Source of the DNA: Neophaeotheca triangularis
Lineage: Eukaryota
Length of the DNA: 64,000 nt
NCBI GenBank assembly: GCA_054600435.1
Contig: BAAIJX010000079.1
Span: 1-64,000 of the forward strand
Direction: 5' to 3'
Shown: piece after piece, positions 1 through 64,000 of the stretch
How positions within the stretch are numbered: the first letter of the stretch is position 1
Layout: every line of letters starts with the position of its first letter
Notes under the pieces: model-generated
Database searches by the model: none
What the model saw: only the letters and a program-made list of their open reading frames with translations
Told to the model about the DNA's origin: nothing
Position numbers and translations under genes: made by a program

Positions 1-1557
1 GGCGTAGCCTTTGCGGACGGCGTTTTTGATGGCGATCATGCTACCGTTTTTGCTCATCTGTTGGGGGCACAAGTGGTGTTAAAAACTTACGGCGCACAAG
101 ACAAGAGCAGATAAATCTGATAATCGCTATACCCATAGCGACGCAGGTACTCGATGACGCGCAGACAGGCCTGGCGGTAAGCGATGGTTGTGTCGAGGTA
201 GTGCTGCGTGCCAAGTTCATCCACGCTGAAGCCCTCGAAACAGACGTAGTCGCCGGGACCGAAGGAGGGCTCGCTGTAAGAAGGATGTGTCAGCGGGAAA
301 TTTCATCAGCAGCGCGGCAGAAAGGGGGCTTACACCGGGCCGGGAACGTAGATCGGTGACTTCATGCCCAGCTGCTCTTGTCCGCCTTTCATAACGCTGA
401 AGTTGATGGTGATGCAGCCTGCCATTTCAATGGCGCCGCAGAAGGAAATCTCGCCGTCGCCTTGCGAAAAGTGCAAGTCGCCGACGCTGAATTTCGCTCC
501 CTTGACGTGGACGGGGAGGTACACCTTGCTGCCGCGGCTGAGGTTCTTGACTACATGTGGGTTAGACTTGTCGGGTCATGTAATAGTAGTGGGACCATGC
601 ACGCACTGTCGCAGTTGCCCCCGTGCTCAGGTCTGCCTGGTATGGTTCTCGCACCCTCCTTGCCTACTTTGTCGGTGACGTCTTGGGAGGCACTACCGCC
701 GGCGTGTACGTTCTTGGGCTCGGGGGGCTTGGCGACGTCGCGGTCCATGTGCGAGCAGTCTTTGATCAGTTGGCCCTCGCGGGTATTCCAGGTGTTGAGG
801 ATGTCGGCCGAGGGTGCGCAGCCTAGGATACCTGGGTGGATGAGGCTGTAGGGGGGGAAAGAGGGTTTTTGAGGTTAGTTTGGGTTGAGGGTGTGGCCGT
901 TGTGTGTTGGCAGACTCACCCAGGGAACTTGACTCCTGGGATGTGGCGCGATGAGCAGTAGATGCCCTCGAAGTCCCAGATGGCTTTGGCTCTGCGAGAG
1001 AAGCGTCAGTCGATATCATCCGCGACGACGATTTCGACCTTCTTTCACTCACGGCTTGGGGTATATCTCATCCAAGAAGCCGCCTCCATTGCTCTTGGGG
1101 AAGATTCCAGTAAAGCCCCATGGCTGTTCCTGCAACGGCTGCACGTCTTGGATGTGAACTACAAGCACGTCTCCCGGCTCTGCCGTCTCAATGTCAAAGG
1201 GCCCGGTCAGGTAGTGGATTTTGGTCAAGTCGACATCGCGAATATCGTCGGCGGAGTCATTGTTTTTGATTTGGCCACCAGTCCAGTCGACGCATTCAAT
1301 CTTGACGGTTTCGCCGTTCTTGATGGTGCCGTAGCTGGGTACTAGATGGACAAGGTTAGGGGAAATTGGATCGGAAGGTTGCAAGGAGGCGTACTGTCGG
1401 GGTGCCATCTATTCTAAAGGGCTGTCAGCTCTATTGTGTATGTAGGTGCTTTCACAGTATAAGTCAGGTATGGATGGCTTACGTGAAGGTATGGTTCTTT
1501 GCCTGCTTCCTTGTTCAAATCCACCTTGGCGGCATACCTGAGTCCTTCTTTACCCAT
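1..1557 (-). CDS. fmdS: Formamidase (acetamidase/formamidase family), multi-exon, 3' end runs off the window
   Basis: Spliced translation MGKEGLRYAAKVDLNKEAGKEPYLH / NRWHPD / IPSYGTIKNGETVKIECVDWTGGQIKNNDSADD...GGGFLDE...HPGILGCAPS...PEHGGNCD / IKNLSRGSKVYLPVHVKGAKFSVGDLHFSQGDGEISFCGAIEMAG; GT-AG introns visible. Confidence 0.93.
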
Positions 1558-2908
1558 GTTGAGCTATTGTTCTAGCGATGCTGGGGCTGTCTTTTGTTTC
1601 CGCTGTTGCTGTTGGAGGAGGTCTGAGAGAAGCAAGTCCAGTCTTTCAAGAGAAAAGACAGGAAGAGGAATACAAAAGAGAGCAGTACTCGCCCTCAGAT
1701 ACCTACAGTACCTATCCAGCTATTCAGCCATCCACCTACCCAAGTTATCTTCCGATACGCGCGGGGCAAGGGAAGTTGATAAGAGCTCGCTGTCCACCTA
1801 ACTTAACCTAGGTTATCATCATCTTACCTAAGTTCCCGTTACCACCTTGACTAAGTTATTATTGACACGGATAGCTTGAAGAGCGAATTCGGCAGGTCGC
1901 TCTTGACGAGACGCGCCGGCCAAGTAGCCTACCTAATCATGGGCTTGAGCCGTGGATCCGCCATTGGTCGTACCTGCCTCTAGCACTTATCTCCAGTAGT
2001 AGCAGTACCTACCTGGGTACGTTGAAACTAGGCAGGTACGTGGACTCCTATCCCCGCCTGATGCTGTCACTGTCTCTGTCACTTCGGAGCTCGAGCTTGA
2101 GGGGGCCCGGGCGTCAATAATGTCGGCTGCGGGGCTGTTGATAACGATAACGATAACGATAGCCAGGCACGAAGTGGAGAGCTTCAACTCGCCGTGGTGG
2201 GGCTGCGAAGCGAAGTCGCTCTCGAAATGTTCAGATAGACCGCGATAGTGATAGTCCTAGTAATCGATGGATGATTGATAAGTCTTTGACTAAACGAAGA
2301 GTGAGGCATATCTGGATGCCATTGGCATTGTCGTCCAAAGTAGATGCCCGAGGAGGTTGTGGGAGCTTCATGTACTGTAGTCAGCGGACCTTAGCCTTTA
2401 TATATAGGTAGGTAGCTTTCGCCTATACTTGTTCAACCTTGATGGGGGAGGCCCATTAGTCTCGGAGGCGAGATCGAGGATGACGGACTAAGGTAGGTAG
2501 TTATAGTTGCGCATCATTCCGAACCTTCTTCCAATCATTCCTGATACACGAGCGATGTTCGAATTGCTAGGGTACGTTCTACACGAAGAGGGACTCCGAA
2601 CGTCGTGGTTAGAGCAGTGGTTCTAAGAAGGGTCCCAGCGTAGTGTGCGGCATTGACGAGTGCACGGCAGTCTTAGCCTCTGATGTCGAGGTCAACGAGC
2701 ACAACTCCAGTATTGTCGAGGCAAAAGACGATGTGGAATTCACGAGGAGGAGGGTATCGGTGTTGGCTCGCGGCGGCGATGATTAATGAGAACAGAACGT
2801 GGCAAGGGCAATCTGTTATCAGTAGGCGACAACACAGTAGACGGCAGAGAATTGAACCAGCCCCACGACGAATATTGCTCTGATCAACTCTTTAAGCTCC
2901 CACGATCC

Positions 2909-4561
2909 TCAACCCTTGTTTCTTCCATCAATCACCCTCATCACATCATCCACATTGTTGCCATCCCCCTTCCTCTTCTTGCCCTTGCGCTTCTTCTTTC
3001 CGTCGCCCTTCTTCCCTTGATCGCCATCTTCGTCTCCCTCATCATCACCTCCTTTCCCACCCGTCCACTTGGATAGTTTGATGTTCGGATCGTCCTCGTC
3101 ATCGTCAAAACGTCCTCCTCCAAAGCCCATGTCCATATCTTCATAATCGCGATCTTGATTGGAAAGCATCTCCTTGTGACGCTTCTCCCGCGCAAGACGA
3201 ATCTCGCGCGCTTCTGATGTCTCGTCGTCGTCTTCATCTTCCTCGGCATCTTCTGTATTGAGAGGTCGCATGCTGGCTGCTTTCTTGAGTATATTTGTAA
3301 TGTCTGCTTGTCCGGCGAATGGGTCTACATCTTCTTTCGTGGCTGTAGTGGTCCCGAAGTAGTTGCGTGGAACTGCATGTTTGGATGGTGTTGCGTCTGT
3401 AGCGGCAGTTGCACCTTCTTCTGTCGCAGCAGAGTCGTCGTTCCCGTCTCGCTTTGATCCAGACTTTTCACCCTCATCGTCGCTGGAATCATCCGAATCA
3501 CCTATGCCTTCGAACGGATCGTAATCGCCAACACCCTCGAAAATATCACTCCCTCCATCTTCCTCTTCTTCCACCGGATTTGGCTTGGACAGCTCCGGTA
3601 TCTTAACATCAGCGCCTAGCACAGGCTTTTTCGGATCGAGCTCAGGAATGGTGGTCTGGCCAGGCTTCTTGATCATCCTCTTCTCCTTTCCGTCCTTGTC
3701 TATCACAATCAGCACTTCCCTACCTTTGCGATCAATCTCAGTGCGCGTCTTTTCCTTCTTTCCCTCATCGATGCGCCTCCATTTCGACTTATCGAGGACA
3801 GGCGCAGCTTTCGCTTCGGCAGCAGCAGCTCTTTGCGCCTTGAAGTCCTTTAAAATGTCAGCTCTCGACCTCTTGACACCTGCAACCGGAGGCGGAGGCA
3901 TCGACGTTGTAGGTTTTGCGCCTTTCTTCTCCAATCGCTCCCTCTCCACAGCCTTGACCTCCTTTTCAGCCATCTTGTCCAGTTCCTCCTCGTCGTCGAC
4001 ACCAGGCTCGGCATTCTCTTCCTCAACATCCTCCTTCTTCCTCTGCCCACCACCGCCCATGACATCCTCTCCTCTCCTCACCCTCGCCAATAACTGCCGA
4101 TCAAGCCCCTTGACCAAATGCGTACTCCCCACATCCCCACCCGTAATCTCATCCCTCAAACTCGCAAAAAGCTCGGGCTCAATTTGCCCCAACTTCATCT
4201 GCTCCTCAAGAGCCTTGATCCTCTCCTCCTTATCATCATCCTTCTCAGCCTCCTGACGCGCCTTTGCGCGGTCAGTGTAGCCAAGCCCAAGCTTCGAGCC
4301 CTTCGGCGCGGCCGTCGATTTGAACTTCTTCTTGCCGACTTGGGTTGGGACGAGCGATGAAGCGCGTTGTTCGCGCGCTTGACGGGCAAAATCTACACCT
4401 CCGGTTGTGCTGCCTCTGACGGTTCGGGGGGTCATGCCGCCAAAGTTGGATCGCTTTCCGCCCAAGGCTGAGGATTTTGGAGTGGAGGATACGGCGGCAT
4501 CTTCCGGTTTTCGCGCGTTGTTGCCTGCTAGAAGGCTTTTGCGGAACTCCTCGTTATTCAT
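2909..4561 (-). CDS. RED-like (IK cytokine/RED N-terminal domain) spliceosome-associated protein
   Basis: 550-aa intronless ORF; MNNEEFRKSLL start, GYTDRAKAR and GGDVGSTHLVKGLDRQLL match the RED_N motifs; basic C-terminal tail. Confidence 0.85.
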   Translation of the reverse strand: MNNEEFRKSLLAGNNARKPEDAAVSSTPKSSALGGKRSNFGGMTPRTVRGSTTGGVDFARQAREQRASSLVPTQVGKKKFKSTAAPKGSKLGLGYTDRAKARQEAEKDDDKEERIKALEEQMKLGQIEPELFASLRDEITGGDVGSTHLVKGLDRQLLARVRRGEDVMGGGGQRKKEDVEEENAEPGVDDEEELDKMAEKEVKAVERERLEKKGAKPTTSMPPPPVAGVKRSRADILKDFKAQRAAAAEAKAAPVLDKSKWRRIDEGKKEKTRTEIDRKGREVLIVIDKDGKEKRMIKKPGQTTIPELDPKKPVLGADVKIPELSKPNPVEEEEDGGSDIFEGVGDYDPFEGIGDSDDSSDDEGEKSGSKRDGNDDSAATEEGATAATDATPSKHAVPRNYFGTTTATKEDVDPFAGQADITNILKKAASMRPLNTEDAEEDEDDDETSEAREIRLAREKRHKEMLSNQDRDYEDMDMGFGGGRFDDDEDDPNIKLSKWTGGKGGDDEGDEDGDQGKKGDGKKKRKGKKRKGDGNNVDDVMRVIDGRNKG

Positions 4562-4997
4562 GGTGTCGAAGATGGGCCGTTTCTGCCTCAGTGGGTGAAA
4601 TGTAGAAGAAGTTCAAAAGAGGAAGCTTTGGGGGAGGCAGCAGCTACGCAAGATCTTATCTTATCTTATCTTATTTTAGCGTTCGTGTTCCGCGGAATCC
4701 GCATCTGGTGGAGGCGGAGTCGATGACGGGACATGTGACTACAAGCGACGGGAACCATGGTCAGCACTCTTTCTGACCTACTAGGCGGCAGTGACCTACC
4801 CAACCATGCTATCAATAATGTAAGAGACTAGACGCCAACTAAACATCAAGGACGCAATTCCAAAAACTTCCCTACCTTGACGGACAGACCACGAAGAGGT
4901 GCATTGTCGCACTCTCCCGCCACGCGACCTTGTCCGACACCAATAGATGCAGTATCTCTAAACCCACGAGCGCATCATCCCCCTACATACGCGCGAC

Positions 4998-6527
4998 ATG
5001 CGCACTCTCGCTGTCCTACCGGCAGCACTGCTAGCCCTCGTAACACCCATTCTCGCGCATCGAGATGTCAGCGACAGTAATAGCGACACTAGTCCACCGG
5101 ACGGCCTCAGGATCGACACCACTCGCGCGGTGAAATGCTCTCACCCGTCCGAGAATGGCGACAAGATTTCCATGAACTACATTGGCACGTTACAGTCGAC
5201 CGGCGAGGAATTTGACCAGTCGTACAAGCGCGGAAAGCCGTTTCAATTCGTGCTGGGGAGTGGCATGGTGATCAAAGGGTGGGAGCTGGGACTGCTAGAC
5301 ATGTGTCCGGGGGAGAAGAGGACGTTGACGATACCCCCGGAACTGGCGTACGGTGAGCGAGGCGTGGGCGCGATACCTGGCAGGAGCACTCTAATTTTCG
5401 AAACGGAAATGATGGAGATTGTAGGCGTGGAGCAGGAGAGCGTGAGCGCTGTAACCGCGACAGCACCCACCACGGCTACAGGAGGCTTTACCATAGCCAC
5501 AGCTCCCAACACACCACCCGAAAAACAACTACCGACCACCACCATCCCGGCAACCCCGACCTCCACCGCGTTCCCCATGGACCCCGCCCCTGCAAACGGT
5601 GAATGCCGCCTCCTAGGCCCTTTCGCGCTCCTCGTCCAGGCCGCTTTGGGAGCAGTAGCCATACTCTCCCTAATAATAAAACGCTACCGCGAGCGGCCCA
5701 AACGACCCTGGAAAATCTTCACCTTCGACGTCAGCAAGCAAGTCCTGGGCTCAATGCTGCTCCACATCCTCAACCTAGCCCTAAGCATGATCTCCTCAAG
5801 CAGCAGCCTGGACAGCGCAGCCGCAGCGGCGCAAAAACAAGATCAAGTCAACGCCGAAGAGGGCGGCGAGCGCCCCAACCCCTGCTCCTACTACATGCTC
5901 AACCTAGGTCTGGACACCACCGTCGGCATCCCCATCCTCTACGTCCTGTTGCGGATAATCCACGGCCTGGCGGTGCGCACGCCCCTCGCCAACCCCCCCG
6001 AATCCATCCAGAGCGGCTACTACGGCCAGACCTCCCCGACATCCTCCCAAGGCACCCGCTTCACCTGGTACCTCAAACAATGCCTGCTCTACTTCATCGG
6101 CCTCGTGGGAATGAAATTCAGCGTCTTCTTCCTGCTGCAGCTCCTCCCCTGGTTGCCGTGGGTGGGCGACTGGGCGCTGCGGTGGACCGAGGGCAATGAG
6201 GCGTTGCAGATTGCCTTTGTCATGTTTGTCTTCCCGCTCTGTATGAATGTGTTTCAGTATTGGGTTATTGATTCTTTTATCAAGAAGAGGGGCGGGGAGA
6301 GGGAAGGGTATGAGCGGGTTGGACAGGATAGTGAGGGGGATGAGGAGAGTAGGGGGAGGAGCGGGAGCGGGAGCGGGAGTGGGAGTGGGAGTGTTAGTGG
6401 TGGGGAGAGTGAGACTATTGTTGCTGAGGATGGGGGTTTGAAGGAGGCGGGTGCGACGGTTGGGAGTGGGGTTGAGAGGGCCAAGAGCCCGGTTGTGCGG
6501 GAAGAGGAGGGGCGGGGGAGGGATTGA
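4998..6527 (+). CDS. Signal peptide + FKBP-type PPIase domain fused to STIMATE/YPL162C-family multi-pass membrane domain
   Basis: 509-aa ORF; hydrophobic N-terminus; FKBP motifs [56 protein letters not shown]; then [16 protein letters not shown]...[21 protein letters not shown]...[15 protein letters not shown]...[13 protein letters not shown]. Confidence 0.85.
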
Positions 6528-7125
6528 GTGTGGTGGTGTTGATGATTACGAGACAGCCTGTCGGCTATGTGGATATTATTTGGATACGAGACTCATGCTG
6601 CGCTTTGAAATCTTCAGTCCCCTCGGCTTCTCGGTTCGTGCCGCCTGCTCGTGCCAGTCTTGTGTACTCGGCGCCGTCAAGGCTGGATGGACACAAACCA
6701 CGGCGAGGTTGATGCCCTCGTCGGTGGCGTGGCTGATTGCAGCATCGTGATGGTCGGTAGAATTGGGGCCCACGACATTGCCGCGAAGACTGACCTCCCT
6801 TCCTCGCTGCTTACCGAACTTTAAGGAAAGCCAACGCTCCTCGTCCACTTGTCGAAAGCAAGTCAGAGACCAATAATCTCCATTGCCGTCCTCCTCTGTG
6901 AAACTTCAAGATAGCCTCTCCGGGAACTCACCTGGATAGCTCTCCACCAACGCGCCTCCGATCGCCATTTGCCGGCCATGTGGCAGGCCAGAGGAAGGTA
7001 CAACGTCGATCATACCCTCGTCGCGAGACATTGTACTCTCCACTTACCACGTAGACCCCCTGTGCCAGCATCTTCTTCCGCCGCGTTGGTAATTCTTGGA
7101 AATCTGATCCATACCACAGCCACAA

Positions 7126-8457
7126 TTAAGCGCTAGCAACCTTGAGCACCGCCCTCCCGGGCAGCTTCCCCTCTCCCAACATCTTGCAAAATTTATCAAC
7201 ATCCGCGAGCGTCCCCTTGGTCAAAATCGGCTTCACGATACCTCTGGCGGTGAAATCCAAAGCCTCCTCGACCTCCTGGATACTCGCAAAGTCAGTAAAC
7301 ACCTTCCTGCCAAGCCCAGCCACTTGCATCGGAGCAAAGGACTTACCTTCAGCGTTCCCGTAACGCTGCCAACGACGTTCAACCTCCTCATAGCCAGTAA
7401 GCCTGGCGGCGCGCCGGCTATCACGTCTGGTTCCCTGGGAATGCCAACTGCCACCATGGTGCCGCCTGGCCGCAGCAGGAGGGGGCCTGTAGCGTAGCTG
7501 GCGCGAGAGGCTGAGAAAACGATAACGCCGTGAGCCCCGTAAGTCGTGAGTTTCAGCACTTCAGCGGGCAGGTCCTCGGTTTTCTTGAAATCAAGAAAGT
7601 GCTCGGCACCGAGAGAGGTGCAGAGGGCGGCTTTGTCGGCGCCGCTATCGATAGCGATGATGCGCATGCCCTGGAGGGCGACTGTCAGTGGGGCTCATTG
7701 CTCGCGCTCGTCTTAGAAGGGGGCTTTGCGACGAACCATGGCTTTGGCATACTGCACGGCGAAATGACCCAACCCCCCTCCCGCTCCGAACACCACTAAC
7801 CATTGCCCCGCCCTCACTGCGCTACGCTTGCAAGCAACATACCCGGTCACGCCACCACACATGATGGGACCGGCTTGCTCGTCACTAACGCCGTCAGGAA
7901 TTCTAGTAGCGTACCTACCGTCCGTCATACAGTACTCCTGAAAAGTGCCGGGAGTCGTGAGACCGCTATTGAGCTGCTTAGGACAGTGCAGCTCGTCGGT
8001 GCCATTGGTGCAGAACTCGCACTCGTGGCAGATTTGAGCGCACCACTTGACGCCAGCGCGGTCGCCGAGGTTCCAGAGGTGCGAGACGGACGGGTGTACG
8101 GCGACGACTGTGCCGGCGCCTTCGTGGCCGCCGATGCCGTTGGTGGAGGGCTGGAGGCTGGTGCCGTAGGCTGAGAGTCTGGGATCGGGGTTACATGCTG
8201 TGTTTTAGGACGGGGTCAAGGGGGTGTAGTACTCGTCGTAGATGATGCCTTTGTCGCTGGCGCAGATGCCGGTCCAGTTGATTTTGACCTATTAGGTCGT
8301 TAGTCGCTAGGATTCAACGTATGCGGACTTAGTATTAGTTTACGAGAATTTGACCCGGGCCAGGTTCTTGGTTGACTTTGACTCGGGTCACGGGGACGGT
8401 GATTTCATTGCCGGTGCCTTGCTTGACGGCGGCGTTTTGCTCGGTGGGGAGACCCAT
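7126..8457 (-). CDS. Zinc-dependent alcohol dehydrogenase (MDR family), multi-exon
   Basis: GHEGAG motif, structural Zn cysteines C-HE-C-EF-C-x8-C, GPIMCGGVT, Rossmann GAGGGLGH; ATG at 8457, stop at 7126, several GT-AG introns. Confidence 0.92.
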
Positions 8458-9453
8458 GTTATAGACTTTCCGGTCGAGGCGTCTGAGTCTTTGGGGTTTT
8501 TGTGGTGGAAGACTCTCATCTTGAGACTGTTCCTTTCAGCTCCTTTTATGCATATCTTAGCTGACACGGAGCTCACGACCCCGCAACATGGCATGCAGGC
8601 AGGCGTCCAGTCTATCCTCGGGTCATCTGCTGACTGGAGAAGCGAAAGCGGTAGGCGATGTGCGTCCAGACTGCCAATACATGCTCGCTGTCTGCTCCCC
8701 TCAGCTCGCTGCAATCGGCTCAGTTAATACCTTCACCGAGCAACGCCAGTGGCTGGGTGGGTATCGACGAGGGCATCGCAAGCGTCGGCGTGTCCGGTCA
8801 TGGAATCCTTCGACATGGTCTCAGCTCCCTGCACGGATGGTAAGAAGTAAGAAGATGATGGTAAGACACCTCAGGTTGCAGATGCAAAGAAGAAGAAAGG
8901 AAGACGGAACAGGCAGCGAAGCAGTCATCAGTCGTTTGTGAGGGCCTCCAGCTGCTACTTGACAAAAAGTGGGTCTTTCTAGAAACAGGGGTGAATTCAT
9001 ATACAAAGTTGCACATCACCTTGCTCCTTCCTCACCCATCGTGTTTCATTTGTCTTTCCATATGCACTAATTACGATTAGAGCTATACATGCGCTCCGAA
9101 CTGAACATGCTCGTATCGCTCTCGGCACGCAAACCTCAAAGCCCAAAGCGTCAGTGCCCGCGGACAGAGGCAAGCCGCAACCGTGACCGCCGCCCCCCTA
9201 CCCAACAGTCTTCCGATCAAAAGCACCTCTAGGACAGCCATATGACCCCAAATCCACCGCCCTACTGCCACGAGAAAAGAGAAAAGAAAATGAACCCTCA
9301 ACCCTCTCAACCAAAAGCACACTCATTCACAATGACAGTGACATGCTCCACCACAACCGTAATCCCCTCTCGCAAACCTGTTCCCAGTGGCACATCTTCC
9401 ATTCCCAACCCCTGAAATTCCGCAGTAGGAAGCCCAAACCGCCGACACCCTAG

Positions 9454-11362
9454 CTAAGAGCACCCGCCGGGCTTCCCCTGCGTCACGGCCGTCAGAGTCT
9501 TGAAATCCCCCCAAGAAGGAAAAGCGCCTTCGTCGGCAGCGGGCTCGACTTCGGCCGTCGCGATGCTGATTTCCAGGTTCCCGACGGCAGAGGGGGGAAT
9601 GATGGAATTGTCGAACTGCAAGCATGTTAGTGAGATAACATCGTTTGGGAGGAAGGGGAATGAGGGGCGAACTTACCATGGCCACGCGCCAGGTCAGCTG
9701 TTGTTTTAGGTATGCTTCCACGTCTGCTTCTTCTAGACAGGCGAGCTCGCCGCTGACGACTTTGTCCACGAGAGTGCTGGTTAGTGGGATGGTACCCGTG
9801 ACTATGACGTTCTTGTCGTGCGTTCGTATTGCATTCCACGGTGCTTGCGTGGCTTGGTCGCTGGTTAGGGCACCGAAGACTGCGTGAGTGCCCACGAGGT
9901 TTGGGGCTGTTGACCATTCGCTCGAGGTAGCGGGAGCATCTCCCATGAAGAGGTAGATGGCATAGCTGCCGTTGAGAGCGTGTTTTTGTGATAGGACGTT
10001 GGCTTGGTATTGGCGCTGTTTGCCTTGTGGGGCGGGGAGAGAACGACGGGAGAGACTGGAACTGCCAGCGCTGCTGCCATAAAGGCGGTTGATGGCACTG
10101 CGTACTGCCGAGCTGTTGGCGTTGTTGGCGAGCTCCGGGTAAGTGTAGCCGAATGTGTCGGTACGGCGGGCGGTGCGCGAGGTGTAGAAATTACCGTCTG
10201 TATCGCTGTGGAAGGGTTGAAGTGGTGTGTCGACATCCAGGATGGTGCCTTCGGGGATGGTGAAGGTGTTCTGGAGTGCTGGCAGGGGATCGACGTAGCT
10301 TTCGCTGTGGAGGTTTTGAAAGAGTGCAAACACTCTGTCGATCATAGTGTGGTGAAGCCAGAAGACGGGATCGTAGGCGGAGAAGTCGAGATATGTCATG
10401 TGGCCACCACCACCTGTAACGCCGTGAATCACATCATGAAGCGATTCGACACTGTCAGGAGAGTCTGCAGAACTAGAAGTCCATGCCTCGTTGCTGAACT
10501 GGGTAAAATTCTCGAGGGATGTAAATATGTTGTACAGGCGGTCCTGAAGAGAAACGCGATTGCTGTCCAGTCCGCGCCCAATGAGCGCATTCTGGCTGCG
10601 AGCATCTCCTCCTTGAGTCGTGGGAGAACGCAAGGTTTGGTTCCAGCTGCCAAACGTGTCAAAGTAGAAGTCCGTTCTGCTGACCGGGTGAAAGCGATAG
10701 GCGAAAAGGGGGTTGTCGATTGTTTGAGTACCATTCGGCATCTCCACATCAATCCTCTCGATCTGTAAAGCCTGGGGGTATACACTTCCTCCATCCGGTG
10801 GCGACGCTGCCCAGTCCCAGTAAGGCATTCGGAATGAAAGTGCGGCGCGAGCGTAGCGTGAACGAAGAGCCCCTGCTGGGAAAGCATTGACGGCATCGGT
10901 GACGTGGCGGTACAGCACTTGCTCGTACAAGGCGAGATAAGGTCTGTGCCATGGCAGGAAGAGGTTCGAAACATGCGTGCAGTATCCGGGCTCAACGATA
11001 CCAGGGGCACCCTCAACGCCATCCCAAGGAATGTACGGGCGTCCGTGAAGTCCAGCGATCTGATAGTAAGAAAGTTTGTCGTCCTGGTCAACTGCCATCA
11101 TTCTGGTGAGACCGAGCATGTATAGGTTCCATTGGTCGGCATTGTTTTGTAGTTCCCTGATTTCGAGACGAGGCTGAATGCCAAAGGTTTGAACACCGGT
11201 GATGGCGAAGGTCTCGTTGCCACTGTTCTGACGGGGGTGTAGTGAAGATTCTTCAAGCAGCTCTTCCACCATGTGTTTCATCAGAGGCGAGGCGGATGAG
11301 AAGAGCAACATGTGCAGGATGAGGAGTGTAGAGATGCATCGTACGAAGCATTGCGAGAGCAT
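9454..11362 (-). CDS. Secreted tyrosinase with C-terminal shielding domain
   Basis: CuA motif HGRP...YCTHVSNLFLPWHRPYL, RMPYWDW, CuB motif ESLHDVIH...GHM...DPVFWLHHTMIDR; intron near 9620-9676 then last exon FDNSIIPP...GKPGGCS*; start codon choice (11362 vs a downstream ATG) uncertain. Confidence 0.92.
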
Positions 11363-13679
11363 GGTTGGGCGAGTTGTCAAGGAGGGTGGTTTGATTATGC
11401 CGCGGCGCCGGTAGATGAAGGGATTGTTGGTACAAAATCAAATGGTTGAAGGTTGGCGTAGTGAAGGTGAGACCGAAGAGGCTTGCTCAAGGATGAGGTA
11501 GCCGGGTCGAGGCAATGCCGTCTCAGGCCTTTCCCAACCGCTGACTGCGTGAGGTGCTCAGTGTCCACGGGTAGGTGAATGCAAGAGGGATGACGTCGCC
11601 CTTGTGTGCCTTATACACAGGCAACCTAACCCTGGAGTTTAGGAGAGGTTCCCGTCGTCTTGCAGGCGTGTCGTATGAAGAAAACGCAAGTGCCAGCCAC
11701 AGCAGGTTGAACAGGGCAAGGAGCAACGAAGCGGACAGACACCACGAATGAAGCACTCCACTACTACCTACAGTACTTCCAGCTGGGTAGAGACGAATGA
11801 GAAAAACGAGAAAGAGAAGGAAATGCAATACTCATGCCAGGATGGATCCTTACTTAGCAAGACCACTAACCCGCCATCATTTCCATCATTTGACCCAACT
11901 GGCGCAACGACAAGCTGCAGTCTCCCGGTGAATCTACAAACCGTAGGCGGGAACACACAGCAGTTCGCTCCGCCAGCACGACTACCTACCTACCTTACCT
12001 TGCCTATTCCGGGAGTTGTTAAACGGCTACAACGACGACGATGTGGACGACTACCACCCACCTATCTTCCCTTACCTTACCTTACCTTGCTATCCTCTTG
12101 GCTGGAGATGTGCTCTTAATGGCCATGCACGCCATTTTGCGGCAGACGCTGCAGGACAAGCATCAGCCATGGCTGAGATGCATTGCATTGTTGCGTGGGT
12201 ACTGTACTCGATGGACCACCTTTCAACGTTTGGATGTCGTGAGAAGAATAAAGACGGAAAGAAAGACGTGGCGTGCAACAACGACGAACCCTGCGGCAAG
12301 GACGGATGATGTGCCCAACCTACATCCATCACAGCCAATGAAAACCCCCATCCGTGAAACCTCACCTTCTCCCCCAATTTTCACACATCCTAGCAACAAG
12401 ACGTCCCACAATCACCTCCCACCAATATAAAAACAAACACCTCTGGCCCCTCGTACAGCTGCGACGAACACCAATCCCCGTCTCCGAGCAACCTCGCACC
12501 CAATTCTCAAGTTCAGCAAGGTGAGAAAAGAAGCAATAGCGCCAGTGACACAACAGACAGCAGCTAGCCTTTGCGAGCACGAAACACCGCATATCTGCAT
12601 GCAAGCAAGCAAAAAATCCCCGAAGAGACCTACAACGCTGAAGACTGACCGCTCCTCTGCATCTGCAAGCAAAGCCCACGCCTTCTTTTACCCAGCCACG
12701 CGCCAGGCTGCTCCGTGACAAGGTGCTCGCTCTTTGACGGCAATGACACTGTAGTTCGCGCTCCCGCCCTCGCAATCCCTTGCCGCTCCTACGTGTGAGG
12801 GTGACGGTGATGGTGCGGAGTTTCCGGCCACACACGGGCGTGAGTGCGACGCCAGAGTCCCCAGCAACGGGGAAGGCACAGCTGCTGGTCTCGGTTGCTT
12901 GCTCTTTGGTGCGCTGTTGGGAGCGTGGAGACCACGCTGAGAGCACGAGGCTTGGTAGTTTGGTGAGAGGTGTCTCAGTGTTCCGAGAGAAGGGCTTTGT
13001 AGGAGTGTGCTTGTTCTAGGGAGCTGGGTTTTACAGTAGATCCCGGCAGTTAATTTCTCAGACGAAGTGCTAAAAGAAACTCCCACACCAGCCGTCGAGT
13101 AGATGGGTAGATGGGTAGATGACATGTTATGTATATAGGTCCTCGAGCCTTCGCGAAATAGCTTTCCGCGAGATTCCACATCCGAAGTCGTCGACAGTTG
13201 TGATGGTTTTCTCGAGCGACCGCCTGTCATGCCACCCATACTACCCGTGATCCTGCAGTGTCCGAGGAATAGAAGTGACGGGCACCCGAGTTTAGTAGGG
13301 TGGTGTTACTTTCGAGGCTATCTTACATCGCACGAGGGAAGGGTGGGGAAGTTTGCTGAGATTGTTGGGAGCTGAGAATCGCTTTTTCTGATCACACCCA
13401 TCCAACGAAGAGAGAAGGGATGAGAGAAAAGCAAGTCGTAGCAATCGAGGTGAATCCTCGAGATACGGATATTTAGAAATGTAAGCAAGTAGACAAAGGA
13501 AGAGAGACGTGCCCTCCCATGTAGCCGTCTATTCTACTAGTATCGGCAAAGAAACGACAAGTTCATCCCCTCATACACGACTCCCCCACCCAACCAACCC
13601 AGTTCAAATCTCATTGATGTTCACAACCCCCTTCAACATTCTCCTCACCCCCCAACCACCCTTCCCACAGCTCGGGCTC

Positions 13680-16118
13680 CTAGACCCCAGTAGCACCCGC
13701 ACCACCTTGCCCTTCACCTTGCCCTTCACCCTGCCCTTCATCACCCTGCCCCGGCATTCCTACTCCTAATTGATCATCAAACCCCCCACCCCCGGCGTCC
13801 CCAAAGTCAAGAATTCCAGCATCCCCATGCTCGTCACCAAAATCCGCCAGGTCGTTGAAAGTGTTGTCGTTGAAGAGGGCGGCGTCTTCGGCGGCTGGGG
13901 TGTTCGAGTTGGTGGCGGTGTTGACATCCGTGTTTGTAGGCGGCACGTTGGCGCTGTTGATGTGACCGGGGTCCGTGGGTGGGGGTTCGGAGGTCTCGGC
14001 TGCGGCCGTGGTGGCCGTGGCTCCTGGCGGCGCTGACGGGGTTTCCATGGCGGTTTCGGCGGCATCTTGGGGGGCGGTTGTTGTGTTGGCTGGAGGTTGG
14101 GGGGAGGGGGCTCGAGGTTGTTGTTCGGGTTGAGATTGCGGTTGCTGCTGGGTCTTGGGAGGGGATTGCGCTTGCGGCTCGGGTTGTATTTGCGCGTTGT
14201 CTGGAGTGCCAAAGTTAAGATCGCTGTTGTCAATATCCATATTGATGTCGTCCATGAAGGAGGTATCTTCGTTGGCGTCGAGGTTGGTGTCGTCCACGCC
14301 GCTGTCGCCTTGAGACGTACCATTGCCTGGGGTATTCTGCTGACTAGGCTGCTGTTGCTGCTGCGGCATTTGAGGTAGCTGTTCTTGAGGAGGTGCTGGC
14401 GAAAAGGTCGGTTGCGGAATCTCTGGCGGAATCTTGTCGTCAAGCTGCTCGCCCAGTGTATTCGGAGCTGGACTTTGCTTAAAGTCCATGGTGCTGCTGT
14501 TCCCTGTGTCTGCGGCGGAGGGTTGCTGAAGGCTAGTCATTTCCTTGGACAGATCCATAGCGCTACCCCTGCGAGCATCCTGAGGTCGGTCCTCCTCATG
14601 CTCCAGCCCACCCCTCTCAACGAGCGTCGCTTCTTTGCGAGACGTAATCGTGACATTGAGTGAAGCCTCGACGTCCCGGATTACATCCTCTACGGTTTCT
14701 TTGGCACCACCATCACCATGGCCGTTAGTAGCCTCAAGCCTGAAAGTATGTACGCCATCCTCCTGACCTTCCCAACTGGCCATCCTCAACCTCTTTTCAG
14801 CCTGCGAGAGAGTCTTGGTCTTCTTCCATTCCTGCATCTTCGCTGCATGCTCATCCTTCATCCTCTGAATCTCCGCCTGACCATCTGCTAGGTGCTTATC
14901 CACGCGCTTGTTGAACTCTTCCAGCTGCTCTTGCGTGAGGTTTGTGAATGGCTGGGCTTCTTTCGGCTTGCCCGTCTTGTCCTTTTGTCCTTCGACCAGC
15001 TCATCAGATGGAGGTTCAAGAATGCCATCAGTCAGACCTCTCAGCTCGCCCATTAGTCCCATACCCAAATCTGCCGGTACAATCTGCCCCGACGCATAAG
15101 GAGAGGAGAAGACCTCTTCCATCCAGCGGTGATGCTGGCTGTAGCGTGCGACACTAATGTCTCGAGGTGTCAGGTGATCGAAGTAGTCGCCTAAAGCAGT
15201 GTTCTCCTCATCCTCAATGGTCGTGTCTGGCAAACTCTCACTCCCACGGGCAGCATTAGGTGGAGCAGCTTGTCTCTGCCTTTTCGCAGGCGGCGGACCA
15301 CTCGCTGGCTGAGGGTAATACGACTGAGCTTGCGCTTGACGATGTTGCGGCAGTTGCATACCGGGTATGGCGTTTTGATTGTACATCGCAGGCTGTTGCA
15401 TCCTGTTGTTATTTGGCAAATTGATGGTCGGCCAGTGCTCGCGATCGTGCAACATGAAGTCTTTCCTTTCCAGCCCACCTTGCGCCTCAAGGAATCGCCG
15501 CTCACTCATCGTCTGACTCGTCGTCTGGCGCATTTGCGGCGTCACTGGCACTTGATTCGCTGGCATCACACGATTCGGATCGGCTTGGTGGTAGTGGACG
15601 ATCCAAAGACAAGGATCCGGAGGCGGCGCATTCACTGTTGGGTGCTTTTGGATCAGGCGATACCGCGTACGGGCATGCGCAGTGGTTTGGTCGATACCGG
15701 GACGGTAGCCGGCTGTGTGGACTCTCATCTCGACCACATACCCGGCATACTCTTGTTGGTAGCTTGACTCTGGATCACACCATACGTAGCCATCGCTCGG
15801 GTATTGTTGGTCCTGGTGCTTGCCAGAGAGCCATTCTAAAACGACAGTACCGTCTTGAGGAGCTTGTAGGTAGCTCCATGACATGGGAGCCACTTGTTTG
15901 ACCACGCCTGGGGCTTGGATGAGGTACTGGAATGATTGCTCGACCGAAAGATGCGCGATTGTAGGGAATCGATTGTTGCTAAGAAGATGGACATGGTTTT
16001 GCTGTGAAGGGATACGGTATTAGCGCTCGTTCAATGGCAGTCGCAGAGCAATTCCAGCACTCACCAACTGCGGCGCGAGCTTGTCGCTCGGATCGTTAAT
16101 CTGCTGCGACATTTGCAT
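13680..16118 (-). CDS. ssr4: SWI/SNF and RSC complex subunit Ssr4-like (DUF1750) protein
   Basis: Exon 1 MQMSQQINDPSDKLAPQL, intron, then QNHVHLLSNNRFP...YPSDGYVW.DPE...HARTRYRL...LWIVHY...FMLHDREHWPTI...GDYFDHLTPRDISVARYSQHHRWMEEVFSSPY. Confidence 0.85.
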
Positions 16119-18414
16119 TGTGACGGTAGTGATATCACGATGCGGTCGAGTCGCGAAAGGAGCTCTGTGAATTATTGTAGCTTCAACGTCGACAAGAAGA
16201 CGCGCCCGTTCGCGCGCAAGCTCAAGCGTAGCAGGCGCGCCAAGCATCACGTGACCATCAGCTGAGTCACTCCCGTGCGCGCATGGGCCTCCCGCTGCAA
16301 ATACATATTCACGTCCATCTCTCTTGCAAACCCTCTTCTTCTTTTCCCCATCCGAGTGCAAGGGCATTAACTGTAGCAGTGAGAATTCGTTCGAGGTATG
16401 CCCATGTCCCTTCTACCATGCGCAATACCTTCAGTCTACTAACGTACTTCACAGCTCAGTTTATTGCTAGTTGAAAACTAATCAACGACCCCCATGTTGG
16501 ACTTCGGTTCGGCAAGGAATTTTTGGCAACCTACTCCGAAGCTGTATGGATCAGCGCTTTTCATCAGTTCACTGGGCTTGCTGTGGCGGCTTGGGATTGG
16601 AGAAGATTTTCTGCATGGTAGTGAAGAAGGCTACTGTTGGCACGGATGTATGTCGCGATGGCGAGACCAGCTGCACGAGGTGGCATGACTGCCTTGTTCG
16701 TCGATGAAGATTGCACCATTCCGCAGCGGCGATCCATTGTACGCTCGCTGGCCTTCATCCGCCTCTCACTTCCACTCGATCGTACTTTTGGAGCCATCGA
16801 CCGAAGTAAATCTCAATAACGACTTGCAGGAGACTGCGAGACTGCTTCACGACCCAAGCCCCCATCTTGAGGCCGAAGGAGACAAGCGCGTCAGCAGCAA
16901 AGCTGGGCTTCAACATCAATCTCCCCTCCGTATTGCACTACCTGACCATCGGCTACCATTGAGTCTGGCAAGACGACCACGAGAACGGGAGGTGCTGAGA
17001 TCAACAACCACAAGGCCAGAAAGGACTCGTCGTCTCCCGACCTTTTCTCCGCCAAATATTCGCTTCTAAACCACGAGCACTCCGTTCAAAAAGCACTCAG
17101 CGGAAATCAACTTTCCTGCTGCTTTGCGCTTCTCCATCTAACGCTCCGCCTCAACAAAATATCTATGGGCACCTCCGCACCACAGCGAGGAATGAGCTCC
17201 ACGCCAATACAACGATGAGTTGTCTCATCTCAGTCACACGAGGGAGAAGCGGGCAGTTTCCGAGTCCCGCTCCAGCGTTGGAAGAACGGGATCACAAGCA
17301 ACACGCAATCGAGCATGCGCAAGTAACAACTCCCACAACAAGCAAGATCACAGCACCCAACCAATCGTTCCCGCCGCCGCCGCTCTTTTCTCTCGCCGCG
17401 GGAATTTCTTCAGAGGTGAAAGCCGAGCAACCCTATACGTATCCAGCGGCATCGAAAGTTCTCAAACTCCACATCAGCTTACGCGGCAGAGAAAAGAGCC
17501 ATTATTATTGTTCCCGGTCGTAGCTCGTAGACACCACCACTACGGCACTACTAGCTCCTTCAACCCGCAATAGGAGGGACCCCTAAAGCCCCCTCAGAAC
17601 AAACGTACCTCGTCCCGAAACGGAAAAAGCAGCTCACAACAAGACACAAGCTTCCGGGTCCTGCACGCAACCCTTCCATCTCATCCCCAAACCATCAAAA
17701 AAGCCTACAAAACCACCGCGTAAGCAGAAAAAGACCCCGCGAATCAGCAACCTCCGCTCCCCCAACCCACGATCGAAACACCAGCAGTTCCACCCCAACC
17801 CCACGACAACCTCCACCAGCCCGAGCCAAGCAGGCAAAAGGCAAAGTACGTACCTCTTGTAACCAAACAACACACACGCAGGTACCTACGCACGTGAAAA
17901 AGAAAACGGGAAACAAAGAACAAAACCCCCACCGAGTCATTCGCAGCCAACCACTTGGGTGATAAATAATAAGAGATCGAGTACACGGGTATGTATACCT
18001 TGCGATAGCCGAAAAGACAAAAAAAGGTTACGAGCAAGAAGGCCCAAGTAGCAAATGGTAGTAGAGTTTGCCCTCCAAAAGCCCGTGAGCCAGAACGCTG
18101 GGTTGGGTTCAGTCAGGGCTGGCTTTTTATTCACCATCCTCGAGCCCGGCTCTCGGGTTTGGTTAGTTAGTTAGTCTACCACAACCTCACACATATTCTT
18201 CTGCCTTTCCCGGCCTATAGGAACCTCGTTGAACTGAATTGGATTGAGTGACTAGGCGGGCGACTTTGAGTGAATAGACTACCTACATACATGATTCAAG
18301 GTCGGTCCCTTTCTTTCCGTAGGTCGTAGCGGCGGTGCGGTTCCAGAGATCTCTAGCGCCGCCGGGTGGGTTTCGTACCTAGTTTATGCAATTTCAGGCA
18401 ATTTATATGAGTTA

Positions 18415-18587
18415 CGACAGCGACGACGATGATAGCGACGTTGATAGCGACGACCACGACGACGACCACGACCACGACGACCACGACCACGACGACCGCG
18501 ACCACGACGACAACGGCGACGACAACGGCGACGACTATACAGACGACGACAACAACGACCACGACGATAACGACAACGACAACGACA
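18415..18587. repeat. Degenerate (GAC/CAC/AAC)n trinucleotide tract
   Basis: Directly visible cgacgaccacgac... run. Confidence 0.85.
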
Positions 18588-18730
18588 AAAACACAAAGCC
18601 ACAAAAAAAAGAAAAAAAGCCAATATCAACAAAGACCATACCACACCCACCCACCTACCTACCATACCTACCTTAGTTCAGGGCCCGCCCATTGATCACC
18701 AACCACATCAGCCCCCATCCATAATCATGA

Positions 18731-18818
18731 CCATAACCATATCCGTATCCATAACCATATCCAAATCCAAATCCAAATCCAAATCCAAATCCAAATCCAA
18801 ATCCAAATCCAAATCCAT
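18731..18818. repeat. Hexamer microsatellite (AATCCA)n with degenerate (ATAACC/ATATCC) leader
   Basis: Directly visible. Confidence 0.9.
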
Positions 18819-19006
18819 AAACCTCCCGTCCCAAATTCTCTATCCATCCTCCATCCATCCTAGACTTCACATTTCCTTCCCCTCCTCCTCTTCCTCCTCT
18901 CTAGGTCCTCTCCAGCCCCTTCAACGAGTGAGAGTAGCAAGGGAGCAGGCAAATGTCGACGAGTCGGCCCAGGTCGACGTGCAGTACGGCGACGGCGACG
19001 GCGACG

Positions 19007-19012
<6 letters not shown>

Positions 19013-19100
<88 letters not shown>
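19013..19100. repeat. Compound (GA)n(GT)n microsatellite
   Basis: Directly visible. Confidence 0.97.
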
Positions 19101-19103
<3 letters not shown>

Positions 19104-19241
19104 CGTGTATTGAAAAGGCCGCGAGGTTATTAAATTTTTATGTAGCCAAGGTAGTGGAAGTTCGAGACTAAGTGGGTGGCTTGGGTTGTTAGTATGGACG
19201 CAGACAGATAGACAGACAGACAGCTATACAGATAGACAGTA

Positions 19242-19739
19242 AGACAGTACCCAAGTATACAGAGGAGCAAACCTAGATGAATAGAGAAAACAAACGAGTT
19301 ACTACGGAAGAAAGAAGGAAAAACAGACAGGACCCAGGTATACTAAGAAACCAACCCCGACGAATAGAGAAAACAAATAATTTACTACGGAAGAAAGAAG
19401 AAAAGATAGACAGGACCTAAGTATACAGAGAAGCAAACCCCGACGAATAGAGAAAGCAAACGAGTTACTGCGGAAGAAAGAAGAAAATACAGACAGTACC
19501 TAGATATACAGAGAAGCAAACCCCGACGAATAGAGAAAACAAACGGGTTACTACGGAAGAAAGAAGAAAATACAGACAGTACCTAGGTATACAGAGAAGC
19601 AAACCCCGACGAATAGAGAGAACAAACGAGTTACTGCGGAAGAAAGAAGAAAAGATAGACAGTACCCAAGTATACAGAGAAACAAACCCCGACGAATAGA
19701 GAAAACAAACGAGTTACTGCGGAAGAAGGAAAAGAAAAA
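19242..19739. repeat. 83-bp tandem minisatellite, about 6 copies
   Basis: (C/T)GAATAGAG anchor at 19278, 19361, 19444, 19527, 19610, 19693, each 83 bp apart. Confidence 0.95.
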
Positions 19740-20474
19740 AGAGAAGAGTGTGAAATGAACAGTTCAGAAACAGTTGATTCGATTCGAGTGCTTCATTCCC
19801 GACTCTACGCTACGCCCATCCACCTCCCTTTCCCCTTTCCATTCAAACCATCAGTAAAGTCCCCCACCCAACCCCCAAAAAAGGAAACAATAAAAGGGAA
19901 AACCGCAAAAAGCCCAGATGCCAGTCGCCGCTGGCCTGGTAAGTCCCCTGATCCCGCAAGTCTCAATCCTACCAAGCCATCCAATCCGTAACAATGGCAG
20001 CGGTGGTGGTGGTGGTGATGGTACAAAACGCCATATCCCCCCATAAGAAAGAGGAACTTTCCAAAAACACAAGAGAAAGAACCGCCAAGCCAACCCATCC
20101 AGACCCAGACCCAGACCCAGACCCCTCTGAGTAATAAAAGTGGTAGCGGTGGTGATGGCAATTGGTAGTACAGCTCGCTAGAACGCCGCACAGTCGAAAG
20201 AAAGTCGAATGAAAAAGAGGTCGTGTATGTCGAAGCGTGAAAAAGGTTGTCTCTGGTAGAGAACAAGAAACGCCTTCGCTGCGAGGTTCGCCGTGCCTCG
20301 AAGTCCTGGAATAAAAAGAGGAAAGAAGAGAAGATGATGTAGAAAACGCCGTTGGTCCGTTAAGCCGTTGGTCTCCCTGGTAAAGCTTTTGTCTCGTGAA
20401 AGTGGTGTAGAGTAAAGAAGAAGAACAAGAAGAAGAAGAAGAAAAGGTGCCGGTGTCGGGAATGTGGTGGTGGG

Positions 20475-22444
20475 CTAGTAAGAGGCCATCCTCCTAGCGA
20501 AGCTGCTGCCGCCTCCGAACCCGGGCGAGATGTCAAGACCCATGTCGATAGCGCTGACGGTCCTGTTGCCAATACCGCCACGCCCGGCTGCCGTGGGCGA
20601 ATCCTCCAACTCGTCGTGGCAGTTTTGGCCAAAAGCAAAAGTCTGAGCGCGGTTAAGTGGCGCGCGACGTTGCTGCTTGACCTTGGCGAGACCGGCTTCG
20701 CAAGCCTCTTCGTGGCGGTGGTCGTTCATCTCGACGTAGGATTGAGGATAGCATTTGGAAGGGTTGTTGGAGAAGAATTTGCTGTAACCGCCATCGAGGA
20801 TGTACATCTCGGGGTAGGTGAGGTGGGGGTAAGAGGCGGCGTTGATGTTGCGATCATGGTTGCGGATGTACTTGGCAGTCAGCGGGGCGCGGTGGACCGA
20901 ATACTCGCAGTGGAAGATGAGGAGCGTCGAGGAGGAGTGGTCGCCGGTGAAGAGCTTGTCGGCTAGGTTGGTTTTGTCGTTAAAGTTGACGGCACCATCA
21001 ATGTGGCCGCCATTGTATTCGTATTCAAAACGGCAATCGATGATGGAGATTTGATCGTAGCTGTCGTTGTACTTGCCGTCAAGGATGTCAACCATGGACT
21101 CGCGGGTGATGCGAGGGAGGCTGTCTGGCTCCTCGTCAGGGATGAAGTGAGGGAGTTTCGGGGTGTGAGAGGCGGTGTCCATGTCAACATCCATCACGGA
21201 TGCCAAGGTCGGCGCTGGTTGCTCGTATGATTCCTCCTCCTCCTTCATAACCTCATCCGGGTGTTGAAACATGCTCAAGGATCGCCTCATTTGCTTCCTC
21301 GGCGGCCTGCTCAATGGTTGGCGACCTTGGGAAGGCTTCCTGACGTGGCAAGCCGACGGTGACCCAGTAGCGCGGCTACCGTTGCTGAGCGATGTTCGAC
21401 GCGGAGGGGGTGGCATCATTGCGCTGGGGTCGAATTGCTTGCGCTCTTGCTGTTGTACCGGTGACTCGCAGTGAGTTTCAAGTAGCGTGGGCGTTGAGGC
21501 GGATTGTAAGCCATTGGTAGCGACGGCACCAAACTGAAAGGCAGGGAGCTGGTTCTCTGCTGTCGAAGGCCTCGTCGGGATGCAGTTCATAGAGTAGCCC
21601 TTTGAACGGGACAACGAAGGACGAGTGACGGGACGCCTGCGCCTGTTGGGTATTAGCAGAGTGAATGAGTGGCACCAGTGCATCGACAAGACTTACTCAG
21701 GCACTGGCAGAAAGGTTGGCGCCAGAACAGGGGGAGGGGCCGTTGGAGTGAGATCTTGATCCGGAGACAGCAAGTCCGGAGACGACATGCTCTCATCGGC
21801 ACTCGGAGTCTCTTCCGGTGATGGGGAGGGAAGAGTGACTTGAGCGACAAAGTAGGGAGCCTTGTGAGGCAGCGGCGAGATGTCCATTCCGTCAGCTCCG
21901 GGGGACGACGCTGGGATTGGTGGAGTAGTTGCGTCTTCCGTCTCGATTGGAGGAGTAGACAATCGATCTTTCTCAAAGTGTCAGCTCAACCATCATCATT
22001 CAGCTTCATCAAACTACAGTACTTACCAGTCTCGTCCAGAGGCTTGAAAATGTTGGCCGTGAATAATGATCTCCGTGGCGTCGGGACTTGGGGACTGCAG
22101 CAACAATGTCAGTTGGTATTCTAGAACCTGCAGGCGAGGAATGTGGCTCACCTCGATTCAATGTGGAAGTTGGCGTCTAGATCGGCCGTCAAGCTGGATG
22201 TTGGCGAGGATCGCTGCACGGGTTTGCTGTTGAAGTAGTCCTTGGGCTGAGATTTGGGCTGCGGTTTGGGTTTGGGTTTGGTCTGTTGTTGCGGTTGGAA
22301 CATGCTCATCGTCTTGAAGTCGTATTGACCTGTAGAGGTGAAGGTGTTCCAATGACCAAATCTACCAATTCCCAAATCTTTGCGGTTGCCCCATGTCGGG
22401 ACAGGTTGTGGCCGCATAGCAGCTAATGGTGATGAGAACTCCAT
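20475..22444 (-). CDS. cdc25: M-phase inducer phosphatase Cdc25 (NimT/Mih1 orthologue), 4 exons
   Basis: MEFSSPLAAM N-terminus, SPTSSLTADLDANFHI, rhodanese domain IIDCRFEYEYNGGHIDGAVN...FHCEYSVHRAP...YPHLTYPEMYILDGGYSKF. Confidence 0.95.
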
Positions 22445-22838
22445 GATGGGTTATGTGTGTGTGTGTGTGGTAAAAGTGAGCTATGGAAGCTATCTTGGGC
22501 TATGTAGCTATGTCGAAGTATCCCGTCTCCTGTAGGGTTGGGTATGTGGGAATGTCGACCAAGTATGGCATATGCAAGCAAGTCAATGCTAGCAAGTGTA
22601 TATGCCGGGGAGGGGGATGTTGGATGGGTTTGGTGGAGTTATTGGACGAGCATTATCGGGTGGATGGGTGGTTTGGTGGTGGTGATGCGGCTGAGAGTCG
22701 TTGGAGTCGATTGTGGTGGTGAGGGTATGAGGATGTTGCTAAACGAGCGTTTGCTGACCAGATGAAGAGGAGGAGAAGGAGTTGGTCAAGACTTCCTTTT
22801 GCAGACTACCCTGTCGTGTTGGAGTAGGAGTAGGAGGA

Positions 22839-22877
22839 GTGGTGGTGGTGGTGGTGGTGGTGGTGGTGGTGGTGGTG
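22839..22877. repeat. (GGT)n microsatellite upstream of cdc25
   Basis: Directly visible. Confidence 0.9.
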
Positions 22878-25800
22878 ATGATCCCGGTGGTGGTGATGGT
22901 CGAGGATGAAGGAGAGTAGTACTGCTGGCAGAGAGGGAAGCCAATGGTTAACTGGTACAAAACGAGTGGAAGAGAGAGGGTACAAGATTAAGAAGCATCT
23001 AGCATTGGCAAAAGATGGAGATGGGGGCTGCGTTGCCAGGGCAGAGTAGGTAGTAGAGTAGTAGTAACGTTAGTTGGCTGAGCTGAGGAGGGGTGGCCCT
23101 GTCGTTGCTCGCAGAGTCCCGTCGTAGCCTTAGGTAGCCTCGTACTAGTTAGTAGTAAGTACCTAGTATACCTAGTAGGTAGTACCCAGTAGTAGTACCG
23201 TACCTAAGCCTGCAGCCTGCAGCCTGCAGAAGACAGACAGTGGACACGCTAAGGCCTGCTGTGCTCAAGCTCAAGCCCCCCGGGCCCCGTTACATGCAAC
23301 AACATGCTGCATGCATGCCCCGTTCTCTTAGCGACACGCTCACCGAGCAACCCAGCTAGCGCCCGGTAATGTTAGTATGTATCAAGCTAAGGTGCCAGGT
23401 ACCTTCTGTATGGTACATATCTGATGTATATATGCAGCCTCATCAAAAGAGGTCCTCCTCGGGATCAATACTACTACTAGGAGGTACTACTACTGTAGAT
23501 GATGTCGGACAAGCACTAGGCGACGATACGATAGTTACCTTATGCTCCTTCCAATCCGGTGGCAAGCGTACAAAGTACATGCTACTGCTTGAACTACCTC
23601 CTCCTACAGTCCTACTGCTTGTACACTGTACCTTGCCTACCACTCACCAAAACCTGGTCGTAAACGAAGTGTATCATGCATTGACTTCATCCTCGCAGCG
23701 CCTATAATCCTCCAATCACGTCGTCGTATCTACTGAGCCGCAACAAATCTACTGGCCCTACGTGAAACATCGCTCTGGACGCACATCGACGATGGGCACC
23801 ACTTTTCCCTCTCTCTCTCTCTCTCGCTTTTATCCGCTCGTTGCAGCGAACCCAAAGGTTGTACCGGTAGTAGTGTACAGTGTAAGCCTGGCATCATTGT
23901 TATTATTAACAGCCCCGTCCCTTCGCCGTGGGAGAAGCTCCGCTGTGGGCAAGAAATGCTGAGAAACTCTCGTCCTACCCGAGCGAGCTCTTCCCTGGCC
24001 TTGCTTCTTCCGTTCGCTGCAAGGTACCGACGCCCCTCTCTTCTGGAGCGGTAGTACGACGGTAGGTACTTTCAAGCTCTCCACAGCCAGGAAAAAAGGT
24101 TTAGAGGGTCCATCTGCATGCGAGGGAGAGCTTTTCGGAGAATAAAACACCATGCCCCGTGTTCTGTTATCCCCGAGCATGAACATTAATGTCTTGAGAC
24201 TGTTGTTGATGCAGAGCCTCAGGATTTCCACATTCCACATGGTAGTCAAGCGTCTCGACCTTCTCACCACACCATCATCGCAATCTGCATGTCGTCATAT
24301 CATTATTTTGAAAACCAGAAATACATCAGAGAATAGACGCCATCTCCACGTCTTGATTGGTGTCTGAAGATAAAACCGTAGGATCAATCTAGCGGCCGAA
24401 CCCGCAGTGCCGTCGTCGGTCCTTATTCGCTGGATCGCTAGACGCTGAGCTGGCTGTAACAAAAGTACTAGTAGTACCTAGTGCCCCTCCCTTGACTTCC
24501 TTGACAACCCCGAGGACGAGGAGGACTAGAGGACCGTGACCCCCGCAGAGCAGACTCGGCAGGCTACAGGGGTCTACGTGAGAGTTTGCCCTTAGGAAGC
24601 TTTACCTGATCGAGCAAGTGGACATCCGTGAGCTGCTCTGCTGCTGCTGCTGTGGCTCAGTTCGGCCTCGCGTGGCACGTTTTGGAAAACCAGAGCAGAG
24701 ACGGGAGGCGGCCTTTGCACAAAACGGTCCCCGTGCTGCACAACTCTGCGATCGAGAGATGGCAGCTTTGAAGCTCGATGCCATCCACTTTCTGTGAAAT
24801 CCTCGATGGTCGTCGATGAGTCTGCAACGTCACGCAGCTCGAGTCTTCTCGATCCCGATGAAATGACAGGACACATAAAAGAGCACGGCTGCTCACCACT
24901 TATTACTCCTGACCAAGTTTTCCTTGCTCTGGTTTTGATTCTATCTCTGGGCTTACGGCGTGCTCTTTGCCGATTTGGCAGGCAATCCGTCCAACACTCT
25001 TGCACTCTGGTCGACTTCAATCTACGTCTCACACAAAGGATGGCTTTTTGTGACAACTCACCTCAACGTCACCCGCCCGCAGATCTTGATCAGTGCACTG
25101 CCGCCGCCGCCGCCGGTCAGACAGTGGGCGGCGCGTTGGCCCAGCCCTGAAGGGAGGCTCCTCAGTAGTGCTCAGGCCAATTTCTGCCTCTTGGGCGACG
25201 ACGGGAGAGAGACTGAAAAGAAGAGTCTTTCCTTCGCCAACGTCGGCCGCTTGCAATCGACGATGCGTTCGGCCGCCGTGGGTCTTGGGTGACGAAAATC
25301 GGCACGATGGTTTGCAGGGATATGGGATGTTGTGCGCCATGTTGGGACGTGCAGACTTGCAAAGGCTTGGGTGTTGGGGGATAGGACGGCAGAGTCAGAC
25401 GGATGATGATGAGGTGCGACGGTGCGACGGTGCGAGGTCTTACTTTACTGGGCAGGGCAAGGGCGATAATGGATCGGACGGCGTTGGAAGTATTGGCCTC
25501 GGGTGACGCGAAGCCGCGTTTGAGTAAACAAGCTCGGAAAGCACGCTAGCAGGCGAATTCACGTGAAACGAGTGCAGTATAAGGTACATTCGTAATTTAG
25601 GTACCTTACTCGTGCTTGGAACAGACACCTACCATTGCCGGTTTCTTGCCTTTTTTCCAACGCCAGAATTGCATCATATGATCGATTCGGGAATACCAAG
25701 AAAGCGGCCGATATCGAGTTTGATAATTGATTAGATCTTTTGACTTTGCAATAAAACCCCCAATAATCATGGACAAGGAGAAAAAAAAAAAACGTTGGCT

Positions 25801-26218
25801 GTTCTGCCTTGCCTGTGCTGTCTGGTAGAAGGGTTCCCAATCGGGTTAGCGCGTCTTGAATTCTCAACGACTTCACTTCCACCTATCCACAACATGCGGT
25901 GATGCCTCGACATGGTGAGGCGAACCTCCCAATATCTCCGACAAGTCCCTTCAACTAGCTGTGCAGAAGTGTACAGAGGCCCTTGAAGATAGCGTAGAGA
26001 CCTTCTTCGCCCTTGGACACGTTGCGTCGCTTTTCTCCAGTAAATCCCCGACGACCTGGACTCTCCGAGTTTTGTACTAGCTGTCTAGTGCCCCGCCCGG
26101 ACTTGTAAAAAGCCTACACATTTCCTCAAGGAACTGCATCCGCATCTGCTGTTGGGGACACGCCAAACTACTTTAACGTCCACGAACTACGGCCTTGGTC
26201 GATCCTCCTACCTACAGC

Positions 26219-29182
26219 ATGCCCGGCATCAAGCGATCTGCACCGGATCAGGACCCCAAGGATGCCGCCGATATCCATCCCTCCAGGAAGCGTCGTGTCG
26301 AGCAGAGCGAAGCCGACGCCGAACTGTCCAAACTGTACGGAGACTTGGCCGATGATGTCCAAGCCGTGCGCTTGAAAGCAGCCGGCCAGCTCGTCAAGAA
26401 CCTCTCCACCAAATCAGATGTCCAAGCCGAGCGTCTCGAAGCCGCCACCTCAAGACTGATCAAAGGTCTTTGCAGTGGACGAAAGGGCGCCCGCTTGGGT
26501 TTCTCCGTCGCTCTCTCCGAAGTCTTGCGATTGTACCTCAACCTCAACAATCATGTCCTTGCGCACGTCGTCGAGCTCATCCGCTCCTTGACTTCACCCG
26601 AAGGCAACTTCAGCGGCCAGGAACGGAGGGACCATCTTCTCGGACGCCGCTTTGCCTTTCAATCGGTGCTGCAAAGTGATGTGGCGCTCAAAAAGACATG
26701 TTCGAGCCAGCAGTGGAGAGGTTTGCAGGATGCCATTGCCCAGCTGGCGGCGGAGAAGCCTTGGGTTCGGAGGGAGTGCGGTCAGGTCTTGGTGGAGTAC
26801 CTCAACTCTCCCAGTGGGAAGAAGATTAGCAATGAGCGGCTTGAGGCCGTCGTCGGTGCGTGGCAAGAGGCAGGCCTGCTCAAGACACCAGAGGGTGTTG
26901 CCATCTGGCTGACTCTGCAAGAGCATCCCGCGTTGGTGGCTGTAAATCTGCCAAATGGTGTCTGGCACAGCAGATACCCCTTGCATTCCAAAGAGCGATC
27001 GGCTCTGGCCAAGGTTATGCTCAACGCTTCGAGTGAGACTGAAGACCAACCAAAGAACAGCGGTAAGGGAAAGACTGCTGGTGCTCGCGAAGCCGCACCG
27101 AGCATCGCATGGACTGTAATCCTGTCGTACCTCTACCGACGCTCCGATGAGGACGCTTTCGAGAACTTCTGGGGAGAGGTCGTCGAGCGAGGATTGTTTG
27201 CCGGTTCTGCATCTGTCGAACGCCGTTCACTGGGTCTGAATGTCGTCTCTTTAGCTCTTGTTTCCGCACCACAGCATTATGTGACGAAGATCATCAGCCC
27301 TCGAGCTCTGCGTTGCATCCTAGATCAAAGGGCGGATCCAAGCAGGTATCTTTACGAAGCGGCGAAGGTCACCTTGAATGATATGTCGCGAACGTGCGCT
27401 GGCGAAGGCGGTCCTGCGAGCGCCGTCATGGACATTCTCCTGACACATGCTGGGCCGAATGTAGACCAGCTGACCAAAACCAAGACTCTCGAAAGTCTAG
27501 TCTCTCAAGCTTCTCCCATCTCTCTGGAGAAAATTGTTGGTGTGGTTGACGGTCACCTCCAAAATGCAAAGGGGGAAACCTCGCAGCAAATCGATGACAA
27601 ACGAAGGAAGCTCGCCGACCTGCTCCTGACCACAGTGCGTACGAATCGCACTCCAGATCGAATCTTCGATGAAGACGGTACCTTGGCTACGTGGAGTGTC
27701 ACGCTCTTGCACGTACTGGTACAAAACGGTTACACCACCAATACAGGTAGCCGAACTGAGCCGTTGAGTGACAGCACCAGAGCCACATGCCGTTCACGTT
27801 TAATGTCCTGCCTTAACGTCATCCTGGAAAGCAAACTCGAGCTCGCCGTCCAGGGCCCGCAAAAGGTCGCCGGTATGCTGCTCAAAACTGCAGACCTGGC
27901 ACTCCCACTCGCCGACAAGGCTGAGAAGGCTCTTCAAACCGCTTCCGCTAAGATCGAAAAACTTGAAAAGCAGGCCGCGAAGAAAAAGGACGCCTCGCAC
28001 TACGCTTTTCAACTGCTATTCCACATGTCTGTTGTGCAGGTCTACAATGACGAACCCGACAGTGTTCCCGCGCTGGAAGACTTGTGTACTTCTTGGGACT
28101 CGTGGCAACAGAGTGCGGAATCGTCGACTATGATTTTGGAATTGCTGTTGAGTTTTGTTTCGAAGAATTCCGCTCTTTTCAGGAAGCTGGCTGAGCAGGC
28201 TTTCTCGGCTTTTGCTGCCGACATGAGCGCAGAGGGCTTGCAGTCGATGCTTGATGTTCTCGGGCAAAAGGAGAGTTTGGCTGGTCAGCAGGAATTGTTC
28301 GATCAGGGTGACGACGATGCCGAGGAAGATGAAACATCCGAGGAGGATGATGGCGAGGCTGTCGATGTCGAGGACGACTCTGATGTCGAGCTCGTCAATG
28401 GTGAGCAAGCCGAAGCATCCGACTCCGAAGAAGACTCCTCGGACGAAAGCGACTCTGAAACTTCCGACTCAGCCCAAGCCGGCGCAAGCTCAGCCAAAGA
28501 CGAAGACGAAGAAGCAGCCTTCGACCGCAAGCTCGCGGCAGCTCTGGGAACCGCGGGCATGGACACCAACAACAACGACTCCGACTCGGACGGCTCAGAC
28601 ATGGACGACGAGCAAATGATGCAACTCGAAAGCCACCTGTCGACAATCTTCGCCGAACGGGCCAAGACCAGCAGCAAAAAACACGACAACGCCGCCGCCA
28701 AGACCAACATTCTCAACTTCAAAAACCGCGTCCTAGACCTCCTAACCATCTACGTCAAACTTCAGCCCGCAAACCCACTAGCCCTCGACCTCCTCCTCCC
28801 CCTCTGCACAACCATCCGCACCACTTCCAGCAAACCGACGGCGGAAAAGGCCTTTGCGACGCTCAAAACCTACTTCGAAAGCAGCAACAAGCAAAAAACC
28901 CTCCCACGCCCGGACGACGGCGAAGCCTGTTTCGCCGTGCTTTCAGAAGTCCACGACGAGTTGAAGAGGGGCGGCAGTAGATTGCACGCCAATGCTTGTA
29001 GTCGCGCCAGTCTGTTTTTGAGCAAAGTGCTCGTTGGGCTGGACGCGGGGAATTACGGGCGGGTCGTCGAGTTGTACGGCAAGTTGCAGGTTGAGTGGTG
29101 GTTGGATGCCAAGAGTAAAGTGCAGGCGAGTGTCTTTACCGAGTTTACTAGTTGGTCTATTGGGACTCGGAAGGGGAGGTAG
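26219..29182 (+). CDS. POL5: DNA polymerase phi / Pol5 (MYBBP1A family, rRNA biogenesis)
   Basis: RLIKGLCSGRKGARLGFSVALSEVL, WVRRECG, acidic tract then MDDEQMMQLESHLSTIF and NFKNRVLDLLTIYVK; ATG at 26219. Confidence 0.92.
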   Translation: MPGIKRSAPDQDPKDAADIHPSRKRRVEQSEADAELSKLYGDLADDVQAVRLKAAGQLVKNLSTKSDVQAERLEAATSRLIKGLCSGRKGARLGFSVALSEVLRLYLNLNNHVLAHVVELIRSLTSPEGNFSGQERRDHLLGRRFAFQSVLQSDVALKKTCSSQQWRGLQDAIAQLAAEKPWVRRECGQVLVEYLNSPSGKKISNERLEAVVGAWQEAGLLKTPEGVAIWLTLQEHPALVAVNLPNGVWHSRYPLHSKERSALAKVMLNASSETEDQPKNSGKGKTAGAREAAPSIAWTVILSYLYRRSDEDAFENFWGEVVERGLFAGSASVERRSLGLNVVSLALVSAPQHYVTKIISPRALRCILDQRADPSRYLYEAAKVTLNDMSRTCAGEGGPASAVMDILLTHAGPNVDQLTKTKTLESLVSQASPISLEKIVGVVDGHLQNAKGETSQQIDDKRRKLADLLLTTVRTNRTPDRIFDEDGTLATWSVTLLHVLVQNGYTTNTGSRTEPLSDSTRATCRSRLMSCLNVILESKLELAVQGPQKVAGMLLKTADLALPLADKAEKALQTASAKIEKLEKQAAKKKDASHYAFQLLFHMSVVQVYNDEPDSVPALEDLCTSWDSWQQSAESSTMILELLLSFVSKNSALFRKLAEQAFSAFAADMSAEGLQSMLDVLGQKESLAGQQELFDQGDDDAEEDETSEEDDGEAVDVEDDSDVELVNGEQAEASDSEEDSSDESDSETSDSAQAGASSAKDEDEEAAFDRKLAAALGTAGMDTNNNDSDSDGSDMDDEQMMQLESHLSTIFAERAKTSSKKHDNAAAKTNILNFKNRVLDLLTIYVKLQPANPLALDLLLPLCTTIRTTSSKPTAEKAFATLKTYFESSNKQKTLPRPDDGEACFAVLSEVHDELKRGGSRLHANACSRASLFLSKVLVGLDAGNYGRVVELYGKLQVEWWLDAKSKVQASVFTEFTSWSIGTRKGR

Positions 29183-29397
29183 ATGATTTTGGGGGGGGGT
29201 TGGAAGCATGCAGTGCATCCTCTGCTGCTACAGGAATTCTCGAGTAATAATACGTATAAAGTTGCAGAGTTCTAAGTTAGGCAAGACCGTTACTGCCATC
29301 GAATCATACCTAGCCGAGAGCGACGGTCTCTCGAATCAACCATACTCCCAAAGCACAAAAAGGAAAATCTCAGTGCGCGGTCCTTCCAAACGAGCTC

Positions 29398-29521
29398 TCT
29401 TGCCTTGCCTTGCCTTGCCTTGCCTTGCCCTGCCTTGTTTTGCCCTGTCTTGCCTTGCCTTGCCTTGCCTTGCCTTGCCTTGACTTGCCTTGCCCTGCCT
29501 TGCCTTGCCCTGCCTTGCCTT
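29398..29521. repeat. (CCTTG)n pentamer microsatellite
   Basis: Directly visible, about 24 units with some variants. Confidence 0.95.
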
Positions 29522-31119
29522 TCCTTCCTCCTCCACCCTCCCCAACTTCGTTCGCTAGTTGAACAGCAGCGCTGTGAGACCCTCCTCCTCCTCCCTTCCC
29601 GATGGCGTAGATCCGACCCGCAACGTAGACGCTAGGCAGTCTTACTATACCACGCCCCACGCCGCCGACCGGCGCCTCGTCTCGTCTCGTCTCGTCTCGA
29701 GTGTATAGTGTGTCGAATCCCGGCACCCAAGTTAGTCAGGGGGGGGGGCGGCGTTTAGGAAAAGGGGAAGAAGAAACGACGAAGAAAAAACAGAGAGACA
29801 AAGAGACGAGAAAGAGACAAAGAGACGAGAAAGAACAAGGAGACGAGGAAGAAGGAGAGACAAGTCACCAGTCACCACTAAATTACAGTAGGTGTGTATG
29901 TTTGTAAAGGGTATAGACGCGATAGGTAATTGACTATTACGCACACACTCACGCACACACCCACGCACGTATGCACGTATAGACGGCCGGACGGACGGAC
30001 GGAAGAAAAGGAAAAGAAAAAGGAACCGAACAGGAAAGGAAATAGAAAAGTCGCGGTGCGGTTGTTTTTTATTACTGTAGGTAGTGATGGTTACCATGGA
30101 TAGATGTAGTTGTTATTTACCGCGTCCGTGTGTGTGTGTATGTGTATATATAGGCTAAGGGTATGTGTCTACACCTTTTCTCATTTGTTTCTCCTTCTTC
30201 TTCTTTTACCTATAGTAGAAGATGCTAATATCGAGACGACGGACGGACGGACGGATGGGATGAGATGAGATGGGATAGGATGAGATGCGAGCGCTGCGAT
30301 TTTTATTGTGACGTACTATTGTTATATTTTTTACATTTTCAAGTTTTTTACTGTTTCCCAATTCGAGATACGTAAAGGGTGCGAGGCCTGCTCAACACTT
30401 GACACTACTTGGGGTATGGGGTTAGAGTTGCTGGAGACTATAGTGCAAGCTCTTTGCAACAGCAAACAAAGTTTGCTGCGAGACCCAAGCCCCCCTTGTA
30501 GGCGTGTGCGAGCTAAAGTGTTTTGCTCCCTGTCGCTGTTTCCTCTTCCGTGTGGTCCTTTTCCAATCTTCTCGGCGGTTTGCTGAGACGGGAGACTGGA
30601 GTGATGGGGGGTTGTGCAAGGTCGAGTCGAGAAAGGCGTGTGGCGACAGCTCTGGTTGGGTGTATAGCGAGCTGCTTCGAGCTTGGGTTGAACGGGCCCG
30701 AGGGGTCTATGTGTACGTCGGAAAACTGCGGTAGAGAGGCCATGTAAGGGTCGCGGTTCGCTGATTTGCCTGGTGGTGGTTGCATGGCGAGGGTAGGGGG
30801 TGAGGTCGTCACATCAAATTTTTCACGTGGTGATTATCGATAGCGTAGCCGGAACATTGCTCCATCCGGCCATTTGTTGCGGGTGCTCAATGGGAAGAAG
30901 AAGCTTGCGGCTTGAGAGACGAAGGTCGTGTGGAACAACGATGAGGGCCAAAACTTCAGACCATAACCGTAGCAAGACAGACTCTTCTGCTGTCGAGAAC
31001 CTCGTATCCAAAGCCGGTTCAATCTTTCTCGCCATGGCCGAAGCGCCTTCAGGCGAAAATGTCAGTCGCTCCAATCAAACACCACAGCCACAACCCGCAC
31101 TCTCAACAGCTCTTTCCAC

Positions 31120-33075
31120 TCAAGCGACCTTACTCCGCCGCCTCAACAGACAATACCTCCCCCAAACCCTCCTCGCACTGAGGGGGAACCACCCCTCCGC
31201 CCACTCAGGCACCCACCCCAACCTCCCCAAAACCCCCGTACTGGCCGCATCCAAAAACGGCAAACACAGCACCCGCTCCCACGTGGCCTCATCATCGACA
31301 AAATCCGGCTCCAGAGCCGTGGCGACCGTGCTGGGCAATTTGGAATCGACGAGGAAATCGCAAAACCTGACGTCCGTGTATTTACCCACGTCTTCGCGGT
31401 TTTCGTTGTTCATACCGGGAGGAATCAACCAGGTGCCCGGGAAGACACCGAAACCTTGTTTGGCGGTTGAGAACTCGCCGGGTAGCAGGCCAGAGAATTC
31501 GGATTTGATGAATTTAGCGTGGATGTTGGGGGGGAGGTGGTAGTGTGAGGGGAAGCGGTGCCATTCTTTGCCCAGGCAGAGGGTGGCGTCCGTGCCTCGA
31601 GGTGGGAGGTAGGGGTGAGTGTGGAGGGGTTTGTAGATGAAGAGGGGGGCGGCGTAGGCGGTTGTTGTGCCGGTGATGCGGGAGACGGAGAGGATGATGG
31701 AGAGAGTTATGAAGGAGATGATTGCGAGGAAGCGGAGTTGGAGGGGGATTTTGGCGGCGAAGTCGCGTGGGTCACGGCTGCCGAGGTTGGCGAGGATGAT
31801 GTGGAGGGAGATGGCTGCGTTGAGGGCCAGGCAGGGGTAGGCCGGGTAGAGGAAGCGTTCTTCTTTGTGCGGTTGCAGGGTCATGATTGTGAGCCAGAGG
31901 TAGAAGGGGGTGAGGAAGGTTAGGCCACGGAGGTAGGTTTGTTTGGTGCTGCCTTTGATGGTGGTGAAGTGCTGGAGGAGGAGGAGGGGGAGACTGAGGA
32001 GCGCGAGTGGCAGCCAGACGTGGAAATTGAGGGTCAGGTTTTTGAAGTAGAAGGTCCAGGGTTCAGTGCCGAAGATTTCCGGGCCGGGGCTGGCTGTTGT
32101 GGTGCCGGAGAGGATGGGGATGTTGTAGGCGATCATATTCCAAGGGGCGAAGACGAGTTTGCGGTAGTAGAAGACGTCGAGGGGGACGACCCAGACGAGG
32201 GTTAGTAAGCCGCGAACTATTCCGTCGAGGAAGCGCCAGAGCATCTCAATTTGCCCATCAATGTCGCTGAGGACGCCCAGGAGTAGCTCTTCGGCGACGA
32301 ATGGGATGCCCAGAGCTGCTACAAAGGGCCAACCCAGCAGCGCACCGGTGCCAAAGGCATTGAGGCCTTGATTTGTACGTAGTCCTCCGCGCCAGTCCAT
32401 GAAAGCCGCTACACCCAACATGACCATGTACATGCCAAAGCTGCTGGGCAGGTAGGAGACGCTGGCCTGCCACATGCCAGGACTCATGGCCATGATAGCA
32501 GTCCAAAAGATGGCCACTCTCGGGTTGAGCATGCCATTGATCTTGCTAAACAGCCTCGTCTCGCAGCACGCGCACATGAAACCCAGGACGATCCTCACAA
32601 TGTAAAAGTAGGTCGACTTGTGGGTGATGAAGGGTATCAGACGGGCCATTTGCACGACAACGGCGTGGAGAGTGGCGTAGGACCATGACCGCAGGGCGTA
32701 CTCAGGGCTGTATTCCCAAGTCTGAAAGGCGTGGCCGTGGGTGAGGTAGTGGGTGGGCTCCCAGTAGTTGAAGACCTCATCGCAGTCGTTGATGGGGCTG
32801 GTGAGGGCGGAGAGGGTGTGGACGGCGAAGAAGATGTAGAAGGCGGCGAGGGGGGGTAGTTCAAAGGGAGCATTGGGCGCTTTCTCGGGTTTAACCCTTG
32901 ATATTGATGATGAGAGTCAGTAGACTGATGCCATAACATGAGATGGGTAATATCAACGCGACACGACACGACACGACACGTACGGTATCTGTCGAGTTCG
33001 GGGCGCGGCCGGGTTGGTGCCCGGGTTCTCCTCTCTAAACTTTTGCGCGGCCGTTGCCCAATTCTTGCCGGACAT
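31120..33075 (-). CDS. ALG9: Alpha-1,2-mannosyltransferase Alg9 (GT22)
   Basis: PINDCDEVFNYWEPTHYL..GHAFQTWEYSPEYALRSW, SYLPSSF, QPHKEERFLYPAYP, CLGKEWHRFPSHY; one intron near 32897-32983. Confidence 0.95.
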
Positions 33076-33453
33076 GGTGAGGGGGGGGGAGTAATGATAT
33101 TACAAGACAAGGGTAATAGTAACAAGAATAATTGATTAATGTAGACGTGTTGTCATCATCGGATGTATGTAAGTACTGTACTGTACTGTACTGTACTGTA
33201 CCTGCAGCTCAAGCTCAAGCTCAAGCTCCGCTGACGTCGGGTCTGTCTGCTCCCTACCTTATTTTATTACCTTAGTCTGGGGTCGGGTCCCGGTGAAATT
33301 TACATGAATTTGATCAATCTTCTATTCAATTCTATTCAATATTAACTAACTCCTCCAACGTTATCATTGCCGATCTTGATAGTATTACCTAGGTATTGCG
33401 AGTCAAATATACCACGACATCCTCCTGTAATCACTCCCTCCCCAATCACAATC

Positions 33454-36078
33454 ATGGACCACCCAACCGACCTCCAAGATCCCGACGAGTCAAGAGCCAC
33501 AAAGCGCGTACGTCTGGAGGCACCTCTCAATATGACGGAGGAAACGAAAGAGGAACAGGTCGACGATGATGGCTGGGATGACGTTTACGGCGACAGTGCA
33601 AACGCGCAAAAAGTCCAACCCTCGGCTACCGAAATCGAAGTCGGCCACAGCGAAACCATTCCATCATCCAATATGCCTCCTAGCGTGCAAGAAGCCACGG
33701 ACAAAGCACCAAGACCGACAAATGGGCCGAGTTCTGCTTCTCACACTCTGTCTGGTGAGGATACACAAGCAGGACCAGGGGCTGGCACATTTCCATTAGC
33801 TTCTGCCGCAGATGAAGAAATCAAAGAGCCCACGCCAAAGCGGGATGAGGATGGGGACGAAAATTTGATAGACGGTTTACCAGCTGAAGCAATAGAAGAC
33901 CCAAATCAAGACGATTTGGTGGATGAGCAGCCAGAGACGGCCGGCAAAGACCTTAGTTCAACAAACCTCGAAGAGATCACGCAGGTGGAACCGCACTCAG
34001 GCGCGGTAGAGGCAGCGGTAGAGTCCAACGCGGCGAATCTGCAAGCTACCGAGACAGCAAGACGCGCTGAAGCTCTAGAAGCCGACATGGGTATCCACGA
34101 CGAACCCCAAGCCGAAGCGATAGCCACAGAGGCCATCGAGCCCACCGGCACTGACCCACAAGCACCTCCAAAACCGCGAGAAGACCCCGAATTCCTCGAA
34201 GCAGCCGCCGCGCAAAAGGGTACGGAAAATGCAGAATGGCAATTCGACTCTTCCGACGCCGAATCCTCCTCCGACAGCGACACCTCTTCGGAATCCTCCG
34301 ACTCTTCCAGCGAAGGCGGCTACGAAATGCTCGACCCCGCCGAAGCAGCTAAACTGCTCATGGCAGGTGAGGGTGACGACGACGATGGCGGAAACAAAGG
34401 CGACAAAAAAGGCGGCAACGCGACCGACCGCGGCCCGAAAACGCAAAACGAAGTCAAGGACGAAATCAAAAAACCCGACGTCACAATCACCCCGGACATG
34501 AAAGTCGTCGAGCTCGGCTGGGTCGACCGCATCGTCGAGAACTTGATGCTGGTCAAGGCCAACACCACGGGTGATTACCAAGTCCTCGAGTCGGGCTCGG
34601 TACTCTGCCTCCCCTCGCGACAAGTCATCGGCGCCGTTATGGAGCCCATGGGTCGTGTGCAAGAGCCGCTGTATAGCGTCGCTTTCAACACTGCCGAAGA
34701 GATTACAGACCTGGGGCTGGAGCACGGCAGTACGGTCTGCTATATGGAAGCGCACAGCAGTTTCGTCTTCACGCAGCCGCTCAAGAGCATGAAAGGTACT
34801 GACGCCAGCAATATCCACGACGAAGAAGTCGGTGAAGACGAGATGGAATTCAGTGACGATGAGGCCGAGGCGGAGTACAAACGGCAGAAGAAACAAGCCA
34901 AACGCGGTGGCGGAAGGGGAGGCGCTGCTGCAAACGACCGTGGCGGCGAGAGAGGTACTGGCCGAGGTCGTGGTCGCGGAGGCAGAGGCAGAGGGGATTT
35001 CGACTCTCACAATGACGCTTTCGTCCACGCTCCCACCAACGATGCTCCCCGTGTGGGCTATGGAGGCGGTATGAGCTACGATGACGACGGCGAGGCCGAA
35101 GAGTTCTACACCCCGCTGAAACGGCCGGATAATCTCAGCCAGATGATGGCGACGGGAGGTCCGCAACCTCCGCTCGAGGCTCCGGGTGGCGGTAACATGG
35201 GAGGGAGCGGGCATTTCGACCGCGGACGAGGACGAGGGGGTAACAGAGGCCGAGGCCGGGGAGGCGAGCGCGGTGGCAGGGGTCGAGGCGACCGAGTCGG
35301 TCATCGAGGTGGCGGTGGCGGACGTGGTGGGAATGCAAACGCAAACGCAAACGTCAATTCTCTCCCCCAGCCGCCGCCGCCTTTCAGAGGCAACGCACAA
35401 TCCTTCCCCGACGCCCACAACACCGATCCCCAGCCCCCGAGGCCTCAACACGGTCTCCCGCCCAAACCCCCCGTGGCACCTCCACCCGCTGCCGTCGCTT
35501 CGCCTTCTTCCCAACTGCAACAAAACCCCCACCAACAGCAGCAGCCTTACCCGCAACATTACCCTCCGCAATCGCAGCCTCAGCAATTACCTCAGAATCC
35601 CTCGACTTATGGTTTTAATGGGTATACTTTTCAATATGGGAATACTGCGCAGACGTTGCCTCCGACGCCCACGCAGCAGCAGCAGCAGCAGCAAGCTTGG
35701 AATGCTTATGCGCAGCAACAGCAGGGGCAGGGACAGCAGGGATTTCCCGGGGGTTGGAGTGGGTACGGGGGACAGCAGGTTTACGGGCAGCAGCAGGCTT
35801 ACGGCGGGCAGCAAGGGTACGGGCAGCAGGGTTACGGGCAGCAAGCGTATGGGCATCAGCAGAGTTACGGGCAGCAAGCGTACGGGCAGCAGCAGGCGTA
35901 CGCTGGGCAACAGCAAACCTACCCCCCGTACGGCCAACAGGGCTACCAACAGCAACCGGCGGCAGCAGCGAGCACGCAGGCCCAGCCGCAGCCGCAGCCA
36001 CAGCAGCCGAACCTGGCCGAGATCATGAAGGGGTTGCACCAGCCCGGTGGCAGTGCCAGTGGTGCCGGGGCGCAGTAA
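33454..36078 (+). CDS. NAF1: H/ACA snoRNP assembly factor Naf1 with RGG boxes and Q/G/Y-rich C-terminus
   Basis: Gar1/Naf1 domain [31 protein letters not shown]...[23 protein letters not shown]...[12 protein letters not shown]. Confidence 0.92.
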
Positions 36079-37425
36079 AATGTCCGCGGTGGGTTTTTAG
36101 GTGGGTAGGGCAATTCCCTTCCCATCGCGACGTCGTCGAGTCGAGAGGAGAGCCAGCCAACCAGCCAGCCAGCCCGGGATTCTTCAAAACTCCCTACCGG
36201 CGAACGAGCTAGCTAAGGGGCAGCTCTCAACGCCCATGTTCCCGTTCCGCCGCAGTATGCGCGCGCGAGAACAAGACAAGCAGGGCAAGGGAGAGAGGAG
36301 ACGGGGGTTTGTTGGCGAAAGCGCGGACGCTGCGTCGCTTGTTGTAACTACTCCCTAGGTAGGTAGGTAGTCTTGTAATCTATACGCCCTTTCGTACTCT
36401 AAGTGCTAGTATGTCTTTAGCTGTATCTCCTCGTCTACTAGACTAGACTAGCTATGGCAATGGCAATGGCAGCGATACAGGCACCCGCTCTCACGGCAAT
36501 TCCTTTCACTTATCTCTCTCGCTGGAGCCTTGCTCAGCCGCCCCAATCCCTCCCATCCGCTCGCTCGCTCGCTCGCTCGCGTGTATGTACGTATTAAAGT
36601 CCGCATCCGAGCAGCAATTGCCGAAAGTAGGACCCTGGGAGTGACAGTAGGTAATATCCAGGATGGGCAGCCCAGCCCAGGGCAGCTCTCAATCGATCCC
36701 AGCCCAGCCTACTAGTCACTACCTAGCTAGGTAGGTAGCGCCCTCCAACCCCGCCTCAGCCAATCAATCAACCAACGAACGAGCCGAGAGCGTCGATTGC
36801 TTGCTACCCAAACTCTAACCCTGGCTTAACTGAGGCTTCCATAGGTAACTTAGTTGGGGCATTGTGTTCCGGTCTCAGAATAACAGTACCACCCCCCCCT
36901 TTAGCAACCTTGCCCTAAAGTAGGTAGCTCGACTCCTAATCAATGCCAGCCGCTATGTAACCCCGCCCTAGCCAGCTAATCAATCAACGAACGAGTCGGG
37001 TGCTTGCTGCCCAAACTCTAACCCTGGGTTGACTGCTGCGGTGGCGGTGAGGGTTGGTTTTGGGTTTTGTGTTTGGTTTTGGTTGGTTTGGTGGGGGGGT
37101 TGGGTTGGACTGGTGGGTTTTGGGGTGGTTTGGGGTGTTTGGGAGGTTGTTGGGGGGGTTTGTGGTTTGGGGGGGTTTTTGATGGGTGAGGCGGGGAAGT
37201 GACTATGGGTTGGTTGTTGAAGTTGGTTGTAGTGTTGGCTGGGATTGGGGAGGATGGTTATGTTGGTGGGGATCGTTGTTGTTGATGGTATTATAGCATT
37301 TGGATACGGCCATGGCACTAGGGGAATGGTTTATGAGCATGTAGGTAGAGATCACACTGCCGTCGTCGTCGTCATCGTCGTTAATCGTCGAAGGATCGCA
37401 CAACGATAGCTATGTACATGGACGA

Positions 37426-38511
37426 CTACACCACCCCCCCAACCTCAGGCGGCGCACTCAAACTCCTCTTCCTACCCCTCTCAGCCATGACGCCCAACCG
37501 TTCCGCCAAACCCACAAACCCCCCCTCCCCCTCCCCAACCCACACATCCACAAACCCACACTCCTCCCTCGCCAACCCCTCGCGCTCCTCCCCAGGCCTC
37601 TGCACATACACAGTGCGCAAACCGCACTCCTTGGCGGCGCGCAAGTCCGCCGCGTGCGCAGCCACCATGACACACTCGTCGGGGCGGAGGCCCATCTTGG
37701 CGGCGGCGCCGAGGTAGACGGCCGGGTTGGGCTTGTAAGCGTTGAACATTTCGGCGGAGAAGAGGTGGGTGAAGGGTAGGTTGGCGTGGGCTTGCAGGTC
37801 CGCGAGCAGGGCGAGGTTGCCGTTGGAGAGCGTGCTGGTCCAGAAGAGCTGGTTGAGTTCGCCCAGGCCTTGGGCCGTGTCGTCCCAGGGGTCGAGGAGG
37901 TGCCAGATTAGCGAGAGCTTCCGGATGGTGGGTTCGTCCCAGAGACTGCCGTCGTGGGTTAGGAGGTCGTCTGGGGTGGGTTTGTCCGGGGATGGGGGGG
38001 AGCGCGGGAGGAGGAGGCCGTGGGTTGTGAGCAGTTCGCGGAGGGAGTCGAGGTGGTGGGCGTCGACTGTTTTGAAGGGGATGGTGGGGTCGCTGGCTAG
38101 GCGCTTGGTGAAGGCCAGGTAGGAGTTTCGCCATTCTTGCGCGAGGGCTTCCCAGTCGGCGTAGGTCATATCGGAGGCGAGGATGCGGATGCGGGTGGCG
38201 ATGCTGGAGGTGGGGGAGTTGAGGGCCGCGCGGGTCGCGTTGTAGAGGGCGTTGGTGACGGTTGTGCGCCAGTCGACGCAGGTGCCGAAGACGTCGAAGA
38301 AGAGGCAGCGGGGTGGGGGGTCCAGGGCCATGATGGTTGGGGAGGTGCTTGGGGGGTGCAGGGCGGGGACTATGCCGGCTAGTTGGGAGGGAGGGTCTGC
38401 GAGGGACTTGGAGGGGAGAGGCGTGGGGGAGTTGAAGTTGATTGTCGAGGTGGTGTAGGCGTTGCTGATGGGACTCAGCAGTCTTTCTGTTGCAGTTGAG
38501 ATGATGGCCAT
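37426..38511 (-). CDS. Haloacid dehalogenase type II (HAD superfamily)
   Basis: FFDVFGTCVDWR, WHLLDPWDD, TLSNGN, YKPNPAVY, MVAAHAADL; start may be 38331 or 38511. Confidence 0.9.
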   Translation of the reverse strand: MAIISTATERLLSPISNAYTTSTINFNSPTPLPSKSLADPPSQLAGIVPALHPPSTSPTIMALDPPPRCLFFDVFGTCVDWRTTVTNALYNATRAALNSPTSSIATRIRILASDMTYADWEALAQEWRNSYLAFTKRLASDPTIPFKTVDAHHLDSLRELLTTHGLLLPRSPPSPDKPTPDDLLTHDGSLWDEPTIRKLSLIWHLLDPWDDTAQGLGELNQLFWTSTLSNGNLALLADLQAHANLPFTHLFSAEMFNAYKPNPAVYLGAAAKMGLRPDECVMVAAHAADLRAAKECGLRTVYVQRPGEEREGLAREECGFVDVWVGEGEGGFVGLAERLGVMAERGRKRSLSAPPEVGGVV

Positions 38512-39668
38512 GTCGCGGGAGCCTCGAAAAGCGGGGGATTTTAGCGAAGAGGGAGGTACTTTACTGCCCGTATTTGGTGAATGGAAAAGGAAATGCAGGA
38601 ATGTTGAGGATTGTATATATTTCGACATGTGCCTACAGTAGTCTACCTACGATACGATACGATACGATACCACCCAGCCGTCAACAGTAAAGATGTACGG
38701 TGCCATTGTAAGTGGGTATCATAGTGCAACGGAGCATTCCACGTCGACCAAGCAGATGCCTCGGCTTGCCTCTGCGAGAGAAGTAAGAAGAAGAAGAAGA
38801 GGAGGGAAAGGGGGAGAGGCGTCAGCGGCAGGCAGTGACTAGAATGCTACCTACCTTACGGTCCGATTTGACATGTCATGATGGTGGAATGATCGACAGG
38901 ACAGGACAGGACAGGACAGGACAGGGCTGGTAGATAACCGAATTGAAGTTAGAGAGAAGATGGCGTAATCCGAGAGATGGGAAGAGGCAGAGGCAAAAGG
39001 AGAGGCAGACGGGAGTTATAAGCTAAAGGTTGTATCATCTGACGCGTCCAACGAACGGCAGATGGCGGGATATATAGACAGGAGGAGGTACCTACCTAAG
39101 GGTTCTGGTGTCTGCAATGATCATGAGTTAGCTAGGTACCTATTCTTACCTGTGACTGCATTGCTCTGAGGCTTGGTTGTGAAAGCGATGCGATGCGATG
39201 CGATGCGATGCGATTCGATTCGAATGTACTGTAGTAGAGTCAAGGATGCCCAGCTGCCCGGAACCATCAAAGCAGCGACGCGCTGGTCACTGCGCAAAAC
39301 GCGCGCTACCCAAAGGACCACAACAACAACGCGTATCTAGGAAAGAACCTGAAGGCGAGACAGGACGGCAGAGTGACACAGACAGTGGAAAGCGATCACT
39401 CGCAAATAATTGAACTGATCAATGTAGTATTCTCATTGTTATGGCTCCATGAACGCCATGAGCCGGTATACTACAAAAGCAAATGCATGACTGAGAGCAG
39501 TCTGCGTATCATCCCATGACCCATTCCGCACCCAGCCCAGAAGCTCCATCCACCCAGTCGCGGCCTATCCGCTGCAGCGCGTGTGCATGTTTGGTGTGGT
39601 ATCGTGAAAAAAGCATGCAAAGTTGATCGTAATCGAGGAAGAGGTATTGTCGTTGTTGGTCGAGTAGC

Positions 39669-41117
<1,449 letters not shown>

Positions 41118-41877
41118 TGACTTCTCTTTCTCCCCTTCGACAATTACACGACACGATGATCATTTCACCACGACCTCTTCGGGCATGCGAGTGCTAGGAT
41201 GACGGGCGGTGGAAGAGATTTCTCTGGGCCATGTCGATCGACTACTACTCACGGGCGTTCATGGGAACTGGGTTTGCTTTGACAAATGGGCTGATGGGTT
41301 GAGATATCACAACGGTGCAACCGGGCAGGGAGGGTGGTTACCACTAGCAGCTCTGTATCATAATGACAATGATGCAGCAAAGGGCATCTTGCCTCTTTTT
41401 AACACTTCAAAGACCTTCTCAATTTCATTGTCAACCATCTTAACATTATTGACGCGTCTTGTCGTAGAAGGCTTGATGAACGCGTTGCCACTTCTCTCGG
41501 GCGCAATCTACCTCCTGGTACCGTTACCGGCTTCATCGCGACATCCCTTTATTCACAAGGCAAGTCCGAATGTCACCAATAAATGTGTAGCATCGCATTA
41601 TTCATCAATCAATTGGCATTCTCGTTACCCACGAAAGGGAGCCGGTACAGTTGTGAACTTGCTATGTGGTCGCAAGGCAAGCAGCTGCATCGTGTCGTGT
41701 CTTCTACCGCAGCGCGCTCCCCGCCAGCCTCGAAGCCGTACCGAGGCGGTGGGGGCCACCCAATTCTGCCCAAGACAATACTGCCGACACCTCCATAGAA
41801 AACATGCACATTAATCACCACACTTCTGTCATTCACTCACTTTCCTTACTTTCCATGTTTCTTCTTTATACAGCATA

Positions 41878-42699
41878 ATGATATTCCCCACAGCTGGACG
41901 GTCAACCATCCACCGCCTCCACCAGACCGTCCAGCGCAACCTCTCCCGAAACCACACCCAACACCGACACCAATCCACCAACAACCCCCCCACCCGCAAT
42001 GCCTACACAAGCAGCACTTCAGAAGCCCCACGACCCCAACAACCAACCTGGTGGCGCACGATCCCGCTCCCCTCAACCGCCTGGATCGAACCCATCATGC
42101 CCCCCTTCCGCGCCTACGGTCGCATGCAAGCCCGCAGTCCCAAAATCACCCAACTCTCGTCAACCCTCACAATCTACTACCTAGGCGACCTCTCGGCGCA
42201 AACAATCCTCAGCAACGGCTTCACCTCCGGCTCTTACGAGCCCATCCGCGGCGTCCGCGCCCTCATCATCGGCGGCATCATGTCCCTGCCCTCGTACAAT
42301 TGGTTCCTCTTCCTCGGCCGGCACTTCAACTACCCCTCCCACCTCGCCTCCCTCGCTGTCAAGATCTGCGTCAACCAGACCGTCTTCACTCCGTTGTTCA
42401 ATACCTACTTCTTCGGGATGCAGGTGCTTTTGGCTGGGGAGGGGGTGGGCAAGGCTTGGGAGAGGGTCAAGCAGACTGTGCCGACGAGTATCAAGAATAG
42501 TTGGAAGGTTTGGCCGTTGGTTACGGCTTTTAGTTTTACTTTTGTTCGGCCTCAGTTTAGGAGTGTTTTTGCCGGTGTGGTGGCTATTGGGTGGCAGAGT
42601 TATCTGAGTTGGTTGAATAGTCGGGCTGAGAAGAGGGGGCTGGTTGGGGAGGGCGCAAGTGATGGAGGAGGGAAGAAGGGTGGAAAGATGAGTGGCTGA
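41878..42699 (+). CDS. Mpv17/PMP22 family membrane protein with probable mitochondrial presequence
   Basis: YYLGDLSAQ, KICVNQTVFTPLFNTYFF, NSWKVWPLVTAFSFTFVRPQFRSVFAGVVAIGWQSYLSWLN. Confidence 0.9.
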   Translation: MIFPTAGRSTIHRLHQTVQRNLSRNHTQHRHQSTNNPPTRNAYTSSTSEAPRPQQPTWWRTIPLPSTAWIEPIMPPFRAYGRMQARSPKITQLSSTLTIYYLGDLSAQTILSNGFTSGSYEPIRGVRALIIGGIMSLPSYNWFLFLGRHFNYPSHLASLAVKICVNQTVFTPLFNTYFFGMQVLLAGEGVGKAWERVKQTVPTSIKNSWKVWPLVTAFSFTFVRPQFRSVFAGVVAIGWQSYLSWLNSRAEKRGLVGEGASDGGGKKGGKMSG

Positions 42700-43516
42700 G
42701 GAGATACTGCTTTTTGAAGAGCACGGCAATGGACTGTCGGTGGAGAGCGACGTGCTACGAGACTCTGTGGTCCTTTGGAACGATTTCACAGCGCCAGACG
42801 AGCTCTACAAGACTGCCAAAACCTGGGTACCGAGAGCTGGGAATGGCGAGCGATGAAGCGGTCTTCCATTCGAGTGCTAGCAGAGCCCACCCCATGAGCA
42901 GCTCCATCGCAAGGCCACCGACGCGCTGAAACCAGGTGTGACCAGGTGTCCTACCCTGATACAAAGCCTGGTGCCACTGTATGTCTGCTGCTCACTCCTG
43001 CATGGGAGAGAGTCGAGCACACGCAGCTTGCCCTGGCAACTCGTGCTATTTCACAGCGCAGGGGCTCGAAAAGTAATACGTTCGAATTTTCAGCGCATTT
43101 CACTGGACCCGCGCTGATGTCACGCGGTGATTGTGTACTAGGGATGGCCGTGGATCGGTGAAAGGGCTATGGAGAGATGTGTTCAGCCGTTCTTGTGAGA
43201 AAGACGTCTACGGGGCATGAAGCTGGGGCTCTCGCAAGCGAAAGCTGTCAATAGGGATGCAGGTTGGAGTAGAGACATGTACATGGATATCGAGAAATGC
43301 GTGTATATAGAGCTATAGAAGTGAAAGAATTATGGTCGAATACCTTACTGTCGCAATCAAAACCCACTGCAATTAGAGAACCTCGTGACCGCGCGTTCAT
43401 TACAGCCCCGCGCCGTACCTCCAACGACGCGCTCCATGACCCGCACATCAACGTCACGACCACCTAGCGCCACGGGCTTCTCCAATACTACGGAACTCCC
43501 ACAAAACAATGGCAGC

Positions 43517-43708
43517 ATGGCGAGCGCAAGTCAATCCCAAGACCCCTTGCCCTCCAGCATCCAAAGCGACTATGGCAGCGACATCGAAGAAACCGCCCTA
43601 ACCGAGCTCCTCACGCAAGCCGAGTCGCAACACCATCATCAACCGACCTCTCAAAACCACCACCTGCAAGTCCAACCCCTCGGTCCGAAACCTCCCACAC
43701 CACTACCC

Positions 43709-43752
<44 letters not shown>

Positions 43753-45318
43753 CGCCCCCACTATCCACCACTCTCAGCGCTTCGCCCGCGTCCGCACACC
43801 AGTGCGCAAGAAGTTCATCGATGAACTGGGCGTGGCTTTCGAGGCCGAGGTTTGGGAGGGTCCGTTGCGCGAGCCTTCGCTCGAAGTCGAGTACCATGAG
43901 GCCAATCGGGGAGCCTTTTCTCGTGAGTTCTTCTTGTTCCGTTCCGGCCTTTTTTTTTTTTTTTTTTGTTGGCGTCGACAGTTTGGAGCGGGTGAGCTGA
44001 CTTTTGGGGGCGCTTTTGCTGACGGTAGCGGCTTAAAGCTAGGCGGGTTGAAGGGGGGGATTTTCCTCGTGGGGTTCGGGAGGAGGGGGTTGGTGAGCGG
44101 GAGTCGAGGTCGCCGTTGCAGAGGTTCAGGTCTCCGCCTAAGAAGCCTTTGAGTGTTACCGATCTTGTTGGTCCTGCGTGGTGCGAGTTGCAGTATTGGT
44201 ATAATTTGACCAAGTATGGGCGGGTGCTGCAGACGCCGGCTATGAGGCAGGGGTCTGGGGTGCATAAGGTTTTGGAGGAGCAGGTTCATGGGAAAGAGGT
44301 GGCGGTGGAGGTTACGAGTCGCGAGGACGCTTTTGCGTTGAGGTTGTGGAATGGGATTCAGAGTTTGCGGACGTTGAGGGTTACGGGCATGACGAGGGAG
44401 TTTGAGGTTTGGGGTCTGGTCGAGGGTGAGGTGGTGATTGGGGTTATTGATGAGATTTGTACGACTTGTCCGGATGAGGCTGTGGAGGCTGGGATGTTGG
44501 AGGCCGAGGCTAGGGGTGATGGTGATGGCAAGAAGGGCAAATCGCTGGAAACGAACCAGACCACTCTTTCCAACTTCGTGAGCAATTCTTCGCGGGATGC
44601 TGGCGTTCTTGAAGATAGCAGCGCCTGGTTGGGAAGCTCCCACGAACGACCCAGGACCTTCTACGTCGTCGACATCAAAACTCGCCAATCTCGCTCCCTC
44701 CCCAAACACGGCTCACCCTCCCGTCCAACCCACATCCAACTCCAGCTCTACCACCGCCTCCTGACCTCTCTAGCCGCCAATACCATCTCCCCACTCCTAA
44801 TCTTCGACCGTTACCGCCTAGACCCCAATACCCCCTTCTCAGACAGACTAATCCAACAAATCGGCGGTCTCGATTTCAACTTCCCCTCCCAAACCAACTC
44901 CGACTCCGACTCGCCCGTGGACTTTGAAAGCCCCACCGACGCCGTCTCCGAGCTCCTCTCCCACAACAACCTCCACGCCCTGTGGACCCTCTTCATCACG
45001 GAACTCCAGAAAACCATCCCCAACCCCGCCACCTCCATTTCCCCACTCCTGACGGCAGAATTCCGCGCCGCGGATGATGGCAGCTTGATCGGCAAACGCT
45101 GTTTCGCTTTTGACGGACGCGCGCTGGATCGGTATGTTCGGGATGAGATGGGCTGGTGGAGGGGCGAGAGGCCTGCCAAGGGTGTTGAGATTGAGGATGC
45201 TTATAAGTGTGGGTTTTGTAAGTTTGCTGAGGGTTGTGAGTGGAGGTTGGGCAGGGTGGAGGAGCAGGCGCGGAAGATGAGGTTGAGGAGGGAGGGGAGA
45301 GGGAAGAGTTTGGTTTGA
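43517..45318 (+). CDS. EXO5: Exonuclease V (Exo5/Dem1), 2 exons (intron about 43923-44038)
   Basis: SDYGSD N-terminus, RSPLQRFRSPPKKPLSVTDLVGPAWCELQYWY, GSGVHKVLEEQVH, GMTREFEVWG..GVIDEI, DIKTR, QLQLYH, Fe-S cysteines KCGFCKFAEGCEWR; (AAC)n poly-Asn in exon 1. Confidence 0.92.
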
Positions 45319-45918
45319 GAGGAGAGAGAGAGAGAGAGAGGTTAGAGTTGAAATGGGGGGTTCAGCAGTCGTTGCTGGGTACTCGGCCTGAAGTGGGTTT
45401 ACTGCTGCTTGGGACCATGGGTTTGGGTCAAGGTGCTTTCAGCTCTTGAGCCAGCTTGAGTGCTTTGAATTCGGGGGGAAGCTGGCTGAGCGCTGGTGCA
45501 ACAGTCGAGCTCGGGATGCTGTCGACAGTTCTCGAGGCCACGATCTCGACGCGACTCATCATAGCACGAGCATATTCCTCCCCGACAATAGACCTTCGGC
45601 TGGTGCTTCAGGGGGTCATGCTAGGTATGAGCGTAGAGCCAGCGAGCAAGACAGAAGCAATGCCCCGACGTCGAGAGGGAAGAAAGACGACACTCATAAT
45701 CAGACGCAACCGGCCAGGCAGTGATAGCAGCAGGGACATGGAAGAGTCTTTACATAGAGCCGACCGAAAACGACCGCCAGGTTCGTCCCCGAGTAGCCAG
45801 CCACCGGCTCACCGGACCCACCCGGCAGAAAAAAAGGGTGAAGGAATTTTCTTCATGCAGACATCAATCAATATAGTCCAAAATGCAGTCGCTGTCGTAT
45901 CAATCAACAACCTCAACT

Positions 45919-46018
45919 GCCGGGGTAGCTCAATCGGTAGAGCGTGTGGCTCTTAATGAATTCTAGCGAGAGTTCAGAGATCACCTCAAGGTCGTGGGTT
46001 CGAGCCCCACCTTCGGCT
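45919..46018 (+). tRNA. tRNA-Lys(CTT) with 27-nt intron (45956-45982)
   Basis: Acceptor GCCGGGG/CTTCGGC, D arm GCTC/GAGC, anticodon CTT at 45952-45954, T arm GTGGG-TTCGAGC-CCCAC, followed by T-runs (Pol III terminator). Confidence 0.93.
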
Positions 46019-46714
46019 TTCTCTTTTTGCTCTTTTCCTCTCCAGCTTGGTAGCATTGCCTTTTATTTTTTCTGTTTTGGTGAGTTATGGATTGGCTTTT
46101 TTGTTGTGAGGGTCTGGCTGTGTCTGGAGGAAGGTTGATGGCTTACGGTCGATAACCGATGGATGAGAGGTTGGATGCTGTGGCCCCGCGCTTGATGGAC
46201 GACTTTCCATTTGTTTTAATCAGCTCGAGGAGACTTGTCGTGTTGCTTTTTACTCCTGTCACAGATTATGGAGGTTACGTTATCATGCTGTACAAGTCAT
46301 GTGTTCTCGCTCTCGACTTGCCTTTGCTTTCCCTGTTTTATCTTACTTCTGTCGTGCTAGATCAAACAATGACCAATGTTTTCCTCTTAATAGTATGCAC
46401 TTCCAACTCCAACCCATCAACCAACCAAAAAAGCAGCCATACCCGCGATATCGACCCCGAATACCCTTTAAAGACTCAGAATCATCAACAGAGGCCTCTT
46501 AGAAACCATCAACATAGAATGAATGTCTCAGCACCCTCGGTACCGCCACCAGACCCGATAATCAGGGTAAGAGTTTGGGTTGCAGCTGCTGCCTCAATCC
46601 TATTGGCTTGCCTCCGACCACGCTAGCTCGTGGCTAGCTTGTTGGCGCACCGTCTTGAGCGTCGTCTTCGACGTCTCTAGTGCGCGCTAGAGAAACGTTG
46701 GTGGTTTGCCGTTA

Positions 46715-46752
46715 GGGCCTGTTCGCAGTTAGGGTTTGGGACCACGGTGGTC
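46715..46752 (+). repeat. Harbinger left TIR
   Basis: GGGCCTGTTCGCAGTTAGGGTTTGGGACCACGGTGGTC; two G/A differences from the right TIR. Confidence 0.95.
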
Positions 46753-47054
46753 ATGGTCTCGGACCATGGTCACGGTCGCGCTATGGTCGGTGTCATAGGT
46801 CATAGCTCTAAAGGACTGTTCGTGGTCGGTCCGGCTCTAGTGGCTCTAGCCCTAGTGGCTCTGTCGGTGTATACGGAGGTACATAGGTACATCCGTCTTG
46901 GGCGCCTCGACGCGTCCCGTCTACTCGTTATATGTAAGCCGTTATTTTAGGTAGTTATAGGCCCTTAAATCAACTCTTATTACTGCTCCTACTACTGTCT
47001 CGTTCTACCTATACCGCTATACTCGAGCTACATCCTACTATTATTAGTATGCTA

Positions 47055-48320
47055 ATGTCAAAAGAGTAGAAGAACGCGCGCCAGAGGGAGCTCAGGGCTG
47101 TAAAAAGGCGCGTAATTGACGAGCTTAGAGATGACGAAGAAGGTACTAAAGATACTAGTAGTTAGAGTAAGAGGGTTAAGAGGGGCCATTTCTAGTAGTC
47201 GTAGGAGTAGGTATAGACTATACTTGATAAGCTCTTACAGATTACTCGTACTAGCGGTAGAGGTGATTGCTGTTTATATAAGCAGAGCGAGTGGCAGAAG
47301 CTAGTAGAGGCCCTTCGTACGTAGTATAGTGTAGACATTAACTAGGAGTAGTACTATAGCAAATTGTCGGTATATAAGACCGTATAGAGACAATAGAAGG
47401 CTTATTTAAGACAGCTCTTAGGGTAGGGAAGGAGTACTAAAGGGGTACCGATCCGGTTAGAGGCTAAGGAGGATTACTACTTTAGTATATAGATAGAGTG
47501 TAGGAGGTTTAGGAGGAGACTCCCGCCCTTCTTTAAGGAGCTCTTAGAGCTATTAGGTAACAAGTTACTACAAGGTAATTATGTCTCGTCGATTAACGAC
47601 CTTAGAGATGAGCTTCTTCTACCTTCTATTAAAGAAGGTCGTGCTATTATACTAGTAGATAAGCCTAAGTTAGAGCTAGAGTAGGAGCCGGTAGATAAAC
47701 TAGACTAGGAGCTACCGGAGTAGGAGCTAGTAATAAATAACATAGAGCTAATAGAGTAGGAGTAGTTACCCTAGAAGCGTGCCCCTACGACAGTCCGTAC
47801 CCCGTTAGTTACGCCGCCTATAACTCCTACTTATTCGTTAACACCGAGTAGGGGTTAGGCCGTTTAGACGACTAAGAAGAAGGTTACTACTATAGAGGTT
47901 GTCGCTAATTCAGCCTCTTAGATAGTAGAAGGGTTTACATGCCTTAGCTAGTAGTTTGTAGAGCTCAAGGTGCCCCCTACTACTAAGGTAATAACGCGGT
48001 TAAAGGCCTTACCTTACTTCTAAGCCTTAAGTCTTACCTACCGAGTTATGGCCTTCCATATTATCGTAAACGAGACCGTAGCTACTACCTTCTTACCCCC
48101 TATTACTAAAGAGGAGATAGTCGAAATGCTCTATACCGAGTTTATAGAGCGTAGTGTATAGTTGCCGTAGGAGGAGTCTATTAGTAAGGCCGTAATAGGA
48201 GTAGTTAAAGGTAGTATAGAAGAAGAAGAAGGTCGAGTAATAGGGGAAGAAGGTGTGTTTAGTGTTAGCGAGGTTAAGGGCTTTACTACCTTAGGCATAC
48301 ATTAAAGAAGCAGTAAGATA
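47055..48320 (+). pseudogene. Harbinger ORF1, Myb/SANT-like DNA-binding protein (RIP stops; end approximate)
   Basis: De-RIPed reading W-SQEQVQTMLDKLL..GGRGD...KQSEWQKLVEAL...EQ..SK...KTVWRQW...SGWG, the Myb_DNA-bind_3 pattern. Confidence 0.8.
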
Positions 48321-48339
48321 TAGCTATGACTATCTACTA

Positions 48340-49206
48340 TACTAATAAAACATGAGCTAAGGCGATAGACGAGACTACATCCTTATACCTCTATAAAATT
48401 TAAGCTAGTTACATAACCTTAGACATCCCTTAGACTTCATCCCCTTTAGACATACCTTCGTACGGTATACTCCTAGTAATAACTAGCCCTAGTACAAGAG
48501 GCCTCTTTATATGTCGACAATACTAGCGCCACATCCTCTAAGCAATACGGTCACGCCGCGTAGTGACAATAGGGCTCTTATAAGCACTAGAGGGCCGTCT
48601 AGTATAGCTGTATTCGTCGGTATTAAGGGTTAGGGGCGGTACCTCCTTATGCGCCGGTTAGCTATACGAGTTTATGAAGTTATGAAGGCTATAGAGCGTA
48701 TACACTAGCATTACCTACACCTTAATCGAATACCCTTGCCTAGGGCTATGTTTTAAGATCTCAAAACGAGCCTTAAGTACACTAAATACCCTCTTAACGA
48801 TGTTCTAGAGCTGTACATGGCGTAGGTTAAATAGTTCCTCTAGAGTCTCTAGTTTTACTTACGACTTATACTACTCCTTAAGGTGATACCGCATCTTCAA
48901 GTAGGGTGTCAAGAGCGTCTTGTCTATAGCTATATACCCTACATCTACGAGCTAGTATGCCCTCTTAGGTATCTCAAACCCCTTCATCTTAGCTATATTT
49001 AGTACGGTACCGTCGTTCGTAGAGCCCTCCTACCCTAGTAAGACATATACAAAGTTCATGTCAAAATCTACTACTACTAGCATGTTCTACGATATGAACC
49101 CCTTCTAGTTATGCTATAGACCTTACATATTAGCTAGTATTGCGGCTAGGATGTACGAGCCATTAAGAGTACTAACATACCCTCGAAAGAACGGCTAGAG
49201 CTTCTT
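48340..49206 (-). pseudogene. Harbinger DDE transposase, C-terminal part (end approximate)
   Basis: De-RIPed LWPFFRGCVGALDGSHIP..NRKGFISQNVLAAVDFDMNFVYVLPGWEGSANDG..WLADAGY..LLTPY..RYHLKEW..EELFNLRHAQLRNIVERVFGVLKARFEIL. Confidence 0.92.
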
Positions 49207-49367
49207 TGACACAGTACGACAGTATGGGTCAGTATGTATGGTGTATAAAAGATAGGATAGACTCTCTATCTACAGCTAAAGCTAGAAGTACACACTATAC
49301 ATACTCTCTCCCCCTCTAGGTAGGAAGCTATAAGCCACACCCACACTAGATAACTCCTGCCATAACA
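49207..49367 (-). repeat. 3' LTR (161 bp)
   Basis: Matches 61405-61565 with 14 transitions and no indels. Confidence 0.97.
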
Positions 49368-49408
49368 GGTAGGGGGCTCCTCATGCTTACTATGTCCTCA
49401 TTAAGCCA

Positions 49409-49675
49409 AGACCGTCATGGTCCGTAGGAACCGAGTCGGTCAGTTTAAACCGAGTCGGTCGGTCTAAACTGAGGGGGCTTGCCGAAACCGAGTGGGTTTG
49501 CCGAAACCGAGTTGGTTACGTCAAACCGAGTGGTTTTGTTCGAACCGAGTCGGTTAGTAGGCATCTAGATAGAGTAAAACCGTGCGTGGGGTCCAAACCG
49601 TGTCCGCGGCTTCAAACCGCGCTAGTAGGTTCAAACCGCGCTAGCAAGTTCAAACCGCGCTAGTAGGTCAATCCG
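49409..49675 (+). repeat. 19-bp-phased AAACCG motif array (two blocks, about 14 units)
   Basis: Motif starts at 49409, 49428, 49447, 49466, 49485, 49504, 49523, 49542; then 49577, 49595, 49614, 49633, 49652, 49670. Confidence 0.92.
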
Positions 49676-49813
49676 TAGTAGTAGGTTCGCAGCTCGTGGT
49701 CTAAGGCCGACGGAGTTAGGGAAGAGTATTAGCGTGTCACGCTACTAGGATGAGAAATTAGTGGACCGCGATTCTATTCGATGTGTAACTAAGGAAATAT
49801 CTCGAACTACGGG

Positions 49814-50047
49814 TAGGCAAAAGCCTTCGCTGGATGGAAATCGCTTGTGGGTAGGCGAAAGCCTTCGCTAGATAGAAATTGCTTGCAAGTAGGCGAAAGC
49901 CTTCGCCTAGTGACGCTAAGTTTCGGACGCGGGCTCCGGAAACTGAAGGCAGGTGAACACCTTCGCCTTAATCGCTATATCGGCAGGCAAAAGCCTTCGC
50001 CTAGGGAGAAACGCTAAGCTTAGAGGCAGGTAAAAACCTTCGCCTAG
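49814..50047. repeat. Six copies of palindromic AGGY-N4-RCCT-TCGC motif
   Basis: Copies at 49814, 49852, 49890 (38-bp period), 49950, 49984, 50027. Confidence 0.88.
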
Positions 50048-50228
50048 TAGACTAGAGGGAGAAACAACGTAGGACAGAGGAGCGCGCATCGCGGTTATAC
50101 GGCTAGGCCGAAGTCTACAGCTACCTTGTTAATTTTTTAGGTCAGTGTTGTCTCACTATATCCCGCGCTGACGCGCCGTAGTTTATATAGTCTTCGGACC
50201 GTGGCACTCCTAAGGAGTAAGGAGCGCA

Positions 50229-53168
50229 TCATGCTCTAAAGTACGGCAGCTAGTAGCGTGCGCGCCTAGCTAACCTAGTCTCTATAGGAGGAGAGGCCTT
50301 CTAGCGGCGCACTAAAGGTGTCTAGGCCATAGCCTAAGGGCCTACGTCGTCTTCGGTAAGGTCTATGAATTCGACCTTCTTGGCGCTAGACAGAGGTACT
50401 TTCCCGGGAAAATGGAGGAGGACGGGAAGGGTTTCGGCTACGTCGCGGACAGTCTAGGAGATGCCGGAGGTATCGATTGTGACGGCGTCGAGCGCCTAGG
50501 CTTCTAGCCATTGTTTCTAGCTCTTTATCGTCTCCTACTCACCTTCCTACGGGCTAGGATCTTCGTAGATAGTGATGTCTCCCAAAATCATCCCTTTGTC
50601 CTATACGTCTTGTATTGCTTACATCCTCGCTCTTTGAACTTCCGCCGCCATGATAGCTATAGACTCGGAAGCTACCTTGACTAAGTCGTATTCCTTATGG
50701 GCCACCGCTATTAAGTTCATGGCCCTAGTGCGGACACCGTAGTCTACGCTGTTCATGTCCGACTTTATACTGTCGTAGTTAGTCTCCGCGTCCTAGAAGG
50801 TGCTAAGGGCGTTGATTCGCGCCTCGTAGAAGGCGAAAGCCTTCTAGTTGTACTCGCCTTAGAACTAGCTAGTACGGTACTAATCAATCTAACGCGCGGG
50901 GGAGGTCGGTTGTGAATGGCTCTATACGCCGGAGGCGCGGCGGAACGGGTTATTGCGGAGAGATAGGCTAGTAGGTGTGCGGTTAAACGGGTCGTTCATG
51001 GCGCTCGTATTAAGCGATAGGAAACGCTGTCCGCTACGCGAGCTATACGCTAGTTGTCTACCGCTAGAGGTAGGCTGCAACTACGCCTACTAGTTACCCG
51101 ATGTGCGAGGGTATTGGCCGGCTAGGGTAGCTTTTAGGTACTTATCTTTACGCCCCGAGAGGCCGCTAGACATTAGCGGAAGTTAGGCGCCTAGGACATA
51201 ACTACTATCGGCTAGGGTTCGCGCTTGGCCGGAGTATTAGGTTAGGTAATGGCCGCAGCGGTCCGGGGTAGCTGCTCCGTCGCTAGTGACGCGGTAGAGG
51301 TGGGGAGGAATCTAGAAACCGGCTTCTGACAACGTGGCCTAGTCGTTACCCGCTGCTGTCGTCGGCGAGGTGGAAGTGGACGGCAATCCCATGTAGCGGA
51401 GGGGTATAGGTGGCGGGAACGCCGCCATTCTTGCCATGGGTAGCTCTATGTCGGTATAGCGTTCCGCCGTGTCATCTAGTAGGATATTTCTCTATCCCTA
51501 GACTAGGGGCGGGGTGCGTAGAGTGGCGTTTCGTCCCTCTAACTAACTGTTGACAGTCACGTCGGTCATTAAGCGGTCGGGATGGCTACGGGGTAGCGAT
51601 ACTTGGTTGTCCATGAACTCGCGGTAGGCTAGAGAGATCCTATCCACATCGATAACCGTTAGCCAGCGTATTACTGTCTAGTCTACCTCGAGGTACTCCT
51701 CGTACTAGAACTTTTTGGCGCGGGCTTACCTCTACGTATAGTACGTGGACGGTTTAGTAGCGAGCGTGGGACGCTGCTATAGGAAGCTGCGCGGTAGGTT
51801 CGAGACTGTCGTCATCAGGTCTTTTTCTAGATCTCTAAGTGTCGTCAGGTAGTTGTATAGGTACCCGCTGCCGTAAAGCGTGTAGCATCCGTAGATGCAC
51901 GCATACTACTACTTCCTACTTATGTTTAACTAGAGGATGCCCGGGCGTCCCCTAGGGCGGCGGTTTAGTACTAGCTCGCCGCGAGCAGTAAAGGTCTCGG
52001 GCTAGTTACGGTACAAGATCTCGCTAGTCAGGAGAGAACGCTCCGATATAAGCATGAGCTCGAGCACGTCGCAATCTTCTAGCGCCGCATAGGTTAGTGG
52101 TAAGCTGTCGATGTCGAAACGGGAGTAGAAAGCGTAGTAGTAGTATAAGCCGGTGGTTTCGCCTAGGTTGAGCTCATGGCTAGGGTCACGTGTCATGCCG
52201 ATGCTCTCGGGGCGCTCCGGTAGCGTATACATTTAGTAGAAGTCGTAGGGAACCTTAGGGTTTCCGTACCACACAAAGTACGGGTTTGGTTACGCGCCTC
52301 CCATGTTAGCGAGGCAGTAAGTGATAAGGGGCTAGGGGCAAATCGTATAGAGTACCGCAAGACCGACCGCGCGGAGGACGAGTTCGAAGGCGCCGTCTTG
52401 CTTAAGGGTTTAGACGGACGAGTGTTCTCCCGCGGTCAGGAGTCGGACGGCCGCTACGACTATGTTGTTAAAAACACCGTTCGGTGTAAGGCTTTCGAGT
52501 GTTTCCTAGGGATGTAGTACTCCTAACGAGGTAGTTACGAGCTCATAGGCGTTGTCGATGAGCGCGACGTCTTGCGCCTTATTGCTATTACGTTAAGTAA
52601 CTAGTCGAAAGATAGAAGTAAACAGTGGATCGGCCTACTAGTAAACGGTAACGCAATTAGTAAGCGATTTGAAGGGTCGGAGCGAAGCTAGCTAGTAGGA
52701 GGCGTACTACTATAGACGGAAAGGGAGGTCGGTTTCGTGTAGCGCGAGTAGCTAAATTGTTCGAAGGTTGAGAGCGAGGTCTAAGAATGAAGGCGCTGCC
52801 GCCTTAAGGTCACAGAAAGTGTTATAGTATTCGGGAGTGTTAGGAAGGGTTATATCTACGCTTAGTCTTTCAAAAGCGACCTAGAGCTAACTGTCGCCCT
52901 CTCGGTAGCGGCGCGCGGCTTCTTCTACTGTCTCGTTAGGATTAAGCGCGCCCTATTAGATAAGTTCCTAGCGAGTGTTGTAACCGGGAAGATTTGTGAA
53001 AGGTGACGCCTGAGTTAGGGCCTAACGACGGATACGTAAGGCTTTCTTAGCCGGAGTCTAGGTTATGTCTACTACCGTGCCGGTAGGGACGCTGGGTTTG
53101 AATACCCGCGGCGTGAAAGTAGCGCGGCGGGGGTATAGAGGTAAGGTATACCTGTTTAGCGCCGGTAT
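50229..53168 (-). pseudogene. Extra retrotransposon ORF3, about 980 codons, unknown function (RIP-inactivated)
   Basis: One frame without frameshift; about 56 internal stops by hand count, all TAG/TAA (RIP-type); first in-frame TGA at 50229-50231; start inferred from ATA (RIPed ATG) at 53168. Confidence 0.75.
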
Positions 53169-53442
53169 CGATGTTACAAACCGAAACGCTTTAGAAGGTA
53201 GTTGTGAAGAAGGTAGGGCTAGAGACGGTTAGGATGTTAGTTAAGTCGGTTGTTATAAGTTGAAAGGTAGGAGTTATGGTTAGGAAAAGGTGTCGAGGTA
53301 AGTGTTGTTGTTAGTATTGTTATGAAGCTAGCTAGCGCGTAAGCGAGCGGAAACGCGGCGCCAAGCCGCGGTTACGACGTCACCCCTAACGATGGCGTCG
53401 GTATCGATAAGGTGATAGTGATAAGGAGGTGTACACGACACC

Positions 53443-56400
53443 TTAGGCCTGTCTATAGAAGGCTAGTGTGGCAGACCTCGTCTACCTCCTGACTTCCCTA
53501 CTAGTACAGATAGGGCGAGTCGGTATCACTAGGATTAGTACGCGGTTTGCCGTGGATGCTTGCTACTATTCTTCTCTAGTTTCAGTGTCGGTGGGGGCGG
53601 CGCTCTTAGCCGCCGCTACTAGGGCAGGATTAGTTATTAGGGTATTAGGCTTCCTACCCTTAACCCTAAGGTCTCCCTCCGTACCGGGGTACAGCTCGTC
53701 ATATTGGGCGACCATTTCTCGTGCGTCTAGTAGGTCGTCGATGTCGTACCATACGTTATGAGCTGGCCCCTAGCCGAGCCACTAGACAAGGTACTGTCTA
53801 ATGTCTTTCCCCTATTGCTTTCTCGTTCTACGTGCTAGTAGCCTCTTAATCTCGTATACTCCGACTCCGTCTTCATCTAGGTATACGGGCCTAGGCTCGC
53901 CGGGTTCCTAGCTGTAAGGGTCTAAGCTAGTTAGCGCCGGTTCGAGCTATATAACGGACACGACGGGGTGTATTTTCCAGTGCGGTAGGAGTTCTAGCTC
54001 GTAAGCCAGCTTCCCGACGACCTTAGAGATCTTGAAAGGGCCATATCGCTAGGCCGCTAGTTTCTTTAGGATAAAACCAGGTATTAAGTAACCACGCTAG
54101 AGGCGGAGTAGGATGTTTTGACCCTTTTTGAACCGGATTAGACGGTAGGCTTAGTCGTATCTGTCCTTTATGGCTACTACTACCATCGAGAGAGCGTCTA
54201 TTGCTTAATCGCGGGCTACCTGTCGTAGGGCGACGTAGTCTGCGACCGGAAGCTTAATTAGAGGGTCTAAGGCATCAAGGTTAGATTTGAAACCCTAGAT
54301 GAGGATGTTCGGCACTTATGCCGTCGATACGTTCACGGCGTTGTTTATCGACGATTGTATGTGCGTTAGGGCTACTACCTAGGGGGTATCCGGGTTGCCG
54401 TAGACGAAGAACCGGAGTGCGATCTCGATAGTCTAATTAGTGCGCTCCGACTGCCCGTCGGTCTACGGGTAGTAAGTAGTGGAGGCAAGGAAGCGAGTGT
54501 TTAACTTGGCAAACACTCCCTTCTAGAAAGCGGAAAGCCACAAGGGGTCCCGGTCACCGATAAGCATATAGGGGATATTCCACTCCGCGCTACGGAGAGC
54601 TTCTAGCCATACCGCCGCCCATTCCGGTACGTTCTAGTCGTTCCGCCCCTTGACCAGCAAGATTTTTTTGGAAAAACGGTCTGTGACCGTGAGCATTACG
54701 TCAAAGCCATCTGGCGTTAGAGGAAGCCCCGTTACCTAGTCGGCTGTCTAGGTATAGTAGGGGATCAGCTTGACTTGAGTAGGTTGTAGTTCGCCGAGCG
54801 GCTTAGATCGGAGAGTTTAGCACACCATGTAGTCGGGGCAATACGCGATGTAGCGCTAGAGCTTGTCTACTAGTCGGCGGATGTAAAAACTAGCCTATAT
54901 GCGGGAGTAAGTCCGGAAGAAGCCTACGTGATAGTAGTTATCATGTGCCATGCGGAAAATTTCTTGGAACAAGGGCTTAGGGATGTAAAGTCGTTCGCGG
55001 CTATCTTCCTCGTCGCGGAAATAGATCAACCGGTCTCGTAGAAAGAAGCGCAGTCTAAGGGGACTAGACTCTAGTTCGCCGGCAACATCCTCTAAGCTGC
55101 CCGCCTAGCCGTCGCTTTACGTAGTGGCGTTGTCTAAGGTAGTACGGGCTTCGCACTACTCTAGCTACTAGAGTCGCGGCTGCTAGAAAGTGTCGTTTAC
55201 GTAGCCGGTTCGAATCTCCTCTTTGAAACCGTCGTCTATTACGACTAGGGTGGTATGGAACACTACCGTTATCTATTCCTCGGCGAAATTGTTGTAGTAG
55301 GCGGCCATACTGCTATCGAAATAGTTCTCGTCGGCAGCCTAATTGGCCTCCTCGTAGCCAAGAGGGTCGAGGGTATCGGTATCTGGTTCCTTTGTTGTAG
55401 TGGCTCTATCGCCTAGTAGACGGCTAAGGGCGTCTAGGACTAGGTGGATTCGTCCCGGGCGGTACCTAACGTCGAGGTCGAACTAGCTAAGGTACTACGC
55501 TACCCGGACTAGGCGGAGGTTCAACTTATTAGTTGAAGTAGTCGTGGTAAGGCTAGAGTGGCTTGCTAATGCCGCGACGGCGGAGTGATCCGTGAAGACC
55601 ACCGTTGATTTTGTGAACGCCTAGATCATATGGCGGGCTTTTCGTAATAGCTATACCATGCCGGCCATTTCGAGCTCCGTGGGCTAGTAATTCTTTTCGG
55701 CCGTCGTAAGAGCTTTACTGAGGAATGCTACTAGTTAGATGTCGTGACGGGGGAAATGCAATGCTTTTCCCCTGTTCATTACAGGTTCTAGGTCCCCTGC
55801 CACTATATAGACCACTACTCTAAAGCCGAATTCCTTTGATGCATCGACATCGGTATATAGCTGACAGGTAGGGTCGATGTAATATAGGAACGGTGTGTCG
55901 CGGAAAATGCCCTGTAGTACCGCGAAGGCGCGGTAGGCTGCTTCCCAAATTGAATCGTCTAGGGAAACCGGCGTCTTCTCTAAAAACCGTTTACGCGCTC
56001 CGCCTTTAAGCGGGCTGTCCTTAAGGAGGGCCGTCTTTAGCATTTGCAATAGCTACACGATCTAGGCGTAGTAGGGCACGCATTGCCGTAGCTAGCTAGT
56101 GAGTCTAAGGTACTTTTCTAGGTCTTTGAGCGTTCGGGGAAACTAGAGGTCGACAATAGCCTTAACCTTGTCGTCATGGGTAGCTAGGCCGAGCCCGCTA
56201 ACCTACTAGCCTAGGAGGGTTATGGAGGGGAAACCTAGGAAGGTCTTCGCTAGGCTTAGACTGACTTTAACGGTGTTAAGGCGGCTAAACACCTATGCTA
56301 GGTAGTCTAGGTGTTCTTCTAGGGAGTGTAAGAACACCACGATATCGTCGATGTACGTATGGTAGAAAGGTCTTAGGTCGCGGAGAAGGTTGTCTAACTC

Positions 56401-57888
56401 TCTCTATACATAGGCGATCGAGTTCTTAAAACCCATTACCGCTACCTTAAAGACCTCTTGACCGCGATAGGAGTTCACCGCCAACTTGTGACGGTCTTAG
56501 GCCGCTACTAACCATTAGTAGAAAAAACTGACTGCGTCTATAGTGGATATGAATTAGCAGCCGCGCGTTACCTATAGTAGGTCCTCTTGTAGGGGAAGGG
56601 GGTAGCTGTCCTTCTAGGTAACTTTGTTTAGCCCGCGGATGTCGACTACTACTCGGCCTTTTCGAACCGGCAGCCCGTCCTTAATAACTGTTTTCTAGAC
56701 AACGAAAACTAGGGAGGCAAAACGGGTGTGCTCGGTGCTCCACTCCATCTTGCCTTATACATAGAGCGGATCGAGCGTGTTGTCGACGACTTTTCGATCT
56801 ACTACGCTGAGTGGGAAACCCTTTAAAGAAAGCTTGGCGGATTCCTAACCGTCACGAAGGGGTATCGGCATATGGCGCTACTCGGGAATGTCCACGTAGC
56901 GACCTTTGTCGATGAAAAGCTCCGGGAAGGACTACACTAATTTCTCTAGTGCGGTTACTTGGTCTTACGCTCCGTACACGGTAACGCCGTTTAACAGGAC
57001 GGTCTACTCTACCCGGGGCACTTCCTTATAGAAGGCTGTCTTTAATGGGAGGGCGGCGAGACAGTGACTGTCTAGTTCGACATGGTAACTGCCTTCTTCT
57101 ACCCATTCCGAGACACGACTGAGTGTTAATCCCTCGTGGACGGACACGGCTAGTGAGGTGTCATTGCGAACCATTACGAAGCTGCACTAGGCATCTATAG
57201 CATAGTTGTAGCTAGTGAGGCCGGCTGGCAAATTAGGCGACGGTGTAAACTAGGAGTCTCTGTTTCGTGGTAGGAGTGGGAATGTGGCTTCGACCCTTAG
57301 TAACGAGTTTGGTAGGACCTGGCATTGTTTCGCTACTATAACTGATCTAGCGGTACGCATTCTGTCCCGCTGTTTAACTAGGAGCGGGGCCTACGCTCCA
57401 GTATAGGTACCTAAGGTGACTAACTTCCTCGGGATGTCGATCTTCATGCGCTATAGAGATATGATATCCATGGCTAAAAGCATGAGCGGTTTGAGGTCCC
57501 GCATAACGTGCACCTCATGTCTCATTTCGTAGAGGACTCTCTATCCACTAGAAGCCGCGGGAATCTAGAAAGTAAGCAAAACATGTTCGCGGACCTCCCT
57601 TAACGAAGGGCCCACTCCTCGCACTCGAAACGGTAATTTAGACTTGATACGAGATATGGTAGGGAGCTGCGATAAGAGGAAATGTTCGTCGATGATAGAT
57701 ACTACCGCGCTAGTATCGAGGCAGACGGGGGTGTCTATATTTTGCTGCTAGAAACAGACAGGTATTCTAAGGTAATGGAAATTTCGAAATGCGTATCCCT
57801 CGTATACGGCACCTAGGGCCTACGACTTGACCATGGGTAGGCTCTTAGTCGGATCAGTAATTGTCTGCCCTAGGGCTTTGCCGGCTAG
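53443..57888 (-). pseudogene. pol: Gypsy pol: protease, RT, RNase H, integrase, chromodomain (end approximate)
   Basis: CLDT(G)AVVSIIDEHF near 57710; FISTIDAVSFFY(Q)W near 56530; YIDDIVV near 56350; DVDASKEFGF near 55840; HDN..H.GFFR and DGQSERT in IN; YGPFKI..KLAYEL..HPVVSV; chromodomain YEI.RLLARR..YLV.WLG.GPAHNVWY near 53700-53860. Confidence 0.95.
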
Positions 57889-60800
57889 TCAGGCAGGATC
57901 GCTATACTCGGCTCGCAGGTAGCGATACAGTGCGTTTTTAGTGCCGAACTTAGTTTTGTAGTGCTAGCATCGTTGCTTTACTGGCCTCGGGGACGCTACG
58001 ATAAGCGGTCGTAGCGCCTACTCGGTTATTAGTGTAATGGATACGACGCTACGGAGTGTAGGGCTGTGCTAGGGGAGCACCTTATTGACATATGTATCGA
58101 AAACGTCGTCCTCGGGAGCATAAAGATCATCGCTATTAGTGCCGTAGGCGATTAGGTCTACGAAGTTGTTCTTAAACTCGGCGAGGACATCCTCGCCTTC
58201 TAACTACATTTCTTCACCCTCGTCATCTATAAAGTTGTTAGAAGGGCGCGAGTCTTGGCGATTCTAGCTTTAGCGGTTTTGATTGCGCCAGGTTGCCGCT
58301 AGTTATTACTAGGCTAGTGTGTTGCGCCCCGCCTAGCCATCTCGTGGTGGCGCCGTATCTAAGCGGCGTTTAGCCGAAACGGACGCGTTTCTAAATGGTA
58401 GCGCTTAGGGCGTCTAAGTTAGCCTTTCGCTTAGGCGGGCGCTACTAGGAAGAAACGGCTGGCGTTGTGCTAGAGCCTATTAGGGGGGATTAGTCTGTAG
58501 GCGGAAACCGTTATTGTTGTTTCGTCTAGAACGGCAGTTGTTGAAGCCGCGGTCCTAGATGCTGTCAAATCGCTTACTAGACTCGGCTAGCTGAACTATC
58601 GGACGATTTAGGTAAAGGTCAGTCTAGGTGTCGAAACAGTCCTCTATTTAACGGATGAGGCTCTCTTAGGTTGTTCTTCTATTAGGCTTAGGGATGTTTT
58701 GGCGAAGGGGGGCCTCAATTTTGAGCTAACATTAGGAGAGGCGAGCTGTAAGGCTATCAATTTTGGCCTCCTACGCCTATCGAGTACAACTAAGAACGAA
58801 TTCGGAGGGGGCGCGGCCACTACGCACGTCGTTACGTGTATAGGCCTCCCGGTTAAGGTTACTCATGGCAGTTATGACTAAGACTCGGAATTTATTGCGT
58901 AGGGCTTTTTCCCATCTCTTGATGCTAGAACTACCCCGGAGGTGCCGTCGCTCCGACTTAGTTAGCTACGACATGAGCTAAATAGAAGCTCCTCCGCGAA
59001 GGCACTTCCCTAGGTGTTTATGCGTTTCGGACGACGAATTCACTTCGGCGTAGTCTCTAGTAGATTCCAAGAAGAAATGCACTGATCGATAGTACTACTT
59101 GTTCTAGGCTATAACCTAGTCTCTAGCTAGTGCCTTAGCCGTGCTAAGGTAGGGGTCAAAGTACCTAACCTCCTCCGCTTTAAAGGGGGCATGTTTAGAT
59201 CGAGAGCGAGAGCCGCTACGTTAGGGGCTGTCGACTCGGTCGCCGGAGTCTTCGCGATAGCGGCAGTACCCGCTCCCACGGGAGCGGCGATTACGGCAGT
59301 TACGCCTACGGCTTCGGGATAGGCTGTTAGACGAGGATGATCCCGAGCTTAGGCTAGAGCTACTACTCGGGTCTTAACGCCGGTGGTAGCGAGTGCTATA
59401 GCGGCGTGGCTCGCGGTGGTGACTACGTCCACGAGGCTCGGCTAGAGGTTAAGCGTCGGCTAGGTGTTCGTTTGGCTCCTACGCCTAGAGGTTACCTCTA
59501 CGAAGCCGCTCGGAGCGCGAGTAGTAGCTATCTAGGCGGCTGACAATACGAGAGCCGAAATTCGACTCGACTAAGGGCATGGCGTAGGCATGTTCGTTAT
59601 AGAGATAGCGGTCGATTACGCTAGGAGCACTTACGGGGCCCGAGGGCTAGTTAGCTAGTAGGATGTCGTTTTGCGTAGGACTAGTAGCTACACTCTATCG
59701 GTTCTCTTCGTTACGGGACTCTTTACGGGCGGCAATTAAGTCGCGAATCTCGTTGAAACGAGCTTCGACGTACGCCTCGTTACGTTCTTAGACTTGCTGT
59801 ATCGATTCCTATAAGAGACCTCGGATCGCGTCGAGAGTTAGCACTTAGGCCTATTACTAGGGCGGTCGCTAGGCCGGCTGTTATAGGGGCGGTTACGCCG
59901 GCTACTGTAGCGGCTACTGCGGCGGCTACTACTACGGCTACTCGGGGTAAGGGGGGGCTACTAAGCGGTTTCGCTATACGCGCCTAGGCTAGTCGGGTTC
60001 CCCGTGTACGTCGGCCATAGTAGCTAGCTGCGTTAGGGGTAATAGGGGGTAGGAGGTAAGTTGTTCGAAACGGTGTGGGATATAGCGGAAACTCATGACA
60101 GACGCTTAAGTCGAGGGGGAAGACAGGCGTAGGCTAACTTCGACAGCTGAGTCTGTATTACTAAGACGGGCTAGTTGTATTAGATCGAAGAGAGGCGGCT
60201 CGTTAGGCTAGGCGGGGTTGTCACTTATTGTAGTGCTAAGCGGGGACGAAGAGGGTAGGGGGACTTAGGGTGGAGTCGTAGGGGTAGTGGGTAAGGGGAT
60301 CTACGGGGGGGATAGTTAGGTCTAGGGGGTAGGTAGAGGGATCTAAGGAGGAGACAGGGCGGGCAAGGTAGCTCGGGTAATAGGAGGGAGCTAGCGGTTC
60401 TACGACGGGCGTATCGTGCGGGGAGCGAATGTGGCCGCTAGTATGTCGGCTAGCGTAGATCTCTCGTGCCCAAATTGGAGGCGTAGGTAGTGCCGGATCC
60501 GTTCGTACTAAGCTAGGAAAGTCTTTACTGTAGCGGTAATGAGGGTCTTGTCGACGGACCACTACTCTAGGAAACCGAATTCCCCTTAGGGGGCTCCTCT
60601 AGGGTATACGGCGGTGACCTTCTTAGTAGCTTAGTGTAGCGTCTTGTAGCGGTTCTTCAATGCTTTCGACCGTGTAGGATTAGTGTAGAAGCAAAAGAGT
60701 TAATGAGCTTCCTTAATGTTGTCGGCACTTAACTAGGGTAAGGGTAAGGAAGCCACGGTTACGAAAGGGAAAGACGGCTTAGAGCTTGTTTACTATGTGA

Positions 60801-61100
60801 GGCGTAGCTGCCGAATCGGACAATGGTTATATCTAGGCGGTTTATCGCGATTTGAGTAAAGGGCGGCAGAAAAGGGTGTTATGAGCGTAGCTCGGAGGGG
60901 CGAGAGGTTAGGGTCGCTAGCCTCGTGTAGTACCGGGCTATAAGGCGCCTAGGCGCGTATAGAGATGCTTGCGATCTTCTTAGACGCTTGTCTACTCTCT
61001 ACTGTTTCGATGTCACCCTCGATAGCTCTTTTTCCACTCGGCTCTATACCGAGCTCTCGACTCTACTACTAAGGCCTAGTTCTAATTGCTTTAGTCAGCG
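57889..61100 (-). pseudogene. gag: Gypsy gag (long, Pro/Arg-rich, C-terminal C2H2-type zinc finger); start approximate
   Basis: Same frame as pol; FKAEEV(G)YFDP near 59160; RC.H(C)KT.FGTKNAL(H)R(H)LRAE(H) near 57904-57970; ends at TGA 57889-57891. Confidence 0.75.
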
Positions 61101-61150
61101 TCGGTCCGGGCTAGCATAGGTCACTTAGGACGGGTAAGGTCGCCGGGAGC

Positions 61151-61350
61151 TAGTCGGTTCGTGCTGACGTAATCGGTTTAAGCTAACGGAGACGGTTTAG
61201 AGTAAGCGAGTCGGTTTAGACCAATGAAGTCGGTTTGACCGAAGCGAGTCGGTTTGAGCTAATGGAGTCGGTTTAAGCAGGTCTAGTCGGTTTAAACTAG
61301 CGGAGTCGGTTTGGGCGGGTCGAGTCGGTTTGAAACGGCGGAGTCGGTTT
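61151..61350 (-). repeat. 19-bp-phased (GAGT)CGGTTT array, 11 units with variable spacers
   Basis: CGGTT starts at 61155, 61174, 61193, 61212, 61231, 61250, 61269, 61288, 61307, 61326, 61345. Confidence 0.95.
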
Positions 61351-61393
61351 GAAGAAACTGTCTAGGGATGATCTTGATAGATCTTGACCTTCT

Positions 61394-61402
61394 CAGCTAC
61401 TA
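61394..61402 (-). other. Putative primer binding site (tRNA-iMet-like)
   Basis: TAGTAGCTG 2 nt downstream of the 5' LTR; one RIP-type reversal gives TGGTAGCTG, complementary to a ...CAGCUACCA tRNA 3' end (recalled for Neurospora initiator tRNA, not verified here). Confidence 0.6.
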
Positions 61403-61404
61403 CT

Positions 61405-61565
61405 TGACACAGTATGACAGTATGGGTTAGTATATGTGGTATGTGAAAGATAGGATAGACTCTCTATCTACAGCTAAAGCTAGAAGTATACACTATACAC
61501 ACTCTCTCCCCCTCTAGGTAGGAAGCCACAAGCTACACCCACACCAGATAACTCCTACCATAACA
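61405..61565 (-). repeat. 5' LTR (161 bp)
   Basis: TG...CA, matches 49207-49367. Confidence 0.97.
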
Positions 61566-62044
61566 TTCTTATTACTATAGATTTAGTGTAGAGTAGTAGT
61601 AGTTATAGGTAGTTAAGTCTTTACCTTATACCGTCGTATAAGAGTAAGCAATATTACTTTAATATAACTATAGAGACTAGTAGGTAAGTGCTAGAATGTC
61701 CGCCGTAGACCCCTAAGACTTACTCCCCTAGTATATATATCTAAAAAGATCACTACCTTCTCTACCGCTTTAACTTAGTAACCGTCCTTAAGGCTATACT
61801 CGCTTACTAGCTTATCTACTAACTATATTAAGCTCTCTCTTATCATCCGGGTAACCTCCTTATACCTCTAGTCATTATTTAGTACTAACTAGGTCTCCTT
61901 TACCCCCTTACTAGGCTCTAAAACTAGAGTTTATTAAGGCCCTTATAGTATGTAGTACCGCATAAGGAAGGTTGTAAGCTCCTCTATGACCTTAATGTTA
62001 GCTTCTATCTAAGCGATGACGAGCTCGTCGAGCAGTCTGTTCAT
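61566..62044 (-). pseudogene. Harbinger DDE transposase, N-terminal part
   Basis: ATG at 62044 (MNRLLDELVIA); LKDG..VKAVEKVVIFL...SLRGLRRTF(Q)H(S); removing the Gypsy plus one TSD restores the frame ..SNKKL(W)PFFRG. Confidence 0.85.
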
Positions 62045-62437
62045 AAGAGTAACGCGTATAGCAAAAGCAGTATAGGTTTATAAGAGTAACGCGTATAGTA
62101 AAGGCAGTATGGCAAAAGCAGTATGGCAAAAGCAGTATAGCTTGTAGTAGACGGAGCTATATACACTTTCTATAAAAACACGAACAAGACACGACAGGGT
62201 ATGTACGAGCTATAGGCCATAGGACCATAGGGCTATAGGACTACGAAATACACCTCTAGGGGTGTATTTTGTGGCTCCAAAAAAGACTACGGTCCTATAG
62301 CTCTTAGTGGCTCTAGAGCCATGGCGGAGCTACCATACTACTACGAACAGTCGGAGCTACCAGAACTAGGACCGCTAAGGTACCCCCAAGGTACCTCCAA
62401 TTCACTAATTAGTAGCGAGCCGTGGTCATGGTCCTAG

Positions 62438-62475
62438 GACTACCGTGGTCCTAAACCCTAACTGCGAACAGGCCC
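62438..62475 (-). repeat. Harbinger right TIR
   Basis: Reverse complement GGGCCTGTTCGCAGTTAGGGTTTAGGACCACGGTAGTC. Confidence 0.95.
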
Positions 62476-63393
62476 TTAGTACTAAGTTCCTAAGGAGGTG
62501 GACCTTGTACTTCTAGGTGGCGTCTTTTATCTAATTGGCTGAAGGTTGCTTGTAGGGTTAGAGTTGTAGTCTTGAGCCACTCTAACACTAACCCTATGGT
62601 GGACTAGTGACACCTTCTTTTTGACGACGGTAAGGTATTGATACTGACAGTATTGACTAGAGGTATTAGAATCGCTAAGACAGGTTAGGAAACACAGCTG
62701 AGTATTGGTGTGGAGTGATCAAACAACTCTTACCGCTAATTTACCTTATAAAGACATCGCGACTTGGGAAAACCAACTTGAGGCTCTCTCCCAAGCCCAG
62801 CTCATCCGTCGAGAGGCAGCGTCGGCGTATCAAATGACGACTCACAAGACAGACGTCCAAGAACACGATACTTGTATACCTAATGAAGGACGCCAACGCA
62901 TACGAGGGAAGACAACACGATTGTAAAGCACCCGCCGCCCCGTCCAGCCTTGCAGCACAAGATGATTCGCCACCCAACCTACCCAGGCAGTAAGGTAGCC
63001 GCCCGGATGCCTTTGCAGAAGCACTGCAGCAATCCTCAATCTATGCAATAATGTTAGCAGCCACCGACCTTCGCTTGACGGACGCGCCGCCTGGCCTGCG
63101 GATGACCGGTGTAGCTCGAGCCCCTCACGCGGTCAGGACTCACAGGCTCGGCCTCCTCTTCTGCAACCGGTGAACCAAGCTCCCCGAGCTCCATCAGTCG
63201 CGTAGCCGCTGCCACGCTGCTCCACGCGTGCCTGGGCATGTGAAGAAGCTGGTTATATGTCGACAGCCCCCGCTGTCCAGTGTCGTCTACTTGTCTTGTC
63301 GATGAGCTATCGTTTCTTTCACTTTCGCCCTACCGGTTCGCAGTGTTTACCACTGCTTACTCCTGTTTCTCGCTCCCTCTCGCAGCTGCAAGT

Positions 63394-64000
63394 ATGGCAG
63401 CCGAACATGGTATAGAGGACGACGCCCAAGTCGCATCAGCAAGCATAGCAGCCCAGCGTGGCATGGAGGACGACACCCAAGACTTAGATCTCGCACACAG
63501 TCTATCGTTCCAATCTTCCTCTTCAGTCTTCGCTGACATGGGCCAGATGTCTGGAGAAGCAACAGGGTCAGAAGACTGGAGGCGCTACACTTTCTTCGAG
63601 AACTTTGGTTGATCCAGGTTGACGACGATGGAGACGTCAAGGATAGAGAAATGCAATCATCTGAATGTGACAGCAAACACGCGGTGAGTACCGACAAGGG
63701 GAAGCGGAAACAGACAGAAGATGTCGGCAGTGGATTCTGCAAGCAAGAAGCAATACACACCCGCGACAATGGATGTCATCGGAGCAATGCTACGGAATCG
63801 GAGGCGGACACATCCGCACATGATGAGCCAGACTACCCTCACAACAAGTACCCAGTGGGCTACGACTGTGAAACAATTGACGCTATTCGGATGTCTCTTG
63901 GTGAGGACTTTGAGTCAGACCCTTCACCACCCCTGGAGTTTGAAAAAGGCTGCCGGAACCCAAATTGCACCTACGAGCACTCATCGTTGAGCTGCAAGAG
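63394..64000 (+). CDS. Hypothetical acidic protein, 5' part, runs off the window
   Basis: ATG 63394 (MAAEHGIEDD), possible short intron near 63500-63546 (weak GTCTAT donor, GCTGAC branch, CAG acceptor), then an open frame LEALHFLRELWLIQVDDDGD...DKGKRKQ... to the window end; no recognisable family. Confidence 0.4.

Follow-up and report, generated by a model that had tools for sequence, protein, structure and literature searches.

Positions 49207-61565 of the window (the whole stretch of 64,000 nucleotides analysed here) raise two questions: what kind of mobile element lies there, and why short, strictly phased motifs are arrayed inside both of its ends. The sequence-only reading had proposed an oversized chromovirus in which an element-encoded protein acts on cognate arrays, possibly with a non-standard priming scheme.

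Identity, coding capacity and RIP damage

The whole span is one complete Ty3/Gypsy chromovirus of large size, lying on the minus strand and inactivated by RIP; identity and layout are both close to certain. At 12,359 bp (12.36 kb), and with a chromodomain pol recognised by Pfam, it is as oversized as had been claimed. The two LTRs of 161 bp each end in TG..CA and are identical at 147/161 positions; because the element is on the minus strand, the right-hand LTR is the 5' LTR. The boundaries and coding features are as follows.

49202..49206, no strand: target-site duplication TTCTT, left copy, identical to 61566-61570
49207..49367, minus strand: 3' LTR, 161 bp, TG..CA
50229..53525, minus strand: ORF3, about 1,098 codons plus TGA stop, RIP-damaged (TGA-free frame, RNY phase)
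53563..57888, minus strand: pol (Pfam on stop-as-X reading; end coordinate approximate)
53695-53856, minus strand: chromodomain (Pfam on stop-as-X reading)
53938-54066, minus strand: SH3 (Pfam on stop-as-X reading)
54832-54984, minus strand: integrase zinc finger (Pfam Integrase_H2C2, residues 2140-2190)
55480-55737, minus strand: RNase H (Pfam RT_RNaseH, residues 1889-1974)
56209-56661, minus strand: RT (Pfam RVT_1, residues 1581-1731)
57885..57891, minus strand: TGA CTA G, gag/pol junction, sole TGA in the gag-pol frame between 60018 and 53563
57892..60018, minus strand: gag, 709 codons from the first ATG of the frame (pol frame; putative start)
57904..57969, minus strand: C2H2-like finger at the Gag C-terminus, now translated as C-x2-Y-x12-Y-x4-Y
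60019..61141, minus strand: long 5' leader, about 1.1 kb, between gag and the 5' array
61405..61565, minus strand: 5' LTR, 161 bp (pairwise comparison with the other LTR)
61566..61570, no strand: target-site duplication TTCTT, right copy (direct reading)

RT, RNase H and integrase follow one another in one minus-strand frame, all above the Pfam cut-offs, and Pfam Chromo scores 28.1 and 31.2 bits at the integrase C-terminus (cut-off 25.1); a second Pfam scan recovered the integrase, SH3 and chromodomain part again. RT, RNase H, integrase zinc finger, SH3 and chromodomain in a single frame therefore place the element among the Ty3/Gypsy chromoviruses. Compared with an intact Gypsy pol, its pol is 26% identical in two segments, RT and integrase through chromodomain (E 5e-28 and 6e-35). 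Pfam rve is absent from the matches, although the integrase core still aligns to the intact pol, and no aspartic protease is matched by Pfam upstream of RT at E<=1. An LDTSA stretch was spotted by eye at about 57717, in the region upstream of RT.

The element is dead. All 14/161 differences between the LTRs are transitions, the RIP indices are 2.15 (TpA/ApT) and 0.55 ((CpA+TpG)/(ApC+GpT)), and the 3,249 coding codons of gag, pol and ORF3 contain 179 TAA/TAG stops as against no TGA (51 and 0 in gag; 65 and 0 in the 1,442 codons of pol). TGA is confined to the ends of gag and ORF3, with 52 in the off-frames over the same stretches. No frame remains open, and the ORF listing gave just three stop-free stretches of at least 100 aa. 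The family is low-copy in this genome: besides the one full copy there are a truncated one and stray LTR junctions, and depth over 54053-61024, gag/pol junction included, is that of a single copy.

The gag TGA-CTA-G pol junction described from the sequence is present at 57891-57885, and its TGA is the only one among 2,151 gag-pol codons. UGA-CUAG is a readthrough context shown by experiment (PMC4132726, in part), and Gag-Pol would be made by readthrough of this UGA, although RIP may itself have created the CTAG, from CCAG or CTGG. The Gag C2H2 finger likewise survives scrutiny as a C2H2-like pattern in the translation, assuming RIP changes: with TGY>TAY and CAY>TAY, it would originally have read C-x2-C-x12-H-x4-H. 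Pfam matches nothing in the finger region and nothing in gag. The leader has no Pfam match, no Rfam match and no clear RNY phase; the gag frame remains TGA-free through it too, so that a longer gag is possible.

The 3-kb extra ORF stands as an ORF3-sized TGA-free frame (53525-50229) and falls as an open one, since it holds 63 TAA/TAG stops. The frame is free of TGA between those at 53528 and 50231, the two other frames hold 21, and RNY codon phase favours it. To judge from its homologues, ORF3 is a real, conserved accessory gene of an uncharacterised protein family: nine relatives match at E<=1e-3 (best 2.4e-35), and tblastn aligns it to the locus L001, introduced below, with 32% identity over 404 aa (E 1.6e-47). 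It would encode a member of a small fungal family, placed after pol, where retroviruses carry env. None of 10 proteins (ORF3 and its relatives) has a Pfam family, ORF3 has no PDB sequence match, and the one core model of the family (pLDDT 66) gives a best Foldseek E of about 1 and 0/48,161 chains at Z>=2. The relatives end in tails that by eye are basic and NLS-like.

The primer-binding site, and phased arrays at the two ends

The noncoding features inside the LTRs are these.

49368..49376, minus strand: CCCCCTACC box (sense strand), abutting U3 at the expected polypurine-tract place (direct reading)
49419..49560, minus strand: 3' array B, 7 units, period 19, sense core ACTCGGTTT (repeat analysis)
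49572..49688, minus strand: 3' array A, 5 units, period 19 (one of 18), sense core GCGCGGTTTGAA (repeat analysis)
49805..50048, minus strand: ~38-bp repeats, 5-6 copies, each with a 7-bp-stem hairpin, AGGCGAA..TTCGCCT (repeat analysis)
about 61142..61352, minus strand: 5' array, 11 units, period exactly 19, sense core AAACCGACTC (repeat analysis)
61388..61402, minus strand: primer-binding site TAGTAGCTGAGAAGG, 2 nt after the 5' LTR

PBS-like sites had been reported at both ends. By comparison with L001, an un-RIPed metagenome relative, the right-hand one is the true PBS, its TGG apparently turned into TAG by RIP: L001 reads ..TGTCA AC TGGTAGCTGAGAAG at its LTR end, and the two share 14 nt of PBS following the LTR end, L001 being 1 of 120 loci that match the pattern. 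The PBS begins with TGGTAGC, complementary to a tRNA 3' end of GCUACCA, which is presumably typical of eukaryotic initiator tRNA-Met. The only tRNA gene found within the window is Lys-CUU. The left "TAG" box was considered as a second PBS and rejected. It is the complement of the conserved CCCCCTACC box, and because CCCCCTACC reads identically in un-RIPed L001 it is not derived from TGG. Non-standard priming is likewise not supported, the PBS being ordinary in place and form.

An ordinary polypurine tract next to U3 appears to be absent. The sense strand at the 3' end reads ..GAGGAG CCCCCTACC and then TG; no purine run adjoins U3, and the 9 nt beside it are 8 pyrimidines and one A, which cannot be RIP-made because RIP produces transitions only. 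L001 has this 9-mer too, at 2893-2901, some 200 nt short of its own LTR end. Short or imperfect polypurine tracts exist in other elements.

Inward-pointing, 19-bp-phased AAACCG arrays are indeed present inside both LTRs, 11 units at one end and 7 + 5 at the other. They are inverted relative to each other, the core CGGTTT of the 3' arrays (49419-49688) being the reverse complement of AAACCG, and they begin 54 and 61 nt inward of the LTR edges. When each array is read in its own direction, agreement of the cores is limited to AAACCG(A), followed by ACTC, AGT or CGC, and 3/7 units of array B are palindromic (ACCGACTCGGT). Core positions carry 1.6-2.0 bits of information and spacers 0.2-1.1 bits; by hand count, 3/99 core cells depart from the consensus as against 49/110 spacer cells. 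Since the spacer changes include transversions, RIP alone does not explain this pattern. The 38-bp hairpin repeats have an RNA fold z of -2.9, and at 49846-49889 another genomic copy shows a 42-base skip with 6 different letters instead, about one 38-bp unit.

Whether ORF3 and the arrays travel together is judged on n = 1 relative, L001, the sole one with DNA context. It has ORF3 and the PBS and no 19-bp array: the leader contains one motif copy, a AAACCGACTC 57 nt after the LTR end (54 nt in the element), and the 3' UTR contains none, has no TCGGTTT and carries an unrelated 28-bp repeat. Its LTR no longer aligns to that of the element. Arrays and ORF3 are thus separable, because L001 combines ORF3 and PBS with a single motif copy; the proposed co-occurrence is seen for ORF3 with PBS and fails for the array with ORF3, so that in this relative the features occur in part independently.

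Possible roles of the paired arrays

In 5' to 3' order the element comprises the 5' LTR, a tRNA-type PBS, 11 phased AAACCGACTC boxes, a 1.1-kb leader, gag, a putatively leaky UGA-CUAG, pol (PR?-RT-RH-IN-chromodomain), ORF3, the hairpin repeats, 12 phased CGGTTT boxes, the CCCCCTACC box and the 3' LTR. We favour, over a partnership of ORF3 with the arrays, a tentative reading based on folding models and analogy, to which we give a probability of about 0.35: the arrays may cyclise the genomic RNA by 5'-3' pairing, similarly to Ty1 CYC5/CYC3. The 5' boxes (just after the PBS) are strongly complementary in genomic RNA to the 3' boxes (just before U3), and with a shared 19-nt period they could zip both RNA ends together. 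The arrays would then be a multi-copy form of the single CYC5/CYC3 contact or of the Ty3 5'-3' bridge, and the end-to-end contact would help reverse transcription to start. In Ty1, CYC5 is found immediately downstream of the PBS, where it base-pairs with CYC3 from the 3' end, and both Ty1 and Ty3 need end-to-end contact for efficient initiation (PMC4974528, in part).

The 5' and 3' arrays gain -34.5 kcal/mol on cofolding, compared to -9.4 +/- 3.7 in 60 dinucleotide shuffles (best -17.3), with 102 intermolecular pairs against a shuffle mean of 37.6 (max 70). The leader and 3' UTR of L001 also cofold better than 40/40 shuffles (-21.0 vs -7.6 +/- 3.5); their best local duplex, at -135.5, does no better than shuffles (-122.2 +/- 7.6), and they share two 8-nt complementary words, about chance level. 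Pairing per array unit spans 7 nt only (AAACCGA/UCGGUUU) before a C-C mismatch. Because any inverted repeat is complementary, complementarity cannot separate RNA pairing from inverted protein sites, and the array B palindromes suit a dimeric protein or RNA dimerisation equally.

Somewhat unlikely in our estimate is that the arrays are phased protein-binding sites on DNA, cDNA or RNA, with ORF3, the Gag finger, integrase/chromodomain or a host factor as candidate binders. Conserved cores between variable spacers resemble binding-site arrays, as do 11 and 12 strictly phased copies pointing inwards at both ends, and the palindromic units recall dimeric binders. Yet the cores diverge beyond AAACCG(A), and at 7-10 bp they exceed the reach of one C2H2 finger, which reads about 3 bp. 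ORF3 is real and conserved in the same element, and its relatives have NLS-like tails, but with no Pfam family, PDB match or solved-fold match nothing points to nucleic-acid binding, and L001 keeps ORF3 with its lone motif. A less probable explanation is that the arrays are functionless minisatellites, the 3' copy arising by inverted duplication or template switch. The UTRs of LTR retrotransposons often grow tandem repeats, which are common inside these elements and seed satellites in plants (PMC7004042, PMC3648361, both in part); the 28-bp repeat of L001, the 38-bp repeat that appears to differ between genomic copies and the low copy number of the family fit this account. Neutral decay, however, should strike all 19 positions alike, whereas core and spacer cells differ as counted above; the motif keeps its leader position in L001 despite an unalignable LTR, and the exact 19-nt period is retained in three separate arrays.

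It is quite improbable that the boxes (ACUCGGUUU or AAACCGACUC) imitate, or base-pair with, one arm of the tRNA primer, as a Ty3-like bipartite PBS in many copies. There are precedents, in that the Ty3 PBS is split between the genome ends, with the tRNA proposed to cyclise the RNA, and the T and D arms of the tRNA pair in Ty1 with boxes close to the PBS (PMC4974528, in part). The match of TGGTAGC to a tRNA ending GCUACCA also agrees with it, but the PBS complement puts ..CCUU in the 3' strand of the T-stem and not the CCGAG that the boxes need.

Comparison with known systems

The element resembles fungal chromoviruses, of which Tf1/MAGGY-type elements are examples, in its TG..CA LTRs, 5-bp target-site duplication, PBS 2 nt after the LTR, and gag followed by RT-RNase H-integrase-chromodomain in one frame. 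It differs in size, about twice the usual, and in having ORF3 (1,098 codons) downstream of pol, a leader of 1.4 kb, phased arrays in inverted orientation, a Gag finger of C2H2-like instead of CCHC type and no purine run at U3; its pol shares no more than 26% identity with the single intact fungal-type Gypsy pol compared. VANDAL/VANC, the anti-silencing system of a DNA transposon, similarly combines an accessory gene with tandem short motifs in one mobile element, but the element here is a retrotransposon, ORF3 matched no known family, and L001 has ORF3 without arrays. The closest precedent for protein sites is the 5' UTR of Drosophila gypsy, where a host multi-finger protein binds an array of Su(Hw) sites (an insulator). 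There too, roughly a dozen short, conserved cores separated by variable spacers come right after a Ty3/Gypsy PBS; gypsy has no inverted 3' partner, and kingdom and motif are different. Tat/Ogre and Retand are plant Ty3/Gypsy lineages with extra ORFs and tandem repeats in their UTRs. Like the element here they are oversized and carry a further ORF alongside gag-pol as well as repeats in tandem within untranslated regions (PMC7004042, in part), whereas this element has a fungal host, paired inverted arrays and an ORF3 without homology to anything named.

The junction shares with UGA-CUAG programmed readthrough a UGA followed by CUAG, at the place that sets the ratio of Gag to Gag-Pol; that readthrough was shown in vertebrate genes and alphaviruses, not fungi, as far as the source text covers (PMC4132726), and the CTAG here may be RIP-made. 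Ty1 CYC5/CYC3 and the Ty3 bipartite PBS likewise place short complements of about 7 nt near the PBS and the 3' end (PMC4974528, in part); they have no sequence relation to the arrays described here, and have one pair where this element has 11 and 12 phased copies.

Identity and reading frames of the element

The coordinates 49207–61565 delimit exactly one LTR retrotransposon, and the anatomy proposed in the sequence-only reading is largely real, including its LTRs, its arrays, its TGA-CTA junction and ORF3, an extra gene downstream of pol. The two LTRs (49207–49367 and 61405–61565) are each 161 bp long, start with TG and end with CA, have TTCTT immediately outside them, and differ from each other at 14 positions, every one a transition. 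RIP-type dinucleotide bias extends across the whole element, with TpA/ApT at 2.15 and (CpA+TpG)/(ApC+GpT) at 0.55, as compared with 0.77 and 1.14 respectively in the genic part of the window. Open frames are absent, and just three stop-free stretches of at least 100 aa overlap the region. Both ends of the element were searched against Rfam with no match at E≤1. Elsewhere in the window Rfam places a full-length U4 spliceosomal snRNA gene at 16350–16541 (+; 71.9 bits) and a tRNA gene at 45919–46018 (+; 51.5 bits). This gene has 29 extra nucleotides behind its anticodon loop and by eye encodes an intron-containing Lys-CUU tRNA; ARAGORN reports no tRNA in the window.

When the six frames are read with stops as X, Pfam matches are confined to one of them, on the minus strand, in the order listed below.

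Pfam domains of the element, in order of occurrence
First, minus strand, RVT_1, 48.5 bits
Second, minus strand, RT_RNaseH, 44.4 bits
Third, minus strand, Integrase_H2C2, 32.4 bits (integrase part confirmed by a second Pfam run)
Fourth, minus strand, SH3_Tf2-1, 33.4 bits
Fifth, minus strand, Chromo, 28.1 bits

The pol frame can be aligned in two segments, at 26% identity, with an intact Gypsy pol found on a metagenome contig: one segment covers the reverse transcriptase (E 5e-28) and the other runs from the integrase through the chromodomain (E 6e-35). The domain order within a single minus-strand frame, together with this alignment, identifies the element as a Ty3/Gypsy chromovirus, with the right-hand LTR as its 5' LTR.

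RIP prefers CpA-to-TpA changes and creates TAA and TAG codons, but TGA hardly ever. Stop density per frame is uninformative after RIP, and the reading frames were recovered from TGA counts, an approach reusable for other heavily RIP-mutated DNA. No TGA occurs in any of the three coding frames, which hold 51 (gag, 709 codons), 65 (pol, 1,442 codons) and 63 (ORF3, 3' of pol; 1,098 codons, 53525–50232) TAA or TAG codons, whereas the two off-frames together have 31 TGAs across gag-pol and 21 across ORF3. Gag and pol lie in one frame; codon phase (RNY), which is unaffected by RIP and has no power to tell the strand, favors the pol frame across gag-pol and the +1 frame across 53150–50150. In-frame TGAs are found only at 57891, where the Gag finger precedes and the protease region follows, and at 50231, the latter likely being the ORF3 stop. 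We infer that gag starts with the ATG at 60018, although it may start further upstream. Upstream of this presumed ATG, the 1.1-kb leader (60019–61141, minus strand), bounded at its other end by the 5' array, is TGA-free in the gag frame and contains three TGAs in each of the other two frames.

The gag-pol junction, previously noted as TGA-CTA-G, is indeed present and reads TGA CTA GCC in a single copy, its TGA being the only one within the gag-pol frame. Reporter assays with four mammalian genes showed that readthrough is efficient at UGA followed by CUAG, a context also present in alphaviruses (PMC4132726). By analogy, the junction fits a leaky stop setting the ratio of Gag to Gag-Pol, although the CTAG could itself be a RIP product of CCAG or CTGG. 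About 25 codons 5' of the junction is a C-x2-Y-x12-Y-x4-Y stretch in which F and L occupy the positions expected from the C2H2 consensus. Pfam has no match at this stretch, but allowing for TGY>TAY and CAY>TAY changes by RIP it probably derives from an ancestral C2H2 finger in Gag, in agreement with the earlier proposal.

ORF3 and its relatives

A HMMER search of 1.84 billion representatives with ORF3, its stops read as X, recovers nine proteins at E≤1e-3 (three at ≤1e-10 and one at ≤1e-30). These relatives share a common core of ~200 aa with the motifs LPP, LEDADV, W..TF, RRQ.GRPG, Y.L.G.G and WQRP, and some also have long N-terminal parts collinear with ORF3 as well as low-complexity tails. 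None of ten ORF3-family proteins contains a Pfam family, and the ORF3 profile has no match among PDB sequences and no relative among viral contigs. An AlphaFold model of the family core (pLDDT 66, pTM 0.68) matches no solved fold, and a model of the whole of P0008, a family member, has a fold match through one long helix only (Z 6.5). Word-indexed protein searches with ORF3 return nothing near its length; those with P0009, a hypothetical protein of Polychaeton citri, and with profile A6 return just the queries themselves and P0017, and a Protein Atlas search with P0009 gives no usable match. Given relatives with a common core and no Pfam, PDB or fold match, ORF3 is therefore a real gene of an uncharacterized protein family, dead in the present copy; the accessory gene claimed in the sequence-only reading is genuine, with its TGA-free frame and nine relatives.

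A metagenome scan for ORF3 relatives yields two loci. The first, L001, is 3,404 bp long and carries the best relative of ORF3, 32% identical to the window's copy over 404 aa in tblastn (E 1.6e-47). Homology occupies 502–2607, beginning at 502 in one frame, with an in-frame stop between open frames ending at 735 and starting at 844, pointing to either a defective copy or an intron between these positions. The segments downstream of the ORF are as follows.

Layout of L001 3' of its ORF3 homolog
3' UTR, downstream of the ORF: unrelated 28-bp repeat
3' of the 28-bp-repeat UTR: CCCCCTACC box
After the CCCCCTACC box: LTR, ~200 nt ending ..CTCTGTCA
After the LTR end: two bases, then TGGTAGCTGAGAAG
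57 nt beyond the LTR end: one AAACCGACTC

The window reads ..CTGTGTCA AG TAGTAGCTGAGAAGG at the corresponding place. The order of ORF3, box, LTR end and PBS-type site in L001 therefore shows that a second lineage, free of RIP, also has ORF3 within an LTR element. We read the LTR and PBS behind ORF3 as the result of a tandem arrangement, or of assembly across identical LTRs. The second locus, L002, was rejected as a family member: its ORF3-family sequence (within 1–4499; 100% identical to P0008 residues 46–96) breaks off at base 155, and is followed on the opposite strand by an intact, unrelated Gypsy pol, which looks like a nested insertion into ORF3-like sequence. ORF3 is thus found inside LTR elements at least twice, at the position of env in retroviruses. 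As a conserved fungal protein family without assigned domain or fold, its role would extend the short list of fungal retrotransposon accessory genes.

Priming sites and genomic copies

The element had been described as having mirror-symmetric priming sites, and this does not hold. The right-hand site reads as the true PBS, its TGG evidently changed to TAG by RIP, because L001 has TGGTAGCTGAGAAG two bases after its LTR end. The left-hand TAG site is the complement of the CCCCCTACC box and not a second PBS, because this complement also reads TAG in L001, where the box is conserved without RIP. A purine tract adjoining U3 is absent from both the element and L001. Judged by the PBS, a candidate primer tRNA would be one ending ..CCUUCUCAGCUACCA. 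Matches to 14 nt of the PBS in viral contigs (at least 118) were dismissed as chance, none having an LTR-end context.

Contigs from three sequencing runs of the same organism were compared with 46500–63900 (17.4 kb) at a likeness of at least 80%. Run X1 contains the stretch and is probably its source, whereas X2 and X3 contain almost none of it. Fifty-two contigs of X1 fit, and transitions make up 660 of the 810 differences listed. Depth in X1 is ~136 across 54053–61024 and mostly ~190–350 across 46500–53471, with ~160 in the first bin and ~430 at the LTR bin. Positions 50673–53496 are covered by a contig of 3,277 nt with ~15% differences, and another contig ends behind 53921 in TTAGGG-type repeats; the 3' part of the element thus has a second copy, diverged from the first and ending at 53921, which appears to be truncated and telomere-capped. 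Both LTR edges, 49207 and 61565, also occur joined to other flanks. The genome therefore contains a single full copy, a 3' fragment that includes ORF3 and arrays and is capped by a telomere, and further LTR junctions, and the element is a dead, low-copy specimen. Its flanks (46000–49206 and 61566–~63000) are a RIP-affected repeat with TpA/ApT of 2.05 and 1.63, within which 62039–62138 contains a 37-bp unit in 1.9 tandem copies and a 14-bp unit, AAAAGCAGTATGGC, in 2.8. An X1 contig joining 49141 to 61591 suggests that the element is inserted in another repeat that also exists without it. Neither X2 nor X3 has a contig at this likeness anywhere in 46500–63900, and this covers the flanking repeat as well. 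Either the block is specific to the strain, or contigs may have been lost to filtering.

The paired 19-bp arrays

Inward of each LTR lie arrays of 19-bp-phased boxes, with cores given on the element's sense strand.

Arrays of the element
Starting 54 nt after the right-hand LTR, minus strand: 5' array, 11 units of exactly 19 nt, core AAACCGACTC
Ending 61 nt before the left-hand LTR, minus strand: 3' arrays, five units with core GCGCGGTTTGAA and seven units with core ACTCGGTTT

Cores hold 1.6–2.0 bits of information per position and spacers, which include transversions, 0.2–1.1 bits; by hand count, 3 of 99 core cells are off consensus versus 49 of 110 spacer cells. This contrast favors constraint on the core while the ancestor was active over neutral decay or RIP. 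When each array is read in its own orientation, agreement is limited to AAACCG(A). Folded together as RNA, the 5' and 3' arrays gain -34.5 kcal/mol with 102 intermolecular pairs, values reached by none of 60 shuffles (-9.4 ± 3.7 kcal/mol, mean 37.6 pairs).

The reading that we favor, at a probability of roughly 0.35, is that the arrays are a multi-copy cyclization device, in which the 5' and 3' arrays would pair in genomic RNA and cyclize the ends of the element. Evidence from L001 is mixed, since its leader and 3' UTR cofold better than any of 40 shuffles, yet its best local duplex does not stand out and it has no complement of the array motif. The main rival, that the arrays are protein-binding sites, accounts just as well for the cores being conserved and for the palindromic units, and is compatible with the complementarity; we regard it as somewhat unlikely, though close behind cyclization. 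The proposed partnership of ORF3 with cognate arrays is weakened by L001, one relative having ORF3 and no 19-bp array. That the arrays are functionless minisatellites is consistent with what is usual in LTR elements, and with the unrelated L001 repeat, but not with the contrast between core and spacer, and is unlikely. A bridge between the ends through a tRNA arm is highly improbable, as the T stem implied by the PBS does not fit.

Taken jointly, and quite doubtfully, a chromovirus lineage may have turned a single Ty-type contact into two phased multi-copy arrays and replaced the canonical polypurine tract by the conserved CCCCCTACC box, with a third gene, founding a protein family of no known fold, that would act on the arrays, perhaps clamping the ends of the RNA or cDNA or protecting the element from silencing. 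The main points of interest are the paired arrays and an orphan protein family carried by retroelements; no fungal chromovirus with ORF3 and paired arrays was found described in the literature covered, which lies outside Repbase and subscription journals.

To our knowledge, two yeast elements are the only ones whose end-to-end RNA contacts have been worked out in detail. In Ty1, a short stretch directly 3' of the PBS base-pairs with a sequence at the 3' end, and in Ty3 the two genome ends are bridged by the primer tRNA, as summarized in PMC4974528. Cyclization is favored here because the arrays lie at places corresponding to the Ty contacts, are complementary, and share one common period. If true, a cyclization contact in the form of conspicuous phased complementary arrays would be an easy system for testing how such contacts, like those of Ty1 and Ty3, help reverse transcription.

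Follow-up and report, generated by a model that had tools for sequence, protein, structure and literature searches.

The locus described here raises the question of why two arrays of short AAACCG-bearing units, both phased at 19 nt, should lie 12 kb apart in opposite orientation, and what purpose they could have served. The window, which is the whole stretch of 64,000 nt that was analysed, holds a bipartite array at one end of the locus and a single one at the other. Part A of the former (49409..49560, minus strand) consists of eight units in an exact 19-nt register, starting at 49409, 49428 and so on to 49542. Six of the eight are [A/G]AACCGAGT; of the other two, that at 49409 has the degenerate form AGACCGTCA and that at 49466 reads AAACTGAGG. 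On the plus strand the A units are AAACCGAGT[C/G]GGTT (AAACCGAGTCGGTT-like) and in the sense orientation they are AACCGACTCGGTTT, the units being decayed palindromes. After a break of 16 nt, part B (49577..49688, minus strand) follows with six units at 49577, 49595, 49614, 49633, 49652 and 49670 (spacings of 18, 19, 19, 19 and 18 nt). Five of these are AAACCG[T/C]G and the last is AATCCGTA; the unit reads TTCAAACCGCG on the plus strand and CGCGGTTTGAA in the sense orientation, and it is not palindromic. The eight units at exactly 19 nt and the six at 18–19 nt that the earlier note had reported are therefore present in the sequence, at 49409–49688. The second array (61142..61350, minus strand) contains 11 units, each made of sense AAACCGACTC and 9 nt of spacer; 10 of them carry AAACCG in the exact 19-nt register, and there is a higher-order period of 38 nt. 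It is referred to as the 5' array, and it is located downstream in window coordinates, the element that carries it being on the minus strand.

Exact 19-nt intervals account for 10/10 in the 5' array and 7/7 in part A. The hexamer AAACCG occurs 55 times in the window, compared with 29.5 ± 5.9 in 100 shuffles, and 19 of the 55 copies are inside the arrays; the 36 copies outside them stand against the 29.5 ± 5.9 expected for the window. Same-strand AAACCG pairs at exactly 19 nt number 15, whereas 200 dinucleotide shuffles average 0.005 and never exceed 1; at each of the remaining spacings between 15 and 23 nt there are 0–1 pairs. A chance origin of the 19-nt periodicity is excluded.

Concerning the nature of the locus, both arrays are the leader and trailer parts of a single RIP-inactivated Ty3/gypsy chromovirus of 12,359 bp, located on the minus strand at 49207–61565. 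It is bounded by direct 161-bp copies of an LTR with TG...CA ends, the 3' LTR at 49207..49367 and the 5' LTR at 61405..61565 (both minus strand, 91% identity). The target-site duplication TTCTT can be read directly on both flanks (49202..49206, with the identical 5 nt beyond the other LTR at 61566..61570). Six-frame translation with stops read as X revealed the domain order of a chromovirus in one minus-strand frame, namely RVT_1 (E-value = 1.2e-12), RT_RNaseH (2.1e-11), Integrase_H2C2 (1.1e-7), SH3_Tf2-1 (5.2e-8) and Chromo (2e-6) in Pfam, the matches spanning ~56661 to 53695. The gag-pol frame to which they belong (53540..60096, minus strand) is a single one of 2,199 codons; protease and gag domains had no Pfam match in the element. 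Its closest polyproteins are those of fungal chromoviruses with 44–47% identity, the named ones being from Diplodia, Parastagonospora and Lasallia. With the 161-bp LTRs, TTCTT and chromovirus domains around them, the arrays can be assigned to an LTR element, as had been proposed.

Read in the sense direction, the 5' LTR is followed by the PBS-like site, 54 nt, the 11 units of AAACCGACTC plus 9 nt, a leader of ~1.1 kb and gag-pol. Downstream of gag-pol lie ORF2, palindromic 38-nt repeats, the six CGCGGTTTGAA units of part B, the eight AACCGACTCGGTTT units of part A, 41 nt and the 3' LTR. The PBS region (61392..61404, minus strand; sense AG-TAGTAGC-TGAG) contains a TAGTAGC that aligns with the TGGTAGC beside the 5' LTR of relatives and would represent its RIP-altered form. 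The stretch preceding the 3' LTR, which was inspected for a polypurine tract, is GAGGAGCCCCCTACC and shows no clear purine run. The second type of trailer repeat (49805..50048, minus strand) has units of ~38 nt with the palindrome AGGCGAAAGCCTTCGCCT, includes repeat families D4, D6 and D9 and folds on the sense strand with z = -2.55. A search of 48500–62300 against Rfam, with E up to 1, gave no match. Array and LTR are at similar distances at both ends (54 nt and 41–60 nt) and both arrays are inside the transcript. The common core and period in inverted orientation just inside both ends, as described in the earlier note, are borne out by the unit positions.

The element interrupts a Harbinger/PIF-like transposon that is itself RIP-mutated (DDE_Tnp_4 at ~48678–49107) and whose remnant lies outside the LTRs, split by the insertion. 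One sequencing-run contig joins 49141 to 61591, as would a copy of the flanking repeat without the insertion, and the LTR edge at 49207 coincides exactly with the loose ends of two run X1 contigs. Additionally, diverged run contigs cover the LTR edge with the start of the array (~49298–49501) and ORF2 (50673–53496, with hundreds of differing letters), and therefore other copies of this part of the element exist. Among the run X1 contigs listed, no second, diverged contig was found on ~53972–61186, where depth is not a measure of copy number. Two further runs from this organism, X2 and X3, gave no contigs on the element, which does not prove absence, and the runs listed for the sequence included no RNA run.

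The element was killed by RIP. Its TpA/ApT index is 2.15 and its (CpA+TpG)/(ApC+GpT) index 0.55, compared with 0.77 and 1.14 in bases 1–46000, the gene-bearing part of the window that served as reference. Values above 0.89 for the former and below 1.03 for the latter are the usual thresholds for RIP. All 14 differences between the two LTRs are transitions, and the gag-pol frame has 117 in-frame stops without any frameshift, the listed ones being nearly all TAG or TAA. Frames free of TGA were tried as a marker of former ORFs and rejected, as the gag-pol frame runs on without a TGA through 1.3 kb of non-coding leader; such frames are unsuitable for ORF detection because RIP depletes TGA in all frames. 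Former ORFs were instead judged by a period-3 test and a codon model.

These two methods led to a previously unnoticed gene. More than plain UTR separates pol from the 3' arrays: across these 4.2 kb the period-3 signal reaches 9.3, comparable to that of pol, and a codon model trained on gag-pol selects one minus-strand frame throughout 50000–53300. This frame, ORF2 (50229..53525, minus strand), is located downstream of pol and comprises ~1,000 former codons with 64 RIP-type stops (TAG, TAA or TGA). A phmmer (HMMER) search matched nine homologues (best E-value = 2.5e-35), among them hypothetical proteins from Polychaeton citri and, under several accessions, from Elasticomyces elasticus. So far the family has been seen only as hypothetical proteins, encoded in a few genomes of Dothideomycetes and in metagenomes. 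ORF2 and the nine homologues gave no match, or noise only, against Pfam, NCBIfam and PDB-sequence families; for ORF2, a word-indexed protein search yielded no match and the ESM Atlas no usable one. Likewise, tblastn of related polyproteins had 0 matches in the leader or in ORF2.

The distribution of mutations within the units was then compared between core and spacer. Mismatches to the consensus amount to 7/110 core and 46/99 spacer positions in the 5' array (Fisher p = 1e-11), 4/63 and 24/70 in part A (p = 8e-5) and 5/48 and 19/66 in part B (p = 0.02). RIP spares the cores because they contain neither CpA nor TpG, and this could mimic core conservation. Transversions, which are not products of RIP, show this bias in each array as well, their rate in the cores being 3–9 times lower than in the spacers (0.06 vs. 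0.27–0.29 in the 5' array, 0.03 vs. 0.29–0.30 in A and 0.06 vs. 0.20 in B), and the 17 intervals of the 5' array and part A contain no indel although their spacers have diverged by ~60%. The scarcity of core transversions and the indel-free phase lead us to infer that both core and phase were once under selection, in preference to an explanation by RIP or neutral drift; the selection and pairing tests both refer to one RIP-mutated copy in which the cores are invariant and offer no covariation to score. Arrays of protein sites show a repeated conserved core with variable spacers, and this is the pattern found here; that of a plain tandem repeat or satellite, with mutations spread evenly across the unit, does not match. 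A scan of prokaryote genomes for four AAACCG at 19 nt returned 109 stretches, and the 11 inspected were ordinary, unrelated 19-bp tandem repeats that conserve the whole unit and not the core alone.

Comparison of the units with one another points to a common origin. The spacers of the 5' units (sense) and of the A units (plus strand) have an identity of 0.409, which was reached by 0 of 2000 permutations (0.264 ± 0.026) and resembles the value inside the 5' array itself (0.398). Part B spacers are weakly related (0.302 vs. 0.25, p 0.035), and a 26-nt stretch of part B (49594–49619) is 85% complementary, spacer included, to 61326–61351. The earlier note had held that the spacers are different and that this is not a simple inverted duplication. 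The spacer identity corrects the first statement, and the second finds no support, the inverted homology of whole units being significant. As the homology of the 5' array and part A extends over the entire 19-nt unit, the two are inverted copies of one ancestral array. The palindrome score is 3.55/6 in the 5' array (control 1.74 ± 0.32) and 4.57/6 in part A (control 2.02 ± 0.42), 0 of 2000 controls being as high in either case, and part B units show no palindrome by the same scoring. Together, identity and symmetry indicate that the 5' array and part A descend from one 19-nt unit, the palindrome AACCGA-N-TCGGTT, placed in mirror image. The LTR-proximal half-site and the 19-nt phase were kept in both while the spacers diverged.

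Two readings of the arrays had been offered at the outset, symmetric protein sites at both ends or an RNA zipper between leader and trailer, together with cofolding against shuffled controls as a check. The predicted cofold of leader and trailer has a ddG of -35.9 kcal/mol and far exceeds the shuffles (-11.3 ± 4.0; lowest of 100, -23.2), and each part of the trailer also pairs with the leader on its own, A at -23.8 (shuffles -8.8 ± 3.2) and B at -37.7 (shuffles -9.8 ± 3.7). The predicted helices are colinear, joining 5' units at 61351, 61342–61326, 61295, 61257 and 61240 with 49594–49675, and one of them is 16 bp long. Leader and trailer thus carry complementary segments of the Ty1 type, with a ddG beyond the controls and colinear helices. 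The 5' array is predicted to pair mainly with part B; part A prefers self-folding (z -3.7) and, when leader and trailer are folded jointly, takes part in none of the intermolecular helices. In the sense orientation the 5' array is rich in C and A and less structured than its shuffles (MFE z +1.5). Both readings survive these tests, but the pairing is not specific to the strand, as the antisense strands pair equally well (-39.5).

Relatives were sought through a profile scan of metagenome contigs, which provided 80 loci with 25–41% pol identity. The 42 loci of at least 6 kb were compared with themselves and 19 of them have an LTR pair around the pol match, two others (L035 and L068) having been dropped since their repeats do not flank it. 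These 19 elements are ~6.6–9.8 kb long with LTRs of 98–350 bp, and TGGTAGC is found beside the 5' LTR in L010, L012, L019, L020 and L024. Short tandem arrays occur in the leader of about eight of the 19 (L012, L019, L020, L024, L030, L041, L074 and L078), with periods of 9–85 nt, within ~600 nt of the 5' LTR and without a 3' partner array. Paired arrays were assessed by the 7-mers that the two terminal 500-nt segments of the interior have in common, in both orientations and against shuffles. The window element has 82 and 128 such 7-mers (shuffle maxima 34 and 35), and paired leader and trailer arrays were found in none of the 19 full-length relatives beyond low-complexity cases. Only L072 and L086, both AT-rich and of low complexity, beat every shuffle in both orientations. 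L024 was considered as a further case and rejected, its excess being confined to one orientation and due to two copies of the 9-mer CTGCGAAAG. ORF2 is encoded in 0 of the 80 related loci. Judged by this comparison, paired arrays and ORF2 appear to be specific to this family among the relatives examined. The earlier note had regarded the lack of a 3' array in related elements as damaging to its proposal; the lack is real in the 19 full-length relatives, but these are other families (25–41% pol identity), so it weakens a clade-wide requirement for replication and does not refute a function at the level of the family. A metagenome scan with the read-through polyprotein of the element led to 14 pattern matches and 0 relatives. 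In viral contigs, the periodic pattern occurred at nine loci with 1–2 matches each, and a search with protein P0004 gave no match. No description of mirror-image leader and trailer arrays in LTR retrotransposons was found in a narrow literature search.

As to what the arrays did, our tentative preference is for phased protein-binding sites at both ends, with the RNA zipper as a close second. In active ancestors, the 9–10-bp cores would have docked a sequence-specific protein, supplied by the host or by the element itself (ORF2, for instance), and this protein, docked at fixed 19-bp steps, would have built a phased nucleoprotein array just inside each LTR. Mirror arrays would cause both ends of the DNA copy to present the same face, and the effect could be a symmetric one: the two ends might be paired or tethered, or the arrays might act as flanking enhancer or insulator blocks like the Su(Hw) sites of Drosophila gypsy. 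Protein sites are favoured because of the exact phase, the palindromic units and the conservation of the core alone, with gypsy Su(Hw) as the nearest precedent. A palindromic unit is the usual shape of the DNA site of a dimer, and the exact phase would suit a protein lattice, because RNA helices tolerate unequal loops and lattices often need phase. The equal pairing potential of both strands (-35.9 and -39.5) gives the RNA reading no support over protein sites, and the absence of ORF2 from 80 loci and of paired arrays from 19 relatives, two lineage-specific features occurring together, was counted in favour of protein sites. On the other hand, neither ORF2 nor its homologues have a domain match and thus there is no indication that ORF2 binds nucleic acid, AAACCG is not enriched outside the arrays and hence gives no sign of a host regulon, and 19 bp corresponds to ~1.8 helical turns, which is not a whole number. 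Moreover, conserved halves that pair in RNA and an unstructured 5' array (z +1.5) fit the RNA rival at least as well. We consider unlikely the more specific proposal of an end-recognition system of the element's own, in which the phased near-palindromic sites at both ends are bound by the ORF2 protein, either in the DNA copy or in the RNA, and the two ends are bridged or marked by it. The zipper or panhandle, which is less probable than protein sites but still a serious possibility, would have the leader AAACCGA pair helix by helix with the trailer UCGGUUU / CGGUUUGA in the genomic RNA. By analogy with Ty1 CYC5/CYC3, this would bring the PBS and R-U5 beside the PPT and U3-R and aid initiation and first-strand transfer. 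It is consistent with a cofold ddG well below the shuffles, parts A and B each exceeding their own, with colinear helices unit by unit and with two transcribed arrays at similar distances from the LTRs. The conserved half-units (leader AAACCGA, sense trailer TCGGTTT) are the very halves that pair across the arrays, the unstructured sense 5' array would be accessible, the LTRs, at 161 bp, are very short and the clade has a PBS match of just 7 nt. An interaction of the gRNA ends is needed by Ty1 and Ty3, according to excerpts of the reports on them (PMC4974528; PMC7969010). Nevertheless, leader–trailer pairing is automatic because of the inverted homology, as any inverted duplication would give it, and the antisense pairing is as strong. 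A fixed C-C mismatch is present at unit position 8 (C in 10/11 5' units, with its counterpart in 7/7 A units), part A favours self-folding, RNA helices should have no need of an exact 19-nt phase, and paired arrays are seen in 0/19 relatives.

A variant linked to tRNA is a bold reading in which the arrays cyclise the RNA, acting as mimic and anti-mimic, in many copies, of the initiator-tRNA T arm. The trailer units would offer the primer, initiator tRNA-Met, additional contacts for its T arm and so amount to the "3' PBS" of Ty3 in multiple copies, and the tRNA stretch itself would be mimicked by the leader units. In the excerpt of PMC7957392, the S. cerevisiae initiator tRNA holds AAACCGAG, which covers the end of the T loop and the 3' T-stem strand and is followed a few bases later by GCTACCA. 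AAACCGAG is also the plus-strand core in part A, and by eye 8 nt of the sense trailer CTCGGTTT are complementary to this tRNA stretch, with an extension to 10 nt at two unit junctions; the tRNA is that of yeast and not of the host. The PBS of the clade, TGGTAGC, is complementary to GCTACCA, and complements of the T and D arms are used by Ty1 and Ty3, the latter with two in its 3' UTR as far as the excerpt of PMC4974528 goes. However, T stems vary by species, human tRNA-Val also holds the word, a post hoc match of 8 nt is weak evidence and part B matches over 6 nt only. No tRNA genes were found in the window or in 32 related loci, and the UTRs of relatives, searched for the T-loop complement with at most 2 mismatches, had scattered matches only, at 2 mismatches. 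We regard this variant as improbable. Somewhat less improbable, though still unlikely, is a historical accident, in which an array born by slippage was copied in inverted orientation to the other end through an error of reverse transcription or recombination and has been decaying since. Leader tandem arrays without a 3' partner in about 8/19 relatives, the inverted homology of whole units, which means an origin by duplication, and a core that lacks CpA and TpG and is hence spared by RIP all speak for it. Against this, core transversions are 3–9 times rarer in all three arrays and there are 0 indels in 17 intervals despite spacer divergence of ~60%; neutral decay would strike core and spacer equally, as the whole-unit identity of ordinary 19-bp repeats illustrates. 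Finally, mirror-image subterminal motif arrays are typical of DNA transposons, and the element sits in a Harbinger/PIF-like one, so that the arrays might be subterminal repeats of a DNA transposon with the retroelement parts secondary. The anatomy already contradicts this and leaves it scarcely credible: the arrays are inside direct 161-bp LTRs with TG..CA and a 5-bp target duplication, a PBS-like sequence abuts the 5' LTR, the interior is gag-pol plus ORF2 in one orientation with no frame breaks, no terminal inverted repeats exist at the array edges, and the Harbinger remnant is outside the LTRs, split by the insertion.

To our knowledge, LTR retrotransposons are thought to recognise their ends through LTR tips, PBS and PPT only. 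Mirror, phase-locked arrays together with an extra gene point to an additional layer of end biology, for which a protein lattice on both cDNA ends, as preferred here, or an unusually multivalent RNA end-to-end contact are the candidates. If either is true, this would be a new type of cis element for LTR retrotransposons. If ORF2 were the binding protein, the element would be an LTR retrotransposon whose subterminal binding sites are organised like those of a transposase or like iterons, and a role in end recognition would make the function of the ORF2 family testable. Even as a relic, the locus would be a clean example of RIP-resistant motifs and of inverted duplication inside a retroelement.

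Mirror-image paired arrays are an unusual layout for an LTR retrotransposon, and several known systems can be set beside them. The insulator of Drosophila gypsy, as the excerpt of PMC2374998 describes it, occupies 340 bp of the 5' UTR and has 12 Su(Hw) sites with a 12-bp consensus and short variable spacers. Like it, the present array belongs to a Ty3/gypsy-type element and consists of about a dozen short sites in the transcribed leader just 3' of the 5' LTR. Unlike gypsy, which has one array and another motif, with no exact phase reported in that excerpt, the element described here also has a mirror-image 3' array, an exact 19-bp phase and palindromic units. In Ty1, CYC5 and CYC3 join the gRNA ends directly, and in Ty3 a bipartite PBS does so via initiator tRNA-Met, according to the parts of these sources available (Ty1 and Ty3: PMC7969010; PMC11381356; PMC4974528). 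The candidate cis elements of our locus are likewise downstream of the PBS-like site and in the 3' UTR, and the clade has a very short PBS complementary to the end of initiator tRNA-Met. The segments of Ty1 and Ty3, however, are single and short with a function shown genetically, whereas here 11 and 14 phased repeats have a computed pairing only, which is not strand-specific. Subterminal repeats of Ac and En/Spm and plasmid iterons consist of many short motifs near the ends with conserved cores and free spacers, the iterons having an exact period. The arrays resemble them in having many motif copies in both orientations near both ends, and differ in direct LTRs, a 5-bp target duplication, an RNA route and no recognisable transposase or Rep-like protein. 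Tandem arrays adjacent to the LTR are also known in plant LTR retrotransposons. Unlike such UTR repeats of other LTR retrotransposons, which are single arrays with similarity along the whole unit, the element presented here bears two homologous mirror arrays in which the core alone is conserved.

The chromovirus studied here is nested within a Harbinger/PIF-like DNA transposon, itself RIP-mutated, which was detected on the minus strand at 48,678-49,107 (DDE_Tnp_4, E-value = 2.9e-12). RIP indices of 2.2-2.4 were found in both flanks of the retrotransposon (47,000-49,206 and 61,566-63,000), and one contig of run X1, the probable source of the window, joins position 49,141 to 61,591, as expected from a copy of the transposon without the insertion. 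Bordering the repeat-rich region of the window is an Exonuclease V (Exo5) gene, whose C-terminal end was detected at 45,001-45,246 on the plus strand (E-value = 7.5e-27). Further away, at 37,050-37,180, lies a long, G/T-rich, low-complexity intergenic tract resembling GGTTTTGGGG.

Inside the retrotransposon, the trailer bears a second repeat type at 49,805-50,048, with units of about 38 nt that contain the palindrome AGGCGAAAGCCTTCGCCT and a sense-strand fold with a z-score of -2.55; an additional copy lies at 50,821-50,851. Additionally, a 27-nt direct repeat (89%) was identified near the pol end (53,882-53,908) and at the gag start (59,975-60,001), as well as an inverted 19-nt copy in the leader (60,947-60,965, 95% match to 59,971-59,989), all of these copies having TATACGCGCCTAGGC in common. 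Downstream of pol, an extra RIP-broken ORF of about 1,000 codons (50,229-53,525, minus strand) represents a small family of proteins in which no known domain is recognised, and its homologues are hypothetical proteins of Polychaeton citri, Elasticomyces elasticus and metagenomes, some of them in a multi-copy state.

Comparison with related chromovirus loci from metagenome contigs showed that six of them (L010, L012, L020, L030, L043 and L078) share the 7-nt PBS TGGTAGC and, shortly ahead of the 3' LTR (at about 45 nt), a GC-rich hairpin followed by a T-rich run and GGGCA-like bases; this hairpin is absent from the element of the window. Concerning the leaders, those of L019, L020, L024, L041, L074 and L078 carry lineage-specific tandem arrays with periods of 15-85 nt, a short way 3' of the 5' LTR; in L020 and L078 the repeated unit measures 32 nt and includes CTCTC...GAGAG.

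Beyond the chromoviruses, at least four AAACCG motifs at 19-nt steps occur in 109 stretches of bacterial and archaeal genomes (L090-L169). All 11 stretches inspected proved to be 19-bp tandem repeats that are nearly perfect and differ in sequence from one another; the genomes of Actinomyces ruminis and of one Bacteroidales MAG each contain several of them.

Follow-up and report, generated by a model that had tools for sequence, protein, structure and literature searches.

The DNA analyzed here is a stretch of 64,000 nucleotides from Neophaeotheca triangularis (assembly GCA_054600435.1, contig BAAIJX010000079.1), referred to below as the window. Between positions 49207 and 61565 it carries an element of 12.4 kb that, judged by its repeats and encoded domains, is a complete Ty3/gypsy chromovirus degraded by RIP, and that is fungal by the names of its homologues; the coordinates of its features are collected in Table 1. 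The element is regarded as complete because its LTRs have TG...CA ends and the 5-bp duplication AAGAA lies outside both copies. The LTR pair corresponds to a 162-nt direct repeat (49206-49367 and 61404-61565, 91% identical), the sole other long repeat near the tandem array of the 5' leader, and shows 14 differences in 162 nt, every one of them a transition, with no transversion. The PBS-like heptamer TAGTAGC is a single G-to-A change away from TGGTAGC, which complements the tRNA 3' end GCTACCA; this is a by-eye comparison covering 7 nt only, with the 3' end of the yeast initiator tRNA taken from the Methods section of PMC7957392. Directly next to the 3' LTR there is no purine tract, and the sequence GAGGAG sits 9 nt upstream of it.

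Table 1. Coordinates of the chromovirus and its tandem arrays in the window
Feature	Position	Strand	Description
Target-site duplication AAGAA, upstream copy	61566..61570	minus	read from sequence
5' LTR	61405..61565	minus	161 bp, TG...CA
PBS-like heptamer TAGTAGC	61396..61402	minus	2 nt after 5' LTR
Array B	61142..61350	minus	5' leader; eleven units, each exactly 19 nt; conserved core AAACCGACT(C) and variable spacer of ~10 nt
gag-pol frame	53503..61140	minus	single continuous frame, 139 stops
ORF3-like frame	50000..53150	minus	downstream of pol; orphan family, no DNA-binding signature
Third 3' UTR tandem array	49810..49906		38-bp period (2 x 19), 2.6 copies, 86% matches
Array A1	49572..49672	minus	5 units of 19 nt (one interval 18); plus strand AAACCG[C/T]G
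Array A2	49423..49560	minus	3' UTR; seven 19-nt units; sense ACTCGGTTT, plus strand AAACCGAGT
3' LTR	49207..49367	minus	161 bp, TG...CA
Target-site duplication AAGAA, downstream copy	49202..49206	minus	read from sequence

The stops that interrupt the gag-pol frame are TAG or TAA in all 60 listed of the 139. The read-through translation of this frame (P0001) contains the domains RVT_1 (1494-1644), RT_RNaseH (1801-1887), Integrase_H2C2 (2053-2103), SH3_Tf2-1 (2359-2401) and Chromo (2429-2482), so that reverse transcriptase, RNase H, integrase and a C-terminal chromodomain follow one another in the order found in chromoviruses. It has 279 homologues at E values up to 1e-10, the best of them 44% identical, and the few that carry names come from the ascomycetes Diplodia, Parastagonospora, Podosphaera and Lasallia. 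Position 59166 is where the gag motif RYFDPY begins, and the closest relative has 458 residues ahead of the matching motif, which places the start of the ORF near 60534. Both RIP indices of the element have RIP-typical values, with a TpA/ApT ratio of 2.15 and a (CpA+TpG)/(ApC+GpT) ratio of 0.55; over the window's first 46 kb the two ratios are 0.77 and 1.14. The observed/expected ratio of CpG is 1.58 in the array B region, 1.26 in the array A region and 0-0.14 in the LTRs. The copy in the window is RIP-dead, and any function its arrays once had is now a relic. Self-BLAST gave no second copy of the element in the window. When 48900-61900 was compared with the source assembly at a likeness of at least 80%, a single contig, the window's own, covered gag and array B, a second contig covering 50673-53496 only (80% likeness); two further sequencing runs gave no cover of 48900-61900 at 80% likeness, which is no proof of absence.

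The leader between the 5' LTR and gag holds array B, whose eleven consecutive units run without a single indel (10/10 intervals of exactly 19 nt). The sequence-only reading had announced an eleven-unit array of exact 19-bp period at this place, and the minus strand indeed carries it from 61350 down to 61142. Every letter of the six units quoted there is correct, and the range 61151-61350 given there does hold the array, except that it leaves out the final 9 nt of unit 11. Its placement of the array between PBS and gag also agrees with the anatomy: the first unit lies in the internal region, 54 nt from the end of the 5' LTR and behind the PBS-like heptamer, and the array as a whole is located at least ~600 nt upstream of the ORF start implied by gag homology. 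The exact core AAACCGACT occurs eight times in the window, always within array B and always in the 19-nt register, compared with 0.47 occurrences expected by chance, and none of 100 shuffles reached eight. The periods detected by Tandem Repeats Finder are 19, 38 and 57, with 38 bp as the top row (4.7 copies, 77% matches, score 165); this 38-bp periodicity is a loose alternation of two spacer types.

Conservation within the unit is sharply divided, as the sequence-only reading had described. Per-column comparison of the units shows that the core (columns 1-9) agrees with the consensus in 96 of 99 cells, the three exceptions being two transitions and one transversion, whereas 50 of the 110 spacer cells (columns 10-19) depart from the column consensus, by 28 transitions and 22 transversions. 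For transversions, the contrast between core and spacer gives a Fisher p of 3e-6, a value that overstates the case since the cells share ancestry and are not independent. The spacers, with a pairwise identity of ~40% (about 57% divergence), are not random: columns 13, 14 and 19 are pyrimidines in 11/11 units and column 16 is G in 8/11, and because of these shared column preferences the units are taken to descend from one 19-mer. Three other explanations of array B were rejected. A higher-order repeat of four units, suggested by a self-match at offset 76 (76.7% over 103 bp), is explained by the conserved cores alone, and a 57-nt (19-codon) coding repeat is ruled out, as the invariant 9-mer would fall in all three frames. 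A B-box or TFIIIC site is also rejected: the B-box consensus has a critical C at the position where the CGGTTT strand of the arrays reads T, and T stands there in 20/23 units. Since CpG is not depleted in the element, GGTTT is the ancestral state in the arrays, which counts further against a B-box.

A second 19-bp array of 12 units, absent from the sequence-only reading, lies at 49423-49672 on the inner side of the 3' LTR. This array A is composed of two blocks, A1 and A2, separated by a short phase break, so that its intervals measure 19 in nine of 11 cases, 18 in one and 35 in one. Its outermost core is 60 nt from the 3' LTR, mirroring the 54 nt of array B at the other end. The division between core and spacer is repeated in A2, where transversions affect 1/63 core cells and 14/70 spacer cells. 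The third tandem array of the 3' UTR has a unit that differs from those of arrays A and B and contains a near-palindrome, GCGAAAGCCTTCGC. Three adjacent arrays in one 3' UTR, an unrelated 38-bp array among them, are as expected in a region where tandem duplication is easy.

The conserved blocks of the two 19-bp arrays are reverse complements of each other on the sense strand, AAACCGACT in array B and ACTCGGTTT in array A. The full unit is a near-palindrome, AAACCGA-(C/G)-TCGGTTT, of which array B keeps the left arm and array A the right arm, both arms being retained as ACCGACTCGGT in three of the seven A2 units. Consequently the core lies on opposite strands, and AAACCG reads inward from the LTR in both arrays. 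Of 55 AAACCG matches in the window, 19 fall within the arrays and are completely segregated by strand (array A 9/9 plus, array B 10/10 minus), and the other 36 fit chance (29.5 +/- 5.9). A weight matrix built from array B scores A2 at 12.6 bits per unit in the antisense direction and 8.8 in the sense direction, against -12.4 +/- 1.5 for 200 shuffles. On these sequence comparisons the kinship of arrays A and B is certain, and the reverse complementarity of the invariant blocks favours an inverted orientation of one relative to the other. As elsewhere in the element, C outnumbers G on the sense strand in the spacers of both arrays, so array A is not a recent inverted copy of array B; the opposite orientation is confined to the cores. 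This arrangement excludes one single-strand RNA binder for both arrays, since the conserved sequences of the sense RNA differ, while a reader of double-stranded DNA, or pairing of RNA with RNA, can account for both.

The age of the spacer differences can be assessed from the LTRs. These were identical at insertion and now differ by transitions alone, so change after insertion has been essentially RIP. As the LTR pair shows no transversions, those in the spacers (22 in array B, 14 in A2) must predate insertion, and the active element therefore already had conserved cores, diverged spacers and a fixed phase; the cores show one transversion each in B and A2. The nine conserved columns are contiguous, an arrangement with a chance probability of 2e-4 on a 19-column cycle. 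With neither CpA nor TpG in it, the core is itself out of reach of RIP, and this exaggerates the contrast in transitions, not that in transversions. The boundaries of the core were set after inspecting the data, and, as the units share ancestry, fewer independent events lie behind the differences than the cell counts suggest. The statement in the sequence-only reading that RIP cannot explain the spacer differences consequently holds for the 22 transversions, set against an LTR pair with 14 transitions and none, and does not extend to the 28 of 50 changes that are transitions. Its proposal of selection on both motif and phase draws support, within this one element, from the core/spacer contrast and the constant phase, with the reservation that a RIP-immune core exaggerates the transition part of that contrast. 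The strongest argument for selection on the core, and probably on the spacing too, is the independent recurrence of the same sequence pattern in array A.

Beyond the directly established anatomy, core/spacer contrast, constant phase, opposite strandedness and pre-insertion diversity, we tentatively propose, with a probability of about 0.4, that the arrays form a pair of cis-acting recognition elements with a regulatory role, their cores most likely being bound as double-stranded DNA by a sequence-specific factor. While active, the element would have carried one array just inside each LTR, as the two halves of a pair. The short core shared by the arrays, AAACCGA-C/G-T, is half of the near-palindrome AAACCGA-S-TCGGTTT and lies on opposite strands at the two ends, and each core could act as a site or half-site on double-stranded DNA; the binding of a protein, DNA as its target and the resulting effect are inferred. 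The reader would probably be a host transcription factor, bound as a dimer or oligomer, and the fixed 19-bp spacing would let adjacent bound molecules touch. Both arrays jointly might then form a regulatory platform (of enhancer, insulator or chromatin type) serving an element whose 161-bp LTR would be too short and too CpG-poor for much regulation of its own. The array core matched no known motif. As 19 bp is no whole number of helical turns, successive units would be rotated by about -69 degrees each at 10.5 bp/turn, which would suit a wrapped or spiral assembly and not cooperative binding on the same face.

The ORF3-like frame downstream of pol was considered as a source of the array binder. 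No Pfam family was found in its three sense frames, in plus-strand pieces or in eight homologues, and the family has nine homologues among 1.84 billion representatives (best E = 2e-35), with a weak lead to DUF6590 in Atlas at a score of 0.87 (below 0.9). In the case of the homologue P0123, the AlphaFold model has a mean pLDDT of 50 and one confident domain at approximately residues 45-135 and 160-195; a Foldseek comparison of this model with the PDB produced no hit at E values of 0.001 or below, and VIA-align returned generic coiled-coil matches only (residues 336-406, Z up to 6.3). The family, homologue and predicted-fold searches thus give ORF3 no support as the binder of the arrays, and do not contradict such a role.

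The strand argument for double-stranded DNA sites fits RNA-RNA pairing equally well, and a rather unlikely alternative is that the arrays formed a bipartite RNA element, in which the 5' array (AAACCGACU x 11), single-stranded in genomic RNA, would pair with its 3' counterpart (ACUCGGUUU x 7-12), either within one molecule (cyclisation) or between two co-packaged molecules (dimer linkage). Such pairing would bring the short R/U5 and the PBS beside the PPT and U3, helping primer use and first-strand transfer in the manner of Ty1 CYC5/CYC3 and the bipartite PBS of Ty3. The conserved halves are exactly complementary over 7 nt (AAACCGA/UCGGUUU), and the 19-nt period is common to both arrays. Array B RNA has less structure than shuffled versions of itself (z = +1.52; 193/200 shuffles fold at least as well), array A RNA alone folds well (z = -3.08; 0/200 shuffles as good), and cofolding of B with A gains -34.5 kcal/mol, compared with -11.5 +/- 3.5 for 60 shuffles of A. 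This gain is not specific to orientation, however: array B with the antisense of array A gains -31.7 kcal/mol, nearly as much, because the motif is near-palindromic. There is also a systematic C-C mismatch at position 8, where B has C and the plus strand of A has G, and the spacers show no register-specific complementarity (diagonals 0.26-0.46, overall mean 0.36, composition expectation 0.26). Since complementarity of the cores is automatic for inverted DNA sites, it lends no independent support to pairing, and the pairing evidence adds nothing past the near-palindromic core. Precedents are described, in the parts of the sources drawn on here, for Ty1 (cyclisation and palindromic dimerisation sites; PMC7969010) and for Ty3 (a PBS split between 5' and 3' UTR; PMC5371799); these are complementary cis-elements beside the 5' and 3' LTRs of yeast elements, placed as here, but single short sites that have been shown genetically, as opposed to phased arrays whose complementarity is indifferent to orientation. 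More ambitious, and correspondingly more doubtful, is the idea that arrays A and B worked as one bipartite machine, the equivalent in a retrotransposon of the inverted repeats that lie subterminally in DNA transposons. In one version, a multivalent protein bound to both arrays would join the two ends of the element, in its cDNA or proviral form; in the other, an RNA zipper between the unstructured 5' array and the 3' array would circularise or dimerise the genome and compensate for a very short LTR/R in strand transfer. The same low probability covers both versions together, and to our knowledge no LTR retrotransposon has been reported in which a phased multi-site array serves as a protein bridge or an RNA zipper.

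A neutral origin of the arrays also has a limited probability. UTRs next to LTRs would duplicate in tandem through template switching during reverse transcription, the arrays would be old minisatellites, and the conserved core would reflect mutational bias (no RIP target) and the shared descent of the units rather than function. Hypervariable tandem repeats are common in the 3' UTR of plant Tat/Ogre elements, where illegitimate recombination or abnormal strand transfer is held responsible for them in the account available in PMC7004042, and the 3' UTR here likewise has three adjacent arrays, one of them unrelated. The lack of CpA and TpG in the core, and the descent of the units from one 19-mer that the 38-bp periodicity and the common column preferences indicate, are in keeping with this origin. 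So are at least 120 metagenome loci with four AAACCG at 19-bp spacing, nearly all of those listed being ordinary 19-bp minisatellites, in bulk homogeneous, with a spacer identity of 0.7-1.0. Uniform decay, on the other hand, would not leave transversions in 1/99 core and 22/110 spacer cells, nor would this recur in a second array; the transversions are older than the insertion, so that the cores outlasted many error-prone replication cycles; none of the ten intervals of array B has an indel despite about 57% pairwise spacer divergence; and the opposite orientation of the cores at the two ends is not predicted by slippage. Far less probable is a relation to the primer tRNA, in which the 3' array would be a multimerised PBS extension able to pair with the initiator tRNA's T arm (Ty3-like) and the 5' array would mimic a tRNA segment. 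The yeast initiator tRNA, in the sequence given in PMC7957392, has CGAAACCGAG in its T loop and stem, and the T arm of Ty3's primer is described as pairing with the 3' UTR in the relevant part of PMC5371799. Compared by eye, the sense core of array A, ACTCGGTTT, complements 8 nt of CGAAACCGAG, or 10 nt in two of seven units (CTCGGTTTCG), and the sense core of array B shares AAACCGA with this tRNA, which is that of yeast and may not be the host's; the heptamer after the 5' LTR, too, fits a tRNA ending in GCTACCA with the one G-to-A change. With the bipartite PBS of Ty3 in view, this match to the T arm is a lead. T-stem sequences vary between species, however, and perhaps only AAACC is transferable from yeast. 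The leader past the heptamer (TGAGAAGG) mismatches the yeast acceptor stem and, if it belongs to the PBS, would imply a different tRNA with a T stem other than CCGAG. The window has no tRNA gene, and Rfam at E up to 1 gave no match, tRNA-like or other, in either array region. We consider it least probable of all that the near-palindromic units are a source of hairpins for RNA silencing, a role suggested for the palindromes of maize Sirevirus LTRs, whose palindrome-rich region is reported, in the passages of PMC4728375 that concern it, to be a hotspot of siRNA matches capable of forming hairpins. The structure of array A RNA (z = -3.08), which includes a 14-bp hairpin from two neighboring units, agrees with this, whereas array B is the reverse, unstructured, and selection on the element would not keep a feature that helps the host to silence it.

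The reading of the arrays as paired DNA recognition sites can be compared with several known systems. The repeated-motif boxes of plant Sireviruses (RM boxes; Bousios et al. 2010, PMC2829016) are described there as palindromic motifs with a CGG-CCG core, present in 8-32 copies with divergent flanks and CpG islands, located in the LTR and upstream of env, and with a function that is so far a hypothesis (cis-regulation or an siRNA hotspot); in 2016 they were found to be siRNA hotspots able to form hairpins, according to the same portion of PMC4728375. The arrays described here resemble these boxes of plant Ty1/copia elements in copy number (11 and 12, with at least eight copies in each), in having a short symmetrical motif with CGG/CCG triplets, a conserved core (96/99 in array B) and divergent flanks in non-coding DNA of an LTR retrotransposon, and in the high CpG ratio of the array regions (1.58 and 1.26, against 0-0.14 in the LTRs). 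They differ in that the order of the triplets is everted, CCG-N3-CGG (ACCGA-S-TCGGT), and complete in three of the seven A2 units, array B having one arm, and in their position: Sirevirus boxes lie ahead of the TATA box within U3 of the LTR, or upstream of env, whereas the arrays here are outside the LTRs, 54 and 60 nt internal. No strict period is reported for Sirevirus boxes in the text of that description, and their hosts are plants and the elements copia-type, in contrast to a fungal chromovirus. The gypsy insulator of Drosophila, with 12 Su(Hw) sites separated by variable spacers in the 5' UTR in the account given in PMC2374998, is closer in position: about a dozen conserved cores (12-bp there) with short variable spacers occupy the interval between PBS and gag in the leader of a Ty3/gypsy-type element. 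It is a proven protein-binding platform on DNA with a known binder and function, while the arrays here are known from sequence alone; it also has AT-rich spacers, ~28 bp per site, no exact period and a single array without a 3' partner, as against a pair phased at 19 bp, and the Su(Hw) consensus YRYTGCATAYYY differs from the core AAACCGACT of this element of a fungus. By these analogies the arrays are work-alikes and not members of the Sirevirus-box or gypsy-insulator families, because two features of Sirevirus boxes (position and triplet order) are lacking and there is no Su(Hw) motif. The Tat/Ogre repeats are, as here, short tandem arrays in a UTR adjacent to an LTR (Macas 2009, cited in PMC7004042); in the text of that article they are treated as replication by-products with units variable in sequence and length, and neither a conserved core with diverged spacers nor a mirrored partner in the leader is reported there.

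Plasmid iterons and the subterminal repeats of DNA transposons are likewise short repeats in phase, to which an initiator or a transposase binds, and the subterminal repeats are inverted at the two ends of the transposon, as arrays A and B are at the ends of this element. The term iteron-like, used in the sequence-only reading, can nevertheless stand as an analogy only, since the setting is a retrotransposon leader without a replication origin or Rep gene. Unlike iterons and DNA transposons, the element has no origin and no transposase, and relies on reverse transcription and a DDE integrase that acts at the LTR tips, ~215 bp from the arrays.

Clusters of short conserved motifs in the non-coding DNA of retrotransposons are already known from plant Sireviruses and fly gypsy, and their logic is understood for gypsy alone. 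What the fungal chromovirus adds is the exact 19-bp phase, the strong divergence of the spacers and a second array that mirrors the first from the opposite end. Should the design be shared by relatives, it would constitute a compact, testable cis-element, and a motif-box architecture would recur across both superfamilies of LTR retrotransposons and three kingdoms; with one dead copy at hand, its value is that of a lead, not a result.

Relatives and similar arrays were sought in metagenomes, virus collections and the literature. Comparison of the whole element with the metagenome loci mentioned above (tblastn and blastn) gave trivial array-to-array matches only and no retroelement homology. Eight of these loci, all MITE-like, were read and set aside as unrelated; they represent an AT-rich element with AAACCG-rich subterminal repeats. 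A scan of IMG/VR for two cores 19 bp apart found six loci, none with an array. The literature held nothing relevant linking AAACCGACTC with retrotransposons, and matches there to the 9-mer CCGAGTCGG / CCGACTCGG, which among those listed come mostly from work on genome editing and molecular cloning, are uninformative because the 9-mer is part of the Cas9 guide-RNA scaffold. A profile built from 12 homologues retrieved ten distant Ty3/gypsy contigs in IMG/VR (24-31% identity), and four of these (L127, L128, L129 and L132) contain, downstream of pol and within ~250 bp, four to eight copies of a 12-bp palindrome, TCGCCYRRGCGA, with variable spacers and with neighbors 19, 20 or 21 bp apart; the other six contigs are without such a cluster. 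The hosts of the four are probably plants, judging by a PBS motif that three of them carry. These clusters share with the arrays a conserved motif, varying spacers and neighbors spaced by 19-21 bp in non-coding DNA, and differ from them in motif, in inexact spacing and in being a single cluster per element, with a pol that is 28-31% identical. Their presence in four of the ten contigs indicates that the array architecture recurs in the superfamily with different motifs.

The region of the retroelement downstream of pol carries a third, protein-like frame, ORF3, whose relatives are few: among 1.84 billion representatives, only nine homologues were recovered, the best of them at E = 2e-35 and 35% identity, and none contained a Pfam family. 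The structure of this best homologue is predicted to comprise one confident domain and a long helix. Among the contigs of the source run, one of 3277 nt matches the ORF3 region alone (50673-53496), with about 15% of letters differing, while a second copy of the gag-pol region was not found; this region is therefore present elsewhere in the genome without the remaining element. The coordinates of ORF3 and of the further tandem repeats are summarized in the table.

ORF3 and further tandem repeats in and beside the element
Feature	Position	Strand	Remarks
ORF3, third frame, protein-like	50000-53150	-	downstream of pol; 63 stops, read as X
38-bp (2 x 19) tandem repeat	49810-49906		3' UTR, beside array A; 2.6 copies, 86% matches
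12-bp tandem repeat	59899-59942		within gag frame
Tandem repeats, 37-bp, 14-bp and 51-bp units	62039-62138 and 63380-63481		right flank of insertion

One contig of the source run matches the element as far as 53921 and then passes into TAGGGTTAGGG... telomere-type repeats, which suggests a truncated copy with a telomere cap. One contig skips the entire element, joining 49141 straight to 61591, and the DNA flanking the insertion is therefore itself repeated elsewhere without the element. The RIP-like signature also extends into the flanks, where TpA/ApT reaches 2.05 and 1.62.

The core of the 38-bp repeat in the 3' UTR is the near-palindromic GCGAAAGCCTTCGC, and one source-run contig lacks a 42-nt stretch of this repeat region. 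Between 49368 and 49422, no purine tract lies directly against the 3' LTR; the closest is GAGGAG, with CCCCCTACC intervening between it and the LTR. The 12-bp repeat is set in a proline- and glutamine-rich stretch with many TAG stops.

The ten distant contigs filed as viral in IMG/VR (L127-L136) are Ty3/gypsy retrotransposons that were assembled as circles and whose ends overlap by 30-127 bp. Four of these contigs were searched for the plant-type PBS motif TGGTATCAGAG, and three contain it. Eight of the metagenome loci (L001, L024, L031, L032, L043, L053, L067 and L080) represent an AT-rich, MITE-like element with ends of the GGGGTG...CACCCC type, densely filled with the subterminal repeats AAACCG(A/G) and CGGTTT, which look like transposase-binding repeats of a DNA transposon.
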